In this document: positions 1 through 21,468 of the stretch, one piece after another
Position numbering within the stretch: the stretch's first letter is position 1
How the letters are laid out: every line of letters starts with the position of its first letter
Source: a virus
Taxonomy: Duplodnaviria > Heunggongvirae > Uroviricota > Caudoviricetes
Reading direction: 5' to 3' (one strand)
DNA: 21,468 nucleotides
IMG/VR virus record: IMGVR_UViG_3300029058_000046
Translations under genes and position numbers: made by a program
Notes under the pieces: model-generated
The model's database searches: none
Told to the model about the DNA's origin: nothing
Seen by the model: the letters and a program-made list of their open reading frames with translations, nothing else

Positions 1-2868
1 ACTGCTGAATCCGCTGCGACCCGTGCGGAAGCTGCTGCTGATCGTGCTGAAGAGATTGCCGGTGCAGTTGCGATGGAAGACGCAAGCCTTACAACTAAAG
101 GTGTTGTGAAACTTAGCAGTGCTGTCGACAGCACCAGTGAATCGCTGGCCGCAACGCCAAAAGCAGTTAAAGCAGCCAATGACAATGCGAATAGCAGGGT
201 GCCATCTAACCGAAAAGTTAACGGTAAAGCACTGACTGCGGATATCACATTAACGCCGAAAGATATTGGTACTTTAAATTCAGTAACGATGTCTTTCTCT
301 GGCGGGGCAGGGTGGTTCAAACTGGCTACGGTTACCATGCCACAAGCGAGTTCCATCGTTTACATCGCATTGATTGGTGGCGCTGGTTACAACGTCGGCT
401 CCCCACATCAGGCAGGCATTTCAGAACTGGTTCTACGAGCAGGCAATGGAAACCCCAAAGGGATTACAGGTGCTTTGTGGAAGCGTACAGCTGTCGGATT
501 AACGAATTTCGCCTGGATCAACACATCCGGCGATACATATGATATTTACGTTGAGATTGGCAATTATGCGACTCGTGTAAATATCCATTGGGATTGTACT
601 GCAAATGCGACAGTTTCTATTTATACATCGCCAACATATTCAGCTAGTAAGCCTTCCAGCGTTACCGATGGTGTTGTTTATACGATGTATAGCACACATC
701 AGAAACCGACGCCGTTAGATATTGGAGCACTGCCAACAACCGGAGGAACAGTTTCAGGTCCGTTGTCTGTTACTGGTGGGATCACCGGAACATTAAATGG
801 TAATGCAAGTACAGCAACGAAATTGCAGACGGCAAGATCTATCGGTGGAGTTGGTTTCGACGGTTCTGCAAATATCAACCTTCCAGGTGTAAATACTACG
901 GGTAATCAGAACACCACTGGTAATGCTGCAACTGCTACAAAACTTCAGACGGCAAGAACTATCGGCGGCGTGAGCTTTGATGGTACTGCGAATATTAATT
1001 TGCCAGGTGTTAATACGACTGGTAATCAGAATACAACGGGCAACGCGGCTACTGCTACGAAGTTGCAGACTGCGCGTACTATCAATGGGGTGTCGTTTGA
1101 CGGCTCGGCAAATATTTCCTTGTCGCCAGCAAATATAGGTTGCCCGGCATCTCCTACTGGTTGGTTAACTACAGGAAGTAATGGCGGAGCAATAACAACA
1201 GCACAGTTAGTGACGTTATTGCAAAATAATGGAGCATTTAACACAAAGTCATGGATTGCTCGATGTGCGTGGGCCTATGCCAATAGTGCAACCATACCAA
1301 ATAGTGAAACTGGTTGTGGCGTTATTCCATTGGCAGGAGCTGTTATAGAGGTATTTAATAACGGTAGTAGCTCAAACAATTATACGATCCGTATAACAAC
1401 GGCCACAACGACGAGTGTCTCTGGTGCTCTCACTAATGCGGAGTTTATCTATGTATTTAATGGCACAGATTATTCTCCGGGATGGCGAAGAGTATATAAC
1501 ACGAAAAACAAACCAACAGCCTCTGATGTCGGTGCATTACCTCTTACCGGTGGTACATTATCTGGAGGTTTGACATCTTCTGGCGAGATCATTTCAAAAT
1601 ATGCAAATGGTTTCCGCATTGCTTACGGTAGCTTTGGGTTCTTTATCCGTAATGATGGATCGAACACATATTTCATGCTAACAGCATCAGGAGACACATT
1701 AGGTTCATGGAACGGTTTGCGACCTATTACAATTAATAATACCAGCGGTGCTGTATCAATTGGTAATGGACTAAATGTGACTGGTGGCGTAAATGGTAGT
1801 TTGAACGGTAATGCTTCAACAGCTACGAAGTTGCAAACAGCGAGAAACATCAATGGTGTTAAGTTTGATGGCTCAGGCGATATCAACATTAATACATTGG
1901 TATCTCGTGGCCGAGTTACGGCGTTAAGCGGCTCTACTCAAGGCACTGCTGGCATTCAAATGTACGAGGCGTACAACAATAGCTACCCGACCATGTATGG
2001 CAACGTATTGCACATGAAAGGTGCGAGTGCTGCTGGTGAGGGAGAGTTGCTTATTGGCTGGAGTGGTACGAGCGGTGCACATGCGCCAGTTTTCATTCGC
2101 TCACGAAGAGATAACACAGGTGCGGCATGGTCAGCGTGGGCGCAGGTATATACCGCTAAGGATTCAATCCCTGGTGTGAATACAACTGGTAATCAGAACA
2201 CTACTGGTAATGCCGCAACCGCCACAAAATTGCAGACAGCAAGGAAAATTGCTGGTGTGGCGTTTGATGGCTCTGCCGATATAACTTTGACTGCGGCTAA
2301 CCTTAATGCTTACACGAAAACAGAGGTAACAAACCTTCTAAGTTCCTATGCAAGCAGATCATCACTGACAGGCTATAGTGGCAACCTGGATATTATTGCT
2401 GAAACACTGGTTGTCAAATCAGGCGGTAGTGGAGGGTTTGCTATATGGGATATTGGCACAACTACTAGCGGTGCCAATATGTACATTGATCCAAACCCAG
2501 GTATCAATACAGTTTGGCGTTCAACCTCTTCAAGGCGCTATAAAAAGGATATTGAAACATTACAAGATCGATATGCTGATGAACTTTTGTCATTAAGACC
2601 TGTTTGGTATCGTTCAATTTGTCGAGGTGACCGAAAGGATTGGGGGTATTACGGCCTTATTGCTGAAGAGGTTGGTGAGATTGCCCCGCAATATGTCCAT
2701 TGGCGTGAACCAACAAATAATGATTCTCCAGAAGATATTTCCTCAAATGGTATGGTCGCTGAAGGAGTGATGTATGAGCGTTTGGTTGTACCACTCATTC
2801 ATCATATTCAGCAATTGACCAAAAGGGTTGAGGAGCTTGAAACGAAGTTAAATTCACCTAAAGAATAA
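1..2868 (+). CDS. Phage tail fiber protein, 5' partial (frame 1 is open from base 1; the listed ATG at 73 is internal). C-terminal ~115 aa look like an S74-type intramolecular chaperone/autoproteolysis domain
   Basis: No stop in frame 1 from 1 to 2868. N-terminal segment KGVVKLSSAVDSTSESLAATPKAVKAAND is the conserved motif of phage tail fiber N-terminal domains. Gly/Thr/Asn-rich repeats follow. C-terminus STSSRRYKKDIETLQ...GLIAEEVGEIAP matches the Ser/Lys signature and G-[FL]-IA-[QE]-EV block of self-cleaving fiber chaperone domains (starts near 2521). Confidence 0.85.
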   Translation, partial: TAESAATRAEAAADRAEEIAGAVAMEDASLTTKGVVKLSSAVDSTSESLAATPKAVKAANDNANSRVPSNRKVNGKALTADITLTPKDIGTLNSVTMSFSGGAGWFKLATVTMPQASSIVYIALIGGAGYNVGSPHQAGISELVLRAGNGNPKGITGALWKRTAVGLTNFAWINTSGDTYDIYVEIGNYATRVNIHWDCTANATVSIYTSPTYSASKPSSVTDGVVYTMYSTHQKPTPLDIGALPTTGGTVSGPLSVTGGITGTLNGNASTATKLQTARSIGGVGFDGSANINLPGVNTTGNQNTTGNAATATKLQTARTIGGVSFDGTANINLPGVNTTGNQNTTGNAATATKLQTARTINGVSFDGSANISLSPANIGCPASPTGWLTTGSNGGAITTAQLVTLLQNNGAFNTKSWIARCAWAYANSATIPNSETGCGVIPLAGAVIEVFNNGSSSNNYTIRITTATTTSVSGALTNAEFIYVFNGTDYSPGWRRVYNTKNKPTASDVGALPLTGGTLSGGLTSSGEIISKYANGFRIAYGSFGFFIRNDGSNTYFMLTASGDTLGSWNGLRPITINNTSGAVSIGNGLNVTGGVNGSLNGNASTATKLQTARNINGVKFDGSGDININTLVSRGRVTALSGSTQGTAGIQMYEAYNNSYPTMYGNVLHMKGASAAGEGELLIGWSGTSGAHAPVFIRSRRDNTGAAWSAWAQVYTAKDSIPGVNTTGNQNTTGNAATATKLQTARKIAGVAFDGSADITLTAANLNAYTKTEVTNLLSSYASRSSLTGYSGNLDIIAETLVVKSGGSGGFAIWDIGTTTSGANMYIDPNPGINTVWRSTSSRRYKKDIETLQDRYADELLSLRPVWYRSICRGDRKDWGYYGLIAEEVGEIAPQYVHWREPTNNDSPEDISSNGMVAEGVMYERLVVPLIHHIQQLTKRVEELETKLNSPKE
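795..1127 (+). repeat. Tandem in-frame ~120-nt (40-aa) repeats inside the tail fiber gene; two full units and one partial, with dispersed extra copies near 1798-1880 and 2167-2285
   Basis: Unit NA(A/S)TATKLQTAR(S/T)IGGV(G/S)FDG(S/T)ANINLPGVNTTGNQNTTG recurs at protein level, but the nucleotide copies differ at many synonymous positions. Confidence 0.7.
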
Positions 2869-2880
2869 ACAACTTCAATC

Positions 2881-2903
2881 GGGGCTGGAACTAAACCAGC
2901 CCC
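2881..2903 (+). terminator. Stem-loop just after the tail fiber stop (8-bp GC-rich stem ggggctgg/ccagcccc, 7-nt loop); weak terminator or processing site, no U-tract
   Basis: Perfect inverted repeat read directly; followed by tgcttaaaag rather than a T run. Confidence 0.35.
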
Positions 2904-2928
2904 TGCTTAAAAGTATAAGGATATATTT

Positions 2929-3183
2929 ATGAGCTATGGTGCACAGGTTTGGTCGCCATCAAGACAGGAGATGGTCGATGCGTTGGCCCCTGTTTATTAC
3001 CTCGATTATTTTACTCCCTCTGGTTCAGGAAGTAGAACATATGAGGTTGAGGCGGGATTGGGAATCGACTATTACATAATGGACGTAACCAATGGAAAAT
3101 ACACAAGTCTTACGGTTTCTGGAAATACCATTTCGTGGTCTGGAGCTAGTGGTAATTTAAACATATTGGTTTTTCAAAAATAA
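2929..3183 (+). CDS. Hypothetical protein (84 aa), tail-fiber-associated by position
   Basis: ORF with aagga-like RBS upstream; stop overlaps the next start (TAATG at 3181-3185), suggesting translational coupling. No recognisable motif. Confidence 0.45.
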   Translation: MSYGAQVWSPSRQEMVDALAPVYYLDYFTPSGSGSRTYEVEAGLGIDYYIMDVTNGKYTSLTVSGNTISWSGASGNLNILVFQK

Positions 3184-3791
3184 TGTACGGAAGCAAGATA
3201 TATCGATCTGACGGGAAGGTCTGGATGTCTCCTTCTTTGTCTCCTATCGTTTTTCAGAGAAAGCAGGTTGTTTCTTTGTCCGGCGGGACAGAGTTTAACA
3301 CCCAAATATCTCCAGATCGTTCACCGATGATTTTTGTTGCCTATTCGAAAGCTGTTTCATTAATAGCCAACAGAATAGTGCGTAACAACCAGGTGATTTA
3401 CAGTTTCGGAGGTCAGGGTAGCGACTCTAGTGCCACGATATACGTATTTTCGAAAGGTATAGCCAAAAAAGAAACTTGGGGCATGAGTTTTTTCAATGCA
3501 CAAGGGGAGGAAATCTATAATACGGCAAATATCCCACTTTCATTTACCTTTCTTAATAATACGGAGTGGAACAGCTCTGGAGGGCATGTTTTTGATTACC
3601 CACCAGCGATAATCCCAACATATGCGAATGTGTTCGCTGTTCCAGTACCGGGCGGAGCCATGACAATGGTTTATGGATATGCGGCATATGGAAATACTGT
3701 TAGCTCGATATTCGTAAACCAACTTAATGGCGGCCATAGTTTTAGCGTAAATGGCAGAGTACCGGTAATAAATAGAAATCTGTATAACTGA
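3183..3791 (+). CDS. Hypothetical protein (202 aa), Ser/Gly/Asn-rich; possible fiber-associated or receptor-binding accessory protein
   Basis: Long ORF coupled to the upstream ORF, same strand as the fiber gene. No catalytic motif recognised. Confidence 0.5.
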   Translation: MYGSKIYRSDGKVWMSPSLSPIVFQRKQVVSLSGGTEFNTQISPDRSPMIFVAYSKAVSLIANRIVRNNQVIYSFGGQGSDSSATIYVFSKGIAKKETWGMSFFNAQGEEIYNTANIPLSFTFLNNTEWNSSGGHVFDYPPAIIPTYANVFAVPVPGGAMTMVYGYAAYGNTVSSIFVNQLNGGHSFSVNGRVPVINRNLYN

Positions 3792-3798
3792 TGAGTAA

Positions 3799-4032
3799 AT
3801 GATGAAAAGATTATTTCTAATAATAGCTGTTGTTCTCTCTCTTACTGGCTGCCAGAAATTGCCGACACCTATATGTTACGGTGAGGCTATCATTGGTGGA
3901 CAGGAGACAGTCATACCCATATATGCTGTTAAAAAAGTGAACGACTATACCTTATACAAAGCGGGTAGTATCTATAACTGGCGATGGGTAGGAGTAGGTG
4001 CTTTCTCATCAGTCCGTTGCAATGCTGAATGA
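3799..4032 (+). CDS. Small lipoprotein (77 aa precursor); possibly a Cor/Llp-type superinfection-exclusion lipoprotein
   Basis: N-terminus MMKRLFLIIAVVLSLTGCQK has a signal peptide and lipobox L-T-G-C. Size and position just downstream of fiber genes match Cor/Llp-type exclusion lipoproteins; the function is inferred, not shown. Confidence 0.6.
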   Translation: MMKRLFLIIAVVLSLTGCQKLPTPICYGEAIIGGQETVIPIYAVKKVNDYTLYKAGSIYNWRWVGVGAFSSVRCNAE

Positions 4033-4113
4033 TAGGTAGGTACACACCTACAATAAAAGGGTGAAATGTGATATAAATCCGCCATCCCGATTTGACTTTT
4101 CATGGAGGAAAAC

Positions 4114-4437
4114 ATGTCGAACGAGATGGCGAGCGTTACAACAGAGCAAGTTGAGCGTATTGCCGCGATCGTTGCTCGGGAGGTTGTTGGCAAATTAGGT
4201 AAAGAGCTACGTGAAGAAATTGGCCAGGAGGTCAATGATCAGCTGAAAACCTACTTTGGTGATATGACCCCGGCGCAACATAGTATTCAACACTCCAATC
4301 TGGACAAACTCCTTAACCGGTTAGATTCCATCTCCAGTGGGTTCTTTGGCGGCATTGTTTCTAAAATAACGTCGTTCATTATTACTGCACTGCTTTTGGG
4401 GTTAGCCGCGTATGGCGTAAAAAATGGACTGCAATAA
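4114..4437 (+). CDS. Holin-like small membrane protein (candidate first gene of a lysis cassette)
   Basis: GGAGG Shine-Dalgarno 6 nt before the ATG at 4114 (the track's ATG at 4102 has no RBS). Hydrophilic N-terminal part, one C-terminal hydrophobic segment (ITSFIITALLLGLAAYGV). Sits immediately upstream of the endolysin candidate. Confidence 0.45.
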   Translation: MSNEMASVTTEQVERIAAIVAREVVGKLGKELREEIGQEVNDQLKTYFGDMTPAQHSIQHSNLDKLLNRLDSISSGFFGGIVSKITSFIITALLLGLAAYGVKNGLQ

Positions 4438-4450
4438 CAGGAGATCAAGG

Positions 4451-5143
4451 ATGAAGACTCCGAGAGGCATTCGTAATAATAACCCCGGTAATCTTGATAA
4501 AGGATCACCGTGGCAAGGTCTGGTTGCGAATCCAGACGAACCGCGCTTTTGCACGTTTAAAGACCCTGTTTGGGGGATTCGTGCGCTGGCGGTGACTCTA
4601 ATTACCTACCACGACAAACGTCGCGCAAAAGACGGCTCAAGTATCGATACCATTCGTGAAGTTATTGAACGTTGGGCACCGCCGAATGAAAACAACACTG
4701 ACGCCTACATTAATGAGGTGTCTAAAGCCGTTGGTGTAACCGCAGACATGATCATCGATCTGCATGATTACGACATCCTTCGACCTTTGGTTGAGGCAAT
4801 CATTCGCCACGAGAATGGTCGAGGTCCACTAAAAACGCTGAACACCTGGTATGCGGCAGAAGTTATTGAGGAAGGTCTGCGTCGAGCCGGCGTCGTTAAG
4901 CCGGTGAAAACCGTGAAGGCTGTTCCTGTAACTAAAGAAACCGCAGGCGCAACTGTCACAGCAGGTATTGGTCTGGCGCAGCTTGCCGATGTTATGCCGC
5001 AGGTTTCCGCTGCTATGGATAAAGCACAAGGTCATATCTCTAGCGGGGATACAGTACGCATCATCTTCGGTATTGCCACTATTGTTGTGGCAGGATTCAT
5101 TGCCTGGTCGCAGGTAAGAAAACACCAGAAAGGGATGGTCTAA
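4451..5143 (+). CDS. Putative endolysin / peptidoglycan hydrolase with a C-terminal hydrophobic anchor
   Basis: AGGAG RBS 8 nt before the ATG at 4451. Conserved-looking N-terminal motif GIRNNNPGNL. C-terminal hydrophobic helix IIFGIATIVVAGFIAW. Flanked by a holin-like gene and a spanin-like pair. The enzymatic family is not assigned. Confidence 0.45.
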   Translation: MKTPRGIRNNNPGNLDKGSPWQGLVANPDEPRFCTFKDPVWGIRALAVTLITYHDKRRAKDGSSIDTIREVIERWAPPNENNTDAYINEVSKAVGVTADMIIDLHDYDILRPLVEAIIRHENGRGPLKTLNTWYAAEVIEEGLRRAGVVKPVKTVKAVPVTKETAGATVTAGIGLAQLADVMPQVSAAMDKAQGHISSGDTVRIIFGIATIVVAGFIAWSQVRKHQKGMV

Positions 5144-5144
5144 T

Positions 5145-5396
5145 ATGCTAGGCAGCCTGATGACAAAGCTAAAAGTTGCTTTGATTACGCTGGCTGCCGT
5201 TCTTTTCGTTCTTGTCGGCGCTTACACGATGGGCGGAAATGCGGCGCGACGAGCAATGGAAGAGAAGGCAAAACAGGAAGACAGAAAACGACTTCAAAGC
5301 ACAGTGGATGTCAAAAATGAAACGGTTAATGAAGTGCGGCAAAAAGATGCCTCTGGTGTTCATCGCGAGCTGTTTGATAAATGGGTGCGTGATTAA
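5145..5396 (+). CDS. Rz-like inner-membrane spanin (i-spanin) candidate
   Basis: 83 aa with N-terminal transmembrane segment (LKVALITLAAVLFVLVGAY) followed by a charged coiled-coil-like region. Start is 1 nt after the endolysin stop. Confidence 0.55.
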   Translation: MLGSLMTKLKVALITLAAVLFVLVGAYTMGGNAARRAMEEKAKQEDRKRLQSTVDVKNETVNEVRQKDASGVHRELFDKWVRD

Positions 5397-5544
5397 GACG
5401 CAGGCTCCAGGCGTGCTATTCTGCGATGCTGCAAATCCTATTTATGTGAGTAGAGAGGATTTTATGACTGAGGAAACGGAGCGACAGTTGCTTATCCACA
5501 ATACGATAGGTGAAAGGCTGTGTGAGTGGGGGCACCTGAACTGA
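5317..5544 (+). CDS. Rz1-like outer-membrane lipoprotein spanin (o-spanin) candidate, starting inside the Rz-like gene in the +1 frame and running past its end
   Basis: Out-of-frame ORF overlapping the 3' part of 5145-5396. Product has a short signal peptide and lipobox (MKRLMKCGKKMPLVFIAS-C). Start codon uncertain (5308, 5317 or 5329). Confidence 0.4.
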   Translation: MKRLMKCGKKMPLVFIASCLINGCVIKTQAPGVLFCDAANPIYVSREDFMTEETERQLLIHNTIGERLCEWGHLN

Positions 5545-5768
5545 GTCGATGATTGATGAGTGGTCTCAGTTTACCTTTTATCCTAAAGATGGCATCTTCA
5601 CTCATATACACGCCTGTTCACTCAAGCTCATGTTGAATCATTTAGTAATTTGATGTAGATTTATTAGGCATCCACGTAAGTGGGCACATACAGGCTACGC
5701 ATCCTCGTAGCCTTCAACCCCGAGAGGGGTGCCGCAATGACACTTGTGTTAACGGCTAAGGTGGACAC

Positions 5769-6152
5769 ATGCTGAACGAGAAACGTTCTATACAAACTAT
5801 TCGCGATTGCACGAGTATTATCGAGACTCATGTGCTGAATCAGCACAAGCTTGAAGTACGTAAGCTCAATAATGACGCTATTGAACCGGAAGACTCACGC
5901 TTCATCGTTACCTTCAAAGACGATGTTGAGCGCGCTGGTGCAAGCGTGAAGCCATTAGCTGAAGCAATTTACCTGAATGGTCGTGTTCGTTTTGTAGTCA
6001 AGCCAGCTAAACAGTACCCTGAGCTGTCTCGTTTTATCGAGGCTTTTTCGGAGGTTATTGAACATTCTATTCGCCGCTTCTTACGCAATCATGGTAGCAT
6101 TGTCAGCACGGTTAAGGCTGATGATTCTGCTACAAAATGGCTCCTACACTAG
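5769..6152 (+). CDS. Hypothetical protein (127 aa)
   Basis: ATG preceded by AAGGTGG Shine-Dalgarno; 3' end overlaps the next ORF by 16 nt. No recognisable motif. Confidence 0.55.
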   Translation: MLNEKRSIQTIRDCTSIIETHVLNQHKLEVRKLNNDAIEPEDSRFIVTFKDDVERAGASVKPLAEAIYLNGRVRFVVKPAKQYPELSRFIEAFSEVIEHSIRRFLRNHGSIVSTVKADDSATKWLLH

Positions 6153-6889
6153 ATAGCGCATATTCAAAAGATCTAAGCGAGTTTCCTCATAAAGGGGAGA
6201 CTCGTGTTGTTCGTTTTGGCTTTCTTATCAATGAAGCCTCCCTCTATAAAATCTCAGAAATTGAAATCATTGAACCAGAAGATGACATTTGCCTGTATGT
6301 CTCTATGGAACTTGTAGGTGCGCGCGACCAAGGCGACCTGAGCGAATTCATCTTAGATCGAGCGGATGAAGATGCCCCTGAAGAAGAGATTATCAAAGAG
6401 GTGCTCCAGTCCGGGCTTCTGGACGAAAACAAAAATACGATCGCTGGTAGGATAGCTCTGCGTGAATATAGTTTTGTTGAAGACGGTAATGAGATCGAAT
6501 GTTACCAGGTAGCCGGTGTCGAAACTGTCAGAGAGCGTCGTCAGCGAGGATTGTGTCACCGTACCTATCTCTTTCTTCTTCATTGGTATGAGCATTTAGT
6601 CTGCGACGATACACAAACCATTCCTGGTGCTAAGATCTGGGCAGGGCCTCTCATGCGAACCGGCGATGTGCGTATATACAATGCCAAAACAGAAACGTTC
6701 GAGGATGTGTTAGGCGAGTACGGGATGGGGAAAGAAACCGGATTTTTGCCGTGGAACAGAGGATTGTTGCTTGATGCAGAGTTAAGCTCTTGGCTCCCAA
6801 ACAAAGTGCAAGTTAACGTTCAGAAATTTATCGTACTTATCATCTCCCGCAAAACAAGAACTCCAGTAGGTTTATACCTAAAAGATTAA
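6137..6889 (+). CDS. Hypothetical protein (250 aa), acidic, no recognised domain
   Basis: Long ORF overlapping the preceding gene, followed directly by a strong intrinsic terminator. Confidence 0.6.
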   Translation: MAPTLDSAYSKDLSEFPHKGETRVVRFGFLINEASLYKISEIEIIEPEDDICLYVSMELVGARDQGDLSEFILDRADEDAPEEEIIKEVLQSGLLDENKNTIAGRIALREYSFVEDGNEIECYQVAGVETVRERRQRGLCHRTYLFLLHWYEHLVCDDTQTIPGAKIWAGPLMRTGDVRIYNAKTETFEDVLGEYGMGKETGFLPWNRGLLLDAELSSWLPNKVQVNVQKFIVLIISRKTRTPVGLYLKD

Positions 6890-6893
6890 AAAT

Positions 6894-6920
6894 CAGGCGA
6901 CTTTGGTCGCCTTTTTTGTT
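6894..6920 (+). terminator. Rho-independent terminator
   Basis: caggcgac-tttg-gtcgcc stem-loop followed by TTTTTTGTT, immediately after the stop at 6889. Confidence 0.75.
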
Positions 6921-7015
6921 AACAGCCATTGATTCTCGCCTAAAAATTCTAAGGCAGCACCTACCATTTAACCTTTACACCACAGCCGTAGGCATTTAGG
7001 CTATATCACATATAA

Positions 7016-7031
7016 GAAAACAAGTTGTTTC
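7016..7031. promoter_or_regulatory. Palindromic motif AGAAAACAAGTTGTTT upstream of the ParA gene; candidate operator
   Basis: Nearly identical copy (AGAAAACAATTTGTTT) at 9946-9961 upstream of the helicase gene. Both are inverted repeats AACAA-N-TTGTT, 34-50 nt upstream of start codons. Confidence 0.3.
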
Positions 7032-7065
7032 AGACGATAATTATATACGCAAAGGGAACTCTCCA

Positions 7066-7734
7066 ATGACCAAGATCTTTGTGGTTGGCGGCACAAAGGG
7101 CGGGCCTGGCAAATCCACCGTTGCCCAGCAAATTGCCGTTTGCCTGAAAGTCAAAAAGAAGAAGAAGGTTTATATCACCGATATAGATATTCAGCGCACG
7201 ACAACGAGCTGGTGTGAAGACCGTCGACAGAACGAAGACCTTGAGCTGATTCCTTTTGCATACGTTCAGGATGACATCATTAAGCACCTAAAATCGCTTC
7301 AGGGTAGAGCTGAGTATGTAGTGGTAGATGCTGGTGGCTTTGACTCCGAAATTCAGCGACAAGCGATGCTGATGGCCGACGTTATCATTATCCCGCTTCG
7401 TCCTAAGCGTCGTGATTTGAAATCTCTGCGTGACATCGATCCTATTATCGACAATGTTCGTAATGTAAACGATAAAGTGAAGGTCCGCGCGGTCATGAAC
7501 CAGTGCCCGGCTTTGCCATCACAAGTGTCTCGCATTCTGGCGGCTAAAGAGATTGTTGAGACGTTTGGCATCGAGTCTGCGCCAGTCAATCTATATAACC
7601 GCAACGTCTATGATGATGCGGAAGAGTCTGGTCGTTCTATCTTTGAAATGACCGGTAGCGAGCGCGACAAAAAGGCGGAAGCCGAGTTTGAAGAATTTGT
7701 AGATTATCTGTTGAGTCTGGAGGAAGAAGAATAA
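7066..7734 (+). CDS. parA: ParA/Soj-family partition ATPase (small, type Ib-like)
   Basis: Deviant Walker A box GGTKGGPGKST at the N-terminus, ~220 aa, acidic C-terminus. Followed by a small overlapping partner gene. Confidence 0.85.
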   Translation: MTKIFVVGGTKGGPGKSTVAQQIAVCLKVKKKKKVYITDIDIQRTTTSWCEDRRQNEDLELIPFAYVQDDIIKHLKSLQGRAEYVVVDAGGFDSEIQRQAMLMADVIIIPLRPKRRDLKSLRDIDPIIDNVRNVNDKVKVRAVMNQCPALPSQVSRILAAKEIVETFGIESAPVNLYNRNVYDDAEESGRSIFEMTGSERDKKAEAEFEEFVDYLLSLEEEE

Positions 7735-8093
7735 TGTCCATGAAAATGGGTGACCTAGCAAAGCGCAAAGAGCCTGATGCACCGGCTAAGAACACAACTC
7801 CTTTGCGCCAACCAGTCAGACCACAGGGACGCCCGACTCGTGGCAAAGAGAAAATTAAAAGCCGCACAATGTCACTGGAGGACGAATACTTCGAACTGCT
7901 GGAGATGATGAAGTTCATCCCTCGCTTCGAGAAGTTCACTCGTTCTGACGTGATTCGAGCAGCCATTTTCCATCTGGCAGAGAAGTCACCGCAGGAAATC
8001 GAGGACATCGTGAAATTGAATGAGGCGATCACCGCTGCCGATGTCACGATGCGTACCGATGAAATCAAACGAGAGTTGATGAAGAAAGGTTAA
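7734..8093 (+). CDS. Small partition partner protein (ParG/ParB-like centromere-binding candidate)
   Basis: 119 aa; start overlaps the ParA stop (TAATG). Basic, probably disordered N-terminus and a C-terminal region (MSLEDEYFELLEMMK...) compatible with a ribbon-helix-helix type Ib partner. Assignment is by context. Confidence 0.45.
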   Translation: MSMKMGDLAKRKEPDAPAKNTTPLRQPVRPQGRPTRGKEKIKSRTMSLEDEYFELLEMMKFIPRFEKFTRSDVIRAAIFHLAEKSPQEIEDIVKLNEAITAADVTMRTDEIKRELMKKG

Positions 8094-8098
8094 AAATC

Positions 8099-8129
8099 AT
8101 GCATTGGCGCGTACATTGCGCCAATGCAT
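8099..8129. terminator. Palindrome between convergent genes; candidate bidirectional terminator
   Basis: atgcattggcgc-gtacatt-gcgccaatgcat: 12-bp perfect stem, 7-nt loop, between the + strand gene ending 8093 and the - strand gene ending 8146. No clear U-tract. Confidence 0.5.
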
Positions 8130-8145
8130 AACTACAGTGTCAGCT

Positions 8146-8913
8146 TTATGCCGCGCTAACACTATGTTCAGTCCTAACCACCCCAACCTTCACAAAAGGG
8201 CTACCGTAGCTTGGTGGCTTCTTGATTAATTTGCCTACATACAGTTTTCTAATATGCTCATCGGCTATTCTGCCAACAAATTCATAACGTTTTGTGTCGG
8301 GGCCAAGAGCTATATCCCTTGTAAAGTACTGCTGAGAACCGGCTTTGACCCAGCATTCAATCTGATAAACTTCCATTATCAGCCCACCATATGTAGCGTA
8401 GGCATATTTGAGATTCTCGTCTCTTGGAACCTTTGCCCATACGCCACGCGTAGCCTCATATAATGCCAGAGCGGACATTCCTGACTTGTAGGTGCTGTTT
8501 AGCAGGAAGGCAAGACCGGCGTGCTCAGGAGCAATTTCAGTTTCCTCTTGCAGCACTAAGTGATGGTAGGCGTCCAGTGATATTCTGCCCATCATGGAAC
8601 CACTTCCTCGTACCTTATTCGTAAGCTCTCCGACCCCCATAAGGTCGATGCATGTCGCCTCAACAAGTTTGGCTGTGGTTTCATCCATACCATGACGAAG
8701 TATATCTATGCCTAATTTTTTATTAGCCAAAAGTTCTTTGATCCGCATGGATTTGGGAGAGTCATCGGGATACTTGATGTGATCGAGACAACGAGTCGAT
8801 TTGCCTTTTCCTATGTAAAACGGTCTTTTCATCTTGTCTTCTGTATCATAGAGACAGTAAACATAGTATTTAGCCTTATCCAATGATCTCGCGTATACCG
8901 ATAAATCGTCCAT
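8146..8913 (-). CDS. GIY-YIG nuclease-domain protein (255 aa) with an unassigned ~160-aa C-terminal domain
   Basis: N-terminal YVYCLYD...RPFYIGKGK...R..H...E pattern matches the GIY-YIG catalytic motif. Only sizeable antisense gene in the partition/replication region. Confidence 0.7.
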   Translation of the reverse strand: MDDLSVYARSLDKAKYYVYCLYDTEDKMKRPFYIGKGKSTRCLDHIKYPDDSPKSMRIKELLANKKLGIDILRHGMDETTAKLVEATCIDLMGVGELTNKVRGSGSMMGRISLDAYHHLVLQEETEIAPEHAGLAFLLNSTYKSGMSALALYEATRGVWAKVPRDENLKYAYATYGGLIMEVYQIECWVKAGSQQYFTRDIALGPDTKRYEFVGRIADEHIRKLYVGKLIKKPPSYGSPFVKVGVVRTEHSVSAA

Positions 8914-9024
8914 TATTGCATCTCTTTGCTACTGACTAATGCGTTCTATTTTACACATAAGTTTTTAATCAATTTAACAGGCTCAAAGTGTAGAGCTTCT
9001 GGGCGTCTAAGACGACAAGTTATG

Positions 9025-9079
9025 CCTGCTTCTGTATATATAAATAATAAGTAACTTATTAAATATATACGGAAGCAGG
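9025..9079. promoter_or_regulatory. ~55-bp AT-rich near-perfect palindrome between the divergent GIY-YIG gene and the replication module; candidate operator or origin element
   Basis: cctgcttctgtatatat ... atatatacggaagcagg: 17-bp arms with one G-T mismatch, around an internally palindromic AT-rich core (aataagtaacttatt). Confidence 0.35.
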
Positions 9080-9195
9080 TCTTTTAAAAGACACCACCAG
9101 AACAACTCCCTTCCGTTTCCACTTCCAAAAACTGCCACCAGTCGCTATCATCCGCTCATTGTGATAAGTAAGTAACTACCTACCAGGTGAGCCAC

Positions 9196-9936
9196 ATGAG
9201 CCAAATCTTTTTCGATACCATCGACAACGACCAGTACGACTTCATGACAGAGTGGAATACCGCTGTTATGGACAAGTGGGTCGCTGAAAACATTGGTTTG
9301 TCGCGCTGTAAAGACGAGGCTGAACTCTTCGAGACGAAGTGGTTTGATTACCGCGACATGCATCCTCTCATGGCCACCTGTCTTTTTACGGAGGCATACA
9401 AACGTCAGTACTCAAATATCATGCTGACGCACGGTCGCGAACACTTTGAAACAGCTCCGTTCACCACCGGGTTAAAACGCCTGCCTTATCAGGAGTTGTC
9501 GACTGCCAATAAAACGTCTCTATGGAAAGCACGCCAGTTTGCTGACCGCTATTGCTGCTCATACGACTACTTTATCTCCACCGTTCTTTCCGCAGCTGCA
9601 CGACGGCTGTGGGACAAGCTGCCGCGCCCACAGCATTTATGGCAGCCAGAGCTGGTTGAGATATTCGAAGAGAAATTAGCCAGACGCGCAACAACCCGTC
9701 TGGATGACTCTCTAGTTAGCTTTAAGCATATGGGAGACATGCAGTTCAACCCGATCCAGGAAAGCTATTTTGAGTGGATTCTGGAGCGTTTACGCACCAT
9801 CCCCCGCAGCAAGCGCATACGCGCAATTTTCTCCGCTATCTGGCTAATGGAAATCGTTCCAGAGCGCCTTATTTCCGCCCACTTTCCAGAAGAACTGGAA
9901 GAAGCACGGCGGTTTATTGATCCCCTATCTAATTAA
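9196..9936 (+). CDS. Hypothetical protein, first gene of the replication module (possible initiator or helicase loader, by position only)
   Basis: AGGTGA RBS 5 nt before the ATG at 9196 (the track's start at 9187 is GTG). Directly precedes the helicase gene. No motif recognised. Confidence 0.55.
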   Translation: MSQIFFDTIDNDQYDFMTEWNTAVMDKWVAENIGLSRCKDEAELFETKWFDYRDMHPLMATCLFTEAYKRQYSNIMLTHGREHFETAPFTTGLKRLPYQELSTANKTSLWKARQFADRYCCSYDYFISTVLSAAARRLWDKLPRPQHLWQPELVEIFEEKLARRATTRLDDSLVSFKHMGDMQFNPIQESYFEWILERLRTIPRSKRIRAIFSAIWLMEIVPERLISAHFPEELEEARRFIDPLSN

Positions 9937-9945
9937 CTAATACTA

Positions 9946-9961
9946 GAAAACAATTTGTTTA
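9946..9961. promoter_or_regulatory. Second copy of the AGAAAACAA(G/T)TTGTTT palindromic motif, upstream of the helicase gene
   Basis: AGAAAACAATTTGTTT, 19 nt before the ATG at 9980; matches the motif at 7016-7031. Confidence 0.3.
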
Positions 9962-9979
9962 AAAAACAAAGGAAAGCAC

Positions 9980-11320
9980 ATGACCGAACTTTGCCATACA
10001 GGACGCGGGCTGTCCGAAGAGTTTGATGAAGATTTCCAGAACAGACTGACGGCATATTTTTGTCGTGATCACGAGTTTCTTACTCGTGCGGGAGATCTGG
10101 TTGTGCCTAGCCAATTTGCCAATGCGGCCAATGCCATATTGGTTAATATGGTTTCGGGCTATTACCGTATGTACAAGAGCGCGCCTTCTTCATCTGCGAT
10201 TCTGGATATGCTTAAGCGTGCGAAACGCGATAAGACCATCCGTGAGGAACTCTTCCCGGATGTTGTTGCTGCGTTTAAGCGCATCCTTGCAGAAAAATTG
10301 TCTGATACCTCGTACATGGTTGACCAGGTATCCACATTCGCAAAAAGTGTAGCGTTTGATGATGCTCTGATTAAAGCTGCTGAACTGAAAGAGAAGGGCG
10401 ACTTTCAGGGGGCGATGGCAATCATGGCCAAGGTTCAGCAGATAGGCTCGAACGAAGCGACCGGAATCTATGACTACTACACCTCCGCAAGTGAGCGATT
10501 GAAAGCGCGTGAATATGAGGCTTCAGAGGAGTATGTGCCAAACAGCATTACAACTGGACTCCCTCTGCTTGATAGATTGCTGTACCAAAAAGGCTGGGCA
10601 AAGCGCGAAATGGTGCTCTTCATGGGTTTTGCTAAATCCGGTAAATCGACCGCAATGGGTGAGTTTTCCATAAACGCTACGCTTGCTGGCTACAATGTTC
10701 TGTATCTCTCGCTGGAGGTTCACACCACCATTTTGTCCGACCGTTTTGATGCAAGATTGTCGGAGACGGAAATGTCCAAGCTGGTGGAACGGCGCGATGA
10801 AGTTCATCGCAAGTTGGCAGAGTTGGGAGCCACGAAGGGGATTGGTAGTTTGTGGGTTGTTGAGCGTCCGTCAGGAAGTATGTCACCGGCAGATCTGGAC
10901 CGTATGCTTAACAGTATGAAAGCCAATGGCATGGTGCCTGACATGGTTGTTGTCGACTACGCAGATTTGATGCGTGCCAGTTATGACCTTCGTGATGATC
11001 GCGCCAACATTCGTAGTATCTACACCGATTTACGTGCTCTTTATGACAAGCATAACGTTGCTGGTATCACGGCGTCGCAAACAAACCGTGAAGGTGGCGC
11101 GTCAGAAGTTGCCACAATGATGCACGCTGCCGACAACATCGAAAAAGTACGTATTGCTGACCTGGTAATAACGATCAACAAAACCGAAGAAGAAGAAGCG
11201 AAAGGAGAGGCTCGTCTCTACTTTGCTGGTTCGCGTAACCAGCAGGGAGGGATCAGCATTCGCGTTAAACAAAACCTCGAACAAATGCGCTTCATTGAGC
11301 GAATCTTAGACGTTACCTAA
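9980..11320 (+). CDS. DnaB-family replicative DNA helicase
   Basis: Walker A GFAKSGKST, SLE motif (LYLSLEV), Walker B-like VVVDYADLM and SQTNRE motif, in the order typical of DnaB/T7 gp4-type RecA-fold helicases. AAGGA RBS upstream. Confidence 0.85.
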   Translation: MTELCHTGRGLSEEFDEDFQNRLTAYFCRDHEFLTRAGDLVVPSQFANAANAILVNMVSGYYRMYKSAPSSSAILDMLKRAKRDKTIREELFPDVVAAFKRILAEKLSDTSYMVDQVSTFAKSVAFDDALIKAAELKEKGDFQGAMAIMAKVQQIGSNEATGIYDYYTSASERLKAREYEASEEYVPNSITTGLPLLDRLLYQKGWAKREMVLFMGFAKSGKSTAMGEFSINATLAGYNVLYLSLEVHTTILSDRFDARLSETEMSKLVERRDEVHRKLAELGATKGIGSLWVVERPSGSMSPADLDRMLNSMKANGMVPDMVVVDYADLMRASYDLRDDRANIRSIYTDLRALYDKHNVAGITASQTNREGGASEVATMMHAADNIEKVRIADLVITINKTEEEEAKGEARLYFAGSRNQQGGISIRVKQNLEQMRFIERILDVT

Positions 11321-11327
11321 AAAATAA

Positions 11328-11348
11328 GCGTGGAGAACACCTCCACGC
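11328..11348 (+). other. Perfect 8-bp hairpin (gcgtggag-aacac-ctccacgc) between the helicase stop and the primase gene
   Basis: Inverted repeat read directly. It contains the GTG that the ORF track uses as the primase start (11330), so that start is unlikely to be real. No U-tract. Confidence 0.35.
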
Positions 11349-11401
11349 TTGATTCATTGGTGAAACAACTTTTCTTTTGCCAAACCACAAAAGAAAAACA
11401 C

Positions 11402-12583
11402 ATGAGCCTTTATGTTATATCAACATTTAGGTTGGTCACAATATTGCCTGTTAAAAGTGGAATTATCGTGAGCGAGCTGAAAGAGCTAATTACCGAATTA
11501 GATTTTGAACAATGGTTGGATACTGAAGGTATCGTTTATCGACGTGGAGGCGTGAGTACTCGCGGTCGTGAAGTGAATATCAAGGAGTGTCCGGTATGCG
11601 GCAGCTCCAACTGGAAGGTATATTTCAATCTGACCAGTGGCGTCGGTAAATGCTTCGCTGGTGATCATCCCGAAGAGATTCAGTTCAATAAGCTGGTCTT
11701 CCTCAAGCACTACAGCGGTAAATCACGACGACAGTTCGAGGAATATGTGCAGAACGCTCTTCTTTCCCAGGGGTGGGCACCAAAGAAAGAAGAGATAGTG
11801 CTTGCAAGCACAGTCGAGTTAGAGGGACCAGTTGCACTCCCTCGTCATTACGATCTTCCTATAGATGGCCATCTTCCAGACTATCTGGTTGAACGAAATA
11901 TATCGCCTGAAATGGCAAAGTATTTTGACCTACGATACTGCGTCGAAGGCAAGCACGCTTATGTAGATCCGTATACAGATCAGGTTAAAGGACAGATTTT
12001 CGATATGCGAATACTGATACCGGTTTACGATCTGGATGGGGTAATGAAGACATTTCAAGGACGAGACATTACCGGTACAGCAGAACGCCGCTACCTCTTT
12101 CCTATGCAGCTTCCAGCTTCAGGTAAGTTTCTCTACAACGGCCACAATGCAGTCGGCAAACAGACTGTAGTTGTCTGTGAGGGGGCGTTCGATGTTATGG
12201 GGGTCAAACGAGCTATTTTTGACGAAGAAACATTACGCGATTACGTGGAACCAATAGGAACGTTCGGGATGCATCTATCTGGTAACACCACTCAGGATGC
12301 AGAAGATCAGTTGGGCGCGTTCCTGACGCTCAAGGCGCGTGGATTACGTAATGTGATCATGATGTGGGATAGTGAAAAGCAAGCTATACGAAACACTATG
12401 GCCGCAGCCAGGCGACTGACCAGTATCGGTCTTAATGTGAAAATTGCATGTTTGGGCGAGGAAGGACTCGACCCCGGCGATGCGACCCCGGGGCAGATTA
12501 TCAAAGCCTACTATTGCGCAAAACCTTACTCACGACAGCTTGAACTTTTAAGCAAGGTAAAAGGCATAGCAGCATTAGTTTGA
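11402..12583 (+). CDS. DNA primase (zinc-ribbon plus TOPRIM domain)
   Basis: Zinc-binding motif CPVCGSS...GKCFAGDH and TOPRIM-like acidic motifs (VVVCEGAFDVMGV, EEGLDPGD). Start uncertain: ATG 11402 or GTG 11468; 11330 sits inside a hairpin. Confidence 0.75.
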   Translation: MSLYVISTFRLVTILPVKSGIIVSELKELITELDFEQWLDTEGIVYRRGGVSTRGREVNIKECPVCGSSNWKVYFNLTSGVGKCFAGDHPEEIQFNKLVFLKHYSGKSRRQFEEYVQNALLSQGWAPKKEEIVLASTVELEGPVALPRHYDLPIDGHLPDYLVERNISPEMAKYFDLRYCVEGKHAYVDPYTDQVKGQIFDMRILIPVYDLDGVMKTFQGRDITGTAERRYLFPMQLPASGKFLYNGHNAVGKQTVVVCEGAFDVMGVKRAIFDEETLRDYVEPIGTFGMHLSGNTTQDAEDQLGAFLTLKARGLRNVIMMWDSEKQAIRNTMAAARRLTSIGLNVKIACLGEEGLDPGDATPGQIIKAYYCAKPYSRQLELLSKVKGIAALV

Positions 12584-13720
12584 ACCAGTATTAGTCACGT
12601 ACACATTGACCGAAAATGATTTAACTTCTGTGTTGAAGTTGTCAGTCATTACCGCGAGGTAGGCATTCTTGGTATCTCTGAATTGCTTCAGTATGATTTG
12701 AACGTTATCGGTGCAAACAAACGAGGTAGCCAGATTGCCTCCTTTCTCTGAAAAATCCTTCAGGAAGGTGCAGTCAACTTTGCCATCATTAGCGGTGAAG
12801 GTAGCATCATCACCCTGCCAGGTAAATGTAGCGTTAACGCCCTTATCAATGGATTTAGCAATAAGTCGCTGGGTGGCGGATTTTGTTTTGGCTTTGGAAG
12901 CCGGCGCTCGATATTTGCCGCTTTCTTTCAGTTCTGCAATGTAATCACAGCCATTTTTATCTTCTTTATCACAAGCAGCCTGATAAAGCTCAGCTGCTTT
13001 TTTATAGTCTTTTTTAACCCCTTCACCATACTCATACATAATGCCAAGATTTGTCATGGCATCGGCGTTTCCGAGTTCAGCAGCTTTTTTATACCACTTA
13101 ATTGCTTCGGCATCGTTGCGTTTAACACCTAAACCGTCATCGTATAAGGTGCCTAATGCGAACATGCCATCTGAACTACCTTGATCCGCCGCTTTTTTGT
13201 AATAAGTAAAAGCTTTTTTATAACTCTTTTGTACACCTTTACCATATTGGTAATACGCACCAAGAAGGTAGCTAGCTTTAACATACCCGGCATCAGAGGC
13301 TAGTTTGAAGTATTTAATGGCGAGCGCATGATCTACTTTACCAAGCATCCCCTTTTGATAAATAGCACCAAGATTGTTATAGGCTCTACCTTCACGAGCA
13401 TCTCCCGCAAGTTTGTAGTACTCAACTGCTTTATTTAAGTCTTTATCTACACCCTCGCCAAATGTGTACATAACCCCAAGTGCATAATATGCTACTTTGT
13501 CTCCCTTTTCTGCAGCGAGATCAATCCACTTCTTGGCCTCAACTACATCCTTATCAAAACCATTGATACCATCAAAATAATTTGTCCCTAACTCACTTTG
13601 TGCTGCGGTATCCCCTGCGGTAGCGGCTTCTATCAGCGTTTGTTTATTGTCTGCGTTAACGAATCCAGAGCTAAAAAGCAAAGTTAATGCCAGCAACGAT
13701 GAAGATTTTATGTATTTCAT
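12575..13720 (-). CDS. Secreted Sel1-like repeat protein with a ~130-aa non-repeat Cys-containing C-terminal domain
   Basis: Sec signal peptide MKYIKSSSLLALTLLFSSGFVNA/DN, then at least six ~36-aa repeats of the form A..YY..G.MY..GEGV.KD..KA..WYKKAA typical of Sel1 repeats. 3' end overlaps the primase 3' end by 9 bp. Start taken at the ATG for MKYIK; the track's TTG at 13765 is less likely. Confidence 0.75.
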   Translation of the reverse strand: MKYIKSSSLLALTLLFSSGFVNADNKQTLIEAATAGDTAAQSELGTNYFDGINGFDKDVVEAKKWIDLAAEKGDKVAYYALGVMYTFGEGVDKDLNKAVEYYKLAGDAREGRAYNNLGAIYQKGMLGKVDHALAIKYFKLASDAGYVKASYLLGAYYQYGKGVQKSYKKAFTYYKKAADQGSSDGMFALGTLYDDGLGVKRNDAEAIKWYKKAAELGNADAMTNLGIMYEYGEGVKKDYKKAAELYQAACDKEDKNGCDYIAELKESGKYRAPASKAKTKSATQRLIAKSIDKGVNATFTWQGDDATFTANDGKVDCTFLKDFSEKGGNLATSFVCTDNVQIILKQFRDTKNAYLAVMTDNFNTEVKSFSVNVYVTNTGSN

Positions 13721-13953
13721 ATTTTTTGTTCTGTTGATATAGGATGAACAGTTTAGACGCGGCAAGTGTCAAGTGTGCGAAAAATGGTACTTAAATTTAG
13801 TTAATATGTCAGCTTTGTTGATTTAGTTTATGGTCGGTAAAGTTACTAGGAAACTAATAACCATAAGAAATAGTACGCCATTTAATTATTGTGGCACTGC
13901 TCGTGTTTTGATTAACTAATACCTGCGATAAATATAAATAAAGGGAAGCCAAC

Positions 13954-14367
13954 ATGAGCAAAAATAAGCTGATTTTAACAGGAGCTTTATTGTCTTTGTT
14001 TGCTTTAGTGGGGTGTAAGCCTACAGACGAGAAGGCTATTGCTCTGGGCCAACAAGCAATTGCGGATGATATGAAAGATCCCACGTCGGTGATGTTTAGG
14101 AAAGATAAGTTTGTCAGGACTGATCATGACGATGGGAGTGTGACAGGCTTTGTGTGCGGAGAATTGAACGCCAAAAATGGCTTTGGTGCATACGTGGGCT
14201 ATCACTCATATGTTGTTGAACTCGAAATGAAGCCAAAGGGCATGTTTTCGAAAGGGGTGGTATACAAAATCCTATCGAAGTCGTTGGCACCTAATGATCC
14301 TCATGACTTACAGCGTTATAAGCAGGTCTACAGAAAGATGTGCAACAGTGAGGCTGTAGCTCATTAA
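13954..14367 (+). CDS. Lipoprotein (137 aa precursor), divergent from the Sel1-repeat gene
   Basis: Signal peptide with lipobox L-V-G-C (MSKNKLILTGALLSLFALVGCKP). AAGGGAAG RBS upstream. Confidence 0.65.
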   Translation: MSKNKLILTGALLSLFALVGCKPTDEKAIALGQQAIADDMKDPTSVMFRKDKFVRTDHDDGSVTGFVCGELNAKNGFGAYVGYHSYVVELEMKPKGMFSKGVVYKILSKSLAPNDPHDLQRYKQVYRKMCNSEAVAH

Positions 14368-14373
14368 TGGTGA

Positions 14374-14400
14374 ATGCCGGGCAGACTATAAGCCCGGCAT
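14374..14400 (+). terminator. Stem-loop after the lipoprotein gene (9-bp stem atgccgggc/gcccggcat); candidate terminator
   Basis: Perfect inverted repeat 7 nt after the stop codon; weak U-tract. Confidence 0.4.
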
Positions 14401-14492
14401 CTTCGTATAGGGAACTATTGCGCCTAAAATGATAAGTAGATACATACTTAGTTTTTTGTAAGAATACTTTCATCTGTTAGCTAGGAGTTGGT

Positions 14493-15269
14493 ATGAAAGA
14501 CGAAATTCAGAAATTGGCCTGTGACATCATTGATAAAACAGGTTTAGAAATCAGCGAGGGCAGTCGACTAGACATCATTGGAAAGGCCGTCAATACAGCA
14601 ATGAATCATATCGCTGCTCGTATGGACGAGATCCCGCTACCAGGGTTGCCTTATCTGAAGGTTGAGTTACACGTATGGGGCGAACCTTCTTGTGCACGGC
14701 GTTCTGCATTAGTTGTTTTTATTAGCAAAGAAAACCCGCTCAGTCTTAAAGTGCAGGTTGGAGCATGGCTTGATGGCAGAGTGATCTACACAAATACCGT
14801 TTTTTGTCTTTCAAACGACGAAACTATTGAAGCGGCCATTCAAGAAGCAGTTCTAGCAATGCGCAGCAGCGGTTTGATGAAGAATAACTACGAAGAGTAC
14901 TTGCGTTCGATAAGTGGTGAAAAGACATTATCTCTGAAAGCAGATTTCGTTACCCCGAAAAATCTGTTGGAAGTTTTGATTAATAAAGGGGCTAATAGTG
15001 CCGTAAATGTAATCAGAGAGAGTGAATACGCGTCTCTTTGGGATATGTGCAAAAGCCAGTTGGATCTTGTGCATATCGTTGTTGATGCGGGGAAGGCTTG
15101 TGATGGCGTAATGGCGGAATTTGCTGGGAAGATGGTCAGGATTGCTAACGAATTACCGATGATTAAGCAAGAGGCTAAATCATACGCCACCAATCATGTC
15201 ACAGAGCTTCTTGCCCCTTATCGCTTAGAAAGCGATCAGCGCAAGATGATTAGCTGGGGAAGTTGGTAA
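14493..15269 (+). CDS. Hypothetical protein (258 aa)
   Basis: ATG preceded by AGGAG-like RBS (ctaggagttggtATG). No recognisable motif. Confidence 0.55.
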   Translation: MKDEIQKLACDIIDKTGLEISEGSRLDIIGKAVNTAMNHIAARMDEIPLPGLPYLKVELHVWGEPSCARRSALVVFISKENPLSLKVQVGAWLDGRVIYTNTVFCLSNDETIEAAIQEAVLAMRSSGLMKNNYEEYLRSISGEKTLSLKADFVTPKNLLEVLINKGANSAVNVIRESEYASLWDMCKSQLDLVHIVVDAGKACDGVMAEFAGKMVRIANELPMIKQEAKSYATNHVTELLAPYRLESDQRKMISWGSW

Positions 15270-15335
15270 GCTCTCTGTGTGTCGTTTTTACGCAAATAAT
15301 GATAGGTAAGCACAAGATTATTTCTGGCGGTAATT

Positions 15336-15806
15336 GTGAAAGCTGATTTGTCAAAAATCCCTTCTATTTCAGGAAATAACGGTTATTCACTTCGTTGTGA
15401 GGAAGTAAAGATAAACGGTGAGTCGACATATTGCAGCTATTCCGTTTGCCAGCACACCATTCTTGCCTTCAAAGAAAACCGTCTTCCTCGAACTTCTTTC
15501 CAGTCGTGCGCAACCGCTATTAAAGCAGGCAAATGCAAGGCGTTAAAAATGATGGTTGAAGAGATTCGTAAAGGAGAATCTCTGTATTTCGAAGATATGA
15601 CCGCGCTCATTAAGGAGGTTGAAGAACGGAATAAACAAGCCAGAACTATAAAACGAAAACGTGACAGTGTAACGATTAATAGCATGGTTAAGAAGAGCAC
15701 CACATCACAAACAGCGATCACTGACGTGTATGCGGCGTTGCTTGAAGAAACAACAAAAGAAACACATGAGCAAATCGATCAACATATGGAGGTAAAACAA
15801 CAATGA
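15336..15806 (+). CDS. Hypothetical protein with Cys-rich N-terminal region and basic C-terminal tail; stop overlaps the ligase start
   Basis: ORF track start is GTG at 15336 and the first in-frame ATG is far downstream, so the start is uncertain. Cys pattern C..C...C....C..C may bind metal. Confidence 0.45.
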   Translation: MKADLSKIPSISGNNGYSLRCEEVKINGESTYCSYSVCQHTILAFKENRLPRTSFQSCATAIKAGKCKALKMMVEEIRKGESLYFEDMTALIKEVEERNKQARTIKRKRDSVTINSMVKKSTTSQTAITDVYAALLEETTKETHEQIDQHMEVKQQ

Positions 15807-17125
15807 AAAAGTTGATCGCACTTAAGCATAAGCTGGACGAAATGAAAGCTATGGGAACCAATGCAAAAAAAGAGGCATTGGCCAACATGGATGACTTCGA
15901 GCAAAGCATGGTTTCATTGATGCTCAACCCTTTCATCCGTTTTGGGGTAAAAAAATACAAAGTGGCAGAGCCGCTTAGTGAGTCCGTCCCAAGTGACGAA
16001 AAAGCCATTGATATACTGAATAAGCTGGCCTCTCGCGAGCTGACGGGGAACGCAGCAATAGTTGCTGTTGAGTCTATCGTGGCGTCAATGTGCGCCGATG
16101 GGCAGGACGTCTTCCGTCGTTTCCTCTTAAAAGATCCGAAAGCTGGCGTTGGGATTAGCCTATGTAACAAGGTTTTTGAAAATCCCATTCCGAAATTCGA
16201 GGTGCAGCTGGCGTCACCGTATAAAGAAAAAGGCGACAAATACCCCTTCAAGCCAAACCCTAAAGCAAAATGGCCGATGATTGGCAGCCTTAAGCTCGAT
16301 GGTTTGCGAGTAATTTGCGAGGTTATTGTTGACGAAGAAGAGGTTAACTTCCTTTCTCGTACTGGTAATCCAATCACGTCTCTCGATCACCTAAAGCCAG
16401 CCATGCTCGAATTAGGCAAACTTTCAGGCCACAAACACATCTTCTTCGATGGTGAAGGCACAGCCGGTTCATTTAACCAGTCCGTATCTGCATTGCGCAA
16501 AAAGAACGTGCAGGCAATTGGCGCTATTTATCATGTTTTCGACTTCTTCCTACCGGAATGGCGAGCACAGGCTAAATCCAAAGAGTATGCAAAGACAGGT
16601 ATGAAGCTGAAAGAGCGCCTGGCTATGCTCGTGGCGTTGTTCAAAAACGATCGCAGTGAAGGCTACGCACAAGACATTCACCTGCATCCGTTCTACATCA
16701 TCCATAGCCACGAAGACTTCATCGAACGCTTCATGAAACGCCTGGACGATAACGAAGAAGGGGAGATGGGCAAAGATCCGAACTCTGTTTACGAATTTAA
16801 ACGTACCCGCAGCTGGTGGAAGTTAAAAGACGAAGATTCAGAAGATGGTGAAATTATCGATTTTGAGCCGGGCGACCCGGACTCTGGTTTTGCCAACACG
16901 CTTGGAAAAATTGTTATTCGTCTTGAAAACGGCGTCATCGTTCGTGCGAGCGGCATTAAGCATAAATATCTGGACGAGATCTGGAACAACAAAGAGAAGT
17001 ACCGTGGTCGTATTGTCGAGGTTCATTGTCACGAGAAAACACCTGATGGCAGCTTACGCCACCCACGACTGAAATGGCCGCGTTGCTTACGCGATACAGA
17101 AGATCGAATCGGAGATAAAGAATGA
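15803..17125 (+). CDS. ATP-dependent DNA ligase
   Basis: Adenylation motif I KLDGLR (in IGSLKLDGLRVI), motif III-like FFDGEG, motif V-like WWKLK. GGAGG RBS 10 nt upstream. Confidence 0.85.
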   Translation: MKKLIALKHKLDEMKAMGTNAKKEALANMDDFEQSMVSLMLNPFIRFGVKKYKVAEPLSESVPSDEKAIDILNKLASRELTGNAAIVAVESIVASMCADGQDVFRRFLLKDPKAGVGISLCNKVFENPIPKFEVQLASPYKEKGDKYPFKPNPKAKWPMIGSLKLDGLRVICEVIVDEEEVNFLSRTGNPITSLDHLKPAMLELGKLSGHKHIFFDGEGTAGSFNQSVSALRKKNVQAIGAIYHVFDFFLPEWRAQAKSKEYAKTGMKLKERLAMLVALFKNDRSEGYAQDIHLHPFYIIHSHEDFIERFMKRLDDNEEGEMGKDPNSVYEFKRTRSWWKLKDEDSEDGEIIDFEPGDPDSGFANTLGKIVIRLENGVIVRASGIKHKYLDEIWNNKEKYRGRIVEVHCHEKTPDGSLRHPRLKWPRCLRDTEDRIGDKE

Positions 17126-17301
17126 TGCTCGGCTGGATGATTGCATTTTTAGCAGTTGGTTTTTTCATCGGTATTGTGGTGATGTCCAGTTGCATTAATG
17201 ACTACATTAAAAACGGTGTTATAGAAAGACGCGGTCGCATTTATCGCATTGTAGAAATAACCAACACCGTGAAGGAGATTAAGGATGATCGTATTAAGTA
17301 A
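17122..17301 (+). CDS. Small membrane protein (59 aa), below the ORF-track cutoff; paralog of the ORF at 17497-17649
   Basis: ATG overlaps the ligase stop (ATGA); GGAGA RBS. N-terminal TM helix (WMIAFLAVGFFIGIVVM) and C-terminal motif RGRIYRIVEIT shared with the 17497 ORF. Confidence 0.4.
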   Translation: MMLGWMIAFLAVGFFIGIVVMSSCINDYIKNGVIERRGRIYRIVEITNTVKEIKDDRIK

Positions 17302-17500
17302 ACGGGAGAAGGAAACGCTTCATGAAATCAGTAAGTGGCCGGAGTTCCCTGAGTACTGGAAGCCTAAAACGCGAGCTAAGTTAGAGCGTTTAGGGTTGGT
17401 TGCAAACGTTTCTGAAACGAAGTGTTCGGCCAACTACCAGTTAACTGATAAAGGGAAAGTATTGCTACAGCAATTAGTAGAATCAGGAGTGTTAAAATGA
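17285..17500 (+). CDS. Hypothetical small protein (71 aa)
   Basis: AAGGAG RBS before the ATG at 17285; overlaps both neighbours. Confidence 0.45.
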   Translation: MIVLSKREKETLHEISKWPEFPEYWKPKTRAKLERLGLVANVSETKCSANYQLTDKGKVLLQQLVESGVLK

Positions 17501-17649
17501 TTCCATACATCTCATTAGCTTTTATGGGTGGCTTCCTTATCGGCTTCGGCATCTGTCGTGACTTAATTAAGCAGGAACTTAAAACCAAAACACTGTGCAT
17601 CGGAAAGCGTGTGTATCGGGTAGTTCATGAAACAAAGGTGAGAAAATGA
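17497..17649 (+). CDS. Small membrane protein (50 aa), paralog of the ORF at 17122-17301
   Basis: ATGA start/stop overlap with the upstream ORF. Shares AF..GF.IG, C.D.IK and G(K/R)R(V/I)YR(V/I)V.ET motifs with the 59-aa ORF. Confidence 0.4.
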   Translation: MIPYISLAFMGGFLIGFGICRDLIKQELKTKTLCIGKRVYRVVHETKVRK

Positions 17650-17936
17650 GCAATTTAACTTCTTGGGAATGGTGGTTGGCAACCTATTTTATGGCAGCCG
17701 GAGTCGCATTCGCTTTTTACGTAGGGCAGTTAGTCGTAAAACTGCTGCTGATTAAATTTGCTAGCCATAAACGTATTGATGATGGCCTGTGGCGTCTTGG
17801 TACCCTTGTGGAAACTCGCTACGGGCAACTTAATGAGAACGAAACCATTACTATCCAAGCGAAACGATTCACTGCCACCATCACAAGAACACCTGATCGT
17901 AGAGTGGCCTTGATCAAAAAAGTCACAACCGAATAA
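17646..17936 (+). CDS. Membrane protein (96 aa)
   Basis: ATGA overlap with the upstream ORF, AGGTGA RBS, N-terminal TM helix (WWLATYFMAAGVAFAFYVGQLVV). Confidence 0.45.
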   Translation: MSNLTSWEWWLATYFMAAGVAFAFYVGQLVVKLLLIKFASHKRIDDGLWRLGTLVETRYGQLNENETITIQAKRFTATITRTPDRRVALIKKVTTE

Positions 17937-18140
17937 AAACATTTCGATAAGTATTTACTTACCTATCTTTTATGTATAAGATGACTTTGTTTTCGTTGAG
18001 ACGCGACTGTTTGAACTTAAATACAAGTGCAAACGAAGAAGTCTATCTGGCAGTAGCCTAATAAGCCAAACACCAGCGAGGTCAGTTTCCAGCCTCGTTA
18101 CCGAAATGGGACACACTGAGCGAGTGTGATTGCAGAACGC

Positions 18141-18164
18141 AGGAGGGAACATTCATGTTCCCTC
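18141..18164. other. 24-nt palindrome GGAGGGAACATTCATGTTCCCTCC; a Shine-Dalgarno-like GGAGGG paired to its complement around an ATG
   Basis: Perfect 11-bp arms read directly. The ATG in the loop opens only a 6-codon ORF (MFPPMK). Confidence 0.4.
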
Positions 18165-18172
18165 CGATGAAG

Positions 18173-18247
18173 TAACAGAATGGGCGGTTGGTATATTTTC
18201 AACTCCATATGACTCCCGGATTCTTAGCCACTGACCGCCCATCCTGT
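18173..18247. other. Long hairpin D: 15-bp stem (aacagaatgggcggt / accgcccatcctgtt, one mismatch) with ~45-nt loop
   Basis: Inverted repeat read directly, in an ORF-free region upstream of the tRNA cluster. Confidence 0.4.
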
Positions 18248-18326
18248 TACGTCATTTTGTTCAATTATGTCGTTTATACTGGGTTAAAAAGCGGCGACGT
18301 AGCCCGGCTGGTATGGTTAGCCAGCA

Positions 18327-18448
18327 CACAACGTTGAGGCCATTACATTTTTATCAATTCTAAGGTTCTATTCACAGAGATACCGGCGAGCGTTGATATG
18401 TAACATGTTGGGCAAACATTCAATCGGAGTAGTGGCCTCAACGTTGTG
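18327..18448. repeat. Hairpin element A: ~20-bp stem (CACAACGTTGAGGCCATTAC / GTAGTGGCCTCAACGTTGTG) around an ~82-nt loop
   Basis: Arms complementary at 18 of 20 positions. Terminal CACAAC...GTTGTG frame shared with hairpins B and C. Confidence 0.45.
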
Positions 18449-18718
18449 AAGACGGGATTGTTGTGTAGGTTTAACCACTGTTGCCATTGGTGCCTGTTTT
18501 CACAACAAATGATTCCATACATCACATTGTATAAATTACAAAGTAGGTGCTGTCCTCAGAAACATCATCTACTTAAAGATTTTGCCTTCTACTATTGAGC
18601 GAAGTCGAAAGCGTCTGGCACTAACGAAAAAAAAGTGCAAGTAGCGGTGCGTTTCCTGGCAGAAACTAAACCGTCGCGATTGGCACTGTTGAGTAATAAA
18701 TACTGGCAGTGCTGAATT

Positions 18719-18793
18719 GATGGTGTAGCTCAGCGGTAGATCAGTTGGCTGTTAACCAACTGGTCGGTGGTTCGAATCCACCCACCATCGCCA
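18719..18793 (+). tRNA. tRNA-Asn (anticodon GUU), CCA encoded
   Basis: Manual fold: acceptor gatggtg/caccatc, anticodon stem gttgg/ccaac with loop CTGTTAA, T-arm ggtgg-ttcgaat-ccacc, discriminator G, CCA. The D-stem has one mismatch. Confidence 0.75.
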
Positions 18794-18798
18794 ATTTA

Positions 18799-18885
18799 GG
18801 GGAGTTAGTCCGTAGAGGTAGCGGTGTAGACTGTAAATCTACTGTCATGGCGACTCGGGTGGTTCGACTCCATCACTCCCCACCA
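18799..18885 (+). tRNA. tRNA-Tyr (anticodon GUA), class II with long variable arm, CCA encoded
   Basis: Acceptor ggggagt/actcccc, anticodon stem-loop gtaga-CTGTAAA-tctac, ~15-nt variable arm, T-loop ttcgact, CCA. Starts 5 nt after tRNA-Asn. Confidence 0.8.
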
Positions 18886-18889
18886 AATT

Positions 18890-18965
18890 GCCGGTTTAGC
18901 TCAGTTGGTAGAGCAGTCGCTTTGTAAGCGAATGGCCAGCGGTTCAAGTCCGTTAACCGGCACCA
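18890..18965 (+). tRNA. tRNA-Thr (anticodon UGU), CCA encoded
   Basis: Canonical D-arm tagctcagttggtagagc, anticodon loop TTTGTAA, T-arm agcgg-ttcaagt-ccgtt, acceptor gccggtt/aaccggc, CCA. Starts 4 nt after tRNA-Tyr. Confidence 0.85.
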
Positions 18966-18966
18966 A

Positions 18967-19055
18967 CACAACAGGTAAGAGCATTGGGCGAATCGGCGAT
19001 ACTGACCCACAAGGCCGTAAATCGATAGAGTCAGACCAGTGCTCTTACCGTTGTG
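18967..19055. repeat. Hairpin element B: ~20-bp stem (CACAACAGGTAAGAGCATTGG / CCAGTGCTCTTACCGTTGTG) around a ~48-nt loop, starting 2 nt after tRNA-Thr
   Basis: Arms complementary with one bulge and one G-T pair. 3' arm shares CTTACCGTTGTG with hairpin C. Confidence 0.45.
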
Positions 19056-19106
19056 AGGAAGTGCAGCTCTTTGAAGCAACCAGAAGATAAGCATCTGGCT
19101 TCACAA

Positions 19107-19185
19107 CACAACGATAAGATCATTACGGTTAATCGTCGTTCATGTGCACAATGACTGGTCGAAAGGTAGTGATCTTACCGTTGTG
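19107..19185. repeat. Hairpin element C: ~20-bp stem (CACAACGATAAGATCATTAC / GTAGTGATCTTACCGTTGTG) around a ~39-nt loop
   Basis: Arms complementary with two non-Watson-Crick positions. Clearly a paralog of hairpin B. Confidence 0.45.
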
Positions 19186-19386
19186 ATGAATGCACAGGCT
19201 GATGTGCCGCAACTACAGTAGTGCGCGCTTTGCGGGGCTTGCTACAACCCTGTGTCGGAGTTCAGCACCGACCATCACAATAGCTGGAGAGTAGGGAGCA
19301 TGGTGCTCAAGCGGTCTTGAAAACCGTCCCATTGCGCAAGCGATGATGGTTCGATTTGAAGTGGTCAACAAAAACTGGCCACCGAG

Positions 19387-20534
<1,148 letters not shown>

Positions 20535-20606
20535 TATGGCACCTGTGTTGTTCTGAGGTGAGCATATCACCTCTGTTCAGGTGGCCAAATTCAGTAAACC
20601 ACTTCA

Positions 20607-21318
20607 CACAAAAGAAATTGCGGCAATGCTCAATGGATACATAGACGAGGGCAAGGCGGCGTCAGCCAAGTTAATCAGATCAACACTGAGCGATGCATTC
20701 CGAGAGGCAATAGCTGAAGGCCATATAACAACAAACCCTGTCGCTGCCACTCGCGCAGCAAAATCAGAGGTAAGGAGATCAAGACTTACGGCTGACGAAT
20801 ACCTGAAAATTTATCAAGCAGCAGAATCATCACCATGTTGGCTCAGACTTGCAATGGAACTGGCTGTTGTTACCGGGCAACGAGTTGGTGATTTATGCGA
20901 AATGAAGTGGTCTGATATCGTAGATGGATATCTTTATGTCGAGCAAAGCAAAACAGGCGTAAAAATTGCCATCCCAACAGTATTGCATGTTGATGCTCTC
21001 GGAATATCAATGAAGGAAACACTTGATAAATGCAAAGAGATTCTTGGCGGAGAAACCATAATTGCATCTACTCGTCGCGAACCGCTTTCATCCGGCACAG
21101 TATCAAGGTATTTTATGCGCGCACGAAAAGCATCAGGTCTTTCCTTCGAAGGGGATCCGCCTACCTTTCACGAGTTGCGCAGTTTGTCTGCAAGACTCTA
21201 TGAGAAGCAGATAAGCGATAAGTTTGCTCAACATCTTCTCGGGCATAAGTCGGACACCATGGCATCACAGTATCGTGATGACAGAGGCAGGGAGTGGGAC
21301 AAAATTGAAATCAAATAA
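20607..21318 (+). pseudogene. int: 3' fragment of a lambda-type tyrosine integrase gene (about residues 111-356), cut off at its 5' end by IS911
   Basis: Translation from TKEIAAMLNGYIDEGKAASAK to ...HKSDTMASQYRDDRGREWDKIEIK matches the recalled phage lambda Int C-terminus, including the catalytic tyrosine region. The track's ORF start at 20581 lies inside the IS911 terminal repeat. Confidence 0.9.
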
Positions 21319-21391
21319 TGATTTTATTTTGACTGATAGTGACCTGTTCGTTGCAACAAATTGATAAGCAATGCTTTTTTATAATGCCAAC

Positions 21392-21406
21392 TTAGTATAA
21401 AAAAGC
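21392..21406 (-). other. Lambda-type att core (GCTTTTTTATACTAA on the minus strand) within attL; P' arm spans ~21319-21391, host attB-side DNA from 21407
   Basis: The segment from the int stop to the core is the reverse complement of the recalled lambda P' arm. Beyond the core the sequence is the attB-side GAAGCCTGC flank, not the phage P arm. Confidence 0.85.
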
Positions 21407-21468
21407 AGGCTTCAACGGATTCATTTTTCTATTTCATAGCCCGGAGCAACCTGTGAACACATTTTCAG

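Follow-up and report, generated by a model that had tools for sequence, protein, structure and literature searches.

The locus and its gene model

The window analysed here is the whole 21,468-nt stretch of the viral record IMGVR_UViG_3300029058_000046. Its first 2,868 nt (1-2868, on the plus strand as are all the features described below) are occupied by the 3' part of a side tail fibre gene, namely the C-terminal 955 codons and the stop codon of a gene of 4158 nt and 1385 aa. With high confidence, the region and its features are explained as the distal two-thirds of the side (lateral) tail fibre gene of a siphoviral E. coli phage-plasmid of the SSU5/pHCM2 type. This is a known and well explained system, in which the fibre is ordinary and its C-terminal S74 domain is a standard one.

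The plasmid pM160133_p3 (NZ_CP022167.1), a 113-kb non-mobilizable E. coli plasmid, was found to be 100% identical to the window from nt 2 onward, with a J-like gene, the fibre gene and lysis genes in this order. Its fibre gene is recorded in RefSeq as the 1385-aa protein WP_250191956.1 just 3' of the J-like tail protein, and the order leading to it is minor tail protein L, C40 peptidase, tail assembly protein, 1570-aa tail protein and fibre gene. The window also shares 95.6% identity over nt 2-2350 with the phage-plasmid Cyrano, which is described as SSU5-like and siphoviral and which produces virions. The same gene order was present in Cyrano, with the fibre gene at the side-tail-fibre position in the late operon, directly after the J-like tip protein. 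Many plasmids carry the entire fibre gene at 96% conservation or more. An IS3-family element lies at the right end of the window, and IS insertions were seen in the fibre region of related plasmids (H24).

The open reading frame of 931 aa (73-2868) used by the sequence-only reading is a window-edge artefact and not the whole gene, because frame 1 is open from nt 1 with no in-frame stop in nt 1-72 and the true gene has 4158 nt and 1385 aa. The ATG at nt 73 is internal and corresponds to Met455 of the full protein. Residues are numbered below by this open reading frame (ORF), and the full-length position is obtained by adding 454. That the 931-aa frame is a real product in itself is highly improbable, despite the fact that the coding sequences deposited for three relatives, L005 (GenBank UGF03255.1), L006 and L007 (RefSeq WP_226428207.1 and WP_149556601.1, respectively), begin exactly at this ATG. 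Another 454 codons are open upstream in the identical plasmid, in Cyrano and in L005, all beginning with MWYREGTITF directly after the J-like gene, and the full-length coding sequence is deposited as 1385 aa in pM160133_p3 (RefSeq) and as 1341 aa in Cyrano. The family profile phrog_3299 has a length of 1385 positions, and the ORF residues occupy its positions 455-1385. In L005, the upstream space is annotated as an antisense 'hypothetical protein' opposite the Ala/Ser-rich coding region, and this annotation is probably spurious. The part of the full-length protein outside the window comprises a conserved N-terminal domain followed by an Ala/Ser-rich segment of about 300 aa, and a Pfam scan of the N-terminal 460 aa yielded zero matches.

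A scan for intrinsic terminators detected none in the interval from the stop codon of the fibre gene (2868) to the gene that follows (2929). By eye, a GC-rich hairpin, GGGGCTGG...CCAGCCCC, was seen at about 2881-2903 without a T run.

Modular architecture of the fibre

The fibre was read as a chain of modules, which from the proximal to the distal end would consist of a Phage_fiber_2 motif, a first globular knob, three 40-aa units, a Mu-S'-like knob, a gp34-type trimerisation domain, a fourth unit, a third knob, a fifth unit, a short tip and a 113-aa S74 domain. The matches to Phage_fiber_2, Gp34_trimer and Peptidase_S74 were all above the respective Pfam cut-offs. The Phage_fiber_2 motif (PF03406, 67.4 bits) covers ORF 5-45 (85-207) and aligns to residues 111-156 of Mu tail fibre protein S. 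Knob 1 (about ORF 70-222, 280-738), which ends in a KPTPLDIGALP linker and is invariant across five relatives, gave zero sequence matches in Pfam or the PDB, and its boundaries are therefore approximate. Knob 2 (1123-1500) is similar to a domain of Mu tail fibre S/S'; by phmmer, ORF 336-496 was aligned to residues 186-334 of PDB entry 8ju3 with a domain i-Evalue of 9.5e-28. The Gp34_trimer-type trimerisation domain (PF21446, 102 bits) covers ORF 453-554 (1429-1734), and its PDB matches were Mu S (5yvq) and T4 gp34 (4uxe/5nxf). Knob 3 (1891-2169) has no counterpart in L007, and in Cyrano and L005 a different knob takes its place. The distal tip of the predicted mature fibre (ORF 740-818, 2290-2526) ends with R816-S817-T818 and is variable among the S74-bearing homologues.

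The assignment as a tail fibre, already made by the sequence-only reading, was thus confirmed by the Phage_fiber_2 and Gp34_trimer domains, by the many tail-fibre PHROGs matching the ORF, by the PDB matches and by the position of the gene. The protein would form a homotrimeric fibre on virions and bind a receptor on the host surface, and by analogy with T5 pb1 the distal tip is the candidate receptor-binding end. The nearest cultured-phage relatives of the tip plus S74 module (47-57% identity) were in the lateral fibre loci of Drexlerviridae (T1-like phages), for instance PeterMerian (Bas05). In PeterMerian the module has a 231-aa gene of its own, which follows a lateral fibre gene of 655 aa and an ORF of 92 aa; in the window it is joined to the long fibre as its last part. 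An assignment of the receptor from such relatives was rejected, the best tip match being only 57% identical and uncharacterised.

The motif and domains of the shaft are shared with fibres of the Mu S/S', P1 S and lambda Stf type, which have the Phage_fiber_2 motif, the Mu-S'-like knob and the gp34-type trimerisation domain, and the Cyrano record names the orthologue a P1 S homologue. Unlike these fibres with their Tfa/U chaperone, the allele in the window ends in an S74 domain, and no tail-fibre assembly gene (tfa) follows the fibre gene; among the ORFs of the window, no invertible segment was noticed. Relatives of the L007 type have near-identical shafts with a Mu-S-type tip and a tfa gene.

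A 40-residue unit present in five copies

A repeat search detected a five-copy family at spacings of 120, 120, 768 and 399 nt. Three units of 120 nt (40 aa) form a tandem array at 763-1122 (R1, 763-882; R2, 883-1002; R3, 1003-1122), and two dispersed units, R4 (1771-1890) and R5 (2170-2289), were located by the repeat search, by pairwise alignment and by a unit HMM. The motif ATKLQTAR occurs at ORF residues 248, 288, 328, 584 and 717 (nt 814, 934, 1054, 1822 and 2221, respectively), and Tandem Repeats Finder (TRF) reported an array with a period of 120 at 810-1116 with a score of 312. The HMM built from the five units found exactly five copies in the full 1385-aa protein at 77-83 bits each. 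These scores, with no extra copies even in the Ala/Ser-rich N-terminus, led to the rejection of low-complexity coincidence, which the earlier reading had itself named as an objection; its count of about five 40-aa repeats, three in tandem and two dispersed, was confirmed as exactly five in-register units.

The 40-aa unit is a recurrent unit of fixed length, present in fibres of unrelated phages. Homologues of the unit, which has the pattern GNAxTATKLQTAR-x-I-x-GV-x-FDGS-x-x-I, make up 581 clusters, including those from Salmonella, Enterobacter, Acinetobacter and marine metagenomes, and further E. coli phages, HdSG1 and phi456 among them, gave nucleotide matches of 86%. No curated family for the unit was detected in Pfam (E<=0.1) or in NCBIfam, most homologues have no Pfam domain on record, and a literature search by the repeat motif ('FDGS') returned nothing useful.

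In an AF2 model of the monomer, a beta-hairpin was placed at the same position in each tandem unit; the pTM of this model was 0.35 and the repeat linkers were poorly defined (pLDDT about 60). A Foldseek search with the model returned no matching solved structure, and a phmmer search of the repeat against the PDB returned only the trimeric spike at the C-terminus of the phage L decoration protein Dec (6e3c), at a weak E of 0.083. The spike shares NA-x-TA-x-KL-x-TAR-x-I...FDGSAN-(I/V) with the repeat, but it holds a single copy with a 7-aa insertion and belongs to a capsid protein and not to a fibre. The units are predicted to be shaft segments connecting the knobs, each with one beta-hairpin (R-x-I-x-G-V-x-F-D-G). 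Since no curated model covers the unit, this role is suggested by the periodic hairpin prediction together with the weak Dec match.

Divergence among the units

Pairwise identity among the five units was 55-93% at the protein level and 54-78% at the DNA level, and R2 and R3 are 93% identical in protein as against 72% in DNA. The statement that the nucleotide copies differ at many synonymous positions was borne out by these alignments, and synonymous sites were saturated, with NG86 dS at least 1.15 or undefined for every unit pair. Positional counterparts of each unit were 82-100% identical across the relatives, except where L007 has a different module, whereas different units were 53-78% identical, which supports the old duplications proposed earlier. 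The units are thus supported, by sequence comparison, as ancient paralogous segments that are no more diverged than random codon choice would make them; their protein sequence would have been held by purifying selection while the synonymous sites drifted to saturation.

The other origin proposed earlier, selection against recombination between the repeats, was not supported. Under this explanation, synonymous divergence is not passive decay but recoding actively selected against RecA-mediated or slippage deletions. No two units are identical in register over more than 14 nt. Runs of this length are short for homologous recombination, given its minimal processing segments. Further, a natural deletion of one unit in L005 lies at the longest near-identical R1/R2 stretch, which spans 20 nt and contains one mismatch, so the danger that units recombine is real. 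Against active recoding, codons for identical residues differed in 163 of 276 cases, compared with 178 expected from random codon draws (92% of expectation), that is, without an excess. In simulated codon draws, P(sim<=obs) was 0.55-0.99 across the 10 pairs, several pairs being slightly more similar than random, and both identity and the longest identical runs were within the simulated distributions and never lower. The conservation of each unit's own sequence between phages is likewise that expected of old paralogues. Active recoding is accordingly considered unlikely, and passive divergence of old paralogous units is preferred.

The C-terminal S74 domain

The last 113 residues of the fibre (ORF 819-931, 2527-2868 with the stop codon) are a genuine Peptidase_S74 domain, an intramolecular chaperone and auto-processing domain (PF13884). 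ORF 819-875 was aligned to profile positions 1-57 of 58 at 28.1 bits (cut-off 22). The Ser819 codon is at 2527-2529 and the Lys824 codon at 2542-2544. S819, S820 and K824 were invariant in 43 homologues and in 144 of 144 representatives with no more than 50% identity to each other; R816 was conserved in 139 of these 144, and the other family-invariant residues (RPV, YGLxAEE, P and Y) are present. The S74-like chaperone domain recognised from the letters was therefore confirmed, both by the profile score and by the invariant Ser/Lys dyad, whose absence the earlier reading had named as its other ground for refutation. S74 domains were present in 3135 representative clusters, and among 150 listed the domain was C-terminal or nearly so in most.

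Because the direct PDB sequence match of the domain was limited to 8hqz at E 0.02, a fold comparison was needed. In the AF2 monomer, pLDDT was about 90 for the S74 domain and 45-60 for the tip. The top Foldseek matches of the domain were 7dc3 (E 3e-5, probability 1.0), 3gud and 3gw6, all of them intramolecular chaperone domains, and no other fold was matched below E 1. These entries represent the MyRF ICA domain (7DC3) and the chaperones of the K1F endosialidase and the GA-1 neck appendage (3GW6, 3GUD), with which the domain has its fold and the Ser/Lys auto-processing motif in common. Their cargo differs, being a tailspike (K1F), an appendage (GA-1) and a eukaryotic transcription factor (MyRF) as opposed to the modular fibre here, and identity is 10-22%.

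From the position of the conserved motif R816-S817-T818|S819-S820-x-x-Y823-K824, the scissile bond is predicted to be Thr818|Ser819 (full-length Thr1272|Ser1273; nt 2526|2527), and cleavage there would release 113 aa. The cut had earlier been put near residue 817 (nt 2521) with loss of about 115 aa; the region and the approximate size of the piece were right, and the site was two residues off.

The closest parallel for this arrangement is T5 pb1. With about 1390 aa each, both proteins are long side fibres of siphoviruses, both end in an S74 intramolecular chaperone of about 113-133 aa, and neither has a separate chaperone gene. The same Thr|Ser bond with a Lys at +5 is present in both (T1263|S1264...K1269 in pb1 and T1272|S1273...K1278 here, full-length numbering). 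In T5 pb1, the S1264A substitution abolishes cleavage, and the protein left uncut loses its ability to compete for the receptor; the upstream folding sensor residues of T5, Arg1250/Asp1239, come from a neighbouring chain. In sequence the two fibres resemble each other in the S74 domain alone (8hqz, E 0.02). The shaft here is of Mu/P1/T4-type modules, and the tip, with about 79 aa beyond the fifth unit, is much shorter and bears no relation to the bullet domain of pb1.

By analogy with K1F endosialidase and T5 pb1, we infer that three S74 domains would trimerise first and template the fold of the upstream trimeric tip. When the tip has reached its correct fold, Lys824 would activate Ser819, which would cut the Thr818-Ser819 bond; the chaperone would then leave and expose the receptor-binding end, so that a separate tail-fibre assembly gene would not be needed. 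It is very unlikely that the S74 domain is instead a non-cleaving attached relic, or that the fibre gene is decaying in a defective phage-plasmid. Such decay would be in line with the IS insertions in related plasmids and the IS3-family element in the window, but the reading frame is unbroken, neither the catalytic Ser and Lys nor any other family-invariant residue is missing, the gene is conserved full length in many plasmids as given above, and Cyrano, a related element, produces virions.

Exchange of modules among relatives

An exchangeable cassette was delimited at 2351-4030, which comprises the S74-type tip and genes for an 84-aa protein (phrog_557), a 202-aa protein (phrog_425) and a Cor lipoprotein. 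Similarity to L001 and L005 breaks off at nt 2350 and is found again from nt 4031, and in Cyrano and L005 about 509 nt encoding another tip stand in place of the cassette. Homology end-points were recorded at the end of R2 (nt 996-1001), the end of R4 (nt 1892) and the start of R5 (nt 2167); a further one, at nt 2350, is 60 nt beyond R5. Homology with Cyrano and L005 ends at nt 1892 and that with Cyrano resumes at nt 2167. L005 lacks exactly 120 nt, by way of an R1/R2 chimera. L007 has the Mu-S-type tip and the tfa gene, yet the last 24 codons of the S74 domain are kept as a 75-nt remnant. The L006 junction, at nt 1373, is inside knob 2 and not at a repeat.

These end-points suggest that the units mark module boundaries, knobs or tips being switched in or next to R2, R4 and R5, with the caveat that BLAST end-points tend to fall in the repeats because the repeats are the conserved parts. 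As each unit is preserved between fibres at its own position, the units have also been the sites at which phages exchanged knobs and tips. A further suggestion, which we regard as rather doubtful, is that the units are maintained as in-register recombination adapters for such swaps beyond their shaft role. Near-identity to positional counterparts would then make knobs and tips swappable between genomes, and synonymous saturation against the neighbouring units would keep the gene from collapsing on itself. The same shaft could thereby have been switched between S74 and Tfa-dependent tips, leaving the 75-nt S74 fossil.

Significance

No new biological question is opened by these results and their practical value is modest. 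A corrected gene model is provided for a fibre common in E. coli phage-plasmids, for which several public records use an internal Met as the start and place an antisense ORF over the real N-terminus. The precise predicted maturation site would help the expression or engineering of the putative receptor-binding protein. The relatives provide a natural series of swaps, comprising a knob exchange, the loss of one unit and a change from an S74 tip to a Tfa-dependent one, which shows where recombination of such fibres is feasible.

Gene boundary and phage-plasmid setting

Nucleotides 2-19356 are 100% identical to the E. coli plasmid pM160133_p3 (NZ_CP022167.1, 113 kb, non-mobilizable), the first base of the window being different, and the window is matched at 96-99% identity by dozens of further E. 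coli plasmids of ~110 kb. Over nt 2-2350, the fibre region shares 95.6% identity with Escherichia phage Cyrano (OV696614). Cyrano, which E. coli LF82 carries as the phage-plasmid pLF82, is described as SSU5-like, siphoviral and virion-producing. The fibre gene is followed on its 3' side by two small genes, cor, a holin-like gene, an endolysin gene and an Rz-like gene, and further on by genes for ParA, a DnaB-type helicase, a primase and a ligase; this gene content is that of a phage-plasmid backbone. The lysis cassette (nt 4102-5544) encodes a holin-like protein (111 aa, phrog_5093) with a hydrophobic C-terminus, an endolysin (239 aa, phrog_873) with an apparent hydrophobic C-terminal segment and no Pfam match, and an Rz-like spanin (phrog_1275). 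The match to the closest plasmids stops at nt 19356, and the right end outside it (19357-21468), which carries a minus-strand IS3-family transposase pair (HTH_Tnp_1 at 20232-20570 and rve at 19387-20205) and a tyrosine-integrase ORF of 245 aa (20581-21318), looks like an insertion.

The first ATG in frame 1, at nt 73, opens the 931-aa ORF (73-2868) that the sequence-only reading had listed as the gene. This ORF is truncated by the window edge: nt 1-72 contain no in-frame stop and are translated as TAESAATRAEAAADRAEEIAGAVA-M, and the counterpart in pM160133_p3 is a gene of 4158 nt encoding 1385 aa (WP_250191956.1), located directly 3' of the gene for a 1570-aa J-like tail protein. The 454 residues outside the window comprise a conserved N-terminal domain (MWYREGTITF...) and an Ala/Ser-rich segment of ~300 aa. 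Since the window ORF aligns to positions 455-1385 of the 1385-position profile PHROG 3299, its residue n corresponds to full-length residue n+454. In the related fibre loci L005, L006 and L007 (NZ_CP079892.1), the RefSeq and GenBank records place the CDS start at this same internal Met (positions 2072, 2072 and 4072, respectively). In L005 and Cyrano, the frame upstream of it is conserved and stays open over 454 codons, beginning with a Met of its own, and it is likewise open in the window and its identical plasmid; the internal-Met starts in public records are probably a systematic annotation artefact. An antisense 'hypothetical protein' annotated across the Ala/Ser-rich coding region of L005 (1252-1935) is probably spurious. 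Short ORFs of 72-88 aa were also seen within or antisense to the fibre gene (1026-1244 and 1623-1889 on the minus strand, 312-542 and 2378-2596 on the plus strand), and, overlapping the strongly supported fibre frame, they are most likely non-coding.

Identification and divergence of the repeat units

The motif ATKLQTAR was found at window-ORF residues 248, 288, 328, 584 and 717, and a 120-nt period was obtained by two repeat searches, one of them TRF. The 40-aa units in register are R1 (763-882), R2 (883-1002), R3 (1003-1122), R4 (1771-1890) and R5 (2170-2289), in agreement with the tandem copies at 795-1127 and the dispersed copies near 1800 and 2170 reported from the sequence alone. By searching the 1385-aa protein with an HMM of the five units, five copies were recovered at 77-83 bits each and no further copy was detected anywhere in it; the repeats are real and exactly five in number. 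The unit was covered by no model in Pfam and NCBIfam searches, and it is present in 581 protein clusters, including those from Acinetobacter and marine metagenomes (TARA ocean). In an AF2 monomer model of the repeats (36 homologues, mean pLDDT 74.6, pTM 0.35), one beta-hairpin per unit was placed at the same spot (query residues 25-32, 65-72 and 105-112, pLDDT ~80-85), corresponding to the R-x-I-x-G-V-x-F-D-G core of each unit, with extended linkers of lower confidence between the hairpins; no structural analogue was returned by Foldseek with this model. The units may form trimeric shaft segments between the globular knobs.

Between units, protein identity is 55-93% and DNA identity is 54-78% (93% and 72%, respectively, for R2/R3), a divergence that had been attributed either to old duplications or to selection against recombination between repeats. 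Codons differed in 163 of the 276 same-residue pairs, with 178 predicted by random draws from the fibre gene's own codon usage, and NG86 dS was at least 1.15 or undefined through saturation for all ten unit pairs. In codon-draw simulations (5000 per unit pair), neither the DNA identity observed nor the longest run of identical bases (8-14 nt) fell outside the random-codon distribution, and no value was unusually low (for run length, P(sim<=obs) was 0.55-0.99). Synonymous sites between the units are simply saturated; divergence past saturation, as selection for recoding predicts, gave no sign in codon counts, dS or simulations. The selective explanation is thus unsupported, as DNA identity and runs match random codon choice. 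Old duplications are supported by four related fibres, in which the positional counterparts of the window units are 82-100% DNA-identical to them (except for L007 units belonging to a different module), as against 53-78% to the other four window units, so the separation of the units from each other predates the divergence or exchange of these fibres. Other E. coli phages, HdSG1 and phi456 among them, have blocks across R2-R3 at 86% identity.

Module junctions at the repeat units

Junctions were located by protein alignment of five alleles together with blastn end-points. Up to nt 996-1001, where R2 ends, identity to the window is at least 95.9% in the related loci L003, L004, L006 and L007; past this point, L006 and L007 carry a different, longer knob. 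In Cyrano and L005, homology runs to nt 1892 (the R4 end), is followed by a different knob 3, is back at nt 2167 (the R5 start) and diverges permanently from nt 2350. In L007, an R4-type unit is joined straight to an R5-type unit without knob 3. The L005 fibre is short by exactly 40 residues: positions 1-83 of its first unit are identical to an R1 allele (that of L006) and positions 76-120 match R2 save one position, which places the crossover within the 20-nt stretch CAGACGGCAAGA(T/A)CTATCGG. Recombination or slippage between units therefore does occur. One junction of L006, at nt 1373, lies away from any repeat. The units appear to mark module boundaries, and the enrichment of junctions at them is suggestive rather than proven, because BLAST end-points gravitate to conserved segments. 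The other modules of the window ORF are Phage_fiber_2 (residues 5-45, also aligning to Mu S residues 111-156), a knob homologous to one domain of Mu S/S' (~351-476; 8ju3, domain i-Evalue 9.5e-28) and a Gp34_trimer domain (453-554; 102 bits), which matches 5yvq, 4uxe and 5nxf.

S74 domain and predicted cleavage site

The C-terminal Peptidase_S74 chaperone domain was detected with PF13884 on ORF residues 819-875 (28.1 bits versus a gathering score of 22). In an alignment of 43 homologues reaching down to 25% identity, with query positions converted to ORF numbering, S819, S820, K824, R842-P843-V844, Y860-G861-L862, A864-E865-E866, P872 and Y901 were invariant. By scanning 1.84 billion representative proteins, the domain was found in 3135 (E<=0.001), and in most of the 150 matches listed it sits at the C-terminus or close to it; among the matches listed, S819, S820 and K824 were present in 144/144 representatives, and R816, S817 and T818 each in at least 137 of them. 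The AF2 model of the domain (pLDDT ~90) had intramolecular chaperone domains as its only significant Foldseek matches, namely MyRF ICA 7dc3 (E 3e-5), GA-1 3gud and K1F endosialidase 3gw6. T5 pb1 is cut between Thr1263 and Ser1264, the serine being activated by Lys1269; cleavage is abolished by S1264A, and protein left uncleaved loses the ability to compete with phage for the receptor (PMC4690869). TSGIEYKKD of T5-like LtfA (8hqz) is aligned to TSSRRYKKD of the window fibre. From this Thr-Ser/Lys chemistry and the residues conserved here, the cut is predicted at Thr818/Ser819 (nt 2526/2527; full-length T1272/S1273, with K1278), which would release 113 residues; the earlier estimate, a cut near residue 817 releasing ~115 aa, was essentially right.

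Replacement of the tip

Homology to Cyrano and L005 ends at nt 2350 and restarts at nt 4031. The block 2351-4030 contains the S74-type tip and three small genes lying between the fibre and lysis genes (2929-4032), which encode an 84-aa protein (phrog_557, 'outer membrane protein'), a 202-aa protein (phrog_425, 'membrane associated protein') and the superinfection-exclusion lipoprotein Cor (77 aa, phrog_1119), respectively. In its place, Cyrano and L005 have ~509 nt coding another tip, which resembles knob 2 (37% identity), and lack all three small genes; the 84-aa and 202-aa genes are included in the L006 and L007 annotations. The presence of Cor hints at possible use of FhuA by the central J-like fibre.

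The tip of L007 is of the Mu-S/lambda-Stf type and is followed by an annotated tail fibre assembly (tfa) gene. At 28 nt past the tfa gene, 75 nt (7597-7671 of NZ_CP079892.1, corresponding to window 2794-2868) encode LIHHIQQLTKRVEELETKLNSPKE and the stop, which are exactly the last 24 codons and stop of the window S74 domain, and the sequence beyond continues at 98.8% identity. This remnant indicates that an S74-type tip was replaced by a chaperone-dependent one in the L007 lineage and is direct evidence of a switch from a self-chaperoned to a Tfa-dependent tip.

The nearest cultured-phage relatives of the tip-plus-S74 module are in T1-like Drexlerviridae (47-57% identity). In phage PeterMerian (MZ501101.1, 2129-5082), a 655-aa lateral fibre gene and a 92-aa ORF are followed by the module as a stand-alone 231-aa gene, whereas it is fused in the window fibre; the 231-aa protein has an N-terminal coiled-coil-like segment, and its annotation reads 'putative lateral tail fiber chaperone'. 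The PeterMerian locus is the split counterpart of this fused arrangement.

Implications

The window thus encodes most of a side tail fibre of a standard kind, modular and self-chaperoned, and its sequence-only reading as a fibre with diverged repeats and a putatively self-cleaving S74 domain holds overall. To this are added a corrected gene boundary, an exact predicted processing site, evidence that synonymous divergence reaches saturation without going past it, and a record of module swaps at the repeats. The 40-aa fibre repeat could be considered for a curated repeat family, and the findings agree with long-established ideas on mosaic tail fibre genes.

Follow-up and report, generated by a model that had tools for sequence, protein, structure and literature searches.

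Among the described systems closest to the locus analysed here are endolysins that carry a membrane anchor at the C-terminus. M4Lys, from Salmonella phage BSPM4, is an N-acetylglucosaminidase that is 97-99% identical to the endolysins of Chi-like phages, Chi gp38 among them. It lyses E. coli independently of holin and Sec as long as it keeps its C-terminal anchor; its lytic action depends on the TMD and is not blocked by azide, and the TMD by itself is bacteriostatic (PMC7143992). For ORF39 of phage Enc34, the full-length form was found to be toxic and the truncated form harmless (PMC8943055). The membrane topology was predicted as N-out/C-in for M4Lys, from the distal helix alone, using Phobius and Phyre2 (PMC7143992) and as N-in/C-in for the homologue of phage Siskin (PMC6498227). 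A spanin survey (Kongari et al., 2018; PMC6139136) assigned the o-spanin of phage SSU5 to its 'Chi' family of o-spanins.

How an enzyme that lacks a signal sequence and is anchored at its C-terminus reaches the murein is a question for the whole Enc34/M4Lys class rather than for this locus, and SSU5-type phage-plasmids would offer a convenient genetic system to address it. The assignment of the genes described below is also of practical value, since many phage-plasmids have no confidently transferable lysis annotation, these genes being labelled 'hypothetical protein' in the identical E. coli plasmid and covered by no Pfam or NCBIfam model.

The four-gene cassette

The window (the whole stretch of DNA analysed, 21,468 nucleotides) is 100% identical over positions 2-19356 to E. 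coli plasmids including pM160133_p3, which are SSU5-type phage-plasmids. The sequence-only reading had proposed a lysis cassette at 4114-5544 with the gene order small membrane protein, enzyme, Rz-like protein and +1-frame lipoprotein. All four ORFs were confirmed on the + strand where they had been placed, and the order agrees with homology and with the annotation of phages SSU5 and Cyrano, in which the same four genes are already called holin, endolysin, Rz and Rz1. The segment shares 83-95% identity with phages Cyrano, PhiR41_1, CMS-2020a and SSU5.

The products of genes 1-4 match phrog_5093 (1.4e-68), phrog_873 'endolysin' (3.4e-88), phrog_1026 'Rz-like spanin' (5.7e-25) and phrog_1275 'Rz-like spanin' (1.1e-25), respectively. 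As judged by sequence comparison the cassette is beyond chance, because each of the proteins matches a phage family and the +1 frame of the o-spanin is uninterrupted in eight relatives, distant Chi-like phages among them. When the four proteins were scanned against Pfam and NCBIfam, no match passed the threshold; the weak Pfam matches DUF6187, DUF3851, SLATT_1 and TraQ fall in hydrophobic segments and were dismissed. In the NCBI annotation of the identical E. coli plasmid the cassette genes appear as 'hypothetical protein'. Scanned for promoters and terminators, positions 3700-5900 contain no sigma-70-like site and a single terminator-like site, on the minus strand, which is no more than the chance expectation; the cassette is probably transcribed as part of a longer late transcript.

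There is little doubt that an SSU5-type phage-plasmid has its late lysis cassette at 4114-5544, and the best explanation of the whole, which is very probably correct, combines an Enc34/M4Lys-type endolysin, a Chi-family spanin pair and a tail-anchored gene 1 product. Such a cassette is already known: SSU5-like phages carry annotations for its genes, a crystal structure and in vitro results are available for the enzyme class, and the spanin has been catalogued. Less fully described is the holin candidate, which is unrelated to the Chi-type holin.

The endolysin and its membrane module

The endolysin gene (4451-5143, + strand) encodes 230 aa and is preceded by a Shine-Dalgarno sequence, AGGAG, at 4439-4443; an alternative start, ATG 4424, has no Shine-Dalgarno, is unused in the annotation of relatives and was discarded. 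The earlier reading had noted a GIRNNNPGNL motif and a C-terminal hydrophobic helix in this product, both of which are present (residues 6-15 and 204-222), left the enzyme family unassigned and called for a domain search and structure prediction. The family can in fact be assigned from the literature, PDB and PHROGs: the domain is that of CDD PHA02564 and PHROG 873, with the crystal structure 7Q47, whereas Pfam and NCBIfam contain no matching model. The catalytic domain (residues 1-151; 4451-4903, + strand) is of the Enc34/M4Lys type and aligns by phmmer with the Enc34 catalytic domain in PDB 7Q47 over residues 3-151 (E=2.6e-54, 64% identity, 149 aligned residues). Its AF2 model, with pLDDT of 80-96 across the domain, also returned 7q47 as the top Foldseek match (E=2.4e-14, TM(target) 0.76). 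Trp75 (ERWAPP), Tyr86 (DAYIN) and the catalytic Glu121 (RHENG; codon 4811-4813) align with Trp79, Tyr95 and Glu131 of Enc34, and the three residues are invariant among the 38 homologues compared. Over its full length the protein is ~55% identical to Chi gp38.

These matches support the assignment of the product as an Enc34/M4Lys-type endolysin, with a predicted all-helical, lysozyme-alpha-lobe-like glycosidase domain followed by a C-terminal membrane module. By analogy with its relatives, it would be expected to show N-acetylglucosaminidase activity and, on overexpression, TMD-dependent lysis independent of holin and Sec.

The catalytic domain is not exclusive to lysis proteins, which raises the alternative of a virion-associated (entry) hydrolase or a non-lytic membrane protein, the real endolysin being encoded elsewhere in the element. 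The domain recurs in many large structural proteins, for example tape-measure and head proteins, phrog_7182 'tail injection transglycosylase', the 1295-aa 'Gp29' (PDB 9vvp chain L) and the T7-like internal virion proteins. The match is confined to this domain in 611 of 793 phage records, and CDD names PHA02564 'virion protein'. However, the full 230-aa architecture including the module is found in Chi gp38 and 182 phage records, between a small membrane protein and the spanins, so that at full length the matches are lysis-cassette endolysins and not, as would have refuted the earlier reading, large virion proteins. Expression of homologues built in the same way lyses or kills E. coli (PMC7143992, PMC8943055), and translational packing is tight, the endolysin stop at 5141-5143 being followed by the next ATG at 5145. 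On the evidence of this gene, its homologues and its neighbours in the cassette, a virion enzyme or non-lytic protein is very improbable, and the endolysin assignment is preferred.

The membrane module (residues 152-230; 4904-5143, + strand) is conserved across the family and was delimited by hydropathy, per-column conservation, charge and AF2. It comprises, in this order, a Lys-rich linker, a proximal helix (164-189), an SSG-containing loop (190-203), a distal TMD (204-222; nt 5060-5116) and the tail RKHQKGMV, with a conserved VPVTKET motif (158-164) in the linker. The distal TMD has a KD19 of 2.07. The proximal helix is weakly hydrophobic and G/A/T-rich (14 of 26 residues), with conserved Q177, D180 and P183; its best 19-mer (164-182) reaches a KD of 1.11 and the summed Hessa dG is ~+7.8 kcal/mol. 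In the AF2 model the module helices span 173-193 and 200-226 with low to moderate confidence. Since the proximal helix is marginally hydrophobic and its pLDDT is below 50, a true hairpin is uncertain. Against the holin PHROGs, the module matched only phrog_873 itself and, weakly, a 'membrane protein' entry (E=0.0037). The anchor had been considered unusual and indicative of a non-standard release mechanism, a view in line with the M4Lys and Enc34 papers (PMC7143992, PMC8943055).

A search of the endolysin by hydropathy for an N-terminal hydrophobic segment, signal or SAR sequence found none; the N-terminus, MKTPRGIRNNNPGN, belongs to the catalytic domain, and the protein does not qualify as a SAR endolysin. 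The flanks of the module are net positive (K150, K153, K157 and K162 before the proximal helix; R/K223 and K224 past the distal one) and the interhelix loop is neutral to acidic, a distribution that fits an N-in/C-in topology. In a different arrangement the distal helix would be a single N-out/C-in anchor, and the catalytic domain, periplasmic and restrained, would be freed or activated when a gene 1 pinholin depolarises the membrane. The three to four basic residues past the distal TMD and the neutral to acidic flank on its N-side speak for such a tether, as does the G/A/T-rich proximal segment (14/26), which resembles SAR domains; these are able to leave the bilayer in P1 Lyz and phage 21 R. 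The N-out prediction by Phobius and Phyre2 for M4Lys also favors it (PMC7143992), and the Enc34 authors bring up the idea of tether-and-release, with a pinholin role for the holin (PMC8943055). However, no N-terminal signal or SAR sequence is present, no known pathway exports a folded N-terminal domain of ~160-200 residues via a C-terminal signal (PMC8943055), lysis by M4Lys proceeds in azide (PMC7143992) and the Lys-rich linker before the proximal helix points to a cytoplasmic N-side; a periplasmic tether is considered unlikely.

The holin candidate and the spanin pair

Gene 1 (4114-4437, + strand) encodes a tail-anchored membrane protein of 107 aa and has a Shine-Dalgarno, GGAGG, at 4104-4108. 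An upstream ATG at 4102 overlaps this Shine-Dalgarno, lacks one of its own and was rejected as the start. The product has a single strongly hydrophobic segment (residues 81-99, KD19 = 2.02; TMD ~81-101) followed by a short tail, YGVKNGLQ, and its AF2 model (pLDDT 79) consists of a helix (10-48), a turn (FGDM) and a second helix (53-103) that runs into the C-terminal TMD. The wider tail-anchored family shows an invariant G49/H56/H60 motif (G-x6-H-x3-H) before this TMD. The protein is small, has at least one TMD and is encoded beside the endolysin gene, its stop lying 13 nt before the endolysin ATG, which are features by which holins are recognized, and the annotations of Cyrano, SSU5 and pJN2-26 name it 'Holin' or 'putative holin'; phrog_5093 is of 'unknown function' in all 21 members scanned.

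Holins typically carry a highly charged hydrophilic C-terminal tail. Such a tail was sought in gene 1 and is absent, about six residues (VKNGLQ, with one Lys) lying past the TMD; the charged region is N-terminal. No homology to characterised holin families was detected in Pfam, NCBIfam, PHROG or PDB: the best Pfam match was a weak one to IpaB_EvcA (E=0.18, 12 bits vs a 29.9-bit cut-off), NCBIfam returned nothing, and the family profile run against PDB recovered only low-complexity helical repeats and no relative. A permuted kinship with the Chi-type holin gp37 was rejected on E-values of 17 (BLASTP) and 0.11 (hhalign). Membership was also denied to a 99-aa tail-anchored protein encoded upstream of an Alcaligenaceae homologue, the hhalign value (E=0.16) not being significant; hhalign nevertheless aligns an FGD...H...H motif of that protein with gene 1. 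Remote homologues of gene 1 occur directly upstream of other endolysin types, Peptidase_M15_3 and phrog_669. Next to one remote homologue of gene 1 lies a separate 'holin' PHROG, and therefore the gene 1 product may be an antiholin or regulator instead of the hole former. From its sequence and position, gene 1 is a putative holin or lysis-timing partner.

Gene 3 (5145-5396, + strand) encodes an Rz-like i-spanin of 83 aa, assigned by phrog_1026 and hydropathy, with an N-terminal TMD (residues 11-29, KD19 = 2.38), a charged helical periplasmic part and a conserved C-terminal KWVRD. Homologues are found in SSU5-like elements, and weak similarity extends to Chi (E=0.018), BUCT551 and Kokobel1. The Rz1-like o-spanin (5317-5544, + strand) is a predicted prolipoprotein of 75 aa in the +1 frame. 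The sequence-only reading was correct in recognizing a +1-frame ORF within the Rz-like gene, and the frame is real; its start had to be moved to ATG 5317 (MKRLMKCGKKMPLVFIASCLINGC...), which is conserved in relatives. The two genes overlap by 80 nt, the i-spanin ending at 5394-5396 and the o-spanin at 5542-5544.

The predicted signal peptide, MKRLMKCGKKMPLVFIASCLING, has a basic n-region (MKRLMKCGKK) and a hydrophobic core, and it is followed by the lipobox Cys24 (5386-5388), the predicted lipidation site, which is aligned in all eight relatives and has Val at +2, a position at which an Asp would bear on outer-membrane sorting. Cys19 (FIASC), considered as the lipidated residue, is Phe in pJN2-26, has no aligned counterpart in the Chi-like phages and was rejected. 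The lipobox reads L-I-N-G-C, with Asn at -2, and V/I-S-G-C in the relatives; Asn at this position is outside the usual consensus (PROSITE PS51257 / DOLOP). The mature part, of ~52 aa, contains the conserved motifs FCDAANPIY...TEETERQ...GERLC and is part of a protein that is 39-46% identical (E ~1e-14) to its counterparts in Chi, Kokobel1 and BUCT551.

The atypical Asn, together with the shorter ORF called by the Cyrano annotators and the lack of a gene at this place in the PLSDB gene table of the identical plasmid, would suit a chance open frame, in a cassette equipped with the i-spanin alone or with another outer-membrane disruptor. Against this, the frame is open in the eight relatives, with the aligned Cys and the conserved motifs, so the conservation in related phages on which the earlier claim depended was found; the match to phrog_1275 (1.1e-25) and the curation of the SSU5 o-spanin in the spanin survey (PMC6139136) point in the same direction. 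In five SSU5-like sequences compared, variable sites upstream of the overlap peak at i-frame position 3 (38/57 vs 10/57 at position 2), and past the i-spanin stop they move to o-frame position 3 (39/49 vs 11/48 at position 2), which also argues against a chance frame. Both frames are under coding constraint, and a chance frame is scarcely credible. The data support reading genes 3 and 4 as putative two-component spanins in the overlapped arrangement, with a Chi-family o-spanin.

Proposed access to the murein and comparison with described systems

A mechanism can be proposed, tentatively, in which C-terminal membrane insertion and cytoplasmic tethering of the endolysin are followed by lesion-gated access to the murein and a spanin-mediated finish; its topology, the succession of steps and the part played by gene 1 are inferred. 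Lacking a signal or SAR sequence, the endolysin would insert post-translationally and Sec-independently by means of its C-terminal module, leaving both the catalytic domain and the cationic tail in the cytoplasm, with the proximal and distal helices arranged either as a hairpin or as an interfacial-plus-spanning pair. Tethered to the inner membrane and out of contact with the murein, the enzyme would then build up until it reaches a critical concentration, which gene 1 would set or tune and at which membrane lesions are opened by the distal helices and/or the holin. Through these lesions the tethered catalytic domain could get to the peptidoglycan and cut glycan strands, and the spanins would complete lysis by disrupting the outer membrane after wall cleavage.

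A bolder proposal is that the module is a built-in pinholin-like device, in which a SAR-like G/A/T-rich helix and a hole-forming one precede a basic tail; this would make the protein a self-delivering holin-endolysin fusion. At the same time the gene 1 family phrog_5093, widespread and tail-anchored, would be a new topological class of holin or antiholin working with at least three unrelated endolysin types. This combination is doubtful. The different partner protein encoded by gene 1 in the SSU5-type cassette could in any case help to tell apart the contributions of anchor and holin.

The spanin pair resembles the overlapped two-component spanins of the P2 LysB/LysC type, in which an i-spanin with an N-terminal TMD is accompanied by a +1-frame o-spanin lipoprotein that extends past it. 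The o-spanin of the window is homologous to those of Chi and Enc34, whereas the SSU5 i-spanin was not grouped with the Chi i-spanin in the spanin survey (PMC6139136).

With the SAR endolysins and pinholins (P1 Lyz; phage 21 R and S21 68) the cassette shares a membrane-tethered muralytic enzyme and a weakly hydrophobic, G/A/T-rich helix, and in those systems lysis is likewise possible without a large-hole holin. The two-TMD layout of the pinholin resembles the two-helix module of the endolysin with its basic C-terminus. In contrast, the hydrophobic module is N-terminal in SAR endolysins and C-terminal here, and the catalytic domain is therefore not expected to be exported by Sec.

Enc34 ORF39 (PDB 7Q47; Cernooka et al., 2022; PMC8943055) has the same Trp/Tyr/Glu active site as the endolysin of the window, the same domain order (catalytic domain, linker and two C-terminal helices) and the same position in its cassette, with an overlapped spanin pair next to it. 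It differs in two short insertions that are missing here and in the upstream partner gene, which is unrelated; in addition, the host element is in this case a ~110-kb phage-plasmid and not a Chi-like siphovirus. The endolysins M4Lys, Chi gp38 and that of Siskin share the membrane module, including G-x-x-Q, P, SSG, an R before the TMD and the basic tail. The Chi-like phages differ in the upstream partner, a proposed 'class IV' holin (N-out/C-in) that carries its TMD at the N-terminus, whereas the TMD of the gene 1 product is C-terminal.

The lysis cassette and its genomic setting

Four closely packed ORFs occupy positions 4114-5544 of the window on the plus strand. The first (4114-4437; GGAGG at 4104-4108) encodes a 107-aa holin candidate in which the hydropathy scan detected a single strong hydrophobic segment, C-terminal (residues 81-99, KD 2.02) and followed by about 6 residues. 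The second (4451-5143; AGGAG at 4439-4443) encodes a 230-aa endolysin with GIRNNNPGNL at residues 6-15, a strong hydrophobic segment at residues 204-222 (KD 2.07) that precedes RKHQKGMV, and a weaker G/A/T-rich segment at residues 164-182 (KD 1.11). The 83-aa i-spanin (5145-5396), whose ATG lies one base past the preceding TAA, carries an N-terminal TMD (residues 11-29, KD 2.38), and the o-spanin ORF, in the +1 frame, ends at 5544. The sequence-only reading had described gene order, motif, C-terminal hydrophobic helix and +1-frame ORF accurately, as ORF calls and hydropathy place all of them where it stated. Its proposal of a lysis cassette is supported by PHROG matches to endolysin and Rz-like spanin and by the annotation of the same genes in Cyrano (Holin, Endolysin, Rz spanin, Rz1 spanin) and SSU5 (putative holin, endolysin, Rz-like spanins). 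Cassettes of this kind are known, and public phage records already carry annotations for the present locus. In the PLSDB-distributed table for an identical plasmid the three listed proteins are "hypothetical" and the +1-frame ORF is absent from the gene list.

By sequence comparison the source element is assigned to the SSU5-type phage-plasmids. Positions 2-19356 match E. coli plasmids of ~113 kb, e.g., pM160133_p3, at 100% identity; for the cassette, identity to Escherichia phages Cyrano, PhiR41_1 and CMS-2020a and to Salmonella phage SSU5 amounts to 83-95%. The neighboring genes are consistent with this assignment: upstream lie a tail-fibre gene (73-2868) and, directly before the cassette, a Cor superinfection-exclusion lipoprotein gene (3799-4032; NCBIfam NF047972, 4e-23; phrog_1119, 9e-31), and downstream ParA (7066-7734), a DnaB-like helicase (9980-11320), a primase (11330-12583) and an ATP-dependent DNA ligase (15803-17125). 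The Cor gene is also preceded by membrane proteins of phrog_557 (2929-3183) and phrog_425 (3183-3791). The plasmid maintenance and replication module (7066-17125) further includes phrog_5111 (7734-8093; RelE/ParE-like in the Cyrano annotation), a GIY-YIG protein (8146-8913, minus strand) and a Sel1-repeat protein (12575-13765, minus strand).

Similarity to Cyrano ends near 5524, and a variable slot was observed just downstream of the cassette (5545-6900 in the window, 4535-5369 of the Cyrano locus L001, 3981-4538 of the pJN2-26 locus L005). It holds two ORFs of unknown function in the window (5769-6152, phrog_2594; 6137-6889, phrog_3307), a KacT-type toxin-antitoxin pair in Cyrano and one reverse-strand ORF in pJN2-26. 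Identity to the phage-plasmid backbone stops at 19356. The part beyond (19356-21468) contains an insertion sequence whose rve-family integrase/transposase is encoded on the minus strand (19387-20205); the element shares 99.9% identity with a transposon annotated in Salmonella phage SEN22, and thousands of plasmid matches stem from it.

Catalytic domain and membrane module of the endolysin

The enzyme had been left without a family, probably because neither Pfam nor NCBIfam has a model for it. It can be assigned: it matches PHROG 873 "endolysin" (3.4e-88) and, over residues 3-151, the Enc34 endolysin's crystallised catalytic domain (PDB 7Q47; E=2.6e-54, 64% identity). Glu131, Trp79 and Tyr95, the catalytic or substrate-positioning residues of the Enc34 enzyme (PMC8943055), correspond to E121, W75 and Y86, none of which varies among 38 aligned homologues. 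The AlphaFold2 model built from this alignment is confident for the catalytic domain (pLDDT 80-96), and 7Q47 was its only significant PDB neighbor in Foldseek. The same catalytic domain is also found inside large virion proteins, which raises the alternative that the protein is a virion entry lysin; however, its architecture with the membrane module is common to 182 of the 793 matching phage records and adjoins spanin genes in the relatives examined.

The endolysin is ~55% identical over its full length to gp38 of phage Chi, and the Enc34/M4Lys class is described as unusual in the literature. M4Lys, 97-99% identical to Chi-like endolysins, degrades peptidoglycan in truncated form with N-acetylglucosaminidase specificity; on its own, the full-length protein lyses E. 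coli, and this lysis is not blocked by azide but is lost when the TMD, or only 13 C-terminal residues, are removed (Bai et al., PMC7143992). A new endolysin class, with two predicted C-terminal TMDs in N-in/C-in topology, was proposed in the announcement of phage Siskin (PMC6498227). Cernooka et al., who determined the Enc34 structure, report that the full-length protein is toxic and describe its export route as unknown (PMC8943055).

Conservation across the 38 homologues (56-90% identity) shows that the C-terminal module is not a generic anchor. P159 and T161 (in VPVTKET), A167, G174, Q177, P183, A188, S198 (in SSG) and Q221 are invariant or nearly so, as are an acidic residue at 180 and basic residues at 203, 223 and 224. 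VPVTKET itself (residues 158-164, window 4922-4942), located between catalytic domain and membrane module, is almost invariant (P159 100%, T161 100%, K162 94%, E163 97%); such conservation goes far beyond what would be expected of a passive linker, and the motif may serve in processing, in docking or as a hinge.

Both outer flanks of the module are net positive and the loop between the helices is neutral to acidic, charges that, for a membrane-spanning proximal segment, would favor N-in/C-in. That segment is marginally hydrophobic and modelled with low AlphaFold2 confidence, so the single-span N-out/C-in arrangement predicted for M4Lys may also apply. The N-in model is favored because the protein has no N-terminal signal and no known pathway exports an N-terminal domain of ~160-200 residues via a C-terminal signal (also PMC8943055). 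A pinholin, with its SAR-like helix and hole-forming helix, resembles the module by analogy and not homology, since a PHROG search with the module gave no likeness to any holin PHROG.

The overlapping spanin genes

The i-spanin matches phrog_1026 "Rz-like spanin" (5.7e-25) and the +1-frame product phrog_1275 (1.1e-25). This frame was open and alignable by tblastn in all eight relatives examined, and lack of conservation is thereby set aside as an objection; three of these, phage Chi, Kokobel1 (a Providencia phage) and BUCT551 (an Aeromonas phage), show 39-46% identity (E ~1e-14). Conserved features are the Met start (ATG 5317), the motifs FC..A.PIY and GERLC, and the lipobox Cys (Cys24, 5386-5388). 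Among five SSU5-like sequences, variable sites before the overlap fall at i-spanin codon position 3 in 38/57 cases vs 10/57 at position 2, and past the i-spanin stop at o-spanin position 3 in 39/49 vs 11/48 at position 2, a pattern as expected for two real genes. A published spanin survey (PMC6139136) already places the SSU5 o-spanin in its "Chi" o-spanin family. The lipobox (5380-5388) oddly reads L-I-N-G-C in the window and its identical plasmids, with S at position -2 in SSU5, Cyrano, CMS-2020a and pJN2-26; the single A/G difference responsible also turns Asp to Gly at i-spanin codon 79.

The holin candidate and other upstream partners

The holin candidate is the least documented part of the cassette. 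Only 12 phage records contain it, each of them SSU5-like, along with 29 unnamed clusters of a large protein collection; when 1.84 billion representatives were searched with a profile (E ≤ 1e-3), 54 clusters emerged, most of 94-150 aa. All 21 aligned members examined for membership belong to phrog_5093, "unknown function"; besides the window gene, the family occurs at four comparison loci (L010 and L011, 3001-3333; L012, 1081-1413; L013, 3001-3390). In the 20 sequences aligned for motif and layout, the N-part is helical and is followed by [YH]FGDM.P..H..QH.R...LL...D..S.NFWG (G49, H56 and H60 invariant) and then by one C-terminal TMD; the AlphaFold2 model of the window candidate consists of two long helices (10-48 and 53-103). 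In one metagenomic context the homologue immediately precedes a Peptidase_M15_3 endolysin (phrog_894), with two small membrane ORFs also present. In a second, it comes after a GP38 tail adhesin and before both a phrog_8226 "holin" and a phrog_669 endolysin. As members precede these unrelated endolysins, the family is a lysis-cassette component independent of endolysin type, and the presence of a phrog_8226 "holin" in the second context means that the candidate may be either hole former or regulator.

Partners upstream of TMD-endolysin homologues vary among relatives. A Chi-type N-terminal TMD protein occupies this place in Chi, Kokobel1 and locus L017, and a tail-anchored 99-aa protein, with no significant resemblance to the family motif, in an Alcaligenaceae genome assembly. 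Directly upstream, BUCT551 (locus L007, 577-3077; a 453-aa protein) and L015 (1231-2432; an 85-aa protein lacking a clear TMD), a contig whose endolysin homologue NCBI names from Pasteurella multocida, have no obvious small membrane ORF; spanins are present in both. Such absence fits the holin-independent lysis reported for this endolysin class.

How a C-terminally anchored enzyme reaches the wall is a question of the whole Enc34/M4Lys class, already posed in the literature, and the window adds no tractability to it beyond a second, different partner protein. This partner shows no similarity to Chi gp37. The Chi protein is a "class IV" holin candidate with an N-terminal TMD, whereas the window candidate carries a single C-terminal TMD.

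Follow-up and report, generated by a model that had tools for sequence, protein, structure and literature searches.

A horizontally mobile two-gene operon with a modelled GNAT-fold protein in a replaceable slot beside parA of SSU5-like phage-plasmids

Two overlapping genes, here termed A and B, which an SSU5-like phage-plasmid carries between its spanin genes and parA, constitute a self-contained, horizontally mobile two-gene operon, and the product of the second gene, judged by its modelled structure, is a strongly diverged GNAT-fold acyltransferase with putative acyl-CoA-dependent transfer. We favour, at a probability of roughly 40%, the reading that the pair is a toxin-antidote module serving plasmid addiction and/or abortive infection, in which B would be the effector and A its neutraliser or regulator. 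The window analysed here, which means the whole stretch of 21,468 nucleotides, is part of such a phage-plasmid, and the E. coli plasmid pM160133_p3 (NZ_CP022167.1, 113 kb) is 100% identical to it over the tested 3.3 kb. Clinical Enterobacterales commonly carry SSU5-like phage-plasmids, which also spread resistance genes. A and B are annotated everywhere as 'hypothetical protein'. The GNAT assignment, the alternation with a GNAT toxin-antitoxin pair and the occurrence in defence hotspots make A-B a candidate for the stabilisation of low-copy elements or the exclusion of competitors. In addition, the leader of the operon and a hairpin within it represent an uncatalogued cis-regulatory RNA with clear covariation.

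Operon layout and RNA elements

The local gene order is tail fibre, holin, endolysin, Rz/Rz1, A, B, ParA, a 119-aa gene, a GIY-YIG gene and replication genes, and the gene order of the window is common to the phages SSU5, PhiR41_1 and Cyrano. Upstream of A-B, the spanin gene Rz occupies 5145-5396 and a second spanin ORF overlapping it ends at 5544, while ParA is located downstream at 7066-7734. As a sequence-only reading of the window had proposed, two genes with a 16-nt overlap lie between the spanins and ParA, both on the + strand and both with an ATG start: gene A at 5769-6152 (127 aa) and gene B at 6137-6889 (250 aa). Within the overlap (6137-6152, + strand), the end of A, KWLLH and the stop codon, is read over the beginning of B, MAPTL. 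The 16-nt overlap is retained in the alleles L033, L034, L035, L038 and L039, and it accounts for the joint conservation of the W-L-L-H end of A and the M-A-P-T-L start of B. No Shine-Dalgarno (SD) sequence is present at a working distance from B, and consequently B is probably translated by coupling to A, with a start 16 nt ahead of the A stop codon. Gene A matches phrog_2594 (full-length HMM, E 7.9e-46) and gene B matches phrog_3307 (full-length HMM, E 8.1e-98), and PHROG gives 'unknown function' for both. These matches, together with the dozens of homologues among database relatives in Enterobacterales (40 for A and 33 for B), indicate that both ORFs are real genes.

Upstream of A, a sigma-70-like promoter is predicted at 5633-5661 (+ strand), composed of a -35 element TTGAAT (5633-5638), a 17-nt spacer and a -10 element TAGATT (5656-5661). 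It scores 8/12, which is below the 9/12 cut-off of the consensus scan; TTGnnn and GTAGATTT are conserved upstream of all leader-bearing cassettes, in SSU5-like, P2-like and chromosomal contexts alike. As far as can be judged from these letters, transcription would start at this promoter of the cassette's own, about 5633-5661. The upstream 135 bp accompanies the cassette into every leader-bearing context. Alignments and individual folds define a structured 5' leader of about 100 nt (5668-5768, + strand) with four hairpins on the same strand, that is, the variable hairpin H1 (5672-5683), P2 (5693-5712), P3 (5717-5730) and P4 (5731-5756), followed by the SD AAGGTGG (5758-5764, + strand). The strong Shine-Dalgarno that had been noticed ahead of A is thus present, and the size given for the gap, about 220 bp, is right (224 bp, 5545-5768), but the gap holds four hairpins and a conserved promoter instead of two stem-loops.

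The near-invariant 14-nt GCATNCTCGTAGCC within P2 (5699-5712) was found in 26 of the first 31 loci, among them those of SSU5 and PhiR41_1, where the proteins reach only 33-41% identity. The block 3' of P4, CGGCTAAGGTGGA[AC]ACATGC, is invariant, and the base after the ATG of A is always C, though codon 2 encodes L, H or R. The hairpin set recurs in 13 of the 15 leaders folded individually, and the leader folds with z = -3.2 versus shuffles. P3 is 96.8% paired, compensatory changes are found in four of its six pairs, and the covariation score exceeds those of 500/500 shuffles and of all slid controls. P2 is only 63% paired in a fixed alignment register, because its 5' arm shifts register between alleles; the sequence and register of this arm vary, and the pairing is kept. 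RNAalifold also yields an alternative structure, in which GCAU pairs with AUGC and GCCU with AGGU and which would mask both the SD and the start codon. Only two substitutions occur in this alternative pairing, both of them C-to-U, and G-U pairs are kept. We hypothesise a translational switch, in which the invariant leader segment GCAUNCUCGUAGCC would either close P2 or sequester the SD and AUG by pairing, and this choice of pairing partner probably gates the translation of A.

Several other identities of the leader have been considered and rejected. Rfam has nothing over 5633-5768, and its PhrS and MicX matches near the terminator are below threshold, which speaks against a known RNA. A tRNA-like element is not supported either, because the three tRNAs at 18.7-19.0 kb are all that ARAGORN reports. 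H1 is not an operator co-evolving with A, since the H1 sequence TTGACG..CGTCAA occurs with different A alleles (L025-L029, L039), and near-alike A proteins (L006 vs L029) occur with different H1. Among IMG/VR loci, 24 full leaders were found, and an A-family gene follows in 23/23 with a readable downstream ORF, while the 24th leader runs off the end of its locus. It should be noted that 95 of the 119 new loci returned by the IMG/VR scan with a pattern of 14 specified bases are chance matches, and that this pattern is informative only when the SD motif is also present. In the L033 locus and at least 13 E. coli plasmids, the promoter and leader are 97-98% identical to the window up to the start codon and are then followed by a different allele, which points to recombination within the conserved leader. 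The leader, together with the hairpin early in B, would appear to be a natural junction for allele swapping.

Another RNA element was identified by the terminator-like scan and RNAfold at the 5' end of B, where a 12-bp hairpin followed by a U-rich tract occupies 6177-6205 (+ strand), 25 nt past the A stop codon. A strong hairpin is present near this position in 10 of the 12 alleles folded with RNAfold, and a weaker one in L033. Its pairs covary despite altering the encoded amino acids: alleles with E...R (GAG/CGU) have a G-C pair and those with K...C (AAG/UGC) an A-U pair, while a G-U pair was deduced from the codons of two proteins for the E...C alleles. The hairpin may be an attenuator, a partial terminator or a coupling device that sets A above B, and together with its U-rich tail it may reduce the output of B relative to A. 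The operon is closed by an intrinsic terminator at 6895-6920 (+ strand; AGGCGAC-TTTG-GTCGCCT followed by TTTTTTG), with a 7-bp GC-rich stem, a TTTG loop and a T6 run. A terminator is found at the equivalent position in all contexts, with a different sequence. The one in the window had been called the best there; it is real, but its rank is arguable, as it is one of the top three in the first 20 kb. The cassette has one predicted promoter and one terminator, and its genes are coupled as a small upstream gene and a downstream GNAT gene.

The two proteins and their linkage

Protein B is acidic (pI 4.75, with a median pI of 5.1 for the B family). Its structure was modelled by AlphaFold2 from 26 homologues (mean pLDDT 70, pTM 0.71), and the model is confident at residues 21-150 and poor at residues 159-231, the C-terminal third being of low confidence. 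The modelled fold is that of GNAT proteins, with the order beta1-alpha1-alpha2-beta2-4-alpha3-beta5-alpha4-beta6-7, to which an N-terminal beta-hairpin and a C-terminal extension are added. The beta4-alpha3 loop reads R135-Q-R-G138-L-C140 and fits the GNAT pyrophosphate-binding motif Q/R-x-x-G-x-G/A. The consensus of this cofactor loop in the B family is [RQH]-x-x-G-h-[GASC], with the canonical G-x-G/A in many relatives, while the glycine is absent from a minority of distant ones. Among 36 relatives, down to 16-20% identity, the residues P3, Q124, Y144, D157, Q160, W168 and W206 are invariant and M1 is kept in 90% or more. The M-[AS]-P beginning of the protein persists even in pairs without an overlap, such as that of Acinetobacter.

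Sequence libraries do not reveal this relationship. No match to B was found in Pfam or NCBIfam at E <= 1, the curated GNAT models (Pfam Acetyltransf_*) included, the defence-system models of PADLOC-DB v2 gave zero matches, and profile searches of PDB sequences gave noise only. Therefore, the earlier statement that neither protein has an assignable motif is valid for sequence libraries but not for structure, by which B is assigned to the GNAT fold. The B family is small, since the B profile has only 46 matches among 1.84 billion representative proteins. Weak matches (E 2e-8 to 1e-3) lead to polyvalent-type proteins some 1400 aa long, which have a GNAT as well as ParB-like nuclease domains; the matches at least partly span the generic GNAT core, and in one protein of this class, P0098, the match coincides with the Pfam Acetyltransf_1 region. 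The tRNA-acetylating GNAT toxins, such as TacT and AtaT, are basic. B is acidic, and if it is an acyl-CoA-dependent transferase, its target would more likely be a cationic protein or a small molecule than tRNA.

Protein A is basic (pI 8.8), and its model comprises a GNAT-like alpha/beta core, which spans residues 5 to 110 approximately, followed by a disordered tail at the C-terminus. The conserved cofactor loop is absent from A, and its invariant residues are R6, Q9, T10, T15, R31, I46, E65, Q82 and P84. No credible match to A was found in Pfam and NCBIfam, the single match in PADLOC-DB v2, 22 residues of PDC-S39 at E 0.013, was judged to be noise, and no recognisable DNA-binding fold was found in the protein. 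The possibility that A and B are relatives in sequence was rejected, as hhalign detects no relationship between them. We propose that A, GNAT-like and lacking the cofactor loop, would be the obligate partner of B, presumably within an A-B complex.

The two genes are tightly linked. A is directly upstream of B in 26/26 loci retrieved with the B profile, and further adjacent pairs are annotated on SSU5-like plasmids and on one Klebsiella IncFIB/HI1B plasmid. On 110-kb plasmids of A. baumannii, homologues of both genes likewise form a pair (108 aa, hhalign 96.8%; 240 aa, hhalign 98.6%), so that the linkage extends from Enterobacterales to Acinetobacter. Among enterobacterial plasmid records, A homologues (n=363) outnumber B homologues (n=263), and the A count equals or exceeds the B count in every genus. 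The surplus corresponds to an estimated 96 or so P1-like phage-plasmids that carry A alone, for example D6 (orf106) and RCS47, while no B-only class of locus was seen among the enterobacterial plasmid records with A or B homologues. In PhiR12 phages, A is intact and B is frameshifted. The orphan A genes, the frameshifted B and the lack of a B-only class together suggest an asymmetric decay in which A is preferentially kept, and the orphan A genes could also have an unrelated role.

A replaceable slot and other genomic contexts

By blastn against six relatives (L005, which is Cyrano, L032, L002, L033, L036 and L001) and megablast, the cassette was found to occupy a replaceable slot of 1.4 kb at about 5532-6958. 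The homology to relatives with other cargo stops at 5524-5531 and restarts at 6959, or at 6956-6965 in the two most distant ones. The SSU5-like set consists of 475 plasmid records that match the region around the slot, and this allele is the cargo in 55 of them; elsewhere the slot is filled by diverged A-B alleles (identity 77-80% or 28-41%). In about a third of a spread sample of 60 of these records, the slot, with unchanged junctions, is taken by a GNAT + DUF1778 toxin-antitoxin pair that is encoded on the opposite strand, and the other cargo in relatives comprises a gene for a 183-aa acidic orphan protein and aac(6')-Ib-cr. On backbones whose ParA proteins are at least 99% identical, B may be 100%, 80% or 34% identical, and distant backbones (ParA 66%, helicase 80%) still carry the pair, with B at 53-59%. 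Consequently, the pair is a long-standing occupant of this site, with rapidly diverging alleles. Of 5426 complete E. coli genomes, 78 carry the present allele, always on plasmids.

With its own promoter, leader and terminator and with fixed slot junctions, the cassette is self-contained, as had been supposed. Whether it is variable cargo had been raised as a question for synteny comparison: the slot is replaceable, but the pair is not a rare cargo, being present in most SSU5-like elements, and the variability is mainly allelic. The suggested role in defence, anti-defence or exclusion is a candidate one, and PADLOC shows no match in its favour.

The cassette is also found in elements of other types. 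In a P2-like prophage (L027), it is located between gpA and an Ogr-like gene followed by the portal and terminase genes, a site that equals the P2 gpA/gpQ hotspot. In P2 this hotspot is occupied by old and tin, and it also houses many defence systems (Rousset et al., 2022, PMC9122126). In lambdoid PhiR12 phages the cassette adjoins the integrase gene and is present without the leader, and on the Klebsiella IncFIB/HI1B plasmid it lies on an island flanked by IS1 and IS5. A decayed SSU5-like fragment on a Pantoea chromosome retains A-B intact, with no tested backbone gene detectable.

Proposed role and comparison with known systems

Then, what could the function of such a cassette be? In the toxin-antidote reading, B would act as the effector, presumably toxic, and A would neutralise or regulate it, while elements would trade alleles through recombination, both in the conserved leader and at the junctions of the slot. 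The tight coupling of the genes within a compact, self-contained module, the diversification of alleles on identical backbones and the placement in accessory and defence hotspots all fit addiction or abortive infection by such a module. It also fits that, next to the partition genes, the cassette alternates with a GNAT pair that is a bona fide toxin-antitoxin system, and the support that this replacement lends is circumstantial. On pM160133_p3 (record NZ_CP022167.1), no other toxin-antitoxin pair and no other GNAT is annotated, the former of which is likewise in line with a toxin-antidote module, and the decay that favours the retention of A fits a module in which A is the neutraliser. Against this reading speak the lack of PADLOC matches and of similarity to KacT or to DUF1778 antitoxins, the acidity of B, the loop glycine missing from some distant B relatives and the low confidence of the C-terminal third of the B model; moreover, the near-universal presence of the pair at this site in SSU5-like elements would suit a backbone function as well.

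A broader version of this reading would join all the elements into an undescribed class of toxin-antidote or immunity systems, in which a cryptic GNAT effector is restrained by a catalytically dead, GNAT-like partner of paralogue type and by a riboregulatory leader and attenuator. The leader would then be a recombination handle for the swapping of specificity alleles among phage-plasmids, P2-like and lambdoid phages, and the orphan A genes of P1-like elements would be 'anti-addiction' antidotes in the conflicts of co-resident phage-plasmids. Taken as a whole, this version is rather doubtful.

Other roles have also been considered. A and B might form a non-toxic, two-subunit acyltransferase that benefits its host by lysogenic conversion or resistance, rather than by addiction or immunity, with a cationic small molecule or protein as the candidate substrate, for example a compound of aminoglycoside or microcin type, a polyamine, or a basic protein of the host or phage. 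We regard this as unlikely, for it does not account for alleles that diversify strongly while the backbone stays identical, for the mutual substitution of the cassette and a toxin-antitoxin pair, for A genes that stand alone or for the elaborate translational control. A GNAT can also serve anti-defence, as AcrVA5, which acetylates Cas12a, illustrates. B would accordingly be imagined to acetylate and inactivate a host immune protein, with A as a targeting or regulatory subunit and with allele diversity that tracks host defences. The established GNAT fold of B, the fast evolution of the alleles and the reach of the B profile to the polyvalent-type proteins with ParB-like nuclease domains are in favour of such a role. 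However, those polyvalent-protein matches are weak and at least partly due to the generic GNAT core, the cassette occupies sites known for defence cargo and survives in a decayed chromosomal remnant, and its promoter is of the housekeeping type with no early-infection placement, which together make anti-defence distinctly improbable.

The position beside parA is the same in most elements of the SSU5-like group, even in distant ones whose ParA is 66% identical. This might instead suggest that the pair is no accessory module of conflict but has a core function in the maintenance or regulation of these phage-plasmids, for example in controlling copy number, partition or the choice between lysis and lysogeny. 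Yet many fully related elements lack the pair and have other cargo in its place, the pair is also carried by P2-like and lambdoid prophages, by the IncFIB/HI1B plasmid island and by Acinetobacter plasmids, and its alleles diverge much faster than the backbone; we therefore consider a core function very unlikely. Our preferred reading remains a toxin-antidote module in which B would be the effector and A would neutralise or regulate it, and it can be compared with the systems already described.

The closest resemblance in organisation is to the type II systems of GNAT/DUF1778 type (TacAT, AtaRT, KacAT, ItaRT), which likewise have a small first gene and a second gene for a GNAT-fold protein, overlapping or coupled, which are carried by plasmids and prophages, and which occupy the same slot in SSU5-like relatives. 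However, B has no profile similarity to the KacT toxin of Cyrano, and no homology to the TacT/AtaT/KacT clade was found, while A compared with the Cyrano DUF1778 antitoxin gives 0.1% in hhalign, with no sign of the DUF1778 ribbon-helix-helix. Since these two defining features are lacking, A-B falls outside the GNAT/DUF1778 family. Other differences are that B, at 250 aa, is acidic and has the N-terminal beta-hairpin and C-terminal extension, that A has an alpha/beta GNAT-like fold instead of an RHH/DUF1778 one and, compared with classical type II antitoxins, no recognisable DNA-binding fold, and that regulation apparently proceeds via a structured RNA leader, not via a known operator-binding antitoxin. 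Protein N-acetyltransferases of the Hat1 and NatD type, which are eukaryotic chromatin enzymes, show similarity at the level of the fold only (sequence identity 6-13%), and no functional link is implied.

In the literature searched, no description of the A-B pair was found. What is already known is that A and B belong to PHROG families of unknown function. As far as that literature shows, neither the assignment of B to GNAT and its GNAT-like partner nor the RNA elements and the behaviour of the slot have been described. Like the cargo of the P2 gpA/gpQ hotspot (old, tin and other anti-phage systems), A-B is compact and self-contained; unlike the known anti-phage cargo, it is not among the PADLOC models. 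Type VII toxin-antitoxin systems such as HepT/MntA are also two-gene modules in which one partner is a modifying enzyme, and there the enzyme is the antitoxin, which modifies its toxin. By analogy, a reversed reading is formally possible, in which B would acetylate and thereby neutralise the basic A, but the common occurrence of orphan A genes without B argues against A as the toxin.

Variation in the leader upstream of the A-B cassette

The leader, that is, the 5' RNA preceding gene A, with the hairpins H1, P2, P3 and P4 followed by the Shine-Dalgarno sequence (SD), varies among the relatives of the cassette. In one related locus (L026, 7480-7620), the P4-SD segment is tandemly duplicated (GGAGAGGCCAATG[TC]GGCCCAC[GA]GCT.AG), and the SD is degenerate in the first copy. 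In a Klebsiella IncFIB/HI1B plasmid (L039, 3480-3600), the promoter, H1 (TTGACG..CGTCAA) and the SD are all retained, while P2-P4 are replaced by two unrelated hairpins. Consequently, the invariant P2 motif is not indispensable.

The enterobacterial leader is absent upstream of the Acinetobacter A-B homologues, as found in the A. baumannii plasmid NZ_CP061518.1 (L037, 3200-3460), where an inverted repeat, ATGTAGA...TCTACAT, is present upstream of the homologues. The octamer GTAGATTT within this repeat is the same as that in the enterobacterial -10 region, which may be a coincidence, given the AT-rich DNA.

Orphan A genes, and alternative cargo of the slot

Homologues of gene A without gene B occur in phage D6 (orf106; L004, 4989-5339), RCS47 and about 96 P1-like plasmids. 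These orphans share 44% identity with gene A and retain every invariant residue, while both the leader and the C-terminal tail are missing. In the P1-like phage-plasmids, they are flanked by hot/humD and pmgU.

The slot, the replaceable site between the spanin genes and ParA, contains cargo of a third kind in some of the SSU5-like plasmids from Salmonella. For example, the slot of the Salmonella plasmid NZ_CP149263.1 (L036, 1284-1835, minus strand) holds a single gene, encoding a very acidic 183-aa protein with no match in Pfam. In addition, aac(6')-Ib-cr is located in or beside the slot of one SSU5-like element, MF554642.1; therefore, the slot junctions also admit resistance cargo.

Neighbouring genes and the reference plasmid

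The 119-aa gene after ParA (7734-8093) is annotated as a 'RelE/ParE putative toxin' in the SSU5-like phage Cyrano. This annotation looks doubtful; the window gene has no match in Pfam, and it is more likely a partition adaptor than a toxin. The 255-aa gene at 8146-8913 (minus strand) contains a LEM-3-like GIY-YIG domain (Pfam, E 5.5e-7), and is carried by some near-identical backbones and missing in others (L009, L011, L015 and L020-22). It behaves like a mobile insert of the homing-endonuclease type between the par and rep genes.

A three-tRNA cluster (Asn-GTT, Tyr-GTA and Thr-TGT) is located at 18719-18965, and on the reference plasmid NZ_CP022167.1, which is identical to the window over the 3.3 kb tested, a fourth tRNA, tRNA-Ser, lies nearby. 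The same plasmid carries (3593-11556 and 87105-90396) a type I R-M system that includes a DUF4268 gene, as well as metG, apbC, dfrA51, thyA and nrdAB, a metabolic and defence load that is unusually large for a phage-plasmid.

Follow-up and report, generated by a model that had tools for sequence, protein, structure and literature searches.

The two 16-mers that precede the partition gene parA and a phage helicase gene in our 21.5-kb window (the whole stretch of DNA analysed) are copies of a genome-wide and family-wide operator-like palindrome rather than a link specific to partition and replication. We estimate a probability of roughly 0.45 for the full reading suggested by the sequence, in which these 16-mers would be the regulon-wide operator of SSU5-like phage-plasmids and a FljA-family (PF03614) protein the best candidate for its regulator. 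The positions of the sites and of the genes around them are collected in Table 1.

Table 1. Operator copies, promoter elements and genes of interest in the window.
Feature	Position	Strand	Description
Intrinsic terminator hairpin	6895..6912	+	End of upstream operon
Inferred sigma-70-like parA promoter	6974..7007	+	-35 TTTACA at 6974-6979, 17-nt spacer, -10-like TAGGCT/TATATC at 6997-7007
Operator copy 1, class I, AGAAAACAAGTTGTTT	7015..7030	+	AGA + AAACAA-G-TTGTTT, parA leader
ParA, 222 aa	7066..7734	+	Small type Ib Walker ATPase; Pfam AAA_31, MipZ, CbiA, ParA
ParA partner, 119 aa	7734..8093	+	ParG-like ribbon-helix-helix (RHH) adaptor; weak RHH match to aCcr1 family
Operator copy 2, class I, AGAAAACAATTTGTTT	9945..9960	+	AGA + AAACAA-T-TTGTTT, in the 43-nt gap between the ORF 9187-9936 and the helicase gene
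DnaB-like helicase of the phage replisome	9980..11320	+	Pfam DnaB_C
Degenerate motif copy AAACAACTTTTCTTTTGCC, status uncertain	11363..11381	+	Helicase-primase spacer; at least 2 mismatches; resembles the class II context TTGTTTTCTGCC
Winged-helix protein, 71 aa	17285..17500	+	MarR-like fold; rival candidate binder of the double-stranded DNA palindrome

Each 16-mer contains a perfect 6-N-6 dyad of 13 bp, AAACAA-N-TTGTTT (7018-7030 and 9948-9960). The original prediction had described two palindromes of the form AACAA-N-TTGTT; both are real and extend by one base pair on each side, and its coordinates (7016-7031 and 9946-9961) marked the right sites with numbers one base too high. The 5′ end of the parA copy is 51 nt before the ParA ATG (7066), leaving 35 nt between the end of the motif and the ATG, and that of the helicase copy is 35 nt before the helicase ATG (9980), leaving 19 nt, a rough match to the 34-50 nt first given. 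With up to one mismatch allowed, the dyad occurs in the window only at these two sites, as compared to a mean of 0.18 copies in shuffled windows, in which two copies were found once in 100 shuffles. The earlier remark that the window holds no other copies is correct at this threshold, yet it misleads, since the complete element has 18.

We were able to count copies in a complete element because positions 6000-12600 of the window are 100% identical to pM160133_p3, an SSU5-like phage-plasmid of E. coli. It contains 9 perfect dyads and 9 dyads with one mismatch, where shuffled sequences give means of 0.05 (perfect) and 0.72 (up to one mismatch). The numbers are similar in SSU5 (11 perfect, 20 at up to one mismatch) and in Klebsiella pJN2-26 (11 and 17), with shuffle means of at most 0.05 and 0.72. 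AAACAA-N-TTGTTT is by far the commonest perfect 6-N-6 palindrome, every other one being present in 2 copies or fewer, and all 18 dyads of the E. coli element fall outside annotated CDSs (chance P ~2e-12). The genome-wide search that had been proposed as a check therefore finds a motif well away from background frequency, with perfect copies enriched >100-fold and none inside an annotated CDS. An exact 16-mer scan of IMG/VR returned mostly single chance matches and SSU5-like contigs and was uninformative, and in the literature that we searched we found no paper describing the motif.

Palindrome-bearing elements have ~13-21 dyad copies per genome, heading parA, the phage helicase gene, cobT, nrdB, terS, genes for DUF4942, TerB-like and HNH proteins, and many small genes. 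This recurrence before unrelated operons does not support the idea that the palindrome specifically couples partition to replication. The "replication operon" is, moreover, a helicase/primase set of phage type, and in the related element Cyrano there is no dyad within 2 kb of the plasmid initiator gene repA (60633-61688). parA and the helicase gene would share control because both belong to one global regulon.

The dyads are placed at a constant distance from a promoter-like element. At all 18 sites of the E. coli element the base 14 nt 5′ of the palindrome is a T, and 15 of these sites have an AGA flank, whereas the gap between dyad and annotated start codon varies from ~11 to 59 nt. One promoter core is common to the consensus sequences built from 61 class I sites and from 22 class II sites. 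We propose that the operator is the 13-bp dyad with the AGA flank on its promoter-facing side, and that it forms part of a recurring promoter module of the sigma-70 type with the core GCCTTTTC-N8-GATAAT. In class I sites, which include the parA and helicase copies, the dyad would lie ~8-20 nt into the inferred transcript, with the -10 element on its 5′ side and the Shine-Dalgarno sequence on its 3′ side. In class II sites it would be inverted, with its right arm overlapping the -35 element of the downstream promoter, and these copies frequently have a class I copy or half-site as a partner at a distance of 51 bp; the spacings observed for paired dyads are 25 and 51 bp. parA should need a promoter of its own because the upstream operon ends in a terminator hairpin, and the hexamers of the promoter assigned to it, which are kept in relatives, would put the palindrome at ~+8 to +20. 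The promoter assignments derive from hexamers conserved across the 61 aligned sites, and a simple sigma-70 promoter scan called none of them, that of parA included. Altogether, the data support both 16-mers as a conserved operator-like palindrome between a promoter-like element and the ribosome binding site of parA or the helicase gene.

We ruled out a stable RNA hairpin or attenuator at these sites. As RNA, the palindrome has a folding energy of just -0.7 kcal/mol, shuffled leaders fold as well as the native ones (z-scores ~0), and an Rfam search of the window returned three tRNAs only, with no match at the dyad sites. The one-mismatch variants do not preserve pairing, and no compensatory double changes were seen among them.

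Both copies are kept in deeply diverged relatives. Among 29 distinct parA upstream sequences (80 IMG/VR loci), the core of the parA copy does not change except at its central base, and this copy is retained in diverged lineages. The helicase copy is conserved in 28 distinct upstream sequences, again with a variable central base and with a degenerate right arm in a few. We find dyads at orthologous promoters of SSU5, pJN2-26, CP027615 (16 perfect copies), CP094899, pMT1, and further diverged loci. The palindrome is kept in Salmonella SSU5, three Klebsiella lineages, and the Y. pestis plasmid pMT1. The syntenic relative Moellerella pW18-2-b lacks it at parA and elsewhere. The dyad has an identical sequence in every lineage that bears it, which makes it impossible to test for covariation between regulator and motif.

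Mapping of published RNA-seq data from the Cyrano lysogen onto the sites shows that genes downstream of dyads are off in the lysogen and that parA is partly on. The genes just 3′ of the 18 copies have values of 5.7-25, where background is 9.8, with the exception of parA, which at 49.8 is ~5-fold above background despite its perfect site (PMC9928086, S1 table). The helicase gene reads 21 and its upstream neighbor 6 (PMC9928086, S1 table), which suggests a promoter in the 43-nt gap between them. Most likely, the element encodes a regulator that binds the dyads and, in the plasmid (lysogenic) state, would keep the operons behind them (~13 in Cyrano) close to or at background. These would comprise the phage DNA-metabolism, replisome, and packaging genes together with a large set of small early genes; the par operon, itself headed by a dyad copy, would be held down only in part.

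The only regulator that tracks the motif in all eight elements compared is the FljA-family protein. Its gene (78912-79436 of the record) yields a full-length PF03614 match (E=1.5e-84), and the predicted fold of its product is tandem Sm/Hfq-like. All 7 elements with palindromes carry it, at identities as low as 33%, and Moellerella pW18-2-b, which has no palindrome, lacks it; all eight elements are concordant, with a single negative genome among them, and nine other genes share this presence/absence profile in the five genomes compared. Homologues occur in 835 PLSDB records. A 60-kb Klebsiella record, H99, with a 41%-identical gene proved to be a partial SSU5-like element and hence offers no independent context. 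In Cyrano the gene (CYRAN_114) is above background, within an opposite-strand block that is expressed in the lysogen. Klebsiella is normally non-flagellate and its elements keep the gene, so that a target other than host flagellin is probable.

To our knowledge, the FljA family has been described only for its role in the phase variation of Salmonella, where it represses a single flagellin mRNA. This flagellar FljA binds the leader of the fliC mRNA and blocks its translation (PMC4122451, PMC2652032), and the fliC leader has CAAGTTGT just 5′ of its Shine-Dalgarno sequence (primer in PMC3410353). The phage-plasmid system is similar in that the element encodes a PF03614 protein. Class I sites would also fall within transcribed 5′ leaders, close to the Shine-Dalgarno sequence, provided that the promoters are correctly assigned, and the dyad may resemble the fliC target, with which it shares CAAGTTGT, one 8-mer found post hoc. 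The phage-plasmid system differs in that FljA has one known target, on RNA, whereas here there are ~20 sites, a third of them upstream of promoters, with dyad symmetry, no stable RNA hairpin, and a candidate binder. The phage protein may act on the transcribed site, on DNA, or on both. However, the predicted fold of the protein is one that binds RNA, the palindrome alone folds weakly as RNA, and the site geometry, with its perfect dyad, fixed -10 distance, and class II overlap of the -35 element, resembles that of a double-stranded DNA operator. More speculatively, the family may have originated as the global regulator of SSU5/pHCM2/pMT1-type elements, a tandem Sm/Hfq-like protein, produced in the plasmid state, that silences lytic, replisome, and partition operons via ~20 copies of AAACAA-N-UUGUUU/TTGTTT; the flagellar FljA would then be a domesticated form, and the fliC leader motif CAAGUUGU a relic of the phage operator. 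We consider this history less likely than not.

Other proteins could bind the dyad. A site with a fixed -10 distance, -35 overlap, and paired copies fits a DNA operator, and the 71-aa winged-helix protein has a MarR-like fold, as seen in proteins that dimerize on DNA dyads; the gene for it is found in four palindrome-bearing genomes and is absent from palindrome-free Moellerella. Made from the ligase operon in the lytic state, it would shut off or time the early and middle promoters, and the silence of the lysogen would have another cause, a combination we judge to be unlikely. It is also improbable that the binder is a host factor of Enterobacteriaceae and Yersiniaceae, or that the dyad acts on RNA polymerase or the ribosome without a dedicated protein, either of which would tie the promoters to host physiology. 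The motif has stayed unchanged while the proteins of the elements diverged to 33-50% identity, and the sole relative without it lives in another host family, the Morganellaceae. However, a large regulon constrains its own operator, so an unchanged motif needs no host binder; the Rfam search was null at the dyad sites, and we know of no enterobacterial regulator with this consensus. A CI-like helix-turn-helix repressor encoded beside the integrase, just outside the window, would parallel C1 of P1, whose dispersed-operator logic it matches; it is annotated as a putative repressor and its lysogen expression is 96 (PMC9928086). We reject it as the binder and leave it a negligible chance, because its distribution disagrees with that of the motif (SSU5, with 11 perfect palindromes, lacks a homologue, and Moellerella, without palindromes, has one) and its own divergent control region contains GGTAAG/CTTACC repeats, not the dyad.

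The candidate regulator of the original prediction was the small partner of ParA. CopG and other RHH proteins recognize pseudo-symmetric elements of 13 bp, and partition proteins can be global regulators, as with KorB and its 13-bp OB sites in RK2, omega of pSM19035, and the dispersed SopB sites of N15. By analogy, the ParG-like partner would bind the palindromes, the parA copy being autoregulatory and the dispersed copies serving as centromere and silencing sites. This would agree with the earlier idea, for in those systems too short palindromes dispersed at promoters tie partition to replication and other functions. In an alignment of the partner (A2), a conserved N-terminal MGDLAKR is followed by an invariant, DNA-reading beta-strand, IKSRTMS, and then helices; the dyad is just upstream of parA in all palindrome-carrying lineages, as expected for a type Ib par locus; and the partner is expressed in the Cyrano lysogen at 89 (PMC9928086). 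The distribution of the adaptor, however, does not match that of the motif: Moellerella pW18-2-b keeps ParA and the partner (beta-strand KSRTVS) and has no palindrome at parA or elsewhere, and pMT1 keeps palindromes without such a pair. Moreover, parA has a single copy, in contrast to the iterated array typical of type Ib centromeres, and we found no iterated repeats in 6850-9990 beyond the two sites, which rules out a centromere array at the par locus. The partner is thus a very unlikely binder, and the FljA-family protein stays our preferred candidate.

Several phage systems bear comparison with the proposed regulon. In the phage-plasmid P1, C1 binds dispersed asymmetric 17-mer operators and does not control parA. 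The two systems have in common one short operator in many copies over ~100 kb of phage-plasmid, overlapping replication and lytic promoters and placing a DnaB-type helicase (ban in P1) under control, and P1 illustrates that one regulator can hold many operons off. As in a P1-type regulon, copies here are numerous above chance outside CDSs and have a fixed placement on the inferred promoters; unlike in P1, the site is a perfect 13-bp dyad and the CI-like repressor does not co-occur with it. The PeSL cassettes of T4-type phages likewise combine a conserved promoter with a short dyad and recur, within a variable part of the genome, ahead of many small early genes. PeSLs form a genuine stem-loop, however, and have been considered as recombination modules, whereas here the dyad folds too weakly and its conservation lies in the sequence. 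In T4, the small RegA protein recognizes AU-rich sites near the ribosome binding sites of many early mRNAs. A common AU-rich site adjacent to the ribosome binding site of many early mRNAs would be present here as well, but RegA sites are non-palindromic and overlap the start codon, whereas here the distance to the start varies and the distance to the -10 element is fixed.

Among the SSU5-like phage-plasmids are pHCM2 of S. Typhi and a large part of Y. pestis pMT1, and the FljA-like gene, a marker of the family, is found on >800 PLSDB plasmids from Klebsiella, E. coli, Enterobacter, and Salmonella. These elements are common, some with resistance genes, and the literature we searched says next to nothing about how their genes are controlled. 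One 13-bp operator at ~20 promoters provides a handle on how ~100 kb of phage genes are silenced during plasmid life, and the dyad shows the place of the partition and replisome genes within that control and narrows its possible binders to a few candidates. If a FljA-family protein is indeed the binder, this would give a classical flagellar regulator a new origin and make a tandem Sm-fold protein the master regulator of a phage.

We found both palindromic 16-mers that the original prediction placed upstream of the ParA and helicase genes, each one base below its earlier position. Both carry the core AAACAA-N-TTGTTT, which forms a perfect 6-N-6 palindrome. It ends 35 nt before the start codon of parA (ATG at 7066; the product is a small Walker ATPase) and 19 nt before that of the helicase gene (ATG at 9980; DnaB-like product). 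These are the only copies in the whole window at ≤1 mismatch; the shuffled window yields a mean of 0.18 copies, and two copies were reached in 1 of 100 shuffles. The palindrome had been read as a shared operator coupling partition and replication to one regulator. The site is indeed shared and operator-like, but that reading was wrong in its scope and in its proposed binder. We conclude that the two window sites are copies of a regulon operator shared across the family, and we put the probability that the palindrome acts in cis as an operator for a global regulon at about 0.85.

Features in and around the window (L numbers label pieces of the named records)
Feature	Location	Remarks
Terminator	6895-6912	closes operon upstream of parA
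parA inferred promoter	6974-6979, 6997-7002	TTTACA, 17-nt spacer, TAGGCT
16-mer, parA copy	7015-7030	AGAAAACAAGTTGTTT
ParA partner	7734-8093	ParG-like RHH protein, invariant beta-strand
Perfect 12-bp inverted repeat	8099-8129	ATGCATTGGCGC-N7-GCGCCAATGCAT; between convergent RHH gene and GIY-YIG-like ORF
55-bp near-perfect palindrome	9024-9079	CCTGCTTCTGTATATATAAATAATAAGTAACTTATTAAATATATACGGAAGCAGG; AT-rich with GC clamps; divergent intergenic, GIY-YIG-like ORF (8146-8913, minus strand) / ORF 9187-9936
16-mer, helicase copy	9945-9960	AGAAAACAATTTGTTT; within 43-nt gap 3′ of ORF 9187-9936
Hairpin, then degenerate motif copy	11330-11381	GCGTGGAG-N6-CTCCACGC after helicase gene; AAACAACTTTTCTTTTGCC before primase gene
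Sel1/TPR-repeat protein gene	12575-13765	minus strand
71-aa protein	17285-17500	MarR-like winged helix
Three tandem tRNA genes	18719-18962	Rfam; Asn, Thr, Ser tRNAs annotated at matching place in Cyrano
CI-like repressor / cro-like divergent region	L001 24545-24795 (NZ_CP022167.1)	just outside window
FljA-family protein	NZ_CP022167.1 78912-79436 (L002 28912-29436)	outside window; PF03614, E=1.5e-84
Deletion in CP094899.1	L231 24480-24760	joins DNA ligase codons 1-75 to C-terminal tail of 71-aa winged-helix gene
CYRAN_43	Cyrano 40268-40822	counterpart runs past window's right end

Window positions 6000-12600 are 100% identical to the E. coli plasmid pM160133_p3 (NZ_CP022167.1, 113,428 bp), 97-98% identical to the phage-plasmid Cyrano and ~82% identical to Salmonella phage SSU5, and hundreds of related plasmids occur in Klebsiella, Enterobacter, and Salmonella. 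Using the whole assembled E. coli record (window position p is record position 48170 - p), we observe 9 perfect and 9 one-mismatch copies, against 0.05 and 0.72 in dinucleotide shuffles. In an unbiased tally of all perfect 6-N-6 palindromes, AAACAA ranks top in the E. coli element (9), SSU5 (11), and Klebsiella pJN2-26 (11), with any other palindrome at ≤2 copies. None of the 18 copies lies inside an annotated CDS of the E. coli record, 78% of which is annotated as coding (chance P ~2e-12). The genes they head include parA, the helicase gene, cobT, nrdB, the terminase small-subunit gene (two copies), DUF4942, a TerB-like gene, DUF1380, an HNH gene, and several small genes; the plasmid initiator repA has no copy, Cyrano having been searched to 2 kb around it.

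Perfect and one-mismatch copies, respectively, number 11 and 9 in SSU5, 11 and 6 in pJN2-26, 16 and 5 in Klebsiella CP027615.1, 10 and 3 in Klebsiella CP094899.1, and 3 and 3 in Y. pestis pMT1. The parA copy changes only at its central base across 80 IMG/VR loci, which supply 29 different upstream sequences. The helicase copy is kept in 28 distinct sequences, with a variable central base and a right arm that is degenerate in a few, and both copies are retained in deeply diverged lineages despite altered flanks. Moellerella wisconsensis pW18-2-b (NZ_CP093251.1) serves as the key control: this syntenic, distant SSU5-like element has 0 perfect and 3 one-mismatch copies, the chance level; none of the three has the promoter flank and all apparently lie in coding sequence. 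Here the promoter-proximal half ATAAGAAAACAA is retained, as in front of parA, but the TTGTTT arm is missing.

When sites of the E. coli element are aligned on the palindrome, AGA flanks the dyad on its 5′ side in 15 of 18 copies, and a T stands exactly 14 nt upstream in all 18 as part of a GATAAT-like hexamer; ~17 nt before this hexamer is a TTGGAC/TTTACA-like one with GCCTT after it. The class I consensus is tAaTta.accaAtaAGAAAACAA.TTGTTTAa (61 sites, six genomes). Class II comprises 22 sites in which this 16-mer is inverted (TTGTTTTCT) and directly followed by the promoter core seen in class I, with a AGAAAACAA element ~51 nt downstream. We therefore place the dyad in one of two positions on a putative sigma-70-type promoter: at ~+8 to +20, or overlapping the -35. 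From dyad to annotated start codon the distance varies widely (~11-59 nt), that to the -10 is fixed. Conservation is the basis for proposing these promoters, which a simple scan did not pick up.

Expression in the Cyrano lysogen was compared with an RNA-seq background of 9.8 (PMC9928086, S1 table). Mapping these values to the sites, we found that genes directly downstream of Cyrano's 18 copies lie at 5.7-25, except parA at 49.8; in the plasmid state, then, palindrome-headed operons are essentially off and parA is partly on. The helicase gene reads 21 and the gene before it 6, consistent with weak promoter activity at the second site. CYRAN_43 reaches 7084 against the same background; a hidden small RNA or an accessory gene with strong expression might account for this.

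The 55-bp palindrome may serve as an origin, a centromere, or a divergent-promoter operator, and the 12-bp inverted repeat is terminator-hairpin-like without a T run. The Sel1/TPR-repeat gene looks like an accessory (moron-like) insertion, since it is missing from SSU5 and Klebsiella relatives.

Four candidate regulators were compared by presence and absence against the palindrome. The small ParA partner originally proposed is disfavoured by its discordant distribution, being present in palindrome-free Moellerella and missing from pMT1. The CI-like HTH repressor, which adjoins the integrase and is annotated as a putative repressor, is also disfavoured: SSU5 is without it, Moellerella has it, and its own control region carries GGTAAG/CTTACC repeats. 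That region, shared with a divergent small cro-like gene, holds GGTAAG-N2-CTTACC plus extra GGTAAG and CTTACC copies, probably immunity-repressor operators distinct from the palindrome. The 71-aa winged-helix protein is a rival candidate for binding the palindrome. Its gene is missing from Moellerella, but CP094899.1 has it deleted and pMT1 lacks it too, although both retain palindromes, and it is silent in the lysogen. PLSDB counts suggest that it is missing from ~150 Klebsiella SSU5-like plasmids. A host factor may also be the binder.

The best candidate of the four is the FljA-family protein. Its gene is present in 7 of 7 palindrome-bearing elements, down to 33% identity, and missing from Moellerella, the single negative genome in this co-occurrence, and nine other genes match its profile across the five genomes compared. 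The FljA slot of pW18-2-b holds an unrelated 209-aa ORF. The gene sits in an opposite-strand block expressed in the lysogen and is retained in Klebsiella elements. Klebsiella is normally non-flagellate, so host flagellin is probably not the sole target. The protein is predicted to form two tandem Sm/Hfq-like domains, and no solved structure matching it by sequence was found. Such a fold would suggest RNA binding, at odds with a site geometry that looks like a double-stranded DNA operator (perfect dyad, fixed -10 distance, copies over the -35, pairs 51 bp apart). As RNA, the dyad alone gives -0.7 kcal/mol, and its variants are not pairing-preserving. The Salmonella fliC leader has CAAGTTGT within the 40 nt preceding its ATG, a few bases 5′ of the Shine-Dalgarno (sequence from PMC3410353); the likeness to the dyad is one 8-mer, noticed afterwards.

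We give slightly less than even odds to the complete model, in which the FljA-family protein binds the sites. The logic of this family-wide palindrome regulon is comparable to that of the dispersed C1 operators of P1, and the FljA family may have begun as a phage-plasmid master regulator.

Follow-up and report, generated by a model that had tools for sequence, protein, structure and literature searches.

A 55-bp palindrome upstream of the replication genes is one of three near-identical hairpin elements at module boundaries of SSU5-like phage-plasmids

The palindrome and its surroundings

The analysed DNA is a stretch of 21,468 nt (the window) from the IMG/VR virus record IMGVR_UViG_3300029058_000046. 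Positions 8000-10000 of the window were found to be 100% identical to the Escherichia coli plasmid pM160133_p3 (NZ_CP022167.1, 113,428 bp), and its relatives include Salmonella phage SSU5, phage Cyrano and Klebsiella phage-plasmids. In PLSDB, 862 related records were retrieved, which belong to Klebsiella, Escherichia, Enterobacter, Yersinia, Salmonella and other genera. In the window there are also genes for a tail fibre, a small ParA, a ligase and tRNAs, and this gene content together with the relatedness to SSU5-like elements therefore identified the window as DNA of an SSU5-like phage-plasmid. The region from the partition genes to the replication genes contains the following features:

7066-8093, plus strand: operon of a small ParA (7066-7734) and a 119-aa partner protein (7734-8093)
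8098-8128, minus strand: hairpin ATGCATTGGCGC...GCGCCAATGCAT, followed by GATTTTT; read from the sequence as the probable terminator of the GIY-YIG cassette
8146-8913, minus strand: GIY-YIG ORF (Pfam PF22945), variable cargo in a slot that is bordered on the right by the palindrome
8997-9002, unstranded: TTCTGG, half of an outer inverted repeat, partner of CCAGAA at 9097-9102
9025-9079, unstranded: 55-bp palindrome CCTGCTTCTGTATATATAAATAATAAGTAACTTATTAAATATATACGGAAGCAGG, the site A copy of a three-copy element of the SSU5 family
9025-9041, unstranded: left arm CCTGCTTCTGTATATAT, the first 13 nt of which are the family-conserved block CCTGCNTCYGTAT
9037-9069, unstranded: AT-rich inner palindrome with the centre TAAGTAACTTA, sequence and length of which differ among copies
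9063-9079, unstranded: right arm ATATATACGGAAGCAGG
9080-9085, plus strand: T-run TCTTTT on the gene-sense strand, immediately adjoining the stem
9097-9102, unstranded: CCAGAA, the other half of the outer inverted repeat, within a direct repeat CCACCAG (9094-9100 and 9135-9141)
9123-9151, plus strand: predicted sigma-70-type promoter of the replication operon (-35 TTCCAA at 9123-9128, 17-nt spacer, -10 TATCAT at 9146-9151)
9163-9184, plus strand: GATAAGTAAGTAACTACCTACC, a copy of the motif GATAAGTAAGTAACTACCTA, found repeatedly in front of genes of the element (at least 10)
9196-9936, plus strand: orf9196 (phrog_2500, function unknown), in every lineage the gene next downstream of the palindrome
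9980-12583, plus strand: DnaB-like helicase (9980-11320) and DnaG/Toprim primase (11330-12583)

The original prediction had described a near-perfect palindrome of about 55 bp with an internally palindromic AT-rich core, located in a divergent intergenic region of 273 bp with a GIY-YIG gene on its left and replication genes on its right. The gene assignments were borne out by the Pfam match and by the helicase and primase. The length of the region is 273 bp (8914-9186) when the GTG at 9187 is taken as the start codon and 282 bp with the ATG at 9196. The palindrome itself proved to be real. A repeat search revealed two arms of 17 nt, which are 94% complementary and 21 nt apart, and their sole mismatch is T9033 versus G9071. 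The DNA between the arms has an A+T content of 0.93, and it was verified that the core is palindromic as well: the inner repeat 9037-9052/9054-9069 is 16 nt long and 88% complementary, and the two core halves differ by a 2-nt indel. The T-run at 9080-9085 is included in a further small palindrome, GTCTTTTAAAAGAC, at 9079-9092.

The predicted folding of positions 9025-9079 was very stable, with z values of about -7 for the DNA and for the plus strand RNA. The minimum free energies were -16.1 kcal/mol as DNA (z -7.3), -30.2 kcal/mol as plus strand RNA (z -7.1) and -24.8 kcal/mol as minus strand RNA (z -5.9), and in all three cases none of 200 shuffled sequences (0/200) folded as well. The stem of the site A hairpin comprises 17 + 7 bp (about 25 bp) with an internal loop, and its base is G+C-rich, with CCUGCUUC paired to GGAAGCAGG. 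The arm pattern was present at only these two places of the window, at an expectation of 0.24 by chance. A minimum free energy scan of the complete plasmid placed all three copies of the element among the ten most stable 64-nt segments, although their G+C content is only 0.27, compared to at least 0.53 for the other segments of the top ten. At the Rfam gathering threshold nothing was found at the palindrome, and the only matches in the window were three tRNAs.

Downstream of the palindrome, CCAGAA at 9097-9102 opens a C-rich, G-poor tract, and a tract of this kind follows each copy of the element; an outer inverted repeat that flanks the arms pairs (G)TCTGGG with CCCAGA(C). The hexamers TTCCAA-17-TATCAT lie 44-72 nt downstream of the palindrome and do not overlap it. 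A consensus promoter scan did not flag 9123-9151. The motif TAT-N-AT was retained in 25 of 28 aligned site A regions, the exceptions being the metagenomic relative L200, the instance L198 and the truncated row L153, and 9123-9151 is thus presumably the promoter of the replication operon.

On the left side the situation is different from genome to genome. The cargo slot is bordered by the left edge of the palindrome and by the end of the ParA-partner gene, and in SSU5, Cyrano and others it holds genes other than GIY-YIG. BLAST alignments with SSU5, Klebsiella and other relatives begin no more than 1 nt away from the left edge of the palindrome, and at least 14 different upstream flanks adjoin copy A. 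The upstream ORF in this window is encoded on the minus strand, opposite to the replication genes. The region upstream of parA (6890-7065) is devoid of the arm motif and contains a different palindrome, AAACAAGTTGTTT.

Three copies per genome and their conservation

The complete plasmid pM160133_p3 contains three copies of the palindrome, which have identical arms and the same orientation relative to the genes. Copy A, the copy in the window, is intergenic and lies upstream of the orf9196-helicase-primase genes. Copy B is identical to copy A of the same plasmid at 55/55 nt; it is preceded at a distance of 25 nt by the stop codon of a 267-nt ORF and followed, 118 nt further on, by a terS-like gene. 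Copy C is located just after the Dam methylase gene and has the same arms and the same length of 55 bp, with a different AT-rich core. The same three sites are occupied in SSU5. In the GenBank record of SSU5 the sequence has been opened within palindrome B.

In two scans of IMG/VR, 119 of 123 pattern matches were found in these three contexts (A 41, B 45 and C 33). From the other four matches two were unrelated, one was at a locus end, and one (L166) had the arms in an unassigned context. The element is present in about 800 plasmids of PLSDB, usually at more than one place per record, and Yersinia pestis pMT1 has retained site B only. The arms, CCTGCNTCYGTAT, were nearly invariant across the instances, and outside of the three palindromes the arm sequence is essentially absent. 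The core was variable, with 46 distinct variants and a total length of 51-58 bp. The DNA between the arms is 80-93% A+T. Copy A of the window differs from copy A of Salmonella and Kluyvera relatives, and a few copies in the IMG/VR set have an inverted core. SSU5-like phage-plasmids have three near-identical hairpin elements at fixed module boundaries, to which the palindrome belongs, and this repeated, family-wide nature is beyond what the window alone could show.

The sequences next to the palindromes were compared on both sides. The first 8 nt on the gene-sense side contained on average 5.45 T at site A and 4.85 T at site C, while the respective values on the other side were 3.4 and 3.05. 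The T-run was retained in spite of differing following bases (tcttttaaaag, tctttttctatg, tctttgatac, ttgtttgtag, ttttttaaag, tcattttcg, and tatttttat in L200). Site B does not have a T-run (2.96 T of 8); a canonical hairpin with a T-run is present there 12 nt before terS. A co-oriented upstream gene is present in SSU5, Cyrano and Raoultella as well as at sites B and C, with its end at most about 25 nt away from the palindrome, and for SSU5_037, SSU5_130 and the Dam gene it was found that the palindrome begins 23-25 nt past the stop codon.

Variation within the arms followed a distinct pattern. In the Enterobacteriaceae the blocks CCTGC, TC and GTAT are invariant and are separated by positions that vary without compensation. 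Mismatches are common at arm positions 6 and 9 and are rarely compensated, at position 6 in only 1 of 11 changes. Site B has an additional outer stem of 8 bp, GGTCTGGG with CCCAGACC, which includes two alignment columns with compensatory changes. An analysis of selection on the sense-strand RNA (G·U versus A·C pairs, and sense versus antisense minimum free energies) did not reveal a consistent bias: the predicted stability favoured the sense strand at site A, the antisense strand at site C, and slightly the antisense strand in distant relatives.

Divergent elements were reached via homologues of orf9196. In Raoultella the palindrome, CCTGCTCCCCAT...ATGGGAAGCAGG, directly follows the parA-partner operon, and so it separates the partition genes from the lytic replication genes. 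The AT-rich metagenomic relative L200 has CCTGCTTTCTA...TAGAAAGCAGG, followed by TATTTTTAT. No match was found in IMG/VR for the Raoultella-type and L200-type arms and in PLSDB for the Raoultella-type palindrome. In Providencia pPROV236-2 all three syntenic sites are occupied by inverted repeats with the arms GCCGTGCTCCCAT...ATGGGAGCACGGC, of which the left one is degenerate at site B. The AT-rich DNA that separates the arms measures 53 nt at site C, 120 nt at site A and about 130 nt at site B, and total lengths are 79 and 146 bp versus 51-58 bp in Enterobacteriaceae. Site A of both Morganella and Providencia also has a compact hairpin built from the arm motif, ATGGGAGCA-loop-TGCT(T)CC(CAT), followed by TTCTTTC in Morganella and by TTTCTTTTTTT in Providencia. 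Acinetobacter p5626 contains three AT-rich palindromes of 53-60 bp with the arms CGAATA...TATTCG, flanked by TTGGG/CCCAA motifs, and one of them is upstream of the orf9196 homologue and one upstream of packaging genes. The site A copy of p5626 lacks a T-run and lies 11 nt from the start codon.

In these distant relatives the arm pairs stayed complementary at 9-13 of 13 positions, while identity to the E. coli arm dropped to 2-5 of 13. The complementarity was thus retained despite the divergence of the arms, and therefore the three-palindrome design is old. Providencia and Acinetobacter both have three AT-rich inverted repeats with lineage-specific arms, and therefore, across the genomes compared, the arms evolve in concert per genome: they change together within a pair and among the three sites. 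This requires either copy correction by recombination or a co-evolving trans-acting factor. Copy correction is plausible in view of the recombinase and the exonuclease of the element and of the identity of copies A and B in the plasmid.

Candidate functions of the palindrome

The best-supported reading for copy A is a terminator or insulator hairpin, which was absent from the functions that had been proposed for the palindrome originally. Copy A may be an intrinsic terminator that insulates the replication operon from the partition and cargo region; this is the likeliest of the readings considered, at a probability somewhat below even, and termination would then be the function under selection. 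Rightward transcripts from the partition and cargo region, with the ParA-partner operon (7066-8093) as the source of read-through, would fold into the very stable 17 + 7 bp hairpin, and its G+C-rich base, GGAAGCAGG, followed by UCUUUU would lead to the release of RNA polymerase. The orf9196-helicase-primase genes would then be expressed only from their own promoter about 44-72 nt downstream, and read-through from genes that are needed in the plasmid state would be kept out of the replication operon. Recombination among the copies would keep the three copies alike, possibly together with a shared trans-acting factor, and the left edge of copy A would double as a junction for the exchange of cargo genes.

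Several results argue for termination. A hairpin of -30 kcal/mol with a G+C-rich base and an immediate UCUUUU is expected to be an appreciably efficient release site for E. coli RNA polymerase. Copy A has a plus strand RNA hairpin of this kind (-30.2 kcal/mol, z -7.1), and TCTTTT follows the stem directly; we infer that polymerase is released there. The T-run is one-sided, on the gene-sense side, at sites A and C, and the palindromes lie 23-25 nt past co-oriented stop codons. At site A of Morganella and Providencia the compact hairpin is also combined with a T-run. The conserved TAT-N-AT with TTCCAA 17 nt upstream points to a layout of a terminator followed by a promoter, and in the arrangement of Raoultella, which looks ancestral, the palindrome is placed between the partition and the lytic replication operons.

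Other results do not fit well. Site B has no T-run, and neither has site A of Acinetobacter, which is only 11 nt away from the start codon. In the window the upstream gene is on the opposite strand, and few transcripts may arrive that could be terminated. For a terminator the hairpin is unusually long and rich in A+T, it is not a compact hairpin with a loop of 3-8 nt and an uninterrupted stem, and a consensus terminator scan made no call. The sense strand is not consistently the more stable one, the mismatches at positions 6 and 9 are rarely compensated, and the arms of Providencia are 53 to about 130 nt apart. Furthermore, ordinary terminators, for example the one at 6895-6912, have no sequence in common and do not need identical, co-varying arms.

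Alternatively, the palindromes may act at the level of the DNA, the 13-17-nt arms being bound as duplex or as extruded cruciform by a protein of the element. Candidate binders would be a global repressor, a barrier or "stoperator"-like protein, a ParB/KorB-like protein or a centromere-binding protein, any of which would, when bound in the plasmid state, keep the three neighbouring modules silent or organised. We regard such a site as rather unlikely, but as a serious rival of the terminator. The arms are the same at the three sites of a genome and specific for the lineage (CCTGCTTCYGTAT in Enterobacteriaceae, GCCGTGCTCCCAT in Providencia, CGAATA... in Acinetobacter), and arm pairs are 9-13/13 complementary throughout the lineages. 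The invariant blocks CCTGC, TC and GTAT are split by uncompensated variable positions, the stability has no consistent strand bias, and the arm sequence is essentially confined to the three palindromes. Two ParB-N-domain proteins and the small ParA with its partner are encoded next to sites B and A, respectively. Several inverted-repeat copies per replicon, as expected for a dispersed centromere, were found in each of three lineages (three copies each); the same motif is, however, missing at the par operon, where 6890-7065 contains the different palindrome AAACAAGTTGTTT. An arm spacing of 21 to about 130 nt does not fit any single rigid dimer geometry, no binding protein was identified, and recombination among the copies can produce concerted evolution without a trans-acting factor. 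The original prediction had considered a repressor operator as one possibility. The concerted variation of the arms at three sites is in favour of this proposal, but the palindrome is located off the predicted promoter, and the spacing of the half-sites is not fixed, with total lengths of 51-58 bp in Enterobacteriaceae and of 79 and 146 bp in Providencia.

A related but quite improbable view is that the palindromes are programmed structure-forming DNA sites that are recognized by a co-evolving factor of the element, either for lytic initiation or as targets of a Mre11/Rad50-like nuclease. They may then be three origins similar to those of herpesviruses, or hairpins that seed recombination-dependent replication, and gene conversion among the copies and the exchange of cargo at the edge of copy A may be by-products.

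Processing of RNA, which would be compatible with termination, is very unlikely. The hairpins would be RNase III sites or 3′ stabiliser hairpins in long polycistronic transcripts, and the modules would be separated after transcription as at the intercistronic R sites of phage T7. The predicted paired region of the intercistronic RNA, 17 + 7 bp and at site B longer by the outer 8-bp stem with its compensatory columns, reaches the duplex length of at least about 20 bp that such a site needs, all copies are intercistronic in the same orientation relative to the genes, and site B and the Acinetobacter site A, which lack a T-run, would be accounted for. Nevertheless, the predicted stability does not favour the sense strand, and the host RNase III gives no reason for lineage-specific arms.

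A function in replication initiation had also been proposed. For the plasmid state it is excluded: the palindrome is not a unique origin-like structure, there are three copies per genome, and a Rep3/iteron origin is located elsewhere. In SSU5 the origin consists of the Rep3-family initiator gene SSU5_069 and at least nine iterons of 21 bp at 59.4-61.0 kb, 27 kb away from copy A, and an Acinetobacter relative has iterons beside repM, as published for pABTJ2 (PMC4411360). Neither DnaA boxes (at most one mismatch) nor IHF consensus sites were present within 8900-9200. The suggested GC-skew analysis was uninformative; the skew of SSU5 and of pM160133_p3 was monotonic, tracked gene direction and gave no origin signal. 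It is highly improbable, too, that the palindromes are lytic origins with AT-rich centres as unwinding elements and arms as initiator sites, used by the element's own helicase, primase and polymerase. The A+T content of 80-93% between the arms, the position of copy A directly upstream of the helicase-primase operon in every lineage and the short CCAGA/TCTGG repeats beside the copies would be in accordance with such a role. In addition to the results on the plasmid origin, the DnaA/IHF sites and the GC skew, it is opposed by the lack of an identified initiator, as a fold match was below any safe threshold, and the conserved one-sided T-run would be left unexplained.

The distribution of flanks could also be explained by a fragile site, the hairpins of which would be cut, e.g. 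by an SbcCD/Mre11-Rad50-like nuclease encoded by the element, and then repaired with other copies or genomes as templates, resulting in gene conversion and in the exchange of modules or cargo. The start of BLAST homology within 1 nt of the left edge, the at least 14 upstream flanks at copy A, the identity of copies A and B in the plasmid and the few inverted cores are compatible with this explanation, and the element encodes a metallophosphoesterase and AAA ATPase pair, a recombinase and an exonuclease. However, the flanks of B and C are conserved on both sides, 55 bp is short for a target palindrome of SbcCD-type cleavage, and a site that is merely fragile would be lost and not kept at three syntenic places across families. 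The probability of this explanation is therefore judged to be very low.

A resolution site, the third of the originally proposed functions, is unlikely in view of three copies, the absence of an adjacent recombinase (the integrase gene of pM160133_p3 is about 13 kb from the palindrome) and a spacer of at least 21 nt, with arms 21 to about 130 nt apart versus a spacer of 6-8 bp. Several further candidates were rejected. IMG/VR loci end near the three classes at similar rates (A 4/41, B 4/45, C 6/33), which fits assembly breaks at a repeat and does not support a cos/pac site or a physical genome end. A MITE or another mobile element was dismissed on the basis of missing target duplications and strict synteny across families. 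ERIC/REP-type host repeats are improbable, as the arms occur only in SSU5-like contexts, and the palindrome sequence is presumably unlike these repeats. An invertible promoter switch was rejected, with a spacer of 21-29 bp that is too short and a flipped core in only a few copies.

Known systems and meaning for SSU5-like phage-plasmids

The copy A hairpin shares with intrinsic terminators such as T7 T-phi and lambda tR' the stable stem with a G+C-rich base and a T/U run in front of the next promoter, as well as the position of about 23-25 nt past stop codons. It differs from them by a stem that is far longer and AT-rich (25 bp with an internal loop), by three copies with identical arms that co-vary between lineages, by the missing T-run of copy B and by the arms that are 53 to about 130 nt apart in distant relatives. 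The RNase III sites of T7 likewise form a set of long, mutually similar hairpins between genes, placed at module boundaries in a genome with nearly all genes on one strand; unlike the palindromes, they are not near-identical copies, and the palindromes do not have a sense-strand stability bias.

The SopB sites of N15, which are the dispersed centromere palindromes of this linear phage-plasmid, and the KorB operators of RK2 are comparable in that a few inverted-repeat copies are scattered near replication and late-control regions, here on a plasmid-prophage with ParA- and ParB-like genes nearby. In contrast to the palindrome arms with their spacing of 21 to about 130 nt, those sites are short and contiguous with a fixed geometry; moreover, the par promoter of the present element lacks the motif. 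Herpes simplex virus oriS/oriL likewise comprise three intergenic copies of an AT-centred palindrome, the arms of which correspond to putative initiator sites here. The T-run of the phage-plasmid palindrome is however one-sided, a separate iteron origin already exists, and no origin-binding protein was identified.

The nut sites of lambdoid phages and the stoperators of mycobacteriophages are small elements that are also repeated at a few operon boundaries and differ between related phages. BoxB hairpins are matched to the N protein of each phage. In contrast to the AT-rich palindrome of 55 bp, boxB is an RNA hairpin of 15 nt downstream of promoters, and stoperators are asymmetric sites of 13 bp in dozens of copies. 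A literature search did not retrieve a description of these palindromes, also not in the pABTJ2 paper, which does not prove that none exists.

Clinical Escherichia, Klebsiella, Enterobacter and Salmonella commonly harbour SSU5-like phage-plasmids, which also occur in Yersinia pestis as pMT1 and carry resistance genes and other cargo. The three-copy boundary element offers a handle on how the lytic replication and packaging modules stay silent while the partition and plasmid genes are on, and it is useful for studying transcriptional insulation, a possible trans-acting factor and the swapping of cargo at the left edge of site A. If the palindrome is only a terminator, the finding is a modest one. 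If a dedicated factor or a role in replication should turn out to be true, the palindromes would represent a new layer of control for the SSU5-like group of plasmid-phages.

Repeats at the palindrome centres and ends of the SSU5 record

Palindromes A and B, which lie before the orf9196-helicase-primase genes and before the small terminase gene terS, respectively, have in the window the common centre TAAGTAACTTA, which is related to the repeat TAAGNNCTTA. This repeat was found 26 times in p5626, a distant Acinetobacter relative (loci L204-L206; 3.1 copies expected), and 9 times in the related Salmonella phage-plasmid SSU5 (L004-L006; 1.4 expected). Wherever positions were compared with the annotation in these two replicons, the copies were intergenic.

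The palindrome element may have a fourth context, in addition to A, B and C, the copy after the Dam gene. An IMG/VR contig (L166) contains a 58-bp element at 2308-2365, the arms of which, CCTGCTTCCGTAA...TTACGGAAGCAGG, are the same as in the three palindromes. Its core is not AT-rich, and no neighbour gene of A, B or C was found within 1.2 kb of it.

The linear SSU5 record (NC_018843.1 / JQ965645.1) is cut within palindrome B, of which 38 nt are located at the record end (end of L006) and 17 nt at the record start (start of L004). Because the IMG/VR loci end near all three palindrome classes A, B and C at similar rates, it is suggested that the SSU5 and IMG/VR ends at palindromes are assembly breaks at a repeat and not true genome ends.

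The parA region

The following elements are found around the genes for the small ParA (7066-7734) and its 119-aa partner protein (7734-8093):

6895-6912, canonical bidirectional terminator between the ORF 6137-6889 and parA, with TTTTTTG after AGGCGACTTTGGTCGCCT
7017-7032, palindromic motif AAACAAGTTGTTT, 35 nt upstream of parA
8098-8128, perfect hairpin with a 12-bp stem, ATGCATTGGCGC-GTACATT-GCGCCAATGCAT, between the convergent ParA-partner gene and GIY-YIG ORF

The hairpin at 8098-8128 has a T-run on the minus strand only. The palindromic motif upstream of parA may serve as an operator for the ParA partner protein. In the complete E. coli plasmid pM160133_p3, two copies of AAACAAGTTGTTT are present in the interval between palindrome B and terS, and AACAAGTTG occurs 8 times on both strands taken together, compared with about 0.9 copies expected from a calculation based on sequence length, not on shuffling. 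The partner protein has a basic N-terminal tail and a core that reads like a ribbon-helix-helix fold, and given this core it would be a ParG-like centromere-binding protein. No Pfam match was obtained for it, its PHROG is classed as of unknown function, and the homologue in the related phage Cyrano is annotated as a RelE/ParE toxin.

Further genes of the window and of SSU5

Additional genes and gene features of the window are:

763-2300, tandem and dispersed repeats of about 120 nt at the DNA level, in the gene for a 931-aa tail fibre
12575-13765, minus strand, gene for a Sel1-repeat protein, directly after the primase gene and on the opposite strand
18719-18962, three consecutive tRNA genes

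The tail fibre matches the Pfam families Phage_fiber_2, Gp34_trimer and Peptidase_S74. The Sel1-repeat protein has an N-terminus resembling a signal peptide, and its gene looks like a further cargo gene. In SSU5, the gene at 96897-97343 (L005 46897-47343, minus strand) is annotated as a "transcriptional repressor". Its strong match to the Pfam family Flag1_repress (FljA-like, E 3e-81) points to a putative repressor of host flagellin, and not to a phage repressor.

Elements upstream of genes

In pM160133_p3 a compact hairpin with a T-run, GAGCGCATGGACGCGCTCTGTGTGTTTT, immediately precedes the small terminase gene terS at a distance of 12 nt, and it is also present in SSU5. This attenuator-like layout recalls a late-operon terminator that depends on antitermination.

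A motif of about 20 bp, (A/T)ATGATA[AG]GTA[AG]gta..taCCTA, forms an imperfect palindrome whose centre varies, and 11 sense-strand copies of it were found in pM160133_p3. Its copies in the window are:

4031, motif copy
9163, motif copy
14431, motif copy
15301, motif copy

Many genes carry the motif 25-90 nt upstream of their start codon, and it may represent either a global operator or a family-specific promoter, in which case it would comprise the -10 element and the initial transcribed region.

Follow-up and report, generated by a model that had tools for sequence, protein, structure and literature searches.

A predicted antisense RNA with a conserved terminator-like hairpin in the helicase-primase intergenic region of SSU5/pHCM2-like phage-plasmids

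The hairpin between the replicative helicase and primase genes of an SSU5/pHCM2-like phage-plasmid appears to mark where a small minus-strand RNA terminates, an RNA that most likely lowers synthesis of the primase; we assign this reading a probability of roughly 0.6. The predicted antisense RNA is ~86 nt long and occupies positions 11318–11405 on the minus strand of the window, by which we mean the whole 21,468-nt stretch of DNA that was analyzed. It is delimited by a promoter, two hairpins and a U-tract, which place its 5' end at 11403–11406 and its 3' end at ~11318–11321. The features that can be read directly from the sequence are the gene order, the family-conserved primase start, the hairpin with its orientation for the minus strand, covariation in the stems and a promoter signature. 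No RefSeq annotation covers the predicted RNA. A conserved candidate regulatory RNA has apparently been hidden in this intergenic region; its predicted ends, promoter and target offer a concrete entry point for experiments.

The window belongs to an SSU5/pHCM2-like phage-plasmid, and the element shows identities of 100% to E. coli plasmid NZ_CP022167, 97% to Escherichia phage Cyrano and 80% to Salmonella phage SSU5. In PLSDB, ~760 plasmids carry the locus, as do 212 of the 5,426 complete E. coli genomes. The family, pHCM2-type elements included, is common among clinical E. coli, Klebsiella, Enterobacter and Salmonella. Literature searches on small RNAs, transcriptomes and helicase/primase regulation of SSU5/pHCM2 yielded nothing relevant to the locus, and no paper was found that describes how the phage-type replication genes are controlled during the plasmid life of these elements.

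The upstream gene (9980–11320, plus strand) encodes a 446-aa protein that is assigned to the T4 gp41-type DnaB helicases by its profile matches and Walker A motif. It matches Pfam DnaB_C above threshold (3.9e-13, 49.8 bits; cut-off 27 bits) and PHROG 19 (DnaB-like helicase; 1e-87), and it aligns with T4 gp41 over ~400 aa (21% identity, E 2e-13), with its Walker A sequence GFAKSGKST placed at the P-loop region of gp41; a hexameric 5'-3' activity is predicted. The downstream gene (11468–12583, plus strand; 371 aa from GTG 11468) has the sequence characteristics of a DnaG/TOPRIM primase of the T4 gp61 type. It has a CPVC...C zinc ribbon, in which the C-P-x-C...C motif is invariant in 15 homologues (C87, C90 and C108 in the numbering of the long open reading frame) and aligns with CPVCG of gp61, and a TOPRIM motif, EGAFDV, which is likewise invariant in the homologues (E284, G285, D288). 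The match to Pfam Toprim_2 lies slightly above the cut-off (22.3 against 22.1 bits) and that to DNAG_N just under it (25.4 against 26), while PHROG 47 (DNA primase) is matched at 2e-62 and T4 gp61 at 24% identity (E 2e-9). The best PDB matches, 8due and 8dtp for the helicase and 5guj, 8gao and 8dvf for the primase, draw both proteins to one helicase/helicase-primase set (8due, 8dtp, 8dvf, 8gao), which we take to be the T4 primosome entries.

The initial annotation, in which a helicase gene precedes a primase gene distinct from it, is borne out by these two plus-strand frames. It also singled out their order as the reverse of that in T7 gp4, and this emphasis does not hold: the order is ordinary, because the proteins are gp41/gp61-like and T4 shares it, with genes 41 and 61 likewise separate, on one strand and helicase first. 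The same order is retained in every relative examined (Xenorhabdus, Moellerella, Aeromonas and Acinetobacter), and an unusual arrangement is thus ruled out by the T4 record and the relatives. In an Aeromonas relative, Hfq is encoded directly upstream of the helicase. T4 differs from the window in having five small genes between 41 and 61, against a gap of 147 nt here, and sequence identity to the window proteins is low; we know of no antisense RNA at the T4 41/61 locus. T7 gp4 is the less apt comparator. It shares the zinc-ribbon/TOPRIM primase and DnaB-family helicase activities, and PHROG 239 (primase/helicase) gives weak matches to both window proteins, but gp4 is a single polypeptide with the primase N-terminal. 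In the window, a stop codon and 147 nt set the helicase gene, which comes first, apart from the primase gene, and the two do not constitute a fused primase-helicase of that type.

The reading frame of the primase extends upstream to GTG 11330 (11330–12583, plus strand; 417 aa), which lies within the hairpin. We rejected this start on account of its position, of the homologue N-termini and of in-frame stops. All homologues aligned (41–87% identity) begin within ~3 residues of the position of GTG 11468, none reaches the hairpin, and in five of the 12 lineages a stop codon in frame, 3–33 nt upstream of the GTG 11468 position, blocks a longer protein. The alignment thus agrees with the earlier proposal that the primase starts further downstream, at ATG 11402 or GTG 11468, and homologues extending across the hairpin with conserved residues, which would have spoken against it, were looked for and not found. 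Both of these codons are in frame with the primase, and the family-conserved N-terminus corresponds, by alignment, to GTG 11468. This settles an annotation problem, as public records carry at least three different starts: the GTG 11468 position in Cyrano and SSU5, ATG 11402 in PhiR41_1, and the equivalent of ATT 11462 by PGAP.

The terminator hairpin (11326–11350, minus strand) begins 5 nt past the helicase TAA (11318–11320). Its arms, AAGCGTGGAG-aacac-CTCCACGCTT (11326–11335 and 11341–11350), form 10 perfect pairs around a 5-nt loop or, on the minus strand, 11 pairs around a 3-nt loop, the 11th being G.U. It had originally been described as a perfect 8-bp hairpin right after the helicase stop that overlaps the first candidate primase start; its position, its perfection and the overlap stand, with GTG 11330 in the 5' arm, and only the length needs correction, to 10 bp. 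A repeated palindromic element was rejected: the window contains a single copy of the core GCGTGG-N(3-20)-CCACGC, where 0.01 would be expected, and the interval 11250–11550 contains no direct repeats or iterons. Folding z-scores were −4.6 for a 91-nt minus-strand stretch and −4.1 for a 163-nt plus-strand stretch. A hairpin is present at this intergenic position in all 48 distinct intergenic variants, collected from 82 related loci; its stem shows A-U/G-C/C-G swaps among relatives, and stems of entirely different sequence are found in lineages L087, L092 and L090.

The orientation of the hairpin is indicated by its flanks. On the minus strand the stem is followed by a U-tract (11318–11325, AUUUUUUA on that strand), which on the plus strand is the A-run over the helicase TAA. 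With stems set explicitly for each lineage, the 10 nt past the stem contain on average 6.8 T on the minus strand, with a run of at least five in 11 of 12 lineages, versus 3.2 T on the plus strand, where the longest run is at most three across the 12; T is more abundant on the minus side in every one of them. The terminator scan called the hairpin solely on the minus strand (window, SSU5 and L090). As judged from sequence, an intrinsic (Rho-independent) terminator is thus predicted on the minus strand in 12/12 lineages, which in the window has 11 pairs (6 G-C), a 3-nt loop and the tail AUUUUUU; the plus strand of the window, with the tail GAUUCAUUGG, lacks the features of one. Base pairing points the same way, with 442 standard pairs in the minus-strand reading of the terminator and 410 in the plus-strand reading. 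This pairing evidence is a tendency and not a rule, because lineages such as L017 have G.U pairs that favor the plus strand (−20.2 vs −15.8 kcal/mol).

These data bear on an alternative in which the plus-strand transcript is the one acted on: there the hairpin would serve as a 3' stabilizer after the helicase or as a weak attenuator or intrinsic terminator, possibly a bidirectional one, and leave less primase message than helicase message. The window hairpin is equally stable on either strand (−17.2 vs −17.0 kcal/mol), and its upstream A-tract and moderately T-rich tail GATTCATTGG (4 T of 10) would suit weak bidirectional function. L017-type variants pair better on the plus strand, L090 carries a separate plus-strand terminator-like hairpin alongside, and Acinetobacter pABTJ2 has a hairpin at the equivalent intergenic place with a T-rich tail on the plus strand. 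There is also a precedent in the E. coli rpsU-dnaG-rpoD operon, which has an internal terminator ahead of dnaG. However, no lineage has a plus-strand T-run longer than three, the plus-strand tails of L041, L017 and L090 contain only one or two T, and the hairpin was never called on that strand. A plus-strand role would moreover leave unexplained the excess of minus-strand G.U pairs and a minus-strand promoter at a fixed distance, and we consider it unlikely.

This conserved candidate promoter, of the sigma-70 type, is predicted on the minus strand inside the leader of the primase, ~60 nt from the hairpin. Its −10 hexamer, TAACAT in the window (11412–11417, minus strand), conforms to TAnnAT located exactly 6 nt before (T/A)CATGTG in 18/18 lineage representatives; the hexamer occurs in seven variants among these representatives, and positions T1, A2, A5 and T6 are invariant over 43 variants. 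The spacer is 16 nt long in all 43, its sequence being free to vary. The −35 element is GTGACC in the window (11434–11439, minus strand) and TTGATA, TTGCCA or TTGAAA in most relatives, and a TTG-type element at 16-nt spacing is found in 15 of the 18 representatives; an alternative −35 in the window, TTGTGA (11436–11441, minus strand), would have an 18-nt spacer. An unbiased scan called two such sites, both on the minus strand: TTGATA-16-TACCAT in SSU5, where it is the sole promoter-like site in 2.8 kb, and TTGCCA-16-TATAAT in L090, which agrees with the consensus at 11 of 12 positions. The window version, GTGACC/TAACAT, is weak, with agreement at 8 of 12 positions, and the scan of the window did not pick it up. 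The hairpin had been suggested to control the primase by attenuation. Control at the RNA level survives as the best reading, exerted by an antisense RNA and not by attenuation of the helicase transcript: the T-run is on the minus strand in 12/12 lineages and faces this conserved minus-strand promoter.

The position of the promoter also matters for a further possibility, that the minus-strand terminator halts antisense read-through from the convergent Sel1-repeat gene that follows the primase (12575–13765, minus strand). In the window and SSU5 the end of a minus-strand gene falls at or within the primase stop, which leaves it no space for a terminator of its own. A terminator for it would, however, lie 1.2 kb downstream of the gene, and such a function would ignore the promoter ~60 nt upstream of the hairpin. 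We rejected this very improbable explanation because the gene is missing in 37 of the 82 loci, where a minus-strand ORF of 100 aa or more is lacking at this place and the hairpin and U-tract are always kept; the antisense-RNA module as a whole is retained with or without a convergent gene.

A second stem-loop, SL-A (11370–11397, minus strand), lies in the 5' part of the predicted RNA. Its arms TTTTCTTTTG/CAAAAGAAAA enclose an 8-nt loop on the plus strand, and the minus-strand RNA would form 12 pairs with a 6-nt loop, GGUUUG. Standard pairs in SL-A number 433 in the minus-strand and 374 in the plus-strand reading; the pair counts exclude the model-made alignment A5 because it contains spurious plus-strand rows. 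Compensatory exchanges are illustrated by pair 92-114 of alignment A2 (UA 25, CG 11, AU 4, UG 3). Larger replacements occur as well: SL-A is swapped for CGGUU..AACCG in L092 and for CCCUUGUU..AACAGGG in L099, and L087, L092, L099 and L090 all retain both hairpins with different sequences. Paired cells amount to 93% in the structure vs 55–67% with partners slid, and the covariation score of 0.215, against 0.139 in shuffles, was reached in 0/500 shuffles; as the related sequences are not independent, these shuffle controls overstate significance. Taken from the alignments, the stem-loop structure is conserved with covariation support, and its stems have been replaced by unrelated sequences in L087, L092 and L099. 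A covariance model (R1) built from 15 SSU5-clade RNAs scored 89.5 bits at the window RNA and recovered held-out lineages at the expected place and strand (L099, 2e-8; L087, 1e-6; L103, 2e-6; L092, 1.5e-3).

A permissive Rfam scan of the RNA gave no family at gathering score, the best being MicC (25.7 bits vs 90) and STnc390 (20.3 vs 50). A known RNA family was rejected, these sub-threshold matches reflecting terminator-like resemblance alone. They have nevertheless some relevance to the notion that the minus-strand RNA is real and has its main job elsewhere, as a trans regulator of host or phage mRNAs or as an origin-associated or primer transcript. Its build, with a 5' region, a stem-loop, a terminator and a long U tail, is like that of enterobacterial Hfq-type small RNAs, and the weak resemblances, far under the gathering score, are all to such RNAs and on the minus strand. 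The RNA is located in a replication gene block, the Aeromonas relative has its Hfq gene just upstream of the helicase, and lambda oop was at one time assigned a primer-type role. Cis-antisense RNAs, in turn, show what is seen here, a 5' end opposite the leader start and complementarity to the adjacent leader over the whole length, and 11250–11550 is devoid of iterons or direct repeats; we give this idea a slim chance.

The presumed target region contains a leader ORF (11402–11467, plus strand) of 22 codons, MSLYVISTFRLVTILPVKSGII, which in the window lineage is in frame with the primase. Its ATG at 11402, which has a poor Shine-Dalgarno sequence, faces the predicted 5' end of the antisense RNA. 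In most lineages no stop interrupts the leader frame before the primase start, compared with two to four stops in the other two frames. In 8 of ~10 lineages the leader ORF is either continuous with the primase or terminates within −12 to +7 nt of the primase start, and most lineages keep this arrangement although they differ by indels and have unrelated peptide sequences; the ORF is broken (truncated or absent) in L051, L064 and the L048 group. A fairly hydrophobic 22-codon ORF whose start is covered by an antisense RNA might suggest a type I toxin-antitoxin pair, with ATG 11402 starting a small toxic peptide and the RNA as antitoxin. We rejected this scarcely credible option because the peptide is not conserved: it is not hydrophobic in L087 (MYCHINLWPAKCKVYQ), L090 (MFNNYKAKTAIGKGVCNG) or L092 (MRLNLTKSAISGKR), in several lineages it continues in frame into the primase, and in another it is cut to 6 aa.

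In the antisense mechanism that we propose, the sigma-70-type promoter (−35 at 11439–11434, −10 at 11417–11412) within the leader region would drive minus-strand transcription, and the RNA is probably produced, its exact ends probably falling near 11405 and 11318. It would consist of a 5' AU-rich stem-loop followed by the terminator hairpin and would be fully complementary to the helicase-primase intercistronic mRNA, including the translation start region of the leader ORF at ATG 11402. Helicase and primase are probably co-transcribed. Pairing with the intercistronic mRNA could then block translation of the leader and hence any coupled translation of the primase; alternatively or additionally, cleavage of the RNA duplex may lower primase levels. 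Repression of the primase by the RNA is accordingly rated as probable. A weak plus-strand promoter candidate for the primase is present in L090. A primase-specific promoter downstream of the start of the RNA would leave the antisense RNA no pairing partner.

The antisense-RNA module is absent from relatives with a primase identity of 58% or less, and it was not found in distant relatives from Xenorhabdus, Moellerella, Morganella, Photobacterium, Aeromonas, Acinetobacter and alpha- and beta-proteobacterial elements. Plasmid NZ_CP029421 persists despite deletion of its primase, and on this basis the circuit may restrain the phage-type replication machinery while the element lives as a plasmid and lift the restraint when lytic replication begins. 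We tentatively propose that a previously undescribed circuit of antisense RNA and leader ORF might set the dose of the T4-type primase in the SSU5/pHCM2-like phage-plasmids of Enterobacteriaceae. If so, it may form part of a switch between plasmid and phage replication.

The features of the window correspond to those of a cis-antisense countertranscript of the CopA/Inc RNA/sar kind, namely a −35/16 nt/−10 promoter signature, conserved in 18/18 lineages on the strand opposite the target and within its leader, and covarying stem-loops, from which the RNA is predicted. In the CopA/tap/repA system of plasmid R1 and the Inc RNA/repY/repZ systems of IncI-alpha and IncB plasmids, the leader of a replication gene harbors the promoter of a short stem-loop countertranscript that has an intrinsic terminator. 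In such R1-type systems the downstream gene begins where a short leader ORF stops, or shortly before, and this translational coupling gives the antisense RNA its point of action. The window shares with them a predicted countertranscript with stem-loops and a terminator, a leader-internal promoter and a leader ORF near the primase start. It differs in that the target is a primase in a helicase-primase operon and not a Rep initiator, in that the leader is fused in frame to the primase, and not coupled, in several lineages, and in that NZ_CP029421 persists with the primase deleted; nor is there a sequence or Rfam relationship to the window RNA.

Among phages, P22 sar (arc-ant) and lambda oop are antisense RNAs of ~70–80 nt that have their own promoter and intrinsic terminator and lower the expression of neighboring genes. 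They are complementary to an intercistronic region or a gene end within an operon, and oop adjoins replication genes. The predicted window RNA is similarly small, would have its own promoter and terminator and would show intercistronic complementarity in an operon, although the genes and sequences differ. The covered sites differ as well: sar lies directly over the ribosome-binding site of ant, oop reaches into the 3' end of cII, and the window RNA would span the spacer together with the helicase stop on one side and the start of the leader ORF on the other. With a logic that would resemble CopA/tap/repA of R1 or sar/ant of P22, the predicted RNA is likely a down-regulator of the primase comparable to either of these systems.

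The window demonstrates 95–97% identity to the Escherichia phages Cyrano, CMS-2020a and PhiR41_1 and 80% identity to Salmonella phage SSU5 over positions 9900-12700. Its 11000-11800 segment shares 100% identity with the E. coli plasmid NZ_CP022167; in PLSDB, 761 plasmids of ~100–115 kb, from Klebsiella, Escherichia, Enterobacter, Salmonella, Citrobacter and others, match it. Among 5,426 complete E. coli genomes, the intergenic stretch between the helicase and primase genes was found in 212, on plasmids in every case. These phage and plasmid matches identify the window, by sequence, as part of an SSU5/pHCM2-like phage-plasmid, with which the nearby genes agree (tail fibre, ParA, a GIY-YIG protein and ATP-dependent DNA ligase).

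As the initial annotation had claimed, separate ORFs were found on the plus strand for a DnaB-family helicase (9980-11320; Pfam DnaB_C, 3.9e-13; PHROG 19, 1e-87) and, following it, a zinc-ribbon/TOPRIM primase (11330-12583; Toprim_2; PHROG 47, 2e-62). In Pfam, the primase ORF scores barely above the cut-off for Toprim_2 and barely below it for DNAG_N; the CPxC...C and EGAFD motifs are invariant across its homologues. The nearest solved structures of both proteins belong to one set of helicase/helicase-primase entries (8due, 8dtp, 8dvf, 8gao). In direct comparisons, T4 gp41 is 21% identical to the helicase (E 2e-13) and T4 gp61 is 24% identical to the primase (E 2e-9), and the T4 record places gene 41 ahead of gene 61 on one strand, with five small genes in between. 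Relatives from Xenorhabdus, Moellerella, Aeromonas, Klebsiella and Acinetobacter share the helicase-first order, in some cases with additional small genes. Therefore, the order is the T4 arrangement rather than a noteworthy reversal of T7 gp4, which is a less apt comparator. Both genes, like their order, are of known kinds. In a distant relative, the Aeromonas caviae plasmid NZ_CP068233.1 (L088, locus 2003-2326), an Hfq gene lies directly upstream of the DnaB-like helicase, and two small genes separate helicase from primase.

Convergent with the primase, and overlapping its stop by 9 nt, is a minus-strand gene for a 396-aa Sel1/TPR-repeat protein (12575-13765; Pfam Sel1, 7.6e-53). The slot downstream of the primase is variable, with 345–417-aa minus-strand genes in some relatives and plus-strand genes or nothing in 37 of the 82 related loci, and looks like an accessory-gene hotspot. 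A 255-aa ORF for a LEM-3-like GIY-YIG nuclease (8146-8913, minus strand; domain match 5.5e-7) lies opposite to its neighbours; since Cyrano annotates a plus-strand hypothetical gene at the same place, this ORF may be a homing-endonuclease-type insertion.

A homologue search with the primase returned 311 matches, nearly all of those listed being 356–383 aa long. When 14 homologues (41–87% identity) were aligned with the long ORF, every N-terminus fell within ~3 residues of V47, which corresponds to GTG 11468 and opens the family N-terminus (M/V)S(E/D)LKEL..LDFEQW. An in-frame stop lies 3–33 nt upstream of the 11468 position in 5 of 12 lineages, and only two of the 12 have an in-frame GTG within the hairpin. 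These homologue starts and stops therefore exclude GTG 11330 as the primase start, as the initial annotation had anticipated, and of the two alternatives offered there, ATG 11402 and GTG 11468, the latter is the family start. A 393-aa form may also exist in the lineage of the window itself, where no stop interrupts the 22 codons that lead in frame from ATG 11402 to the primase. Public annotations of near-identical elements disagree, placing the start at the 11468 equivalent (GTG/ATG; Cyrano, SSU5) or at the ATG 11402 equivalent (PhiR41_1), and PGAP selects the ATT 11462 equivalent (NZ_CP103696); many RefSeq records name the primase merely 'hypothetical protein'.

The hairpin reported after the helicase stop is real, although longer than the 8 bp first described. 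It occupies 11326-11350 (AAGCGTGGAG-aacac-CTCCACGCTT, 10 perfect pairs), begins 5 nt past the helicase TAA and contains GTG 11330. The window has a single occurrence of its core pattern versus 0.01 expected, and a hairpin is found at the same place in all 48 distinct intergenic variants from the 82 loci. In the window (tail ATTTTTT), as in SSU5 and the distant locus L090, a consensus scan recognized this hairpin as terminator-like for the minus strand but not for the plus strand. With stem boundaries set explicitly in 12 lineages, the 10 nt beyond the stem average 6.8 T on the minus strand and 3.2 T on the plus strand; 11 lineages have a minus-strand run of five or more T, whereas no plus-strand run is longer than three, and the minus-strand count is the higher one in all 12. 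In the L048 group the plus-strand A-run persists although it no longer adjoins the helicase stop codon. Stem stability is approximately equal on the two strands, and a secondary function as a plus-strand attenuator or bidirectional terminator is possible; however, the plus strand has no U-tract in any lineage examined, which argues against the attenuation of the primase proposed initially. The hairpin is also unlikely to serve as terminator of the convergent Sel1-repeat gene, since 37 of 82 loci lack that gene and nevertheless keep the module.

In Acinetobacter baumannii pABTJ2 (L093, locus 2396-2482), a 14-bp stem (AGCGCTTATTTATA/TATAAATAAGCGCT) between helicase and primase is followed by a T-rich tail, AATTTTATCT, in the plus-strand reading, and might therefore terminate or attenuate sense-strand transcription; the primase of Acinetobacter phage-plasmids is 40% identical. 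The family has a recurring intergenic hairpin, but in opposite orientation in Acinetobacter. In the window, the 3' arm CCTCCACG (11340-11347) is a perfect complement of CGTGGAGG (11543-11550), 195 nt downstream within the primase CDS, which could reflect alternative mRNA pairing or chance.

Upstream of the hairpin on the minus strand, the alignment of 43 distinct variants revealed a candidate promoter, TTGATA and TAnnAT separated by a 16-nt spacer of variable sequence and constant length, with T1, A2, A5 and T6 of the -10 hexamer invariant. The distance from TAnnAT to the downstream (T/A)CATGTG is exactly 6 nt in each of 18 lineage representatives, 15 of which have a TTG-type -35 with 16-nt spacing. 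Seven -10 variants occur (TAACAT, TACCAT, TATCAT, TATGAT, TAATAT, TAAGAT and TATAAT), and at their variable positions the plus-strand ORF that overlaps them undergoes non-conservative substitutions (G, V, I, D), so that the constraint looks promoter-like rather than peptide-like. Unbiased scans picked out, in each case on the minus strand, TTGATA-16-TACCAT in SSU5, with no other promoter-like site in 2.8 kb, and TTGCCA-16-TATAAT in L090, which matches 11 of 12 consensus positions. The window's promoter is weaker (-35 GTGACC, 11439-11434, or TTGTGA with an 18-nt spacer; -10 TAACAT, 11417-11412) and was missed by the scan because it matches only 8 of 12 positions.

The predicted antisense RNA would start at ~11403-11406 and end in the U-tract at ~11318-11321, giving ~86 nt in the window and 71–108 nt in relatives. 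It is predicted to fold (-30.8 kcal/mol, z = -4.6) into an AU-rich 5' stem-loop, SL-A (plus-strand arms 11370-11379 and 11388-11397), and the terminator hairpin. In a MAFFT alignment of the 43 variants, 93.1% of cells are paired, versus 55–67% with the 3' partners slid, and the covariation score is 0.215 versus 0.139 for shuffled alignments (none of 500 as high). One SL-A pair is UA in 25 variants, CG in 11, AU in 4 and UG in 3, and several terminator pairs interchange AU, GC and CG. Out of 473, standard pairs number 433 in the minus-strand versus 374 in the plus-strand reading for SL-A, and 442 versus 410 for the terminator; this G.U versus C.A asymmetry is as expected if the minus-strand RNA were the selected molecule, but it is a tendency with exceptions, as L017-type variants favour the plus strand. 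Distant loci keep the layout with different sequences, such as the terminator AAGGCGUUCC..GGAGCGCCUU in L087 and L103, SL-A CGGUU..AACCG and terminator GUGCG..CGCAC followed by U9 in L092, SL-A CCCUUGUU..AACAGGG in L099, and a long SL-A with terminator GAGGCAGCUC..GGGCUGCCUU in L090.

A covariance model built on 15 SSU5-clade sequences recovered held-out distant loci, each at the expected place of the minus strand (L099, 2e-8; L087, 1e-6; L103, 2e-6; L092, 1.5e-3), with weaker matches in the L048 group and L090 and a single significant copy in the window. It detected no module in relatives with primase identity of at most 58% (Xenorhabdus, Moellerella, Morganella, Photobacterium, Aeromonas, Acinetobacter and others). 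Among these relatives without the module, Xenorhabdus, Moellerella and one metagenomic contig have in common a different short motif, GTGACTCC(C/A)GATC, right past the helicase stop (L086, 2873-2890; L084, 2432-2448; L089, 2937-2952). Weak minus-strand matches to the model (E 2–4) occur just upstream of the helicase start (window 9898-9983; L087 1054-1104; L090 959-1016); in sequence, the helicase start region 9937-9985 (ACAAAGGAAAGCACATGA) closely resembles ACAAAAGAAAAACACATGA (11386-11405) at the leader ORF start, and overlapping palindromes, AAACAA-T-TTGTTT-AAA-AAACAAA, precede the helicase. In the E. coli plasmid NZ_CP029421.1 (L094, locus 3571-4887), the match stops at ~11385, within SL-A, and is followed by the IS3-family ISEc52 and a DNA ligase gene, the primase and its neighbours being deleted; that this 101-kb plasmid nonetheless forms a complete circular replicon suggests that the primase is dispensable for maintenance in the plasmid state.

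ATG 11402, within a conserved CACATG, opens a leader ORF whose frame runs uninterrupted up to the primase start in most lineages, versus 2–4 stops in the other two frames. Lineages with GTG as the family start (window, L017/L049/L069, L041) have it fused in frame to the primase, as does L087. It ends in an ATGA overlap in SSU5, ends 2 nt upstream of the primase ATG in the Klebsiella L062 group and L092, overlaps the primase by 7 nt in L090 and ends 12 nt upstream in L071. In L051 only 6 codons remain, L064 no longer has the ATG, and the L048 group has no such ORF. Because distant lineages do not share the peptide sequence, a type I toxin-antitoxin reading fails; if the ORF has any role, it would be as a leader that is translated rather than as a protein. 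The start codon of the ORF faces the predicted 5' end of the antisense RNA, and any Shine-Dalgarno sequence for it would fall, on the mRNA, in the 3' arm of SL-A.

Sequence comparison thus provides a terminator oriented to the minus strand, a conserved putative promoter at fixed distance and two covariation-supported hairpins, and we consider the predicted antisense RNA probably real (about 0.75). No account of it was found in Rfam, where no family reached threshold for this stretch, in RefSeq annotation, which has two protein-coding genes only, or in the searchable literature. The RNA would be complementary to the intercistronic mRNA, where the leader ORF adjoins the primase start. With helicase and primase presumably on one transcript, the RNA transcribed from the minus strand would pair with it, blocking translation of the leader and the coupled translation of the primase and/or creating an RNase III substrate, and primase would be lowered relative to helicase. 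This complete mechanism has, in our estimate, a little under an even chance; alternatively, the RNA may act in trans or be origin-related. As a countertranscript regulator, the predicted RNA would add a new member to a well-known class, at an unusual site, upstream of a primase in a phage-plasmid, and the proposed regulation has the same logic as CopA/tap/repA of plasmid R1 and sar/ant of phage P22.

Follow-up and report, generated by a model that had tools for sequence, protein, structure and literature searches.

Analysis of a 21,468-nucleotide stretch of Caudoviricetes DNA (the whole of which we call the window) revealed that the genes for an exported Sel1-like-repeat (SLR) protein and a divergently transcribed lipoprotein are optional cargo, carried as one block in a slot that varies among relatives and separates two operons of replication genes. 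Purifying selection acts on both genes, which are intact and widespread, and both products carry predicted export signals and paired cysteines. We favor, with slightly more than even confidence, the explanation that the block consists of two independently acquired moron (lysogenic-conversion) genes lying between two replication transcription units and acting on the envelope, and the best reading is that neither gene is a replication function. Coordinates of the features are collected in Table 1.

Table 1. Features of the cargo slot and its surroundings in the window.
Feature	Position	Strand	Basis or remark
DNA primase (backbone)	11330..12583	+	RefSeq start at 11468; DNAG_N and Toprim_2 matches
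Optional cargo block (Sel1 gene, spacer, lipoprotein gene, hairpin)	12568..14431 (~1.86 kb)		Absent from otherwise collinear relatives
Exported SLR protein gene, 381 aa	12575..13720	-	Pfam Sel1; phrog_8741 full-length match
Orphan C-terminal domain, aa 283-381, with C317 and C336	12578..12874	-	Conservation across alleles
SLR solenoid, aa 24-268	12917..13651	-	Mosaic; repeat number varies between alleles
Predicted Sec signal peptide, aa 1-23, cleavage VNA/D	13652..13720	-	Read from sequence
AT-rich spacer between divergent genes, presumed promoter region	13721..13953		233 bp, 33% GC
Lipoprotein gene, 137 aa, predicted cystatin/NTF2-like fold	13954..14367	+	Lipobox at residues 18-21
GC-rich nine-bp hairpin after lipoprotein gene	14374..14400	+	MFE -22.1 kcal/mol, z = -2.4
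Palindrome TAAGTA-N6-TACTTA	14433..14450		Right slot edge, upstream of next operon (orf258 to ligase)

Clinical Enterobacterales commonly carry SSU5-like phage-plasmids, which disseminate resistance genes, blaCTX-M-15 among them. The window is one of these elements: it is 100% identical to E. coli pM160133_p3, in which the primase is annotated as DNA primase, and over the region compared it shares 98.4% identity with pECOH89. Its order of helicase, primase and ligase genes is that of SSU5-like phage-plasmids, among them SSU5, pHCM2, pECOH89 and Cyrano (PMC7969092, PMC3999498), and at the level of the element we found no difference from them. Homology to phage Cyrano ends at 12567 and restarts at 14432, with ~30 bp in Cyrano instead of the 1.86-kb block, and ~75 bp links primase to the next gene in Cyrano, CMS-2020a and PhiR41_1. 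The block is thus extra DNA of the kind that defines a moron, lacking in collinear relatives. Its GC content is 41.1% compared to 45.8% for the remaining window, and gene by gene the difference from the backbone is modest (Sel1 41.4% and lipoprotein 43.5%; backbone genes 40.8%-49.7%). A 10-nt direct repeat (12510 and 14414) was rejected as a target-site duplication because chance alone would give about three such repeats in 2.4 kb.

The first-pass annotation of this DNA had placed the two genes inside a replication module; instead, they occupy a presence/absence slot bounded on the left by the primase stop and on the right by the conserved palindrome before the next block. The palindrome half-sites are invariant in six SSU5-like variants, and related copies are found at 9165-9182 and 17948-17965, with a further plus-strand match at 20771-20788 (seven matches on both strands versus 0.54 expected); the palindrome recurs before the helicase-primase block. 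On the left, the primase (stop 12581-12583) and Sel1 (stop codon 12575-12577) genes overlap tail to tail by 9 bp, as had been noted in the first pass, such that the final three primase codons are overlapped by the Sel1 3′ end. The same overlap is found in Enterobacter and Citrobacter relatives, and the primase, which terminates in GIAALV in the window, terminates in GIKALS in a cargo-free relative. Among relatives, the slot is empty or holds the lipoprotein gene only (Enterobacter, Salmonella and Cronobacter elements), the Sel1 gene only (pRM13322 plus Enterobacter and Citrobacter elements), both genes (the window) or unrelated genes, for example an unrelated ORF in SSU5 and sulfatase genes with IS5 in another relative. 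When plasmids were collected by a query made of the primase 3′ end and flanking backbone, 91 of the 366 matching plasmids encoded the Sel1 C-terminal domain and 74 the lipoprotein. Literature searches found no paper on the slot or its genes. Defining the slot from primase stop to palindrome helps in reading SSU5-like accessory genomes, and its commonest occupants are envelope proteins.

The Sel1 ORF (12575..13765, minus strand) contains an in-frame ATG at 13720 that gives a protein of 381 aa, and the identical plasmid has this 1146-nt CDS in its RefSeq annotation. Sequence, Pfam and RefSeq agree with the initial description of an antisense, Sec-signal Sel1 protein with a Cys-containing C-terminal domain. 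Pfam Sel1 (PF08238) matched six stretches of the protein (175.9 bits versus a cut-off of 30.7, E=5.6e-53), and this score, above the Pfam Sel1 gathering threshold for tandem repeats of 36-44 aa, identifies it as an SLR protein. Consistent with an alpha/alpha solenoid, 14 paired helices are seen in the AF2 model, in which residues 22-272 reach pLDDT >90. The signal peptide, like the lipobox of the lipoprotein, was called by rules and conservation: the N-terminus, MKYIK-SSSLLALTLLFSSGF-VNA/D (the slash marking cleavage), begins with a basic n-region, followed by a hydrophobic core of 15 aa, and has small residues at -3/-1, as predicted for a signal peptidase I substrate, and diverged alleles hold the same layout (AHA/Y, AVA/N). 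All four cysteines of the protein (C250, C258, C317 and C336) are invariant in 8/8 alleles.

Comparison of Sel1 alleles revealed uneven divergence between the two parts of the protein. Alleles come in lengths of 345, 381 and 417 aa, in steps of exactly one 36-aa repeat, and dN/dS values of 0.03-0.16 indicate purifying selection. We attribute the mosaic character of the solenoid to recombination because its dS (0.3-1.7) is far above that of the C-terminal domain (0.03-0.15). Diversifying selection on the repeats was rejected, since dN/dS is ~0.12 and the unevenness sits in dS. The C-terminal domain is ≥96% identical among E. coli-type alleles (0-4 substitutions in 99 codons) and ~72% identical in Enterobacter and Citrobacter. 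It had no Pfam or PDB match other than one PDB match at chance level (E=0.53), and searches of a protein collection and the PDB with the single sequence and a profile returned only a few close Enterobacterales relatives; single-sequence AF2 modeling of the domain gave pLDDT <40. The Sel1 protein is encoded almost only on SSU5-like phage-plasmids. A PADLOC match of the protein to PtuA was discarded as repeat noise (21.7 bits, no significant stretch).

The second product agrees with the divergent 137-aa lipoprotein described earlier. Its signal, MSKNKLILTGALLSLFALVG-C, ends in the lipobox LVGC, which fits the pattern [LVI][ASTVI][GAS]C, and L18 and C21 are invariant in nine close homologues. Under the established Lol-avoidance rule, E. 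coli lipoproteins that have no Asp at +2 are sorted to the outer membrane. Because Lys occupies this position, the protein is predicted to reside in the outer membrane. A dN/dS of 0.04-0.06 indicates purifying selection, and the exact sequence is indexed in 4,204 blocks of an assembly collection, with the same neighborhood in 8/8 places examined. A confident structural model assigns a cystatin fold to the protein and predicts that its mature part is globular, 116 aa long and contains an intramolecular cysteine pair. Identity to cystatin, latexin and VirB8 (NTF2-like) proteins is 6-13%, and by eye the cystatin inhibitory loop motif QxVxG is absent from both the sequence and the family consensus. 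Sequence searches of Pfam, NCBIfam, PADLOC and the PDB found no family for the lipoprotein, and a fold search of BFVD returned uncharacterized phage proteins only. A role as an o-spanin or in lysis was rejected, given the globular 116-aa domain, the cysteine pair and the lack of adjacent lysis genes.

The lipoprotein opens the way to a family that is very large, unannotated, associated with prophages and found at the usual sites of exclusion genes. This unnamed family of exported proteins comprises at least 1,346 clusters at 50% identity, has no entry in Pfam, NCBIfam or the PDB, and ranges over prophages of Alpha-, Beta- and Gammaproteobacteria, including environmental Proteobacteria. Its members share a predicted cystatin/NTF2-like fold, a conserved pair of cysteines and the signature D-P-x-S...C-G-x-V-N-A-K-N-x-x-G-x-Y-x-G...C. 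Among 74 sampled members, 67 have exactly two cysteines in the mature domain and 50 match the lipobox regular expression, the rest having mostly type I signal peptides or membrane anchors; longer members bear SPOR or SH3 wall-binding domains, suggesting a link to the cell wall. In a sample of 80 proteobacterial genome loci, the upstream neighbor was a same-strand cI-type HTH+S24 repressor in seven or eight, gpK in five, Ogr in three and Mor in three, and about a dozen of 73 had a tape-measure protein downstream. Similarly, in the P2-like phage SEN5 a member separates ogr from int, and in phage Fraca another lies between tail genes.

Comparison with characterized systems suggested that these genes are accessory morons. 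Known examples include HK97 gp15, lambda bor and lom, and cor of phi80/N15 (reviewed in PMC3594210). Like these, the block is an add-on between collinear genomes, has a GC content modestly below that of its flanks and encodes small envelope proteins, but its products are not homologous in sequence to gp15, Bor, Lom or Cor, and its slot lies between phage-plasmid replication operons and not in a tail or immunity region. The lipoprotein family also recurs in classical moron slots, including the one just before the tape-measure gene, where the HK97 superinfection-exclusion moron gp15 is situated (PMC3594210). Envelope proteins at this location had been called unexpected, yet temperate phages normally carry morons for exported proteins at sites of this kind (PMC3594210).

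We propose that the plasmid prophage expresses both proteins and that they benefit the lysogen by acting on the envelope. In this scheme, the lipoprotein would be lipidated and, judging from Lys at +2, delivered by the Lol system to the inner leaflet of the outer membrane, and the Sel1 protein would stay in the periplasm as a protein-binding scaffold. Their most likely action would be to block entry of superinfecting phages or to neutralize an envelope-acting enzyme or toxin. The first-pass suggestion of exclusion, host interaction or envelope modification was thus a reasonable, if unspecific, guess. Superinfection-exclusion lipoproteins are known from other phages, such as T5 Llp and Cor. The Streptococcus phage TP-J34 protein Ltp is a further example (PMC3952083). 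Like Llp, Cor and Ltp, the protein in the window appears to be a phage-encoded envelope lipoprotein whose relatives are often found beside tail, tape-measure or repressor genes; unlike them, it has a predicted fold of the unrelated cystatin/NTF2-like type, and PHROGs, PADLOC and a PDB sequence search did not place it in the Cor, Llp or Ltp families. No homology of either product to characterized exclusion proteins was detected: all seven PHROG matches were of "unknown function" and PADLOC returned nothing meaningful.

A more tentative possibility, to which we give perhaps one chance in a few, is that the lipoprotein family as a whole represents a new and widespread class of envelope-level anti-phage (superinfection-exclusion) proteins or enzyme inhibitors. 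If so, its placement after cI, before tape-measure genes and beside gpK-type peptidases would reflect inhibition of the wall-penetrating tail machinery of incoming phages, and the orphan C-terminal domain of the Sel1 protein would be a second, separate novelty.

Among the alternatives to two accessory envelope morons, the best surviving one, which we consider unlikely, is that the Sel1 protein, with or without the lipoprotein, acts on an animal host, such that the phage-plasmid carries a virulence or fitness trait. SLR proteins with such roles include EsiB (sIgA binding), the H. pylori Hcp proteins and Legionella LpnE/EnhC. Consistent with this idea, the solved structures most closely related to the Sel1 protein are those of uropathogenic E. 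coli EsiB/c5321 (E=9e-66; 36% identity over 246 columns), HcpC, LpnE and LceB, and clinical isolates are the source of many carrier plasmids. Foldseek likewise matched the model to EsiB/c5321 (4BWR; E 6e-15), HcpC (1OUV; 3e-14), LpnE and LceB, with which it shares a signal peptide and a tandem 36-aa SLR alpha-solenoid (31-37% identity over ~245 residues, query-normalized TM 0.56-0.61). However, this likeness sits at the level of the repeats, so the binding partners of EsiB/HcpC-type proteins cannot be transferred to the Sel1 protein, which, unlike these relatives, adds a conserved, beta-rich C-terminal domain of ~100 aa. Furthermore, a Sec signal with no dedicated secretion system nearby leads one to expect a periplasmic location, carriers are also known from soil, pigs, poultry and wastewater, and the environmental range of the lipoprotein family does not point to an animal host.

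Less probable still is that the two products are orphan immunity proteins guarding the host from its neighbors by countering periplasm-acting contact-dependent toxins, such as T6SS lipases of the Tle/PldB type or Tae-type amidases. Immunity proteins are commonly lipoproteins of the outer membrane, a cystatin-like fold would suit an enzyme inhibitor, and the periplasmic SLR proteins PA5086 and PA5087 are detectable relatives of the Sel1 protein (5jkp is titled immunity protein). Nevertheless, the PA5086/PA5087 matches are weak compared to those with other SLR proteins (E ~1e-14 to 1e-16, TM 0.33-0.35), no effector, VgrG or PAAR gene was adjacent in the window or the related loci examined, and the neighbors of the lipoprotein family are phage genes, not T6SS genes.

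We consider it similarly improbable that the two genes are a functionally coupled module, with a shared bidirectional promoter and with products that join in a single envelope complex. The genes are arranged divergently around the AT-rich spacer and travel together almost constantly in Escherichia plasmids (whole block in 53 records, Sel1 domain in 60 and lipoprotein in 55), but we ascribe this co-occurrence in E. coli to descent. Other SSU5-like elements have either gene without its partner at this site, which argues against an obligate pair, and no Sel1 partner accompanied the lipoprotein homologues in the other prophages examined. Finally, an origin as misassembled host genes, raised by the first-pass annotation as a test of its own reading, or as chance non-coding ORFs had no supporting point and is extremely improbable, given dozens of independently closed plasmids that hold the block with identical flanks, its presence at 63 plasmid and 0 chromosomal places in 5,426 complete E. 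coli genomes, a GC content of 41% that is below the backbone and not host-like, purifying selection on both genes, the strong Pfam match and the confident structural model.

The transcription signals of the block were examined as well. The proposal that the genes share an AT-rich promoter region of ~230 bp held for the length and composition of the spacer, which is 85-99% identical between alleles, but promoter prediction was at chance level (6 sites versus 5.7 expected), with one weak minus-strand site (13812-13784) and no plus-strand site in the spacer. No terminator was found for the Sel1 gene. The hairpin after the lipoprotein gene is terminator-like but lacks a T-run, and the terminator scan made no call; an equivalent GCCCGGC/GCCGGGC hairpin is found 3′ of the gene in Enterobacter and Cronobacter elements that have the lipoprotein alone. 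Where relatives carry only the lipoprotein gene, it lies 33-57 bp behind primase on the same strand, and this apparent co-transcription could place its expression in the lytic cycle, along with the replication genes, and not in the lysogenic state.

Both genes considered here, one encoding a secreted Sel1-repeat protein and the other a lipoprotein, lie in the interval between the primase gene and the next plus-strand gene (14493), in a region that shares 100% identity with pM160133_p3, a plasmid of E. coli, and 98.4% with pECOH89. Together with the relatedness of the window to the phages SSU5 of Salmonella and Cyrano of Escherichia, this identity marks the window, at the sequence level, as an SSU5-like phage-plasmid (PMC7969092; PMC3999498). 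Analysis of the locus bore out the gene models of the first-pass annotation. The antisense Sel1 ORF yields the proposed 381-aa protein from an in-frame ATG at 13720, the same RefSeq CDS being present in an identical plasmid; its stop codon (12575-12577) falls inside the primase ORF, which ends at 12581-12583, accounting for the 9-bp overlap; and the divergent lipoprotein gene encodes 137 aa with a lipobox. The AT-rich spacer between the genes measures 233 bp with 33% GC. The proposal of a shared promoter was the exception, as a consensus scan found promoter sites no more often than expected by chance (6 sites versus 5.7 expected).

Features of the window around the cargo genes
Feature	Position	Strand	Remark
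GIY-YIG nuclease gene	8146-8913	-	255 aa, LEM-3-like
Palindrome	9165-9182
DnaB-type helicase	9980-11320	+	Pfam
Primase	11330/11468-12583	+
Sel1-repeat ORF	12575-13765	-
Lipoprotein gene	13954-14367	+
GC-rich hairpin	14374-14400
Palindrome	14433-14450		TAAGTAGATACATACTTA; right edge of slot
ATP-dependent ligase	15803-17125	+
Palindrome	17948-17965
tRNA genes	18719-18965	+	Asn-GTT, Tyr-GTA, Thr-TGT; ARAGORN, Rfam

Comparison with related elements revealed that the site occupied by the two genes is variable. In Cyrano, CMS-2020a and PhiR41_1, the primase and the downstream gene matched a 3-kb query but with coverage of 36-37%, and the gap from primase to next gene is 75 bp. Pairwise BLAST placed the break in homology at 12567 and its resumption at 14432, and by this sequence comparison the intervening block is optional cargo, its slot varying between relatives. 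The slot is empty in Cyrano and in numerous E. coli plasmids. The lipoprotein gene is the sole occupant in elements of Enterobacter, Salmonella and Cronobacter, where it is co-oriented with the primase gene and 33-57 bp after it. The Sel1 gene is the sole occupant in pRM13322, where it encodes 345 aa, and in elements of Enterobacter and Citrobacter, where it encodes 417 aa; the 9-bp overlap is retained in these elements. Both genes are present in the window and in all eight contigs examined for the exact lipoprotein sequence. Other occupants include sulfatase genes with IS5 and, in SSU5, an unrelated 321-aa antisense ORF (SSU5_041; 4586-5551 (-) of locus L002) that showed no signal peptide and no Pfam match. 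A query spanning the primase 3' end together with flanking backbone matched 366 plasmid records; the Sel1 C-terminal domain is encoded in 91 of these and the lipoprotein in 74. The two genes are therefore separable and form no obligate pair; the alternative that they constitute a coupled two-protein module is less supported.

The palindrome, (GA)TAAGTA-N6-TAC(C/T)TA, occurs in three copies in the window. Its half-sites do not vary among six diverged variants, which include those of SSU5, Cyrano, Enterobacter and Cronobacter. Counting both strands, and including a further plus-strand match at 20771-20788, there were 7 matches versus 0.54 expected. The slot-edge copy and the leftmost copy lie just upstream of plus-strand replication-gene blocks, the leftmost preceding the block that contains helicase and primase. 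The palindrome probably serves the replication operons as an operator or promoter element, in which case the cargo would sit between two transcription units and not within one, contrary to the initial description of these genes as embedded inside a replication module. Enterobacter and Cronobacter elements with the lipoprotein alone also have the GC-rich hairpin after the gene, with the order of its arms reversed (GCCCGGC...GCCGGGC in those elements versus GCCGGGC...GCCCGGC in the window).

The Sel1 protein matched the Pfam Sel1 family over six stretches (E=5.6e-53), and AlphaFold2 (AF2) confidently modelled residues 22-272 as seven helix pairs. Its N-terminus, MKYIK-SSSLLALTLLFSSGF-VNA|D, is arranged as in a Sec signal peptide, and diverged alleles share this arrangement (AHA|Y, AVA|N). 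Among proteins of solved structure, those closest to it are EsiB/c5321 from uropathogenic E. coli, SLR proteins from Oxalobacter, HcpC, LpnE and LceB. The T6SS immunity proteins PA5086 and PA5087 gave far weaker matches. The 345-, 381- and 417-aa alleles differ from one another by whole, exact repeats of 36 aa. Synonymous divergence is uneven along the gene, with dS of 0.3-1.7 in the repeats versus 0.03-0.15 in the last 99 residues, and the gene is therefore a mosaic produced by recombination. Positive selection on the repeats was rejected, since the unevenness lies in dS and dN/dS is low there (0.11-0.16), as it is in the C-terminal domain (0.03-0.15).

The C-terminal domain (aa 283-381) contains two conserved cysteines, C317 and C336, in addition to the conserved C250 and C258. 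It is near-invariant in E. coli alleles and ~72% identical in Enterobacter and Citrobacter; its homologues number a handful, all in Enterobacterales. Searches found no Pfam or PDB relative of this domain, and the AF2 model gave it no fold. An IS-truncated homologue lies in a mobile region of Enterobacter kobei, together with genes for integrase, transposase and phage tail proteins. A Pantoea MAG carries a chromosomal homologue of the entire protein (6357-7597 of locus L109), in which a frameshift or a sequencing error separates a 199-aa ORF, with a signal peptide, from a 198-aa ORF; its neighbourhood is non-phage, with GntR-aminotransferase and LysR genes. A chromosomal gene of this type is a possible bacterial source of the Sel1 cargo gene.

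The lipoprotein begins MSKNKLILTGALLSLFALVG-C-K, a lipobox with Lys at +2, and its gene shows dN/dS of 0.04-0.06; both cargo genes are thus under purifying selection. Exhaustive phmmer searching placed it in a family of 1,346 representative clusters (E<=1e-3), mostly of 100-140 aa, with the signature LKDPxSAxFR...VCGEVNAKNSFGAYxG...C but with no entry in Pfam, NCBIfam or PDB. Among 74 sampled members, 50 have a lipobox, the rest having mostly type I signal peptides or membrane anchors, and in 67 the mature domain carries exactly two cysteines. AF2 with the family alignment (pLDDT 91.9) predicted one helix, a four-stranded antiparallel sheet and a C-terminal helix, and some longer members carry added SPOR or SH3 wall-binding domains.

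Members of this family occupy the positions of classical morons. The homologue in SEN5, a P2-like phage, is flanked by ogr and int, and that in phage Fraca lies among tail genes. When the nearest ORF on each side was scanned against Pfam at 80 proteobacterial genome loci, upstream neighbours included cI-type HTH+S24 repressors (7-8 loci), gpK with JAB+NlpC/P60 (5), Ogr (3), Mor (3) and tail protein T (2), and tape-measure proteins lay downstream in about a dozen of 73. Spot checks showed repressor genes on the same strand that end within 50 bp before the family member, and tape-measure genes that immediately follow it. The HK97 exclusion moron gp15 likewise lies just before the tape-measure gene (PMC3594210). 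By position, then, the family may have a lysogen-expressed envelope function.

The best-supported interpretation is that the slot holds two independent accessory genes, one for an SLR protein predicted to act as a periplasmic scaffold and the other for a predicted outer-membrane lipoprotein. We propose, from location, export and fold, that both proteins may protect the lysogen at the envelope, either by excluding superinfecting phages or by neutralising an enzyme or toxin that acts on the wall. Roles as host-interaction factors, or as orphan T6SS immunity proteins, are less supported. Assembly artefact or capture of host genes is refuted, since the block was found in 62 of 5,426 complete E. 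coli genomes at 63 plasmid places and no chromosomal one, both genes are under purifying selection, and block composition (41% GC versus 46% in the backbone) is not host-like. On this interpretation the two genes are phage morons, notable chiefly for the large uncharacterised family of the lipoprotein and for the orphan C-terminal domain of the Sel1 protein.

Further variation was seen around the slot. In NZ_CP035843.1 (72651-77610), the match to window positions 12000-15000 spans 4,960 bp versus 3,001 bp, with an IS100 element (istA/istB) present and no primase CDS listed under the match. At 8861-11633 of L016, a pECOH89-type locus (compare window ~15300-15800), beta-lactamase and DDE transposase genes replace the ligase gene downstream of orf258, the first gene of the next operon; a 156/160-aa gene is shortened to 85 aa and no ligase gene was called in the locus. 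The beta-lactamase (Pfam Beta-lactamase) is presumably the blaCTX-M-15 reported for pECOH89-type plasmids. A second variable slot, upstream of the helicase-primase block, holds the antisense nuclease gene in the window and, in relatives, genes for a DUF2971 protein, a KAP-NTPase-like protein, a 390-aa ORF or a RelE/ParE toxin with a hypothetical gene; it has the appearance of a cargo site for defence or addiction genes. Finally, the three clustered tRNA genes of the window correspond in Cyrano to Asn, Thr and Ser, so the tRNA set varies among relatives.

Follow-up and report, generated by a model that had tools for sequence, protein, structure and literature searches.

Organization of the region downstream of the ligase gene

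The window, i.e. the whole stretch of 21,468 nucleotides of viral DNA that was analyzed, is from an SSU5-type phage-plasmid and matches Escherichia coli plasmid pM160133_p3 at 100% identity and phage Cyrano at 97%. Four small ORFs lie 3′ of the gene for an ATP-dependent DNA ligase, the last recognizable replication gene of the operon. They are genuine protein-coding genes and form the tail of this replication operon (helicase, primase, ligase), specifying one soluble 71-aa protein (ORF2) and three proteins predicted to be bitopic in the inner membrane (ORF1, ORF3 and ORF4). The features are as follows.

15803..17125, + strand, ATP-dependent DNA ligase, 440 aa (ORF; annotated as DNA ligase in Cyrano, SSU5, pJN2-26 and pM160133_p3)
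17125..17301, + strand, ORF1, predicted bitopic membrane peptide, 58 aa (phrog_4381; KD19 maximum 2.55; family alignment)
17285..17500, + strand, ORF2, soluble basic protein, 71 aa (phrog_4054; sub-threshold winged-helix matches)
17497..17649, + strand, ORF3, predicted bitopic membrane peptide, 50 aa (phrog_6302; KD19 maximum 1.84; alignment; deep orthologue)
17646..17936, + strand, ORF4, predicted bitopic membrane protein, 96 aa (phrog_4507; KD19 maximum 2.00; alignment)

An earlier reading of the window made from the sequence only had described four small co-directional ORFs behind the ligase, and all are present as listed, the first beginning at 17122 or 17125. That reading had started ORF1 at 17122, giving 59 aa; such an ORF exists, but it is the ATG at 17125, giving 58 aa, that is conserved as the start. 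SSU5, pMT1 and the Enterobacter and Cronobacter relatives have CTG in place of the codon at 17122, where the ATG is specific to the window, and RefSeq annotates ORF1 as a 58-aa protein with a start matching the ATG at 17125. ORF1 was missing from the ORF track solely because its length falls below 60 aa. ATGA overlaps, proposed for all the junctions, do join ORF2 to ORF3 and ORF3 to ORF4, but ORF1 and ORF2 overlap by 17 nt and the junction of the ligase gene with ORF1 reads ATGATG. As read from these start/stop overlaps, translation of the cassette is coupled to that of the ligase.

Neither promoter-like nor terminator-like sites were found on the + strand within the cassette (17122-17936), and the ligase gene itself contains a single weak terminator-like hairpin (16868-16880). 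Cyrano, SSU5, pJN2-26 and pMT1 share this gene order behind the ligase, as do plasmids of Salmonella, Enterobacter, Klebsiella and Cronobacter. With the ligase gene on its upstream side, the cassette is flanked downstream by a non-coding RNA and tRNAs. It was observed that this RNA, directly downstream of the cassette, is unannotated, is supported by covariation and carries a tmRNA-like tag frame; inspection by eye and ARAGORN at relaxed thresholds revealed no credible tRNA-like domain in it.

Coding capacity and expression of ORF1 to ORF4

When related genomes were examined for conservation of the reading frames assumed in the sequence-only reading, all four were intact in nine relatives (Salmonella, Yersinia, Enterobacter, Klebsiella and Cronobacter), at 59-78% amino acid identity. 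Pairwise dN/dS values across the four ORFs ranged from 0.08 to 0.31 (ORF1, 0.08-0.17; ORF2, about 0.08; ORF3, 0.14-0.31), a GGAG-type ribosome-binding site was kept ahead of every ORF start in the relatives, and no conserved antisense frame was found across the cassette. Each protein matched a PHROG family with both protein and profile fully covered, namely ORF1 with phrog_4381 (E=5.2e-39), ORF2 with phrog_4054 (E=5e-45), ORF3 with phrog_6302 (E=8e-37) and ORF4 with phrog_4507 (E=8e-58), all of which carry the label "unknown function". The closest known proteins, gp045-048 of SSU5, CYRAN_37-39 of Cyrano and hypothetical proteins of pMT1 and pHCM2, belong to these same families and showed no differences in this respect. 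Scans of ORF1 to ORF4 against Pfam, NCBIfam and PADLOC gave nothing significant.

In RNA-seq data from Cyrano lysogens, the ligase, ORF2, ORF3 and ORF4 genes were at the floor, like the structural genes; CYRAN_36-39 had fpkm values of about 0-3, as did the terminase and capsid genes (PMC9928086, Table S1). ORF1 has no expression value because it is unannotated in Cyrano. These floor values therefore point to membership in the repressed lytic program rather than to morons expressed in lysogeny; the data cover lysogens only, without induced cells, and early and late expression are not separable in them.

Predicted membrane proteins ORF1, ORF3 and ORF4

Hydrophobicity profiles bore out the proposed makeup of two single-pass membrane peptides, a soluble protein of 71 aa and a membrane protein of 96 aa. 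In ORF1, ORF3 and ORF4, a single hydrophobic segment occupies the N-terminal region (approximately residues 2-25, residues 1-20 and approximately residues 9-36, respectively), with no basic residue ahead of it and a basic C-terminal part. Called from the positive-inside rule only, their topology is predicted to be N-out/C-in, which would leave 0-8 residues exposed to the periplasm and place the basic, conserved tails in the cytoplasm. The family alignments showed the strongest conservation in these tails, not in the transmembrane (TM) segments. The tail of ORF1 contains RRGR-[IV]-YRI-[VI]-x-[IV]-T, whereas that of ORF3, KQELKTKTLxIGKRVYRVVHET, is nearly invariant, with G36, K37, R38, V39, Y40, R41, V43, H44 and E45 conserved throughout the family alignment. 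In ORF4, an invariant juxtamembrane motif (F-A-S-x-K-R-I-D-D-x-L-W-R-L-G) is followed by a predicted beta-hairpin; an AF2 model built on a 16-sequence alignment, of low confidence (pLDDT 61), has a helix at residues 6-60 and the hairpin at 67-80.

Two motifs had been proposed as common to ORF1 and ORF3. For C.D.IK the proposal did not hold, and the likeness is probably a coincidence, because the spacing differs (C-x-x-D-x-I-K in ORF1 and C-x-D-x-I-K in ORF3), the Cys and Asp vary inside the ORF3 family, and the stretches were left unaligned by both BLASTP and hhalign. The other motif, G-(K/R)-R-(V/I)-Y-R-(V/I)-V-.-E-T, fits only ORF3 as written, but a shared core does exist, which the family alignments define as R-[VI]-Y-R-[VI]-V-x-x-T.

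The proposal that ORF1 and ORF3 are paralogues, which the sequence-only reading had suggested following up by alignment across related elements, fared better. BLASTP related the two at E=6e-5, and hhalign aligned their profiles over 49-50 collinear columns with a probability of 83-86% and E values of 5e-6 to 9e-6, a score reached by none of 150 column shuffles and by none of 150 shuffles in which the TM and tail blocks were kept separate. In addition, a distant orthologue of ORF3, present as a single copy, matched both peptides (E values of 4e-12 to ORF3 and 2e-5 to ORF1). Convergence or chance could instead account for the TM architecture and the R-[VI]-Y-R-[VI]-V motif: both peptides are very short, their Neff is low (1.6-1.9), TM segments inflate similarity scores, and a comparison restricted to the tails aligned only 9 columns with a score that 1 of 150 shuffles reached. 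We regard this as unlikely in view of the collinear full-length profile match (E of about 1e-5) and its behavior in both shuffling schemes, the resemblance of the distant peptide to both families, the distance of only 200 nt between the two genes, and the fact that ORF4, despite having the same architecture, matches neither family. ORF1 and ORF3 are thus probably diverged paralogues, although they are too short for proof.

A likeness between L-W-R-L-G of ORF4 and V-Y-R-V-V was considered as a sign of kinship with ORF1 and ORF3, and was rejected on the hhalign result (E values of 0.05-0.1, probability about 1%). A profile search with the ORF4 family against 1.84 billion representatives returned only 18 clusters at E<=1e-3, all of one narrow family, and homologue searches for ORF1 and ORF3, which were k-mer-limited, returned SSU5-group proteins only.

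ORF2, a candidate winged-helix protein

ORF2, which shares its 17-nt overlap with ORF1 and an ATGA junction with ORF3, has no N-terminal hydrophobic segment (KD19 maximum 0.21) and is basic and soluble. Sub-threshold matches were found to HTH_45 and EarA in Pfam (E of about 0.06), to SSO5209 in NCBIfam (8e-3) and to the C-terminus of Csa3 in PADLOC (1e-3), all of them below the curated cut-offs. A single-sequence AF2 model of low confidence (pLDDT 64) has the order H-H-H-beta-beta-H, with elements at H6-16, H27-36, E39-41, E51-53 and H55-67. A Foldseek search of the PDB with this model placed only winged-helix proteins, of the MarR type and others, at the top, although all had E>=0.12, and the ORF2 sequence had no match among PDB sequences. 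Taken together, the model and these matches suggest that ORF2 is probably a small winged-helix DNA-binding domain. Its predicted helix-helix-helix-wing topology resembles that of small winged-helix proteins such as the MarR-type DNA-binding core, F-93 of SSV1 and phage proteins of excisionase size; however, ORF2 has no dimerization domain, and every match is below significance.

Distribution among related elements

Across the SSU5-lineage relatives, the ligase is 84-91% identical. In a deeper lineage, the cassette consists of the ligase, one ORF3-like peptide and an ORF4-like protein, with ORF1 and ORF2 absent. Loci L016-L018 and L020 retain this order, with identities of 74% for the ligase, 45-52% for ORF3 and 31-34% for ORF4; L019, which is cut near the start of its contig, has the same order with only the 3′ end of the ligase gene. 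A 56-aa ORF3 orthologue lies directly behind the ligase in L016-L018, and in L016-L020 the ORF3-like peptide is followed by an ORF4 homologue of about 31-34% identity. Because the deeper lineage has only the ORF3-like and ORF4-like genes with the ligase, ORF3 and ORF4 are taken as the conserved core, and these comparisons show the pair, directly behind the ligase, to be the evolutionarily stable unit of the cassette.

Among PLSDB plasmid records, ORF3 was found in 682, ORF4 in 653 and ORF1 in 532, so that ORF3 and ORF4 have been kept most widely of the four; ORF1 is absent, for example, from E. coli plasmid pEco_M21170_105. We infer that ORF1 and ORF2 are later additions, ORF1 being a diverged duplicate of ORF3 that would have arisen alongside ORF2 in the SSU5/Klebsiella/E. 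coli lineage, been lost again often, and be dispensable in many relatives. The genes can also outlast an intact ligase gene: a Klebsiella plasmid (L011) has kept ORF3 and ORF4 though most of its ligase gene is deleted, and pMT1 has kept all four ORFs though IS100 interrupts the ligase gene. A related-locus search with P0113 returned no viral locus.

Possible functions of the cassette

Three results bear on function: ORF1 to ORF4 are real genes, they appear to be members of the lytic replication program, and only the ORF3-ORF4 pair is likely to be ancient. The explanation that we find best as a whole, although more doubtful than probable, is built on sequence features and functional analogy. 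The four proteins would be made only once the lytic replication program is switched on. ORF3 and ORF4 would then lie together in the inner membrane and form a membrane-tethered adaptor for a cytoplasmic partner; ORF3 would contribute its R-V-Y-R-V-V strand and ORF4 its FASHKRIDDGLWRLG helix, both on the cytoplasmic side, as the working parts. In the version that we prefer, the pair would hold or organize replicating, ligating phage-plasmid DNA, or the replisome, at the membrane, with ORF2 contributing DNA binding and ORF1 a second anchor.

Proteins p16.7 and p1 of Bacillus phage phi29, which organize phage DNA replication at the membrane, are small early proteins whose genes accompany replication functions; in p16.7, a TM anchor at the N-terminus is joined to a cytoplasmic C-terminal region acting on DNA. 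The functional analogy with p16.7 lies in the predicted TM anchor and cytoplasmic tail of ORF3 and ORF4, their coupling to the ligase, and their ligase-like silence in lysogens. However, no kinship with p16.7 or p1 in sequence or detectable fold was seen, since no PHROG or Pfam match links the cassette to them. Moreover, p16.7, at about 130 aa, contains a defined DNA-binding domain as well as a coiled coil, and phi29 replication is protein-primed. The adaptor reading, which we hold only tentatively, is weakened by having no homologue with a known role and by the pLDDT values of the AF2 models (61 for ORF4 and 64 for ORF2). Two findings also argue against it: the deeper lineage lacks ORF2, the sole candidate for DNA binding, and, as noted above, small genes of the cassette persist in L011 and pMT1 with mostly deleted or split ligase genes. 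Phage replication genes are commonly followed by small "filler" genes, and the cassette may lie next to the ligase only because the two share their timing.

A near-equal alternative to a replication organizer, somewhat unlikely in itself, is that, while the phage grows lytically, the tethered tails bind a host protein on the cytoplasmic side of the inner membrane and inhibit or redirect it, with the divisome, FtsH or another protease, and a transporter as candidate targets. Many host-takeover factors are found among small early phage proteins, and gp56 of Bacillus phage SPO1, a TM-containing inhibitor of division, provides a precedent. Lytic-only expression, N-out/C-in anchors and conserved cytoplasmic motifs fit a takeover role equally well, and the cassette evolves faster than the ligase (59-78% versus 84-91% identity), which is typical of host-interaction genes. 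Nevertheless, no homology to a known takeover factor was found in Pfam, PHROGs, NCBIfam or PADLOC, and a takeover role leaves the strict synteny with the ligase unexplained. Another candidate is superinfection exclusion, in which the DNA entry of a second phage would be blocked during lytic growth. Such systems classically take the form of small inner-membrane proteins encoded in non-structural regions of the phage, and the predicted membrane location of ORF1, ORF3 and ORF4 agrees with this, as does the general likeness to other small phage inner-membrane proteins that exclude superinfection, namely Imm and Sp of T4 and gp15 of HK97. The cassette has no homology to these proteins, however, and no match in the PADLOC defense library. 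It is also silent in the lysogen, where a temperate element would gain most from exclusion, and almost nothing of its products is predicted to be periplasmic while conservation centers on the cytoplasmic tails, so that exclusion appears improbable.

Membrane damage by a holin, an antiholin or a Hok-/Kil-type toxin seems less likely still, and the holin-like and toxin roles offered by the sequence-only reading are thus unlikely. In size, single TM segment and charged C-terminal tail, the peptides do resemble class I-III holins and Hok/Gef type-I toxins, but these traits are generic and do not discriminate. The sole holin match, of ORF4 to phrog_2359 over 27 TM residues, is insignificant (E=0.075), Pfam yielded no holin family, and no Hok/Gef family of Pfam was matched at E<=10. 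The context is also wrong, since the cassette belongs to a replication operon and not to a lysis cassette or a stand-alone locus, with no endolysin, spanin or other lysis gene among the features listed at the locus. It has neither a promoter and terminator of its own nor an antisense arrangement, it is silent in the plasmid state, and a probable DNA-binding protein, ORF2, is embedded in it.

In its boldest form, the replication-organizer reading would make ORF3 and ORF4, with the lineage-specific ORF1 and ORF2, a previously unrecognized membrane-tethering module through which the lytic replication of SSU5-type phage-plasmid DNA, and its ligation, would be coupled to the inner membrane. We consider this decidedly unlikely; if true, a 50-aa peptide and a 96-aa partner would form a Gram-negative, non-protein-primed counterpart of phi29 p16.7/p1. 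SSU5-type phage-plasmids are common in clinical Enterobacterales; S. Typhi pHCM2, Y. pestis pMT1 and hundreds of plasmids from E. coli and Klebsiella, some with resistance genes, belong to this type, and almost none of the small genes of these elements has an assigned role. The ORF3-ORF4 pair offers a small, concrete target for deletion and interaction work. The result is incremental alone and would gain weight if the pair links replication to the membrane or hits a host machine.

Annotation of the small genes

Two annotation faults can be corrected. ORF1 and ORF3 are often left uncalled, ORF1 being unannotated in Cyrano and ORF3 absent from several plasmid gene tables. Homologues of ORF4 carry the RefSeq label "C-type natriuretic protein"; a literature search found no paper treating ORF1 to ORF4 or this label for phage proteins. 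An identity of ORF4 as a natriuretic peptide was rejected, as ORF4 matched no Pfam family at E<=10 and no NCBIfam family; the name exists as a source label only and is a mislabel.

Genomic context and coding capacity of the cassette

The region at 17100-17950 was 100% identical to E. coli plasmid pM160133_p3 (NZ_CP022167.1) and matched 752 PLSDB plasmids, the hosts of which were Klebsiella, Escherichia, Enterobacter, Salmonella (including pHCM2-type plasmids), Yersinia pestis (pMT1), Citrobacter, Cronobacter and others; among the matches listed, the plasmids were about 100-115 kb and almost all non-mobilizable. Judging from these matches, the window is an SSU5-type phage-plasmid. Genes for a DnaB-like helicase, a primase and an ATP-dependent ligase were located upstream of the cassette on the same strand, and three tRNA genes and an IS-like insertion were located downstream, as follows.

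17122-17301, + strand: ORF1, 59 aa (conserved start at 17125)
17285-17500, + strand: ORF2, 71 aa
17497-17649, + strand: ORF3, 50 aa
17646-17936, + strand: ORF4, 96 aa
18719-18965: tRNA genes, Asn-Tyr-Thr
19387-20205, - strand: ORF of 272 aa
20232-20570, - strand: ORF of 112 aa

The two minus-strand ORFs look like the orfB/orfA pair of what we take to be an IS3-family element. The tRNA set differed from that of the closely related phage-plasmid Cyrano (Asn-Thr-Ser), and tRNA-Asn was the only tRNA annotated in the fetched stretches of the related elements SSU5 and pJN2-26.

The four small ORFs that a sequence-only reading had proposed after the ligase gene were all present, and they are real protein-coding genes coupled to the ligase. 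Frame conservation in relatives had been set beforehand as the refutation test, and all four frames were intact in the relatives compared: Cyrano, SSU5, pJN2-26 and pMT1, together with plasmids from Salmonella, Enterobacter, K. michiganensis and Cronobacter. The ORFs were 59-78% identical to these relatives, versus 84-91% for the ligase (relatives with an intact ligase), and Nei-Gojobori dN/dS, taken only from comparisons in which dS was unsaturated, was 0.08-0.31 for every ORF. In all lineages, the ORF starts were each preceded by a GGAG-like ribosome-binding site, and none of the antisense frames in the cassette was conserved in the relatives compared.

The frame of ORF1 was as first read, but its start was not: SSU5, pMT1, Enterobacter and Cronobacter have CTG at 17122, and it is the second ATG (17125) that is conserved as the start, in agreement with the RefSeq call. 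Similarly, ATGA overlaps, at first assigned to all junctions, were found at ORF2/ORF3 and ORF3/ORF4 (that of ligase/ORF1 being of the ATGATG kind), but ORF1 and ORF2 overlap by 17 nt.

For each protein there was a full-length match to a PHROG family (E 5e-39 to 8e-58), the four families being annotated as of unknown function, and nothing significant was found for ORF1, ORF3 and ORF4 in Pfam, NCBIfam or PADLOC. Thus catalogued already as hypothetical families, the ORFs are unevenly annotated: ORF1 is uncalled in Cyrano (OV696614), and several plasmids, among them the 100%-identical pM160133_p3, do not list ORF3 in their gene tables, with the frame intact in each case. Many ORF4 homologues carry the RefSeq/PGAP label "C-type natriuretic protein", which neither a Pfam nor an NCBIfam model supports, and we found no paper applying the name to phage proteins; the label is a propagated misnomer. 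What is new here is modest, namely the validation of the genes, the likely paralogy of ORF1 and ORF3, the recognition of a core pair and the assignment to an expression class.

Membrane proteins and the relationship of ORF1 and ORF3

ORF1, ORF3 and ORF4 each possess a single N-terminal hydrophobic segment above the usual Kyte-Doolittle threshold (2.55, 1.84 and 2.00, respectively), as had been read for ORF1 and ORF3; ORF2 had no such segment. No basic residue precedes the segment in any of the three and the C-terminal part is basic in each, which by the positive-inside rule suggests an N-out/C-in topology. Since conservation is concentrated in the cytoplasmic tails, these would be the functional parts. 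All three can be grouped with the small bitopic membrane proteins that phages encode in early or middle operons.

A duplication had been proposed for ORF1 and ORF3. BLASTP aligned them over 45 residues (31% identity, E=6e-5), and profile-profile comparison of the family alignments by hhalign gave a probability of 83-86% and E of 5e-6 to 9e-6 over 49-50 collinear columns. The score of 29.6 was reached by 0/150 shuffles, whether all columns were shuffled (mean 10.0, maximum 22.4) or the TM and tail blocks were kept apart (mean 11.4, maximum 24.0); when the TM segments were left out, the families aligned over a 9-column motif only, and one of 150 shuffles reached the score of that shorter alignment. 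ORF4, despite having the same architecture, matched neither family (E 0.05-0.1), so the signal is not merely that of a TM segment plus a basic tail. In addition, a single-copy peptide of a deeper lineage (see below) was similar to both ORF3 (E=4e-12) and ORF1 (E=2e-5). Overall, ORF1 and ORF3 are likely, if unproven, paralogues. Of the two motifs said to be common to them, C.D.IK was discarded, as its spacing differs between the two and the motif itself varies within the ORF3 family and was left unaligned by BLASTP and hhalign; the second retained a core, R-[VI]-Y-R-[VI]-V-x-x-T, conserved in both families, and as first written it fits ORF3 only.

ORF2 and ORF4 proteins

ORF2 gave sub-threshold matches only, and all of them were to winged-helix modules, including 1) HTH_45, EarA and DUF3116 of Pfam (E 0.06-0.15), 2) NCBIfam SSO5209 (8e-3), and 3) the C-terminal winged-helix region of Csa3/CARF (1e-3). 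The AF2 model (single sequence, pLDDT 64) had a helix-helix-helix-wing-helix topology, and its best Foldseek matches in the PDB were nearly all winged-helix proteins, mostly MarR-type, none being significant (E>=0.12). ORF2 is thus probably a small winged-helix protein, as predicted from these models. An ORF2 homologue (38% identical) was also noticed in Klebsiella phage VLCpiS13f, an unrelated 48-kb phage (L015 4001-4326, gp75-gp74), between an anti-restriction gene and parB, with an ATGA-overlapping 38-aa peptide bearing a C-terminal hydrophobic segment directly downstream. A winged-helix protein and a small membrane peptide may form a recurrent two-gene unit.

The ORF4 family has an invariant juxtamembrane motif, F-A-S-x-K-R-I-D-D-x-L-W-R-L-G, and is tiny, a profile search recovering 18 clusters among 1.84 billion representatives. 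The AF2 model, of low confidence (pLDDT 61), consisted of one long helix and a hairpin.

Evolution of the cassette

Exhaustive profile search for distant ORF4 relatives led to IMG/VR contigs of 64-110 kb (loci L016-L020), with a ligase 74% identical to that of the window. In L016-L018 and L020, a single 56-aa ORF3 orthologue (45-52% identity) comes after the ligase, with stop/start overlap, and then an overlapping ORF4 homologue (31-34% identity); L019, cut near the contig start, has the same order, with the ligase represented by its 3' end only. No match to ORF1 or ORF2 was found within the fetched flanks of these loci. Thus, the ancient unit is ligase, ORF3 and ORF4, with ORF3 and ORF4 forming a conserved core pair, and ORF1 and ORF2 were added in the SSU5/E. 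coli/Klebsiella lineage.

Of the four genes, ORF1 is the least stable in this lineage. By tblastn, 532, 637, 682 and 653 PLSDB plasmids had a match to ORF1, ORF2, ORF3 and ORF4, respectively, the ORF1 shortfall being confined to Escherichia (139 versus 218 for ORF3) and Klebsiella (178 versus 241). E. coli pEco_M21170_105 lacks ORF1: the stop of its ligase overlaps the start of ORF2, and ORF3 and ORF4 follow.

Comparison of pMT1 (L005) and loci L010, L012 and L013 revealed that the 3' side of the cassette (window about 17560-18720) is a hotspot of recombination, insertion and replacement: IS4321 truncates ORF3 in one Enterobacter plasmid, a K. pneumoniae plasmid has other sequence in place of ORF3 (from residue 25 on) and ORF4, and in Buttiauxella only an ORF4 remnant is left, with an ars operon after it. 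In pMT1, the F1 capsule regulator gene caf1R lies about 500 bp past ORF4, just past a conserved RNA (see below), and IS100 (IstB listed) is directly upstream of a ligase remnant lacking the first 92 codons. Deletion variants were also noticed: in K. pneumoniae pKP2094-111K (L011) the ligase is cut to its first 75 codons, with ORF3 and ORF4 beginning about 20 nt on, and in a separate protein, P0114, the C-terminal part of ORF4 is joined to about 33 residues from the ligase N-terminus.

Expression and possible function

In lysogen RNA-seq re-analysed in the LF82 study (PMC9928086, Table S1), the Cyrano ligase, ORF2, ORF3 and ORF4 genes (CYRAN_36 to CYRAN_39) had values of 5.9, 6.4, 5.0 and 7.6, respectively, on a scale on which 5.0 is zero fpkm; these were similar to those of terminase and connector genes, and lysogeny-expressed genes reached 150-7000 (PMC9928086). 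The cassette is therefore silent in lysogeny. No sigma-70-like promoter or intrinsic terminator was found on the + strand of the cassette, and one weak terminator-like hairpin was located inside the ligase gene. Together with the expression at the lysogen floor, this places the cassette in the repressed lytic replication programme.

Because the association with the ligase persists across deep divergence, the tails are basic and a predicted winged-helix protein is embedded in the cassette, we tentatively prefer a model in which the membrane proteins would form an adaptor tethered to the membrane and active in lytic replication, where it would most likely organise the phage-plasmid DNA or the replisome at the membrane. 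Nearly as likely is that they modulate a host machine at the membrane face. Superinfection exclusion seems unlikely, and a holin or toxin role, which the sequence-only reading had raised, improbable, both being a poorer fit to the genomic context and the expression data.

Conserved RNA downstream of ORF4

The stretch of about 400 nt that follows ORF4 (about 17948-18335) was more conserved than the cassette genes, with 79-80% identity in SSU5 and Klebsiella elements and 71-73% in the deep lineage, where a sizeable gap separates it from the ORF4 homologue upstream (about 0.5 kb in L019 and about 0.9-2.3 kb in L017, L018 and L020). This region is unannotated and deserves attention in its own right. 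The elements below were located, the first two by alignment.

17954-17959 (-35) and 17977-17982 (-10): promoter-like TTTACT-N17-TAAGAT
18029-18064: tag frame GCA AAC GAA GAA GTC TAT CTG GCA GTA GCC TAA TAA (frame 18029-18058, stops 18059-18064)
18307-18325: last conserved hairpin

The tag frame, which lacks a start codon, encodes ANEEVYLAVA and ends in two stops that sit in a hairpin loop; it compares with the E. coli SsrA tag ANDENYALAA. Relatives have ANDNQYLAVA, ANEDTYLAVA or ANDTQYLAVA, and the codons for D, Y and the final A show synonymous changes. The structure comprised 86 predicted pairs with 96.6% of cells paired, and 16 pairs had compensatory changes, versus 0-4 in slid controls and reached by 0/500 shuffles. 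Rfam gave nothing beyond a sub-threshold match between the tag region and beta_tmRNA (17.3 bits), ARAGORN made no call at normal thresholds, and a tRNA-like domain was looked for in the region and not found. In a single genome scan, an exact 34-base pattern matched only a Buttiauxella contig and a 108.7-kb Kluyvera contig, and we found no literature linking tmRNA with SSU5, pHCM2 or pMT1. The RNA may be a phage-plasmid tmRNA of a divergent or atypical type, or may derive from a tmRNA.

Just past the RNA, a perfect 16-bp inverted repeat (CACAACGTTGAGGCCA / TGGCCTCAACGTTGTG, 18327-18342 and 18433-18448) was found with about 90 nt between the arms; its first arm has no counterpart in L019, where a protein gene begins instead. 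At the other end, a palindrome, TAAGTATTTACTTA (17948-17961), overlaps the -35 element of the promoter of the RNA, and its deep-lineage counterpart, TAGGTATTTACCTA, has both arms changed with the symmetry kept. It looks like an operator, i.e. a candidate protein-binding site, rather than an RNA helix.

Follow-up and report, generated by a model that had tools for sequence, protein, structure and literature searches.

Covarying RNA stems beside phage tRNA genes form a family in temperate enterobacterial phages and are most likely RNase III-type cutting signals

What are the long hairpins that surround a cluster of tRNA genes in a stretch of phage DNA without a plausible protein gene? The window analyzed here, 21,468 nucleotides in all, comes from an SSU5-like E. 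coli phage-plasmid. A preliminary description of it had pointed to three tightly packed tRNAs and to several long hairpins with related stems, in a region (17936-19357) said to be free of plausible protein genes, and had suggested that the hairpins are a duplicated structured-RNA family. The family is real and far wider than this one window, and compensatory changes keep its stem. Here, we describe the hairpins and their relatives, and weigh the roles that have been considered for them.

The three tRNA genes were recovered by ARAGORN and by the Rfam tRNA model at 18719-18965, all on the + strand and all with an encoded CCA: tRNA-Asn(GTT) at 18719-18793 (66 bits), tRNA-Tyr(GTA) at 18799-18885 (41.6 bits) and tRNA-Thr(TGT) at 18890-18965 (69 bits). 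The gene-free claim held for proteins, with no conserved ORF in the region and no CDS annotated in relatives across the homologous 1.6 kb. The part between hairpin C and the insertion sequence, however, is not empty, but contains a tRNA-Ser(UGA) gene, 85 nt long when intact, of which the insertion has left the 5' part (19285-19356, + strand). Homology to the relative L004 stops at 19356; the intact counterpart in L004 occupies 4382-4466, and tRNA-Ser(tga) is called in two further relatives, L022 and L017. In intact relatives a fifth family hairpin, E, follows this tRNA directly (L004 4466-4557), and it is absent from the window. The insertion sequence itself (IS911 in the preliminary description) is of the IS3 family and runs on the - strand from 19357, a junction placed by homology, to an approximate right end at 20606; by Pfam, its ORFs at 20232-20570 and 19387-20205 are orfA (HTH_Tnp_1) and orfB (rve). 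A cloverleaf-like multi-branched element at 19180-19281 (+ strand) is closed by GUUGUGAUG/CAUCACAAU, shares GUUGUG with the 3' arm of C, and is 95.5% identical to a P1 segment (L001 1908-2019). It received no tRNA call, and its fold (z -1.6) is no better than those of shuffled sequences.

Hairpins A (18327-18448), B (18967-19055) and C (19107-19185) lie on the + strand exactly where they had first been placed, each with CACAAC at its 5' end and GTTGTG at its 3' end, followed by AAG, AGG or ATG. Hairpin A, of the CAACGUUG subtype, has 20-nt arms that are 95% complementary and form a 20-bp stem around an 82-nt loop. Hairpin B begins a single base behind the CCA of tRNA-Thr, in agreement with its reported position next to that gene; its stem has 6 bp below a bulged A (18973) and 14 bp above it, and it represents the commonest subtype, CACAAC-A-GGUAAGAGCAUUGG / CCAGUGCUCUUACC-GUUGUG. 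Hairpin C has one A×C mismatch and a 39-nt loop. It has CTTACCGTTGTG in common with B, and differs from B by compensatory changes (AAGAUC/GAUCUU versus AAGAGC/GCUCUU). The fourth hairpin, D, is also present on the + strand, but its limits are 18167-18255 rather than 18173-18247. It is of the AGTAAC...GTTACG subtype, with 22-nt arms that are 91% complementary. Its paired positions number 22-26, its loop is about 37-45 nt long, and it has two 1×1 mismatches that are conserved. Just upstream of D, the reported pairing of GGAGGG with CCCTCC was found as a near-perfect 24-nt palindrome at 18142-18165, GGAGGGAACAT-TC-ATGTTCCCTCC; a GGGAGG motif also stands beside the first hairpin in P1 and D6.

Folding of each unit as + strand RNA, one of the checks proposed at the outset, gave -47.8 kcal/mol for A (z -6.7), -39.4 for B (z -6.1), -32.2 for C (z -4.6) and -36.5 for D (z -5.4); no shuffled sequence out of 200 was as stable. 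A covariance model of the family, R1, scored the four at 50.3, 50.1, 53.9 and 47.9 bits on this strand (29.4 bits for D on the - strand), and these were its only sense-strand matches in the whole 21.5-kb window. Two other potential structures folded no better than shuffles: a small hairpin at 19072-19103, and a weaker alternative stem at 18443-18506 (+ strand) in which GTTGTG at the end of the 3' arm of A (GTTGTGAAGACGGG) pairs with a downstream CCTGTTTTCACAAC (86% complementary). The latter stem belongs to an alternating chain of CACAAC and GTTGTG.

Across the family, all units have a stem of 20±1 bp (19-21) and a loop of roughly 25-82 nt. Compensatory stem changes, which the preliminary description had likewise proposed to look for, were found across 35 distinct stem types, with changes on both sides at 17 of 22 pairs. 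Paired cells make up 92.7% of the total in these types and 35-50% when the partners are slid, and none of 500 shuffles reached the observed values; the units were gathered by a hairpin finder, which in part predetermines the paired percentage but not the covariation or the strand asymmetry described below. Pairing in the 35 types is held through column 26-27 of the 22-column helix. The lower half of the stem is conserved in sequence (NNNAAC[A]G..AAG / CUU..C-GUUNNN), with AAC and GTT invariant and the central pairs nearly so (C-G in 32 of 35, G-C in 30 of 35), while in the upper half the sequence varies and the changes are compensated. Conservation in the lower half exceeds the known needs of RNase III, and perhaps another factor reads the stem. 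A resemblance of the subtype B 3' arm to boxA (UGCUCUUA) was considered and rejected, as this segment co-varies and is not kept in other subtypes.

Does the stem act in RNA, or do its inverted arms matter only in DNA? The two strands are not equivalent. G·U pairs occupy 61 cells when the tRNA strand is read, against 18 A·C cells, which would be G·U on the opposite strand; family-model scores are always higher in sense than in antisense; and the units are oriented with the tRNAs, with the lambda late operon and with the Qin operons. The G·U asymmetry points to a structure that forms in the RNA of the tRNA strand.

At the DNA level, recombination at the arms is evident. Homology between related phages breaks at the CACAAC motif. 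In Cyrano, all of the sequence between two CACAA(C/T) motifs is missing, and in CMS-2020a the 5' arms of B and C are fused. A 65-nt module, identical at 64 of 65 positions, lies inside a hairpin loop in P7 but outside the hairpin in lambda, and the sequence of the B loop recurs in Klebsiella phage-plasmids upstream of tRNA-Asn, outside any stem. All of this would be expected if the hairpins were primarily module boundaries in DNA, their similar inverted arms serving as linkers that promote swaps of tRNA and RNA cassettes from phage to phage, and any RNA structure being incidental. Recombination, however, needs similarity between copies and not pairing within a copy, yet the arms of each copy co-vary, and G·U is 3.4 times commoner on the transcribed strand. 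Moreover, the arms of different subtypes differ within one genome while each subtype is conserved across genera, and the phasing of the hairpins to tRNA CCA ends (see below) is left unexplained. We consider it unlikely that exchange of DNA is the primary role.

How widely does the family extend? Phages P1, P7 and D6 and the SSU5-like phages contain three to five members per genome, in one noncoding island per phage. Lambda has a member directly after tR' (44,787-44,862), and the Qin prophage of K-12 has two, one of them about 120 nt upstream of dicF; no members were found in the DLP12 and Rac prophages. In an unrelated 47-kb phage the order is promoter, hairpin, hairpin, tRNA-Met, terminator. 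No Rfam 15 family accounts for the hairpins of the window, P1, P7, D6, pECOH89, pJN2-26 or lambda at E-values up to 1-5, the sole overlaps being chance-level matches of miRNA precursors to long stems; the tRNA, YrlA/Y RNA, tmRNA, DicF and STnc100 models matched no hairpin. The fourth hairpin of P1 is followed by an STnc100 match below threshold. BLAST searches started from one hairpin miss the arms, and recovered only the loop module in Klebsiella phages. Full-text literature searches for the stem sequence and for features of the P1 ban leader found no report. The hairpins are members of an unannotated RNA-stem family in temperate enterobacterial phages. They are not repeats of the MITE or REP type, because the copies are confined to one island per phage and phased to tRNA ends, with no flanking direct repeats seen.

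In 45 of the 75 distinct units with a co-oriented tRNA upstream, the hairpin begins at -5 to +3 nt from the 3' end of that tRNA. No sigma-70 promoter and no intrinsic (Rho-independent) terminator is predicted in 17600-19400, so that the tRNAs must be cut from a long transcript. The hairpins were also considered as intrinsic terminators themselves, a reading that we rejected: there is no terminator-like site in 17600-19400, and the 3' flanks of the units are of the RUGAA type with no U tract. Alternatively, the hairpins might be generic filler or protection that keeps a long untranslated RNA folded against Rho loading, or blocks 3' exonucleases as REP elements do, without specific recognition. 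The regions are indeed long (1.4-2.6 kb), untranslated and densely structured, and the window region has no predicted terminator. Such a role nevertheless fails to explain the near-invariant AAC/GUU and C-G/G-C pairs, the fixed 20-bp length across phage families or the phasing to tRNA ends, and a block to 3' exonucleases right after the CCA would hinder tRNA maturation; we regard it as quite improbable. A processing site fits best, because the hairpins abut tRNA 3' ends in a region without a predicted promoter or terminator.

Judging from sequence features, the hairpins are most likely signals for RNase III-type cutting of long noncoding transcripts. They would be transcribed on the tRNA strand within long untranslated polycistronic RNAs, and host RNase III would recognize and cleave the helix of about 20 bp, a length (two turns) that fits a substrate of the E. 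coli-type enzyme. Staggered cuts would probably fall at the conserved C-G/G-C central pairs, in the dyad-symmetric core CAAC|GUUG. The 5' arm would be cut behind the G of AAC(A)G and the 3' arm behind the first G of GUUGUG, which places the predicted cuts after 18333/18443 in A, 18974/19050 in B, 19113/19180 in C, about 18177/18246 in D and 44794/44857 in the lambda member. Cleavage would free the upstream tRNA, whose remaining short 3' trailer could be trimmed by exonucleases, would part the upstream mRNA from the noncoding array, and would release the loops and the modules between hairpins as discrete small RNAs; the loop of each unit could hold almost anything. The resembling arms would also be the joints at which tRNA and RNA modules are swapped between phages, as is seen at the DNA level. 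We give this full scheme, in which RNase III stems free tRNAs and RNA modules from an unterminated polycistronic RNA and the arms double as recombination joints, roughly an even chance of being correct.

Several published observations bear on cleavage by RNase III. At double-cleavage sites mapped in vivo, the two pairs that separate the cuts tend to be G-C or C-G (PMC6212723), and the adjacent C-G/G-C dyad pairs of the family match this preference at cut positions that are, in the family, predicted ones. In subtype B, a bulged A falls exactly between the two central pairs, and may alter or block double cleavage. One Qin member (NC_000913.3 1,641,158-1,641,229) contains position 1,641,188, for which 25 reads are recorded in an rnc deletion mutant and none in either wild-type replicate (PMC5371410 Table S1), a single low-coverage line among roughly at least 1,900, with a chance of coincidence of about 3%. 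For the second Qin member that table has no separate entry; the known dicF-dicB site is less than 400 bp away, and sites so close together were merged by the method. In lambda, RNase III acts in vivo at sites in the late leader, to go by the title of Daniels et al. (1988). The one family member in this leader is a candidate for those sites, as is the tR' hairpin.

Could each hairpin instead be a stable small RNA with a role in trans, perhaps a tRNA-like decoy for modification enzymes or for the tRNA-targeting nucleases of defense systems, or a scaffold of the Y-RNA kind, with the stem as its protective closing helix? Phage tRNAs are suspected counter-defense genes, and the hairpins lie among them. 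Several loops of the P1 group hold T-arm-like hairpins (e.g., GGGTTCGAATCCC and GGGTTCATATCCC), and one loop resembles a tRNA without an anticodon, with acceptor-like, D-like and T arms. The four hairpins of the window, however, have no T-arm in their loops. In orthologues of A, and in those of D in SSU5 and the Klebsiella phage-plasmids, the stem is kept while the loop varies and carries indels; orthologous loops evolve fast, and the apical structures of A and D have no consensus among orthologues. The same stem carries unrelated loops, many of them in the case of subtype B across IMG/VR contigs, and the YrlA, Y RNA and tRNA models of Rfam match none of the hairpins. The specific tRNA-like or Y-RNA idea was dropped, T-arm loops being limited to some P1-group copies and the YrlA model matching real tRNAs only. 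In its general form, a role in trans seems distinctly unlikely.

As a finding that would speak against its proposal, the preliminary description had named a match to a known repeat family such as integron attC sites with a nearby intI. On this reading the hairpins would be ssDNA recombination sites bounding tRNA cassettes. Like the family, attC sites are imperfect inverted repeats (60-140 nt, with unit sizes of 68-122 nt here) with variable centers, cassette-like turnover or presence and absence, and AAC...GTT near the base, the invariant inner AAC/GTT of the family corresponding to that of R'' RYYYAAC and R' GTTRRRY; one subtype even has an extrahelical base. No IntI was found. The nearby tyrosine recombinases score 22-34 bits against generic XerA, XerC and integrase-domain models with cutoffs of 220-434, and the window ORF at 20581-21318 and the L004 integrase match only generic Phage_integrase domains. 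The members in lambda, P1 and Qin occur without any integron, the cassettes would be tRNAs and noncoding RNA rather than ORFs, and ACACAAC and GTTGTGA each depart from the R-box consensus at one or two positions. Furthermore, the family has no unpaired central spacer, and RNA is indicated both by its strand asymmetry and by its phasing to tRNAs. An attC-like identity was therefore rejected as extremely improbable.

Finally, the region might encode small proteins on the opposite strand, as the P1 record would have it, in which Plp (125 aa) and Upl (63 aa) are annotated over homologous hairpins. Plp overlaps tRNA-Thr in antisense, the frame in relatives is broken by stops, split or mostly absent, and the annotations of P7, D6 and pECOH89 have no such genes. 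We see next to no chance that proteins are made from this region, and P1 plp and upl look spurious.

If the hairpins are processing signals for RNase III, as we favor, they have several parallels. The E. coli metY gene (tRNA-fMet) is also followed by a long hairpin that starts at the tRNA CCA end within a polycistronic transcript, that of the metY-rimP-nusA-infB operon, and a list of known RNase III sites includes the rimP-metY spacer. The metY hairpin differs in being irregular, about 28 bp with internal loops, with no sequence similarity to the family and no match to its model, and metY is a single host locus rather than a repeated, exchangeable phage family. Regnier and Grunberg-Manago in 1989 reportedly found that cleavage there frees the tRNA and initiates decay of the downstream mRNA. 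Phage transcripts are punctuated by related stem-loops, as is proposed here, at the T7 early sites R0.3-R1.3 and at the N-leader, sib and late-leader sites of lambda. These RNase III stems span about two helical turns and often have a bulge or internal loop, as in the family, although the T7 sites separate mRNAs rather than tRNAs and share no sequence with it.

Stable non-tRNA RNAs are encoded within other phage tRNA clusters, namely the T4 species 1 and 2 RNAs and the M3 RNA of phi80, an RNase P substrate. Compared by description, they resemble the present hairpins in being hairpin-like and in being co-transcribed with, and processed from, phage tRNA precursors, but they depend on RNase P and tRNA-type enzymes and have CCA-like tails, which the hairpins lack. 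The sRNAs of prophage islands (DicF, STnc100/PasD, AgvB and 6S/StxS) share the genomic neighborhood of the family, and DicF maturation involves RNase III according to the title of Faubladier et al. (1990). They differ from the hairpins as Hfq-type sRNAs with terminators, and none of their Rfam models matches a hairpin.

How do the movements of the modules relate to RNase III processing? Two modules, the 65-nt one of lambda and P7 and that of the B loop, are each 84-98% identical between phages, and each lies in a loop in one phage and between punctuating elements in another. These differing positions would fit a bolder scheme, which we offer tentatively and hold to be somewhat unlikely: the island would be a small-RNA cassette array in which an RNase III-cleavable stem and the tRNAs act as universal punctuation, releasing loop and inter-unit RNAs, and in which the arms let lambda, P1 and SSU5 trade cargo. 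At the level of RNA, such an array would be the counterpart of an integron or of a polycistronic miRNA cluster.

Whatever the details, a conserved structured element appears to sit unannotated in lambda and P1, the temperate coliphages that have been studied most, and in a common family of phage-plasmids of E. coli and Klebsiella. Its recognition removes spurious genes from annotation (plp and upl in P1 and, probably, orf-64 in lambda), explains how phage tRNAs in transcripts without terminators could be released, and provides a set of candidate sites for RNase III whose cut positions can be predicted. It also marks the joints where modules of tRNA and small RNA pass between otherwise unrelated phages. 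If it is true that the loops and spacers emerge as functional RNAs, the family would represent a new way for phages to package and trade noncoding cargo.

Inverted-repeat searching and folding recovered all four hairpins of the preliminary description. Hairpins D (18167-18255), A (18327-18448) and C (19104-19188 by the inverted-repeat search), on the plus strand, have arms of 20-23 nt that are 87-95% complementary; hairpin B (18967-19055, plus strand) was found as a two-part stem. Folded as plus-strand RNA, the four reach -32 to -48 kcal/mol (z -4.6 to -6.7), and none of 200 shuffles folded as well. The sequence itself shows the palindrome at 18142-18165, the CACAAC...GTTGTG ends of A, B and C, and the CTTACCGTTGTG that B shares with C, and the three tRNAs are tRNA-Asn, tRNA-Tyr and tRNA-Thr (18719-18965), on which ARAGORN and Rfam agree. 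The region had been described as free of protein genes, and indeed no CDS is annotated in relatives over the corresponding 1.6 kb.

The window is an SSU5-like E. coli phage-plasmid, its region being 98-99.7% identical to pECOH89 and many other plasmids. Upstream of the island, on the plus strand, lie genes for a DnaB-like helicase (9980-11320), a primase-like protein (11330-12583) and an ATP-dependent DNA ligase; amid these replication genes, the opposite strand (12575-13765, minus strand) codes for a 396-aa protein that consists almost wholly of Sel1 repeats. Over 17600-19400 neither a sigma-70 promoter nor an intrinsic terminator is predicted, so the island is probably read through from the upstream operon. 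Weak sub-threshold matches to the Rfam tmRNA models (permuted and beta) occur at the start of the noncoding island both in the window (17931-18112) and in P1 (NC_005856; locus L001, 950-1117), with E 0.009-0.26 over the two; though recurrent, they are probably due to chance.

The suggestion of an RNA family with related stems is borne out, and the family reaches far beyond the window, to P1, P7, D6, SSU5, Klebsiella elements, lambda and the Qin prophage. The 35 distinct stem types were used to build a covariance model (R1). Over 0.94 Mb of collected loci it scored 376 hits at E ≤ 1e-6, typically three to five per locus, and in the window it picks out exactly the four hairpins D, A, B and C. 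In P1 the corresponding region, the leader of the C1-controlled ban operon, holds at least four units, and there are several each in P7, D6, SJ46, SSU5 and Klebsiella phage-plasmids. The subtype B pattern (CAAC-GGTAAG...CTTACCGTTG) occurs in more than 120 IMG/VR contigs among the matches listed, where its stem encloses many unrelated loops. With the same model, lambda has one unit (44,787-44,862), between Q and S and starting 7 bases past the tR' U-run, and the K-12 Qin prophage has two, one between cspB and essQ and the other, degenerate, in the dicB operon, some 120 nt ahead of dicF (this stretch of the Qin locus L135: 19168-19265 and 19383-19435); the DLP12 and Rac prophages have none. In P1, a dicF-like region lies about 170 nt upstream of the first hairpin. 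Sub-threshold matches to STnc100 (RF02076; 33-43 bits against a gathering score of 47) are found in P1 (L001 2183-2302), P7 (L008 2747-2862) and locus L009 (2766-2886). The STnc100-like match starts at the GTGAATGC flank just past the last hairpin and extends to tciA/terB, and it explains part of the conserved 3' flank in several units. Hairpins, DicF-like RNA, STnc100-like RNA and tRNAs seem to travel jointly as one noncoding island.

Is the structure maintained as such? In an in-register alignment of the 35 types, 92.7% of cells are standard pairs, against 35-50% with the partners slid, a percentage that is partly built in because the units were gathered with a hairpin finder; the compensatory changes between subtypes (for example AAGAGC/GCUCUU, AAGAUC/GAUCUU, GAGGCC/GGCCUC and GAGCGG/CCGCUC) are not. 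Both-sided changes occur in 17 of the 22 pairs (124 cells), and none of 500 shuffles reached any observed measure. When each unit is oriented by its nearest tRNA, there are 61 G·U pairs against 18 A·C cells (equivalent to G·U on the opposite strand), one stem position is most often a U·G wobble, and sense R1 scores exceed antisense scores everywhere. The G·U asymmetry and the excess of sense scores argue that selection maintains the structure in the tRNA-bearing RNA, or in any case in that single strand.

Helix length is constant at 20±1 bp, with loops of about 25 to 82 nt. The lower half of the helix is conserved in sequence, pairs 4-6 being A-U (35/35), A-U (33/35) and C-G (32/35), the next pair G-C in 30 of the 35 types, and pairs 11-12 A-U and G-C; the upper half co-varies freely. 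A generic anti-Rho or exonuclease-blocking structure does not account for these conserved positions. The core CAACGUUG of subtypes A and E is self-complementary, so that the duplex there is exactly two-fold symmetric, and subtype B has a bulged A on the dyad. Orthologues of A and D in elements of E. coli, Salmonella and Klebsiella have almost invariant stems, and their loops show substitutions and indels with no consensus apical structure; the selected part is the stem, not the loop. Some P1 copies have T-arm-like loops, which hint at small RNAs that function on their own, for instance as tRNA-like decoys; the turnover of loops and the lack of T-arm motifs in the window loops speak against that reading. 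Canonical T-arm hairpins (GTAGAG-TTCGACT-CTCTAC, AGGG-TTCGAAT-CCCT) occur in some loops (P1 hairpin 2, L001 1606-1692; IMG/VR loci L019 and L081). The loop of P1 hairpin 2, with an acceptor-like 7-bp top, a D-like arm and a T arm and no anticodon arm, looks like a tRNA remnant or mimic inside a family stem.

Recombination sites had also been proposed, and homology between close relatives does break at the motif. In Cyrano, tRNA-Thr-CCA-ACACAAT is joined straight to tRNA-Ser, without tRNA-Tyr, B, C and a cloverleaf-like element; in CMS-2020a, tRNA-Thr-CCA-ATACAAC is joined to hairpin C. A 65-nt module (AATTAAGCGAATRCCGGAAGCAGAACCGGATCACCAAATGCGTACAGGCGTCATCGCCGCCCAGC), 64/65 identical between lambda (L132 2580-2645) and P7 (L008 2662-2727), forms part of a hairpin loop in P7; in lambda it follows the hairpin and is closed by GUUGUGCUG/CAGCACAAC. 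The module terminates in ...GGATCACCA, reminiscent of a tRNA 3' end. Klebsiella phage-plasmids carry the B loop sequence upstream of tRNA-Asn, outside any stem. Every GUUGUG can pair with the following CACAA(C/U), giving a chain of alternating inverted repeats. Purely DNA-level recombination linkers would account for such breakpoints, but would leave unexplained the intramolecular covariation, the strand asymmetry and the phasing to tRNAs. A co-oriented tRNA lies no more than 2 kb away in 97 distinct units; 75 of these have one upstream, and in 45 of those 75 the hairpin starts -5 to +3 nt from the tRNA 3' end; a tRNA immediately downstream of the hairpin is found in only 2 of 72. The adjoining tRNAs include Thr, Asn, Ser and others, and a 47-kb phage unrelated to P1 or SSU5 has a compact unit of promoter, two hairpins, tRNA-Met and terminator.

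The AAC/GTT likeness to integron attC sites is real, but identity with attC, raised in the preliminary description together with a nearby intI, fails the integrase test. The P1 ORFs plp and upl (L001 1575-2144, opposite strand) were rejected as genes: they overlap tRNA-Thr antisense and cover three family hairpins, and in relatives their frames are interrupted or absent. Lambda orf-64 (44621-44815; L136 822-1016) overlaps 6S RNA, tR' and the 5' arm of the hairpin. The plp, upl and orf-64 annotations all seem to be artefacts.

An IS3-family element (19357-20606; orfA with HTH_Tnp_1, orfB with rve) is inserted at 19357 inside the 85-nt gene for tRNA-Ser(UGA), whose 5' part remains at 19285-19356. 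Intact relatives, in which the Rfam score of this gene is just under the tRNA-Sec threshold, have a fifth family member, hairpin E, directly 3' of it. The window lacks hairpin E and the last ~13 nt of tRNA-Ser, which suggests an IS-associated deletion or rearrangement. Directly after the IS, a 245-aa ORF (20581-21318) with a Phage_integrase catalytic domain appears to be missing its N-terminal portion, and has no DNA-level similarity to the integrase that in relatives is encoded about 2 kb downstream of the island. Before the IS, a cloverleaf-like multi-branch element (19180-19281), closed by GUUGUGAUG/CAUCACAAU, is 95.5% identical to P1 between flanks at only ~80%; ARAGORN calls no tRNA there, and the element may be what is left of a tRNA or one more of the exchanged RNA modules.

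No Rfam family matches any unit, and a full-text literature search with the stem sequence found no paper. Hairpins punctuating phage polycistronic RNA are already known as a kind of element; the conserved family, and likewise its fixed geometry, tRNA-end phasing and part in module exchange among phages of the lambda, P1 and SSU5 types, are undescribed in Rfam or the literature searched.

What might such stems do? The most likely function is RNase III processing, to which we give about an even chance. The canonical E. coli substrate of this enzyme, the sole general dsRNA endonuclease known in the host, is a perfect two-turn helix, and the family stems combine a constant two-turn length with two adjacent C-G/G-C pairs on the dyad. 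At double-cleavage sites of RNase III in vivo, the two pairs that separate the cuts are preferentially G-C or C-G (PMC6212723). The lambda member sits in the late leader, where a 1988 study, as cited in PMC7547250, placed in vivo RNase III processing sites. Table S1 of PMC5371410 lists position 1,641,188 with 25 reads in an rnc deletion mutant and none in either wild-type replicate. The Qin member (1,641,158-1,641,229) includes this position, which is one weak line among ~1,900, with a coincidence chance of ~3%. The host's own metY has a long hairpin starting at the CCA end, the same design as in the family, and its spacer is a known RNase III site; cleavage there frees the tRNA. In the terminator-less island, cuts at such sites would free the tRNAs with only a short trailer left to trim, detach the mRNA that lies upstream, and release the modules held in loops and spacers.
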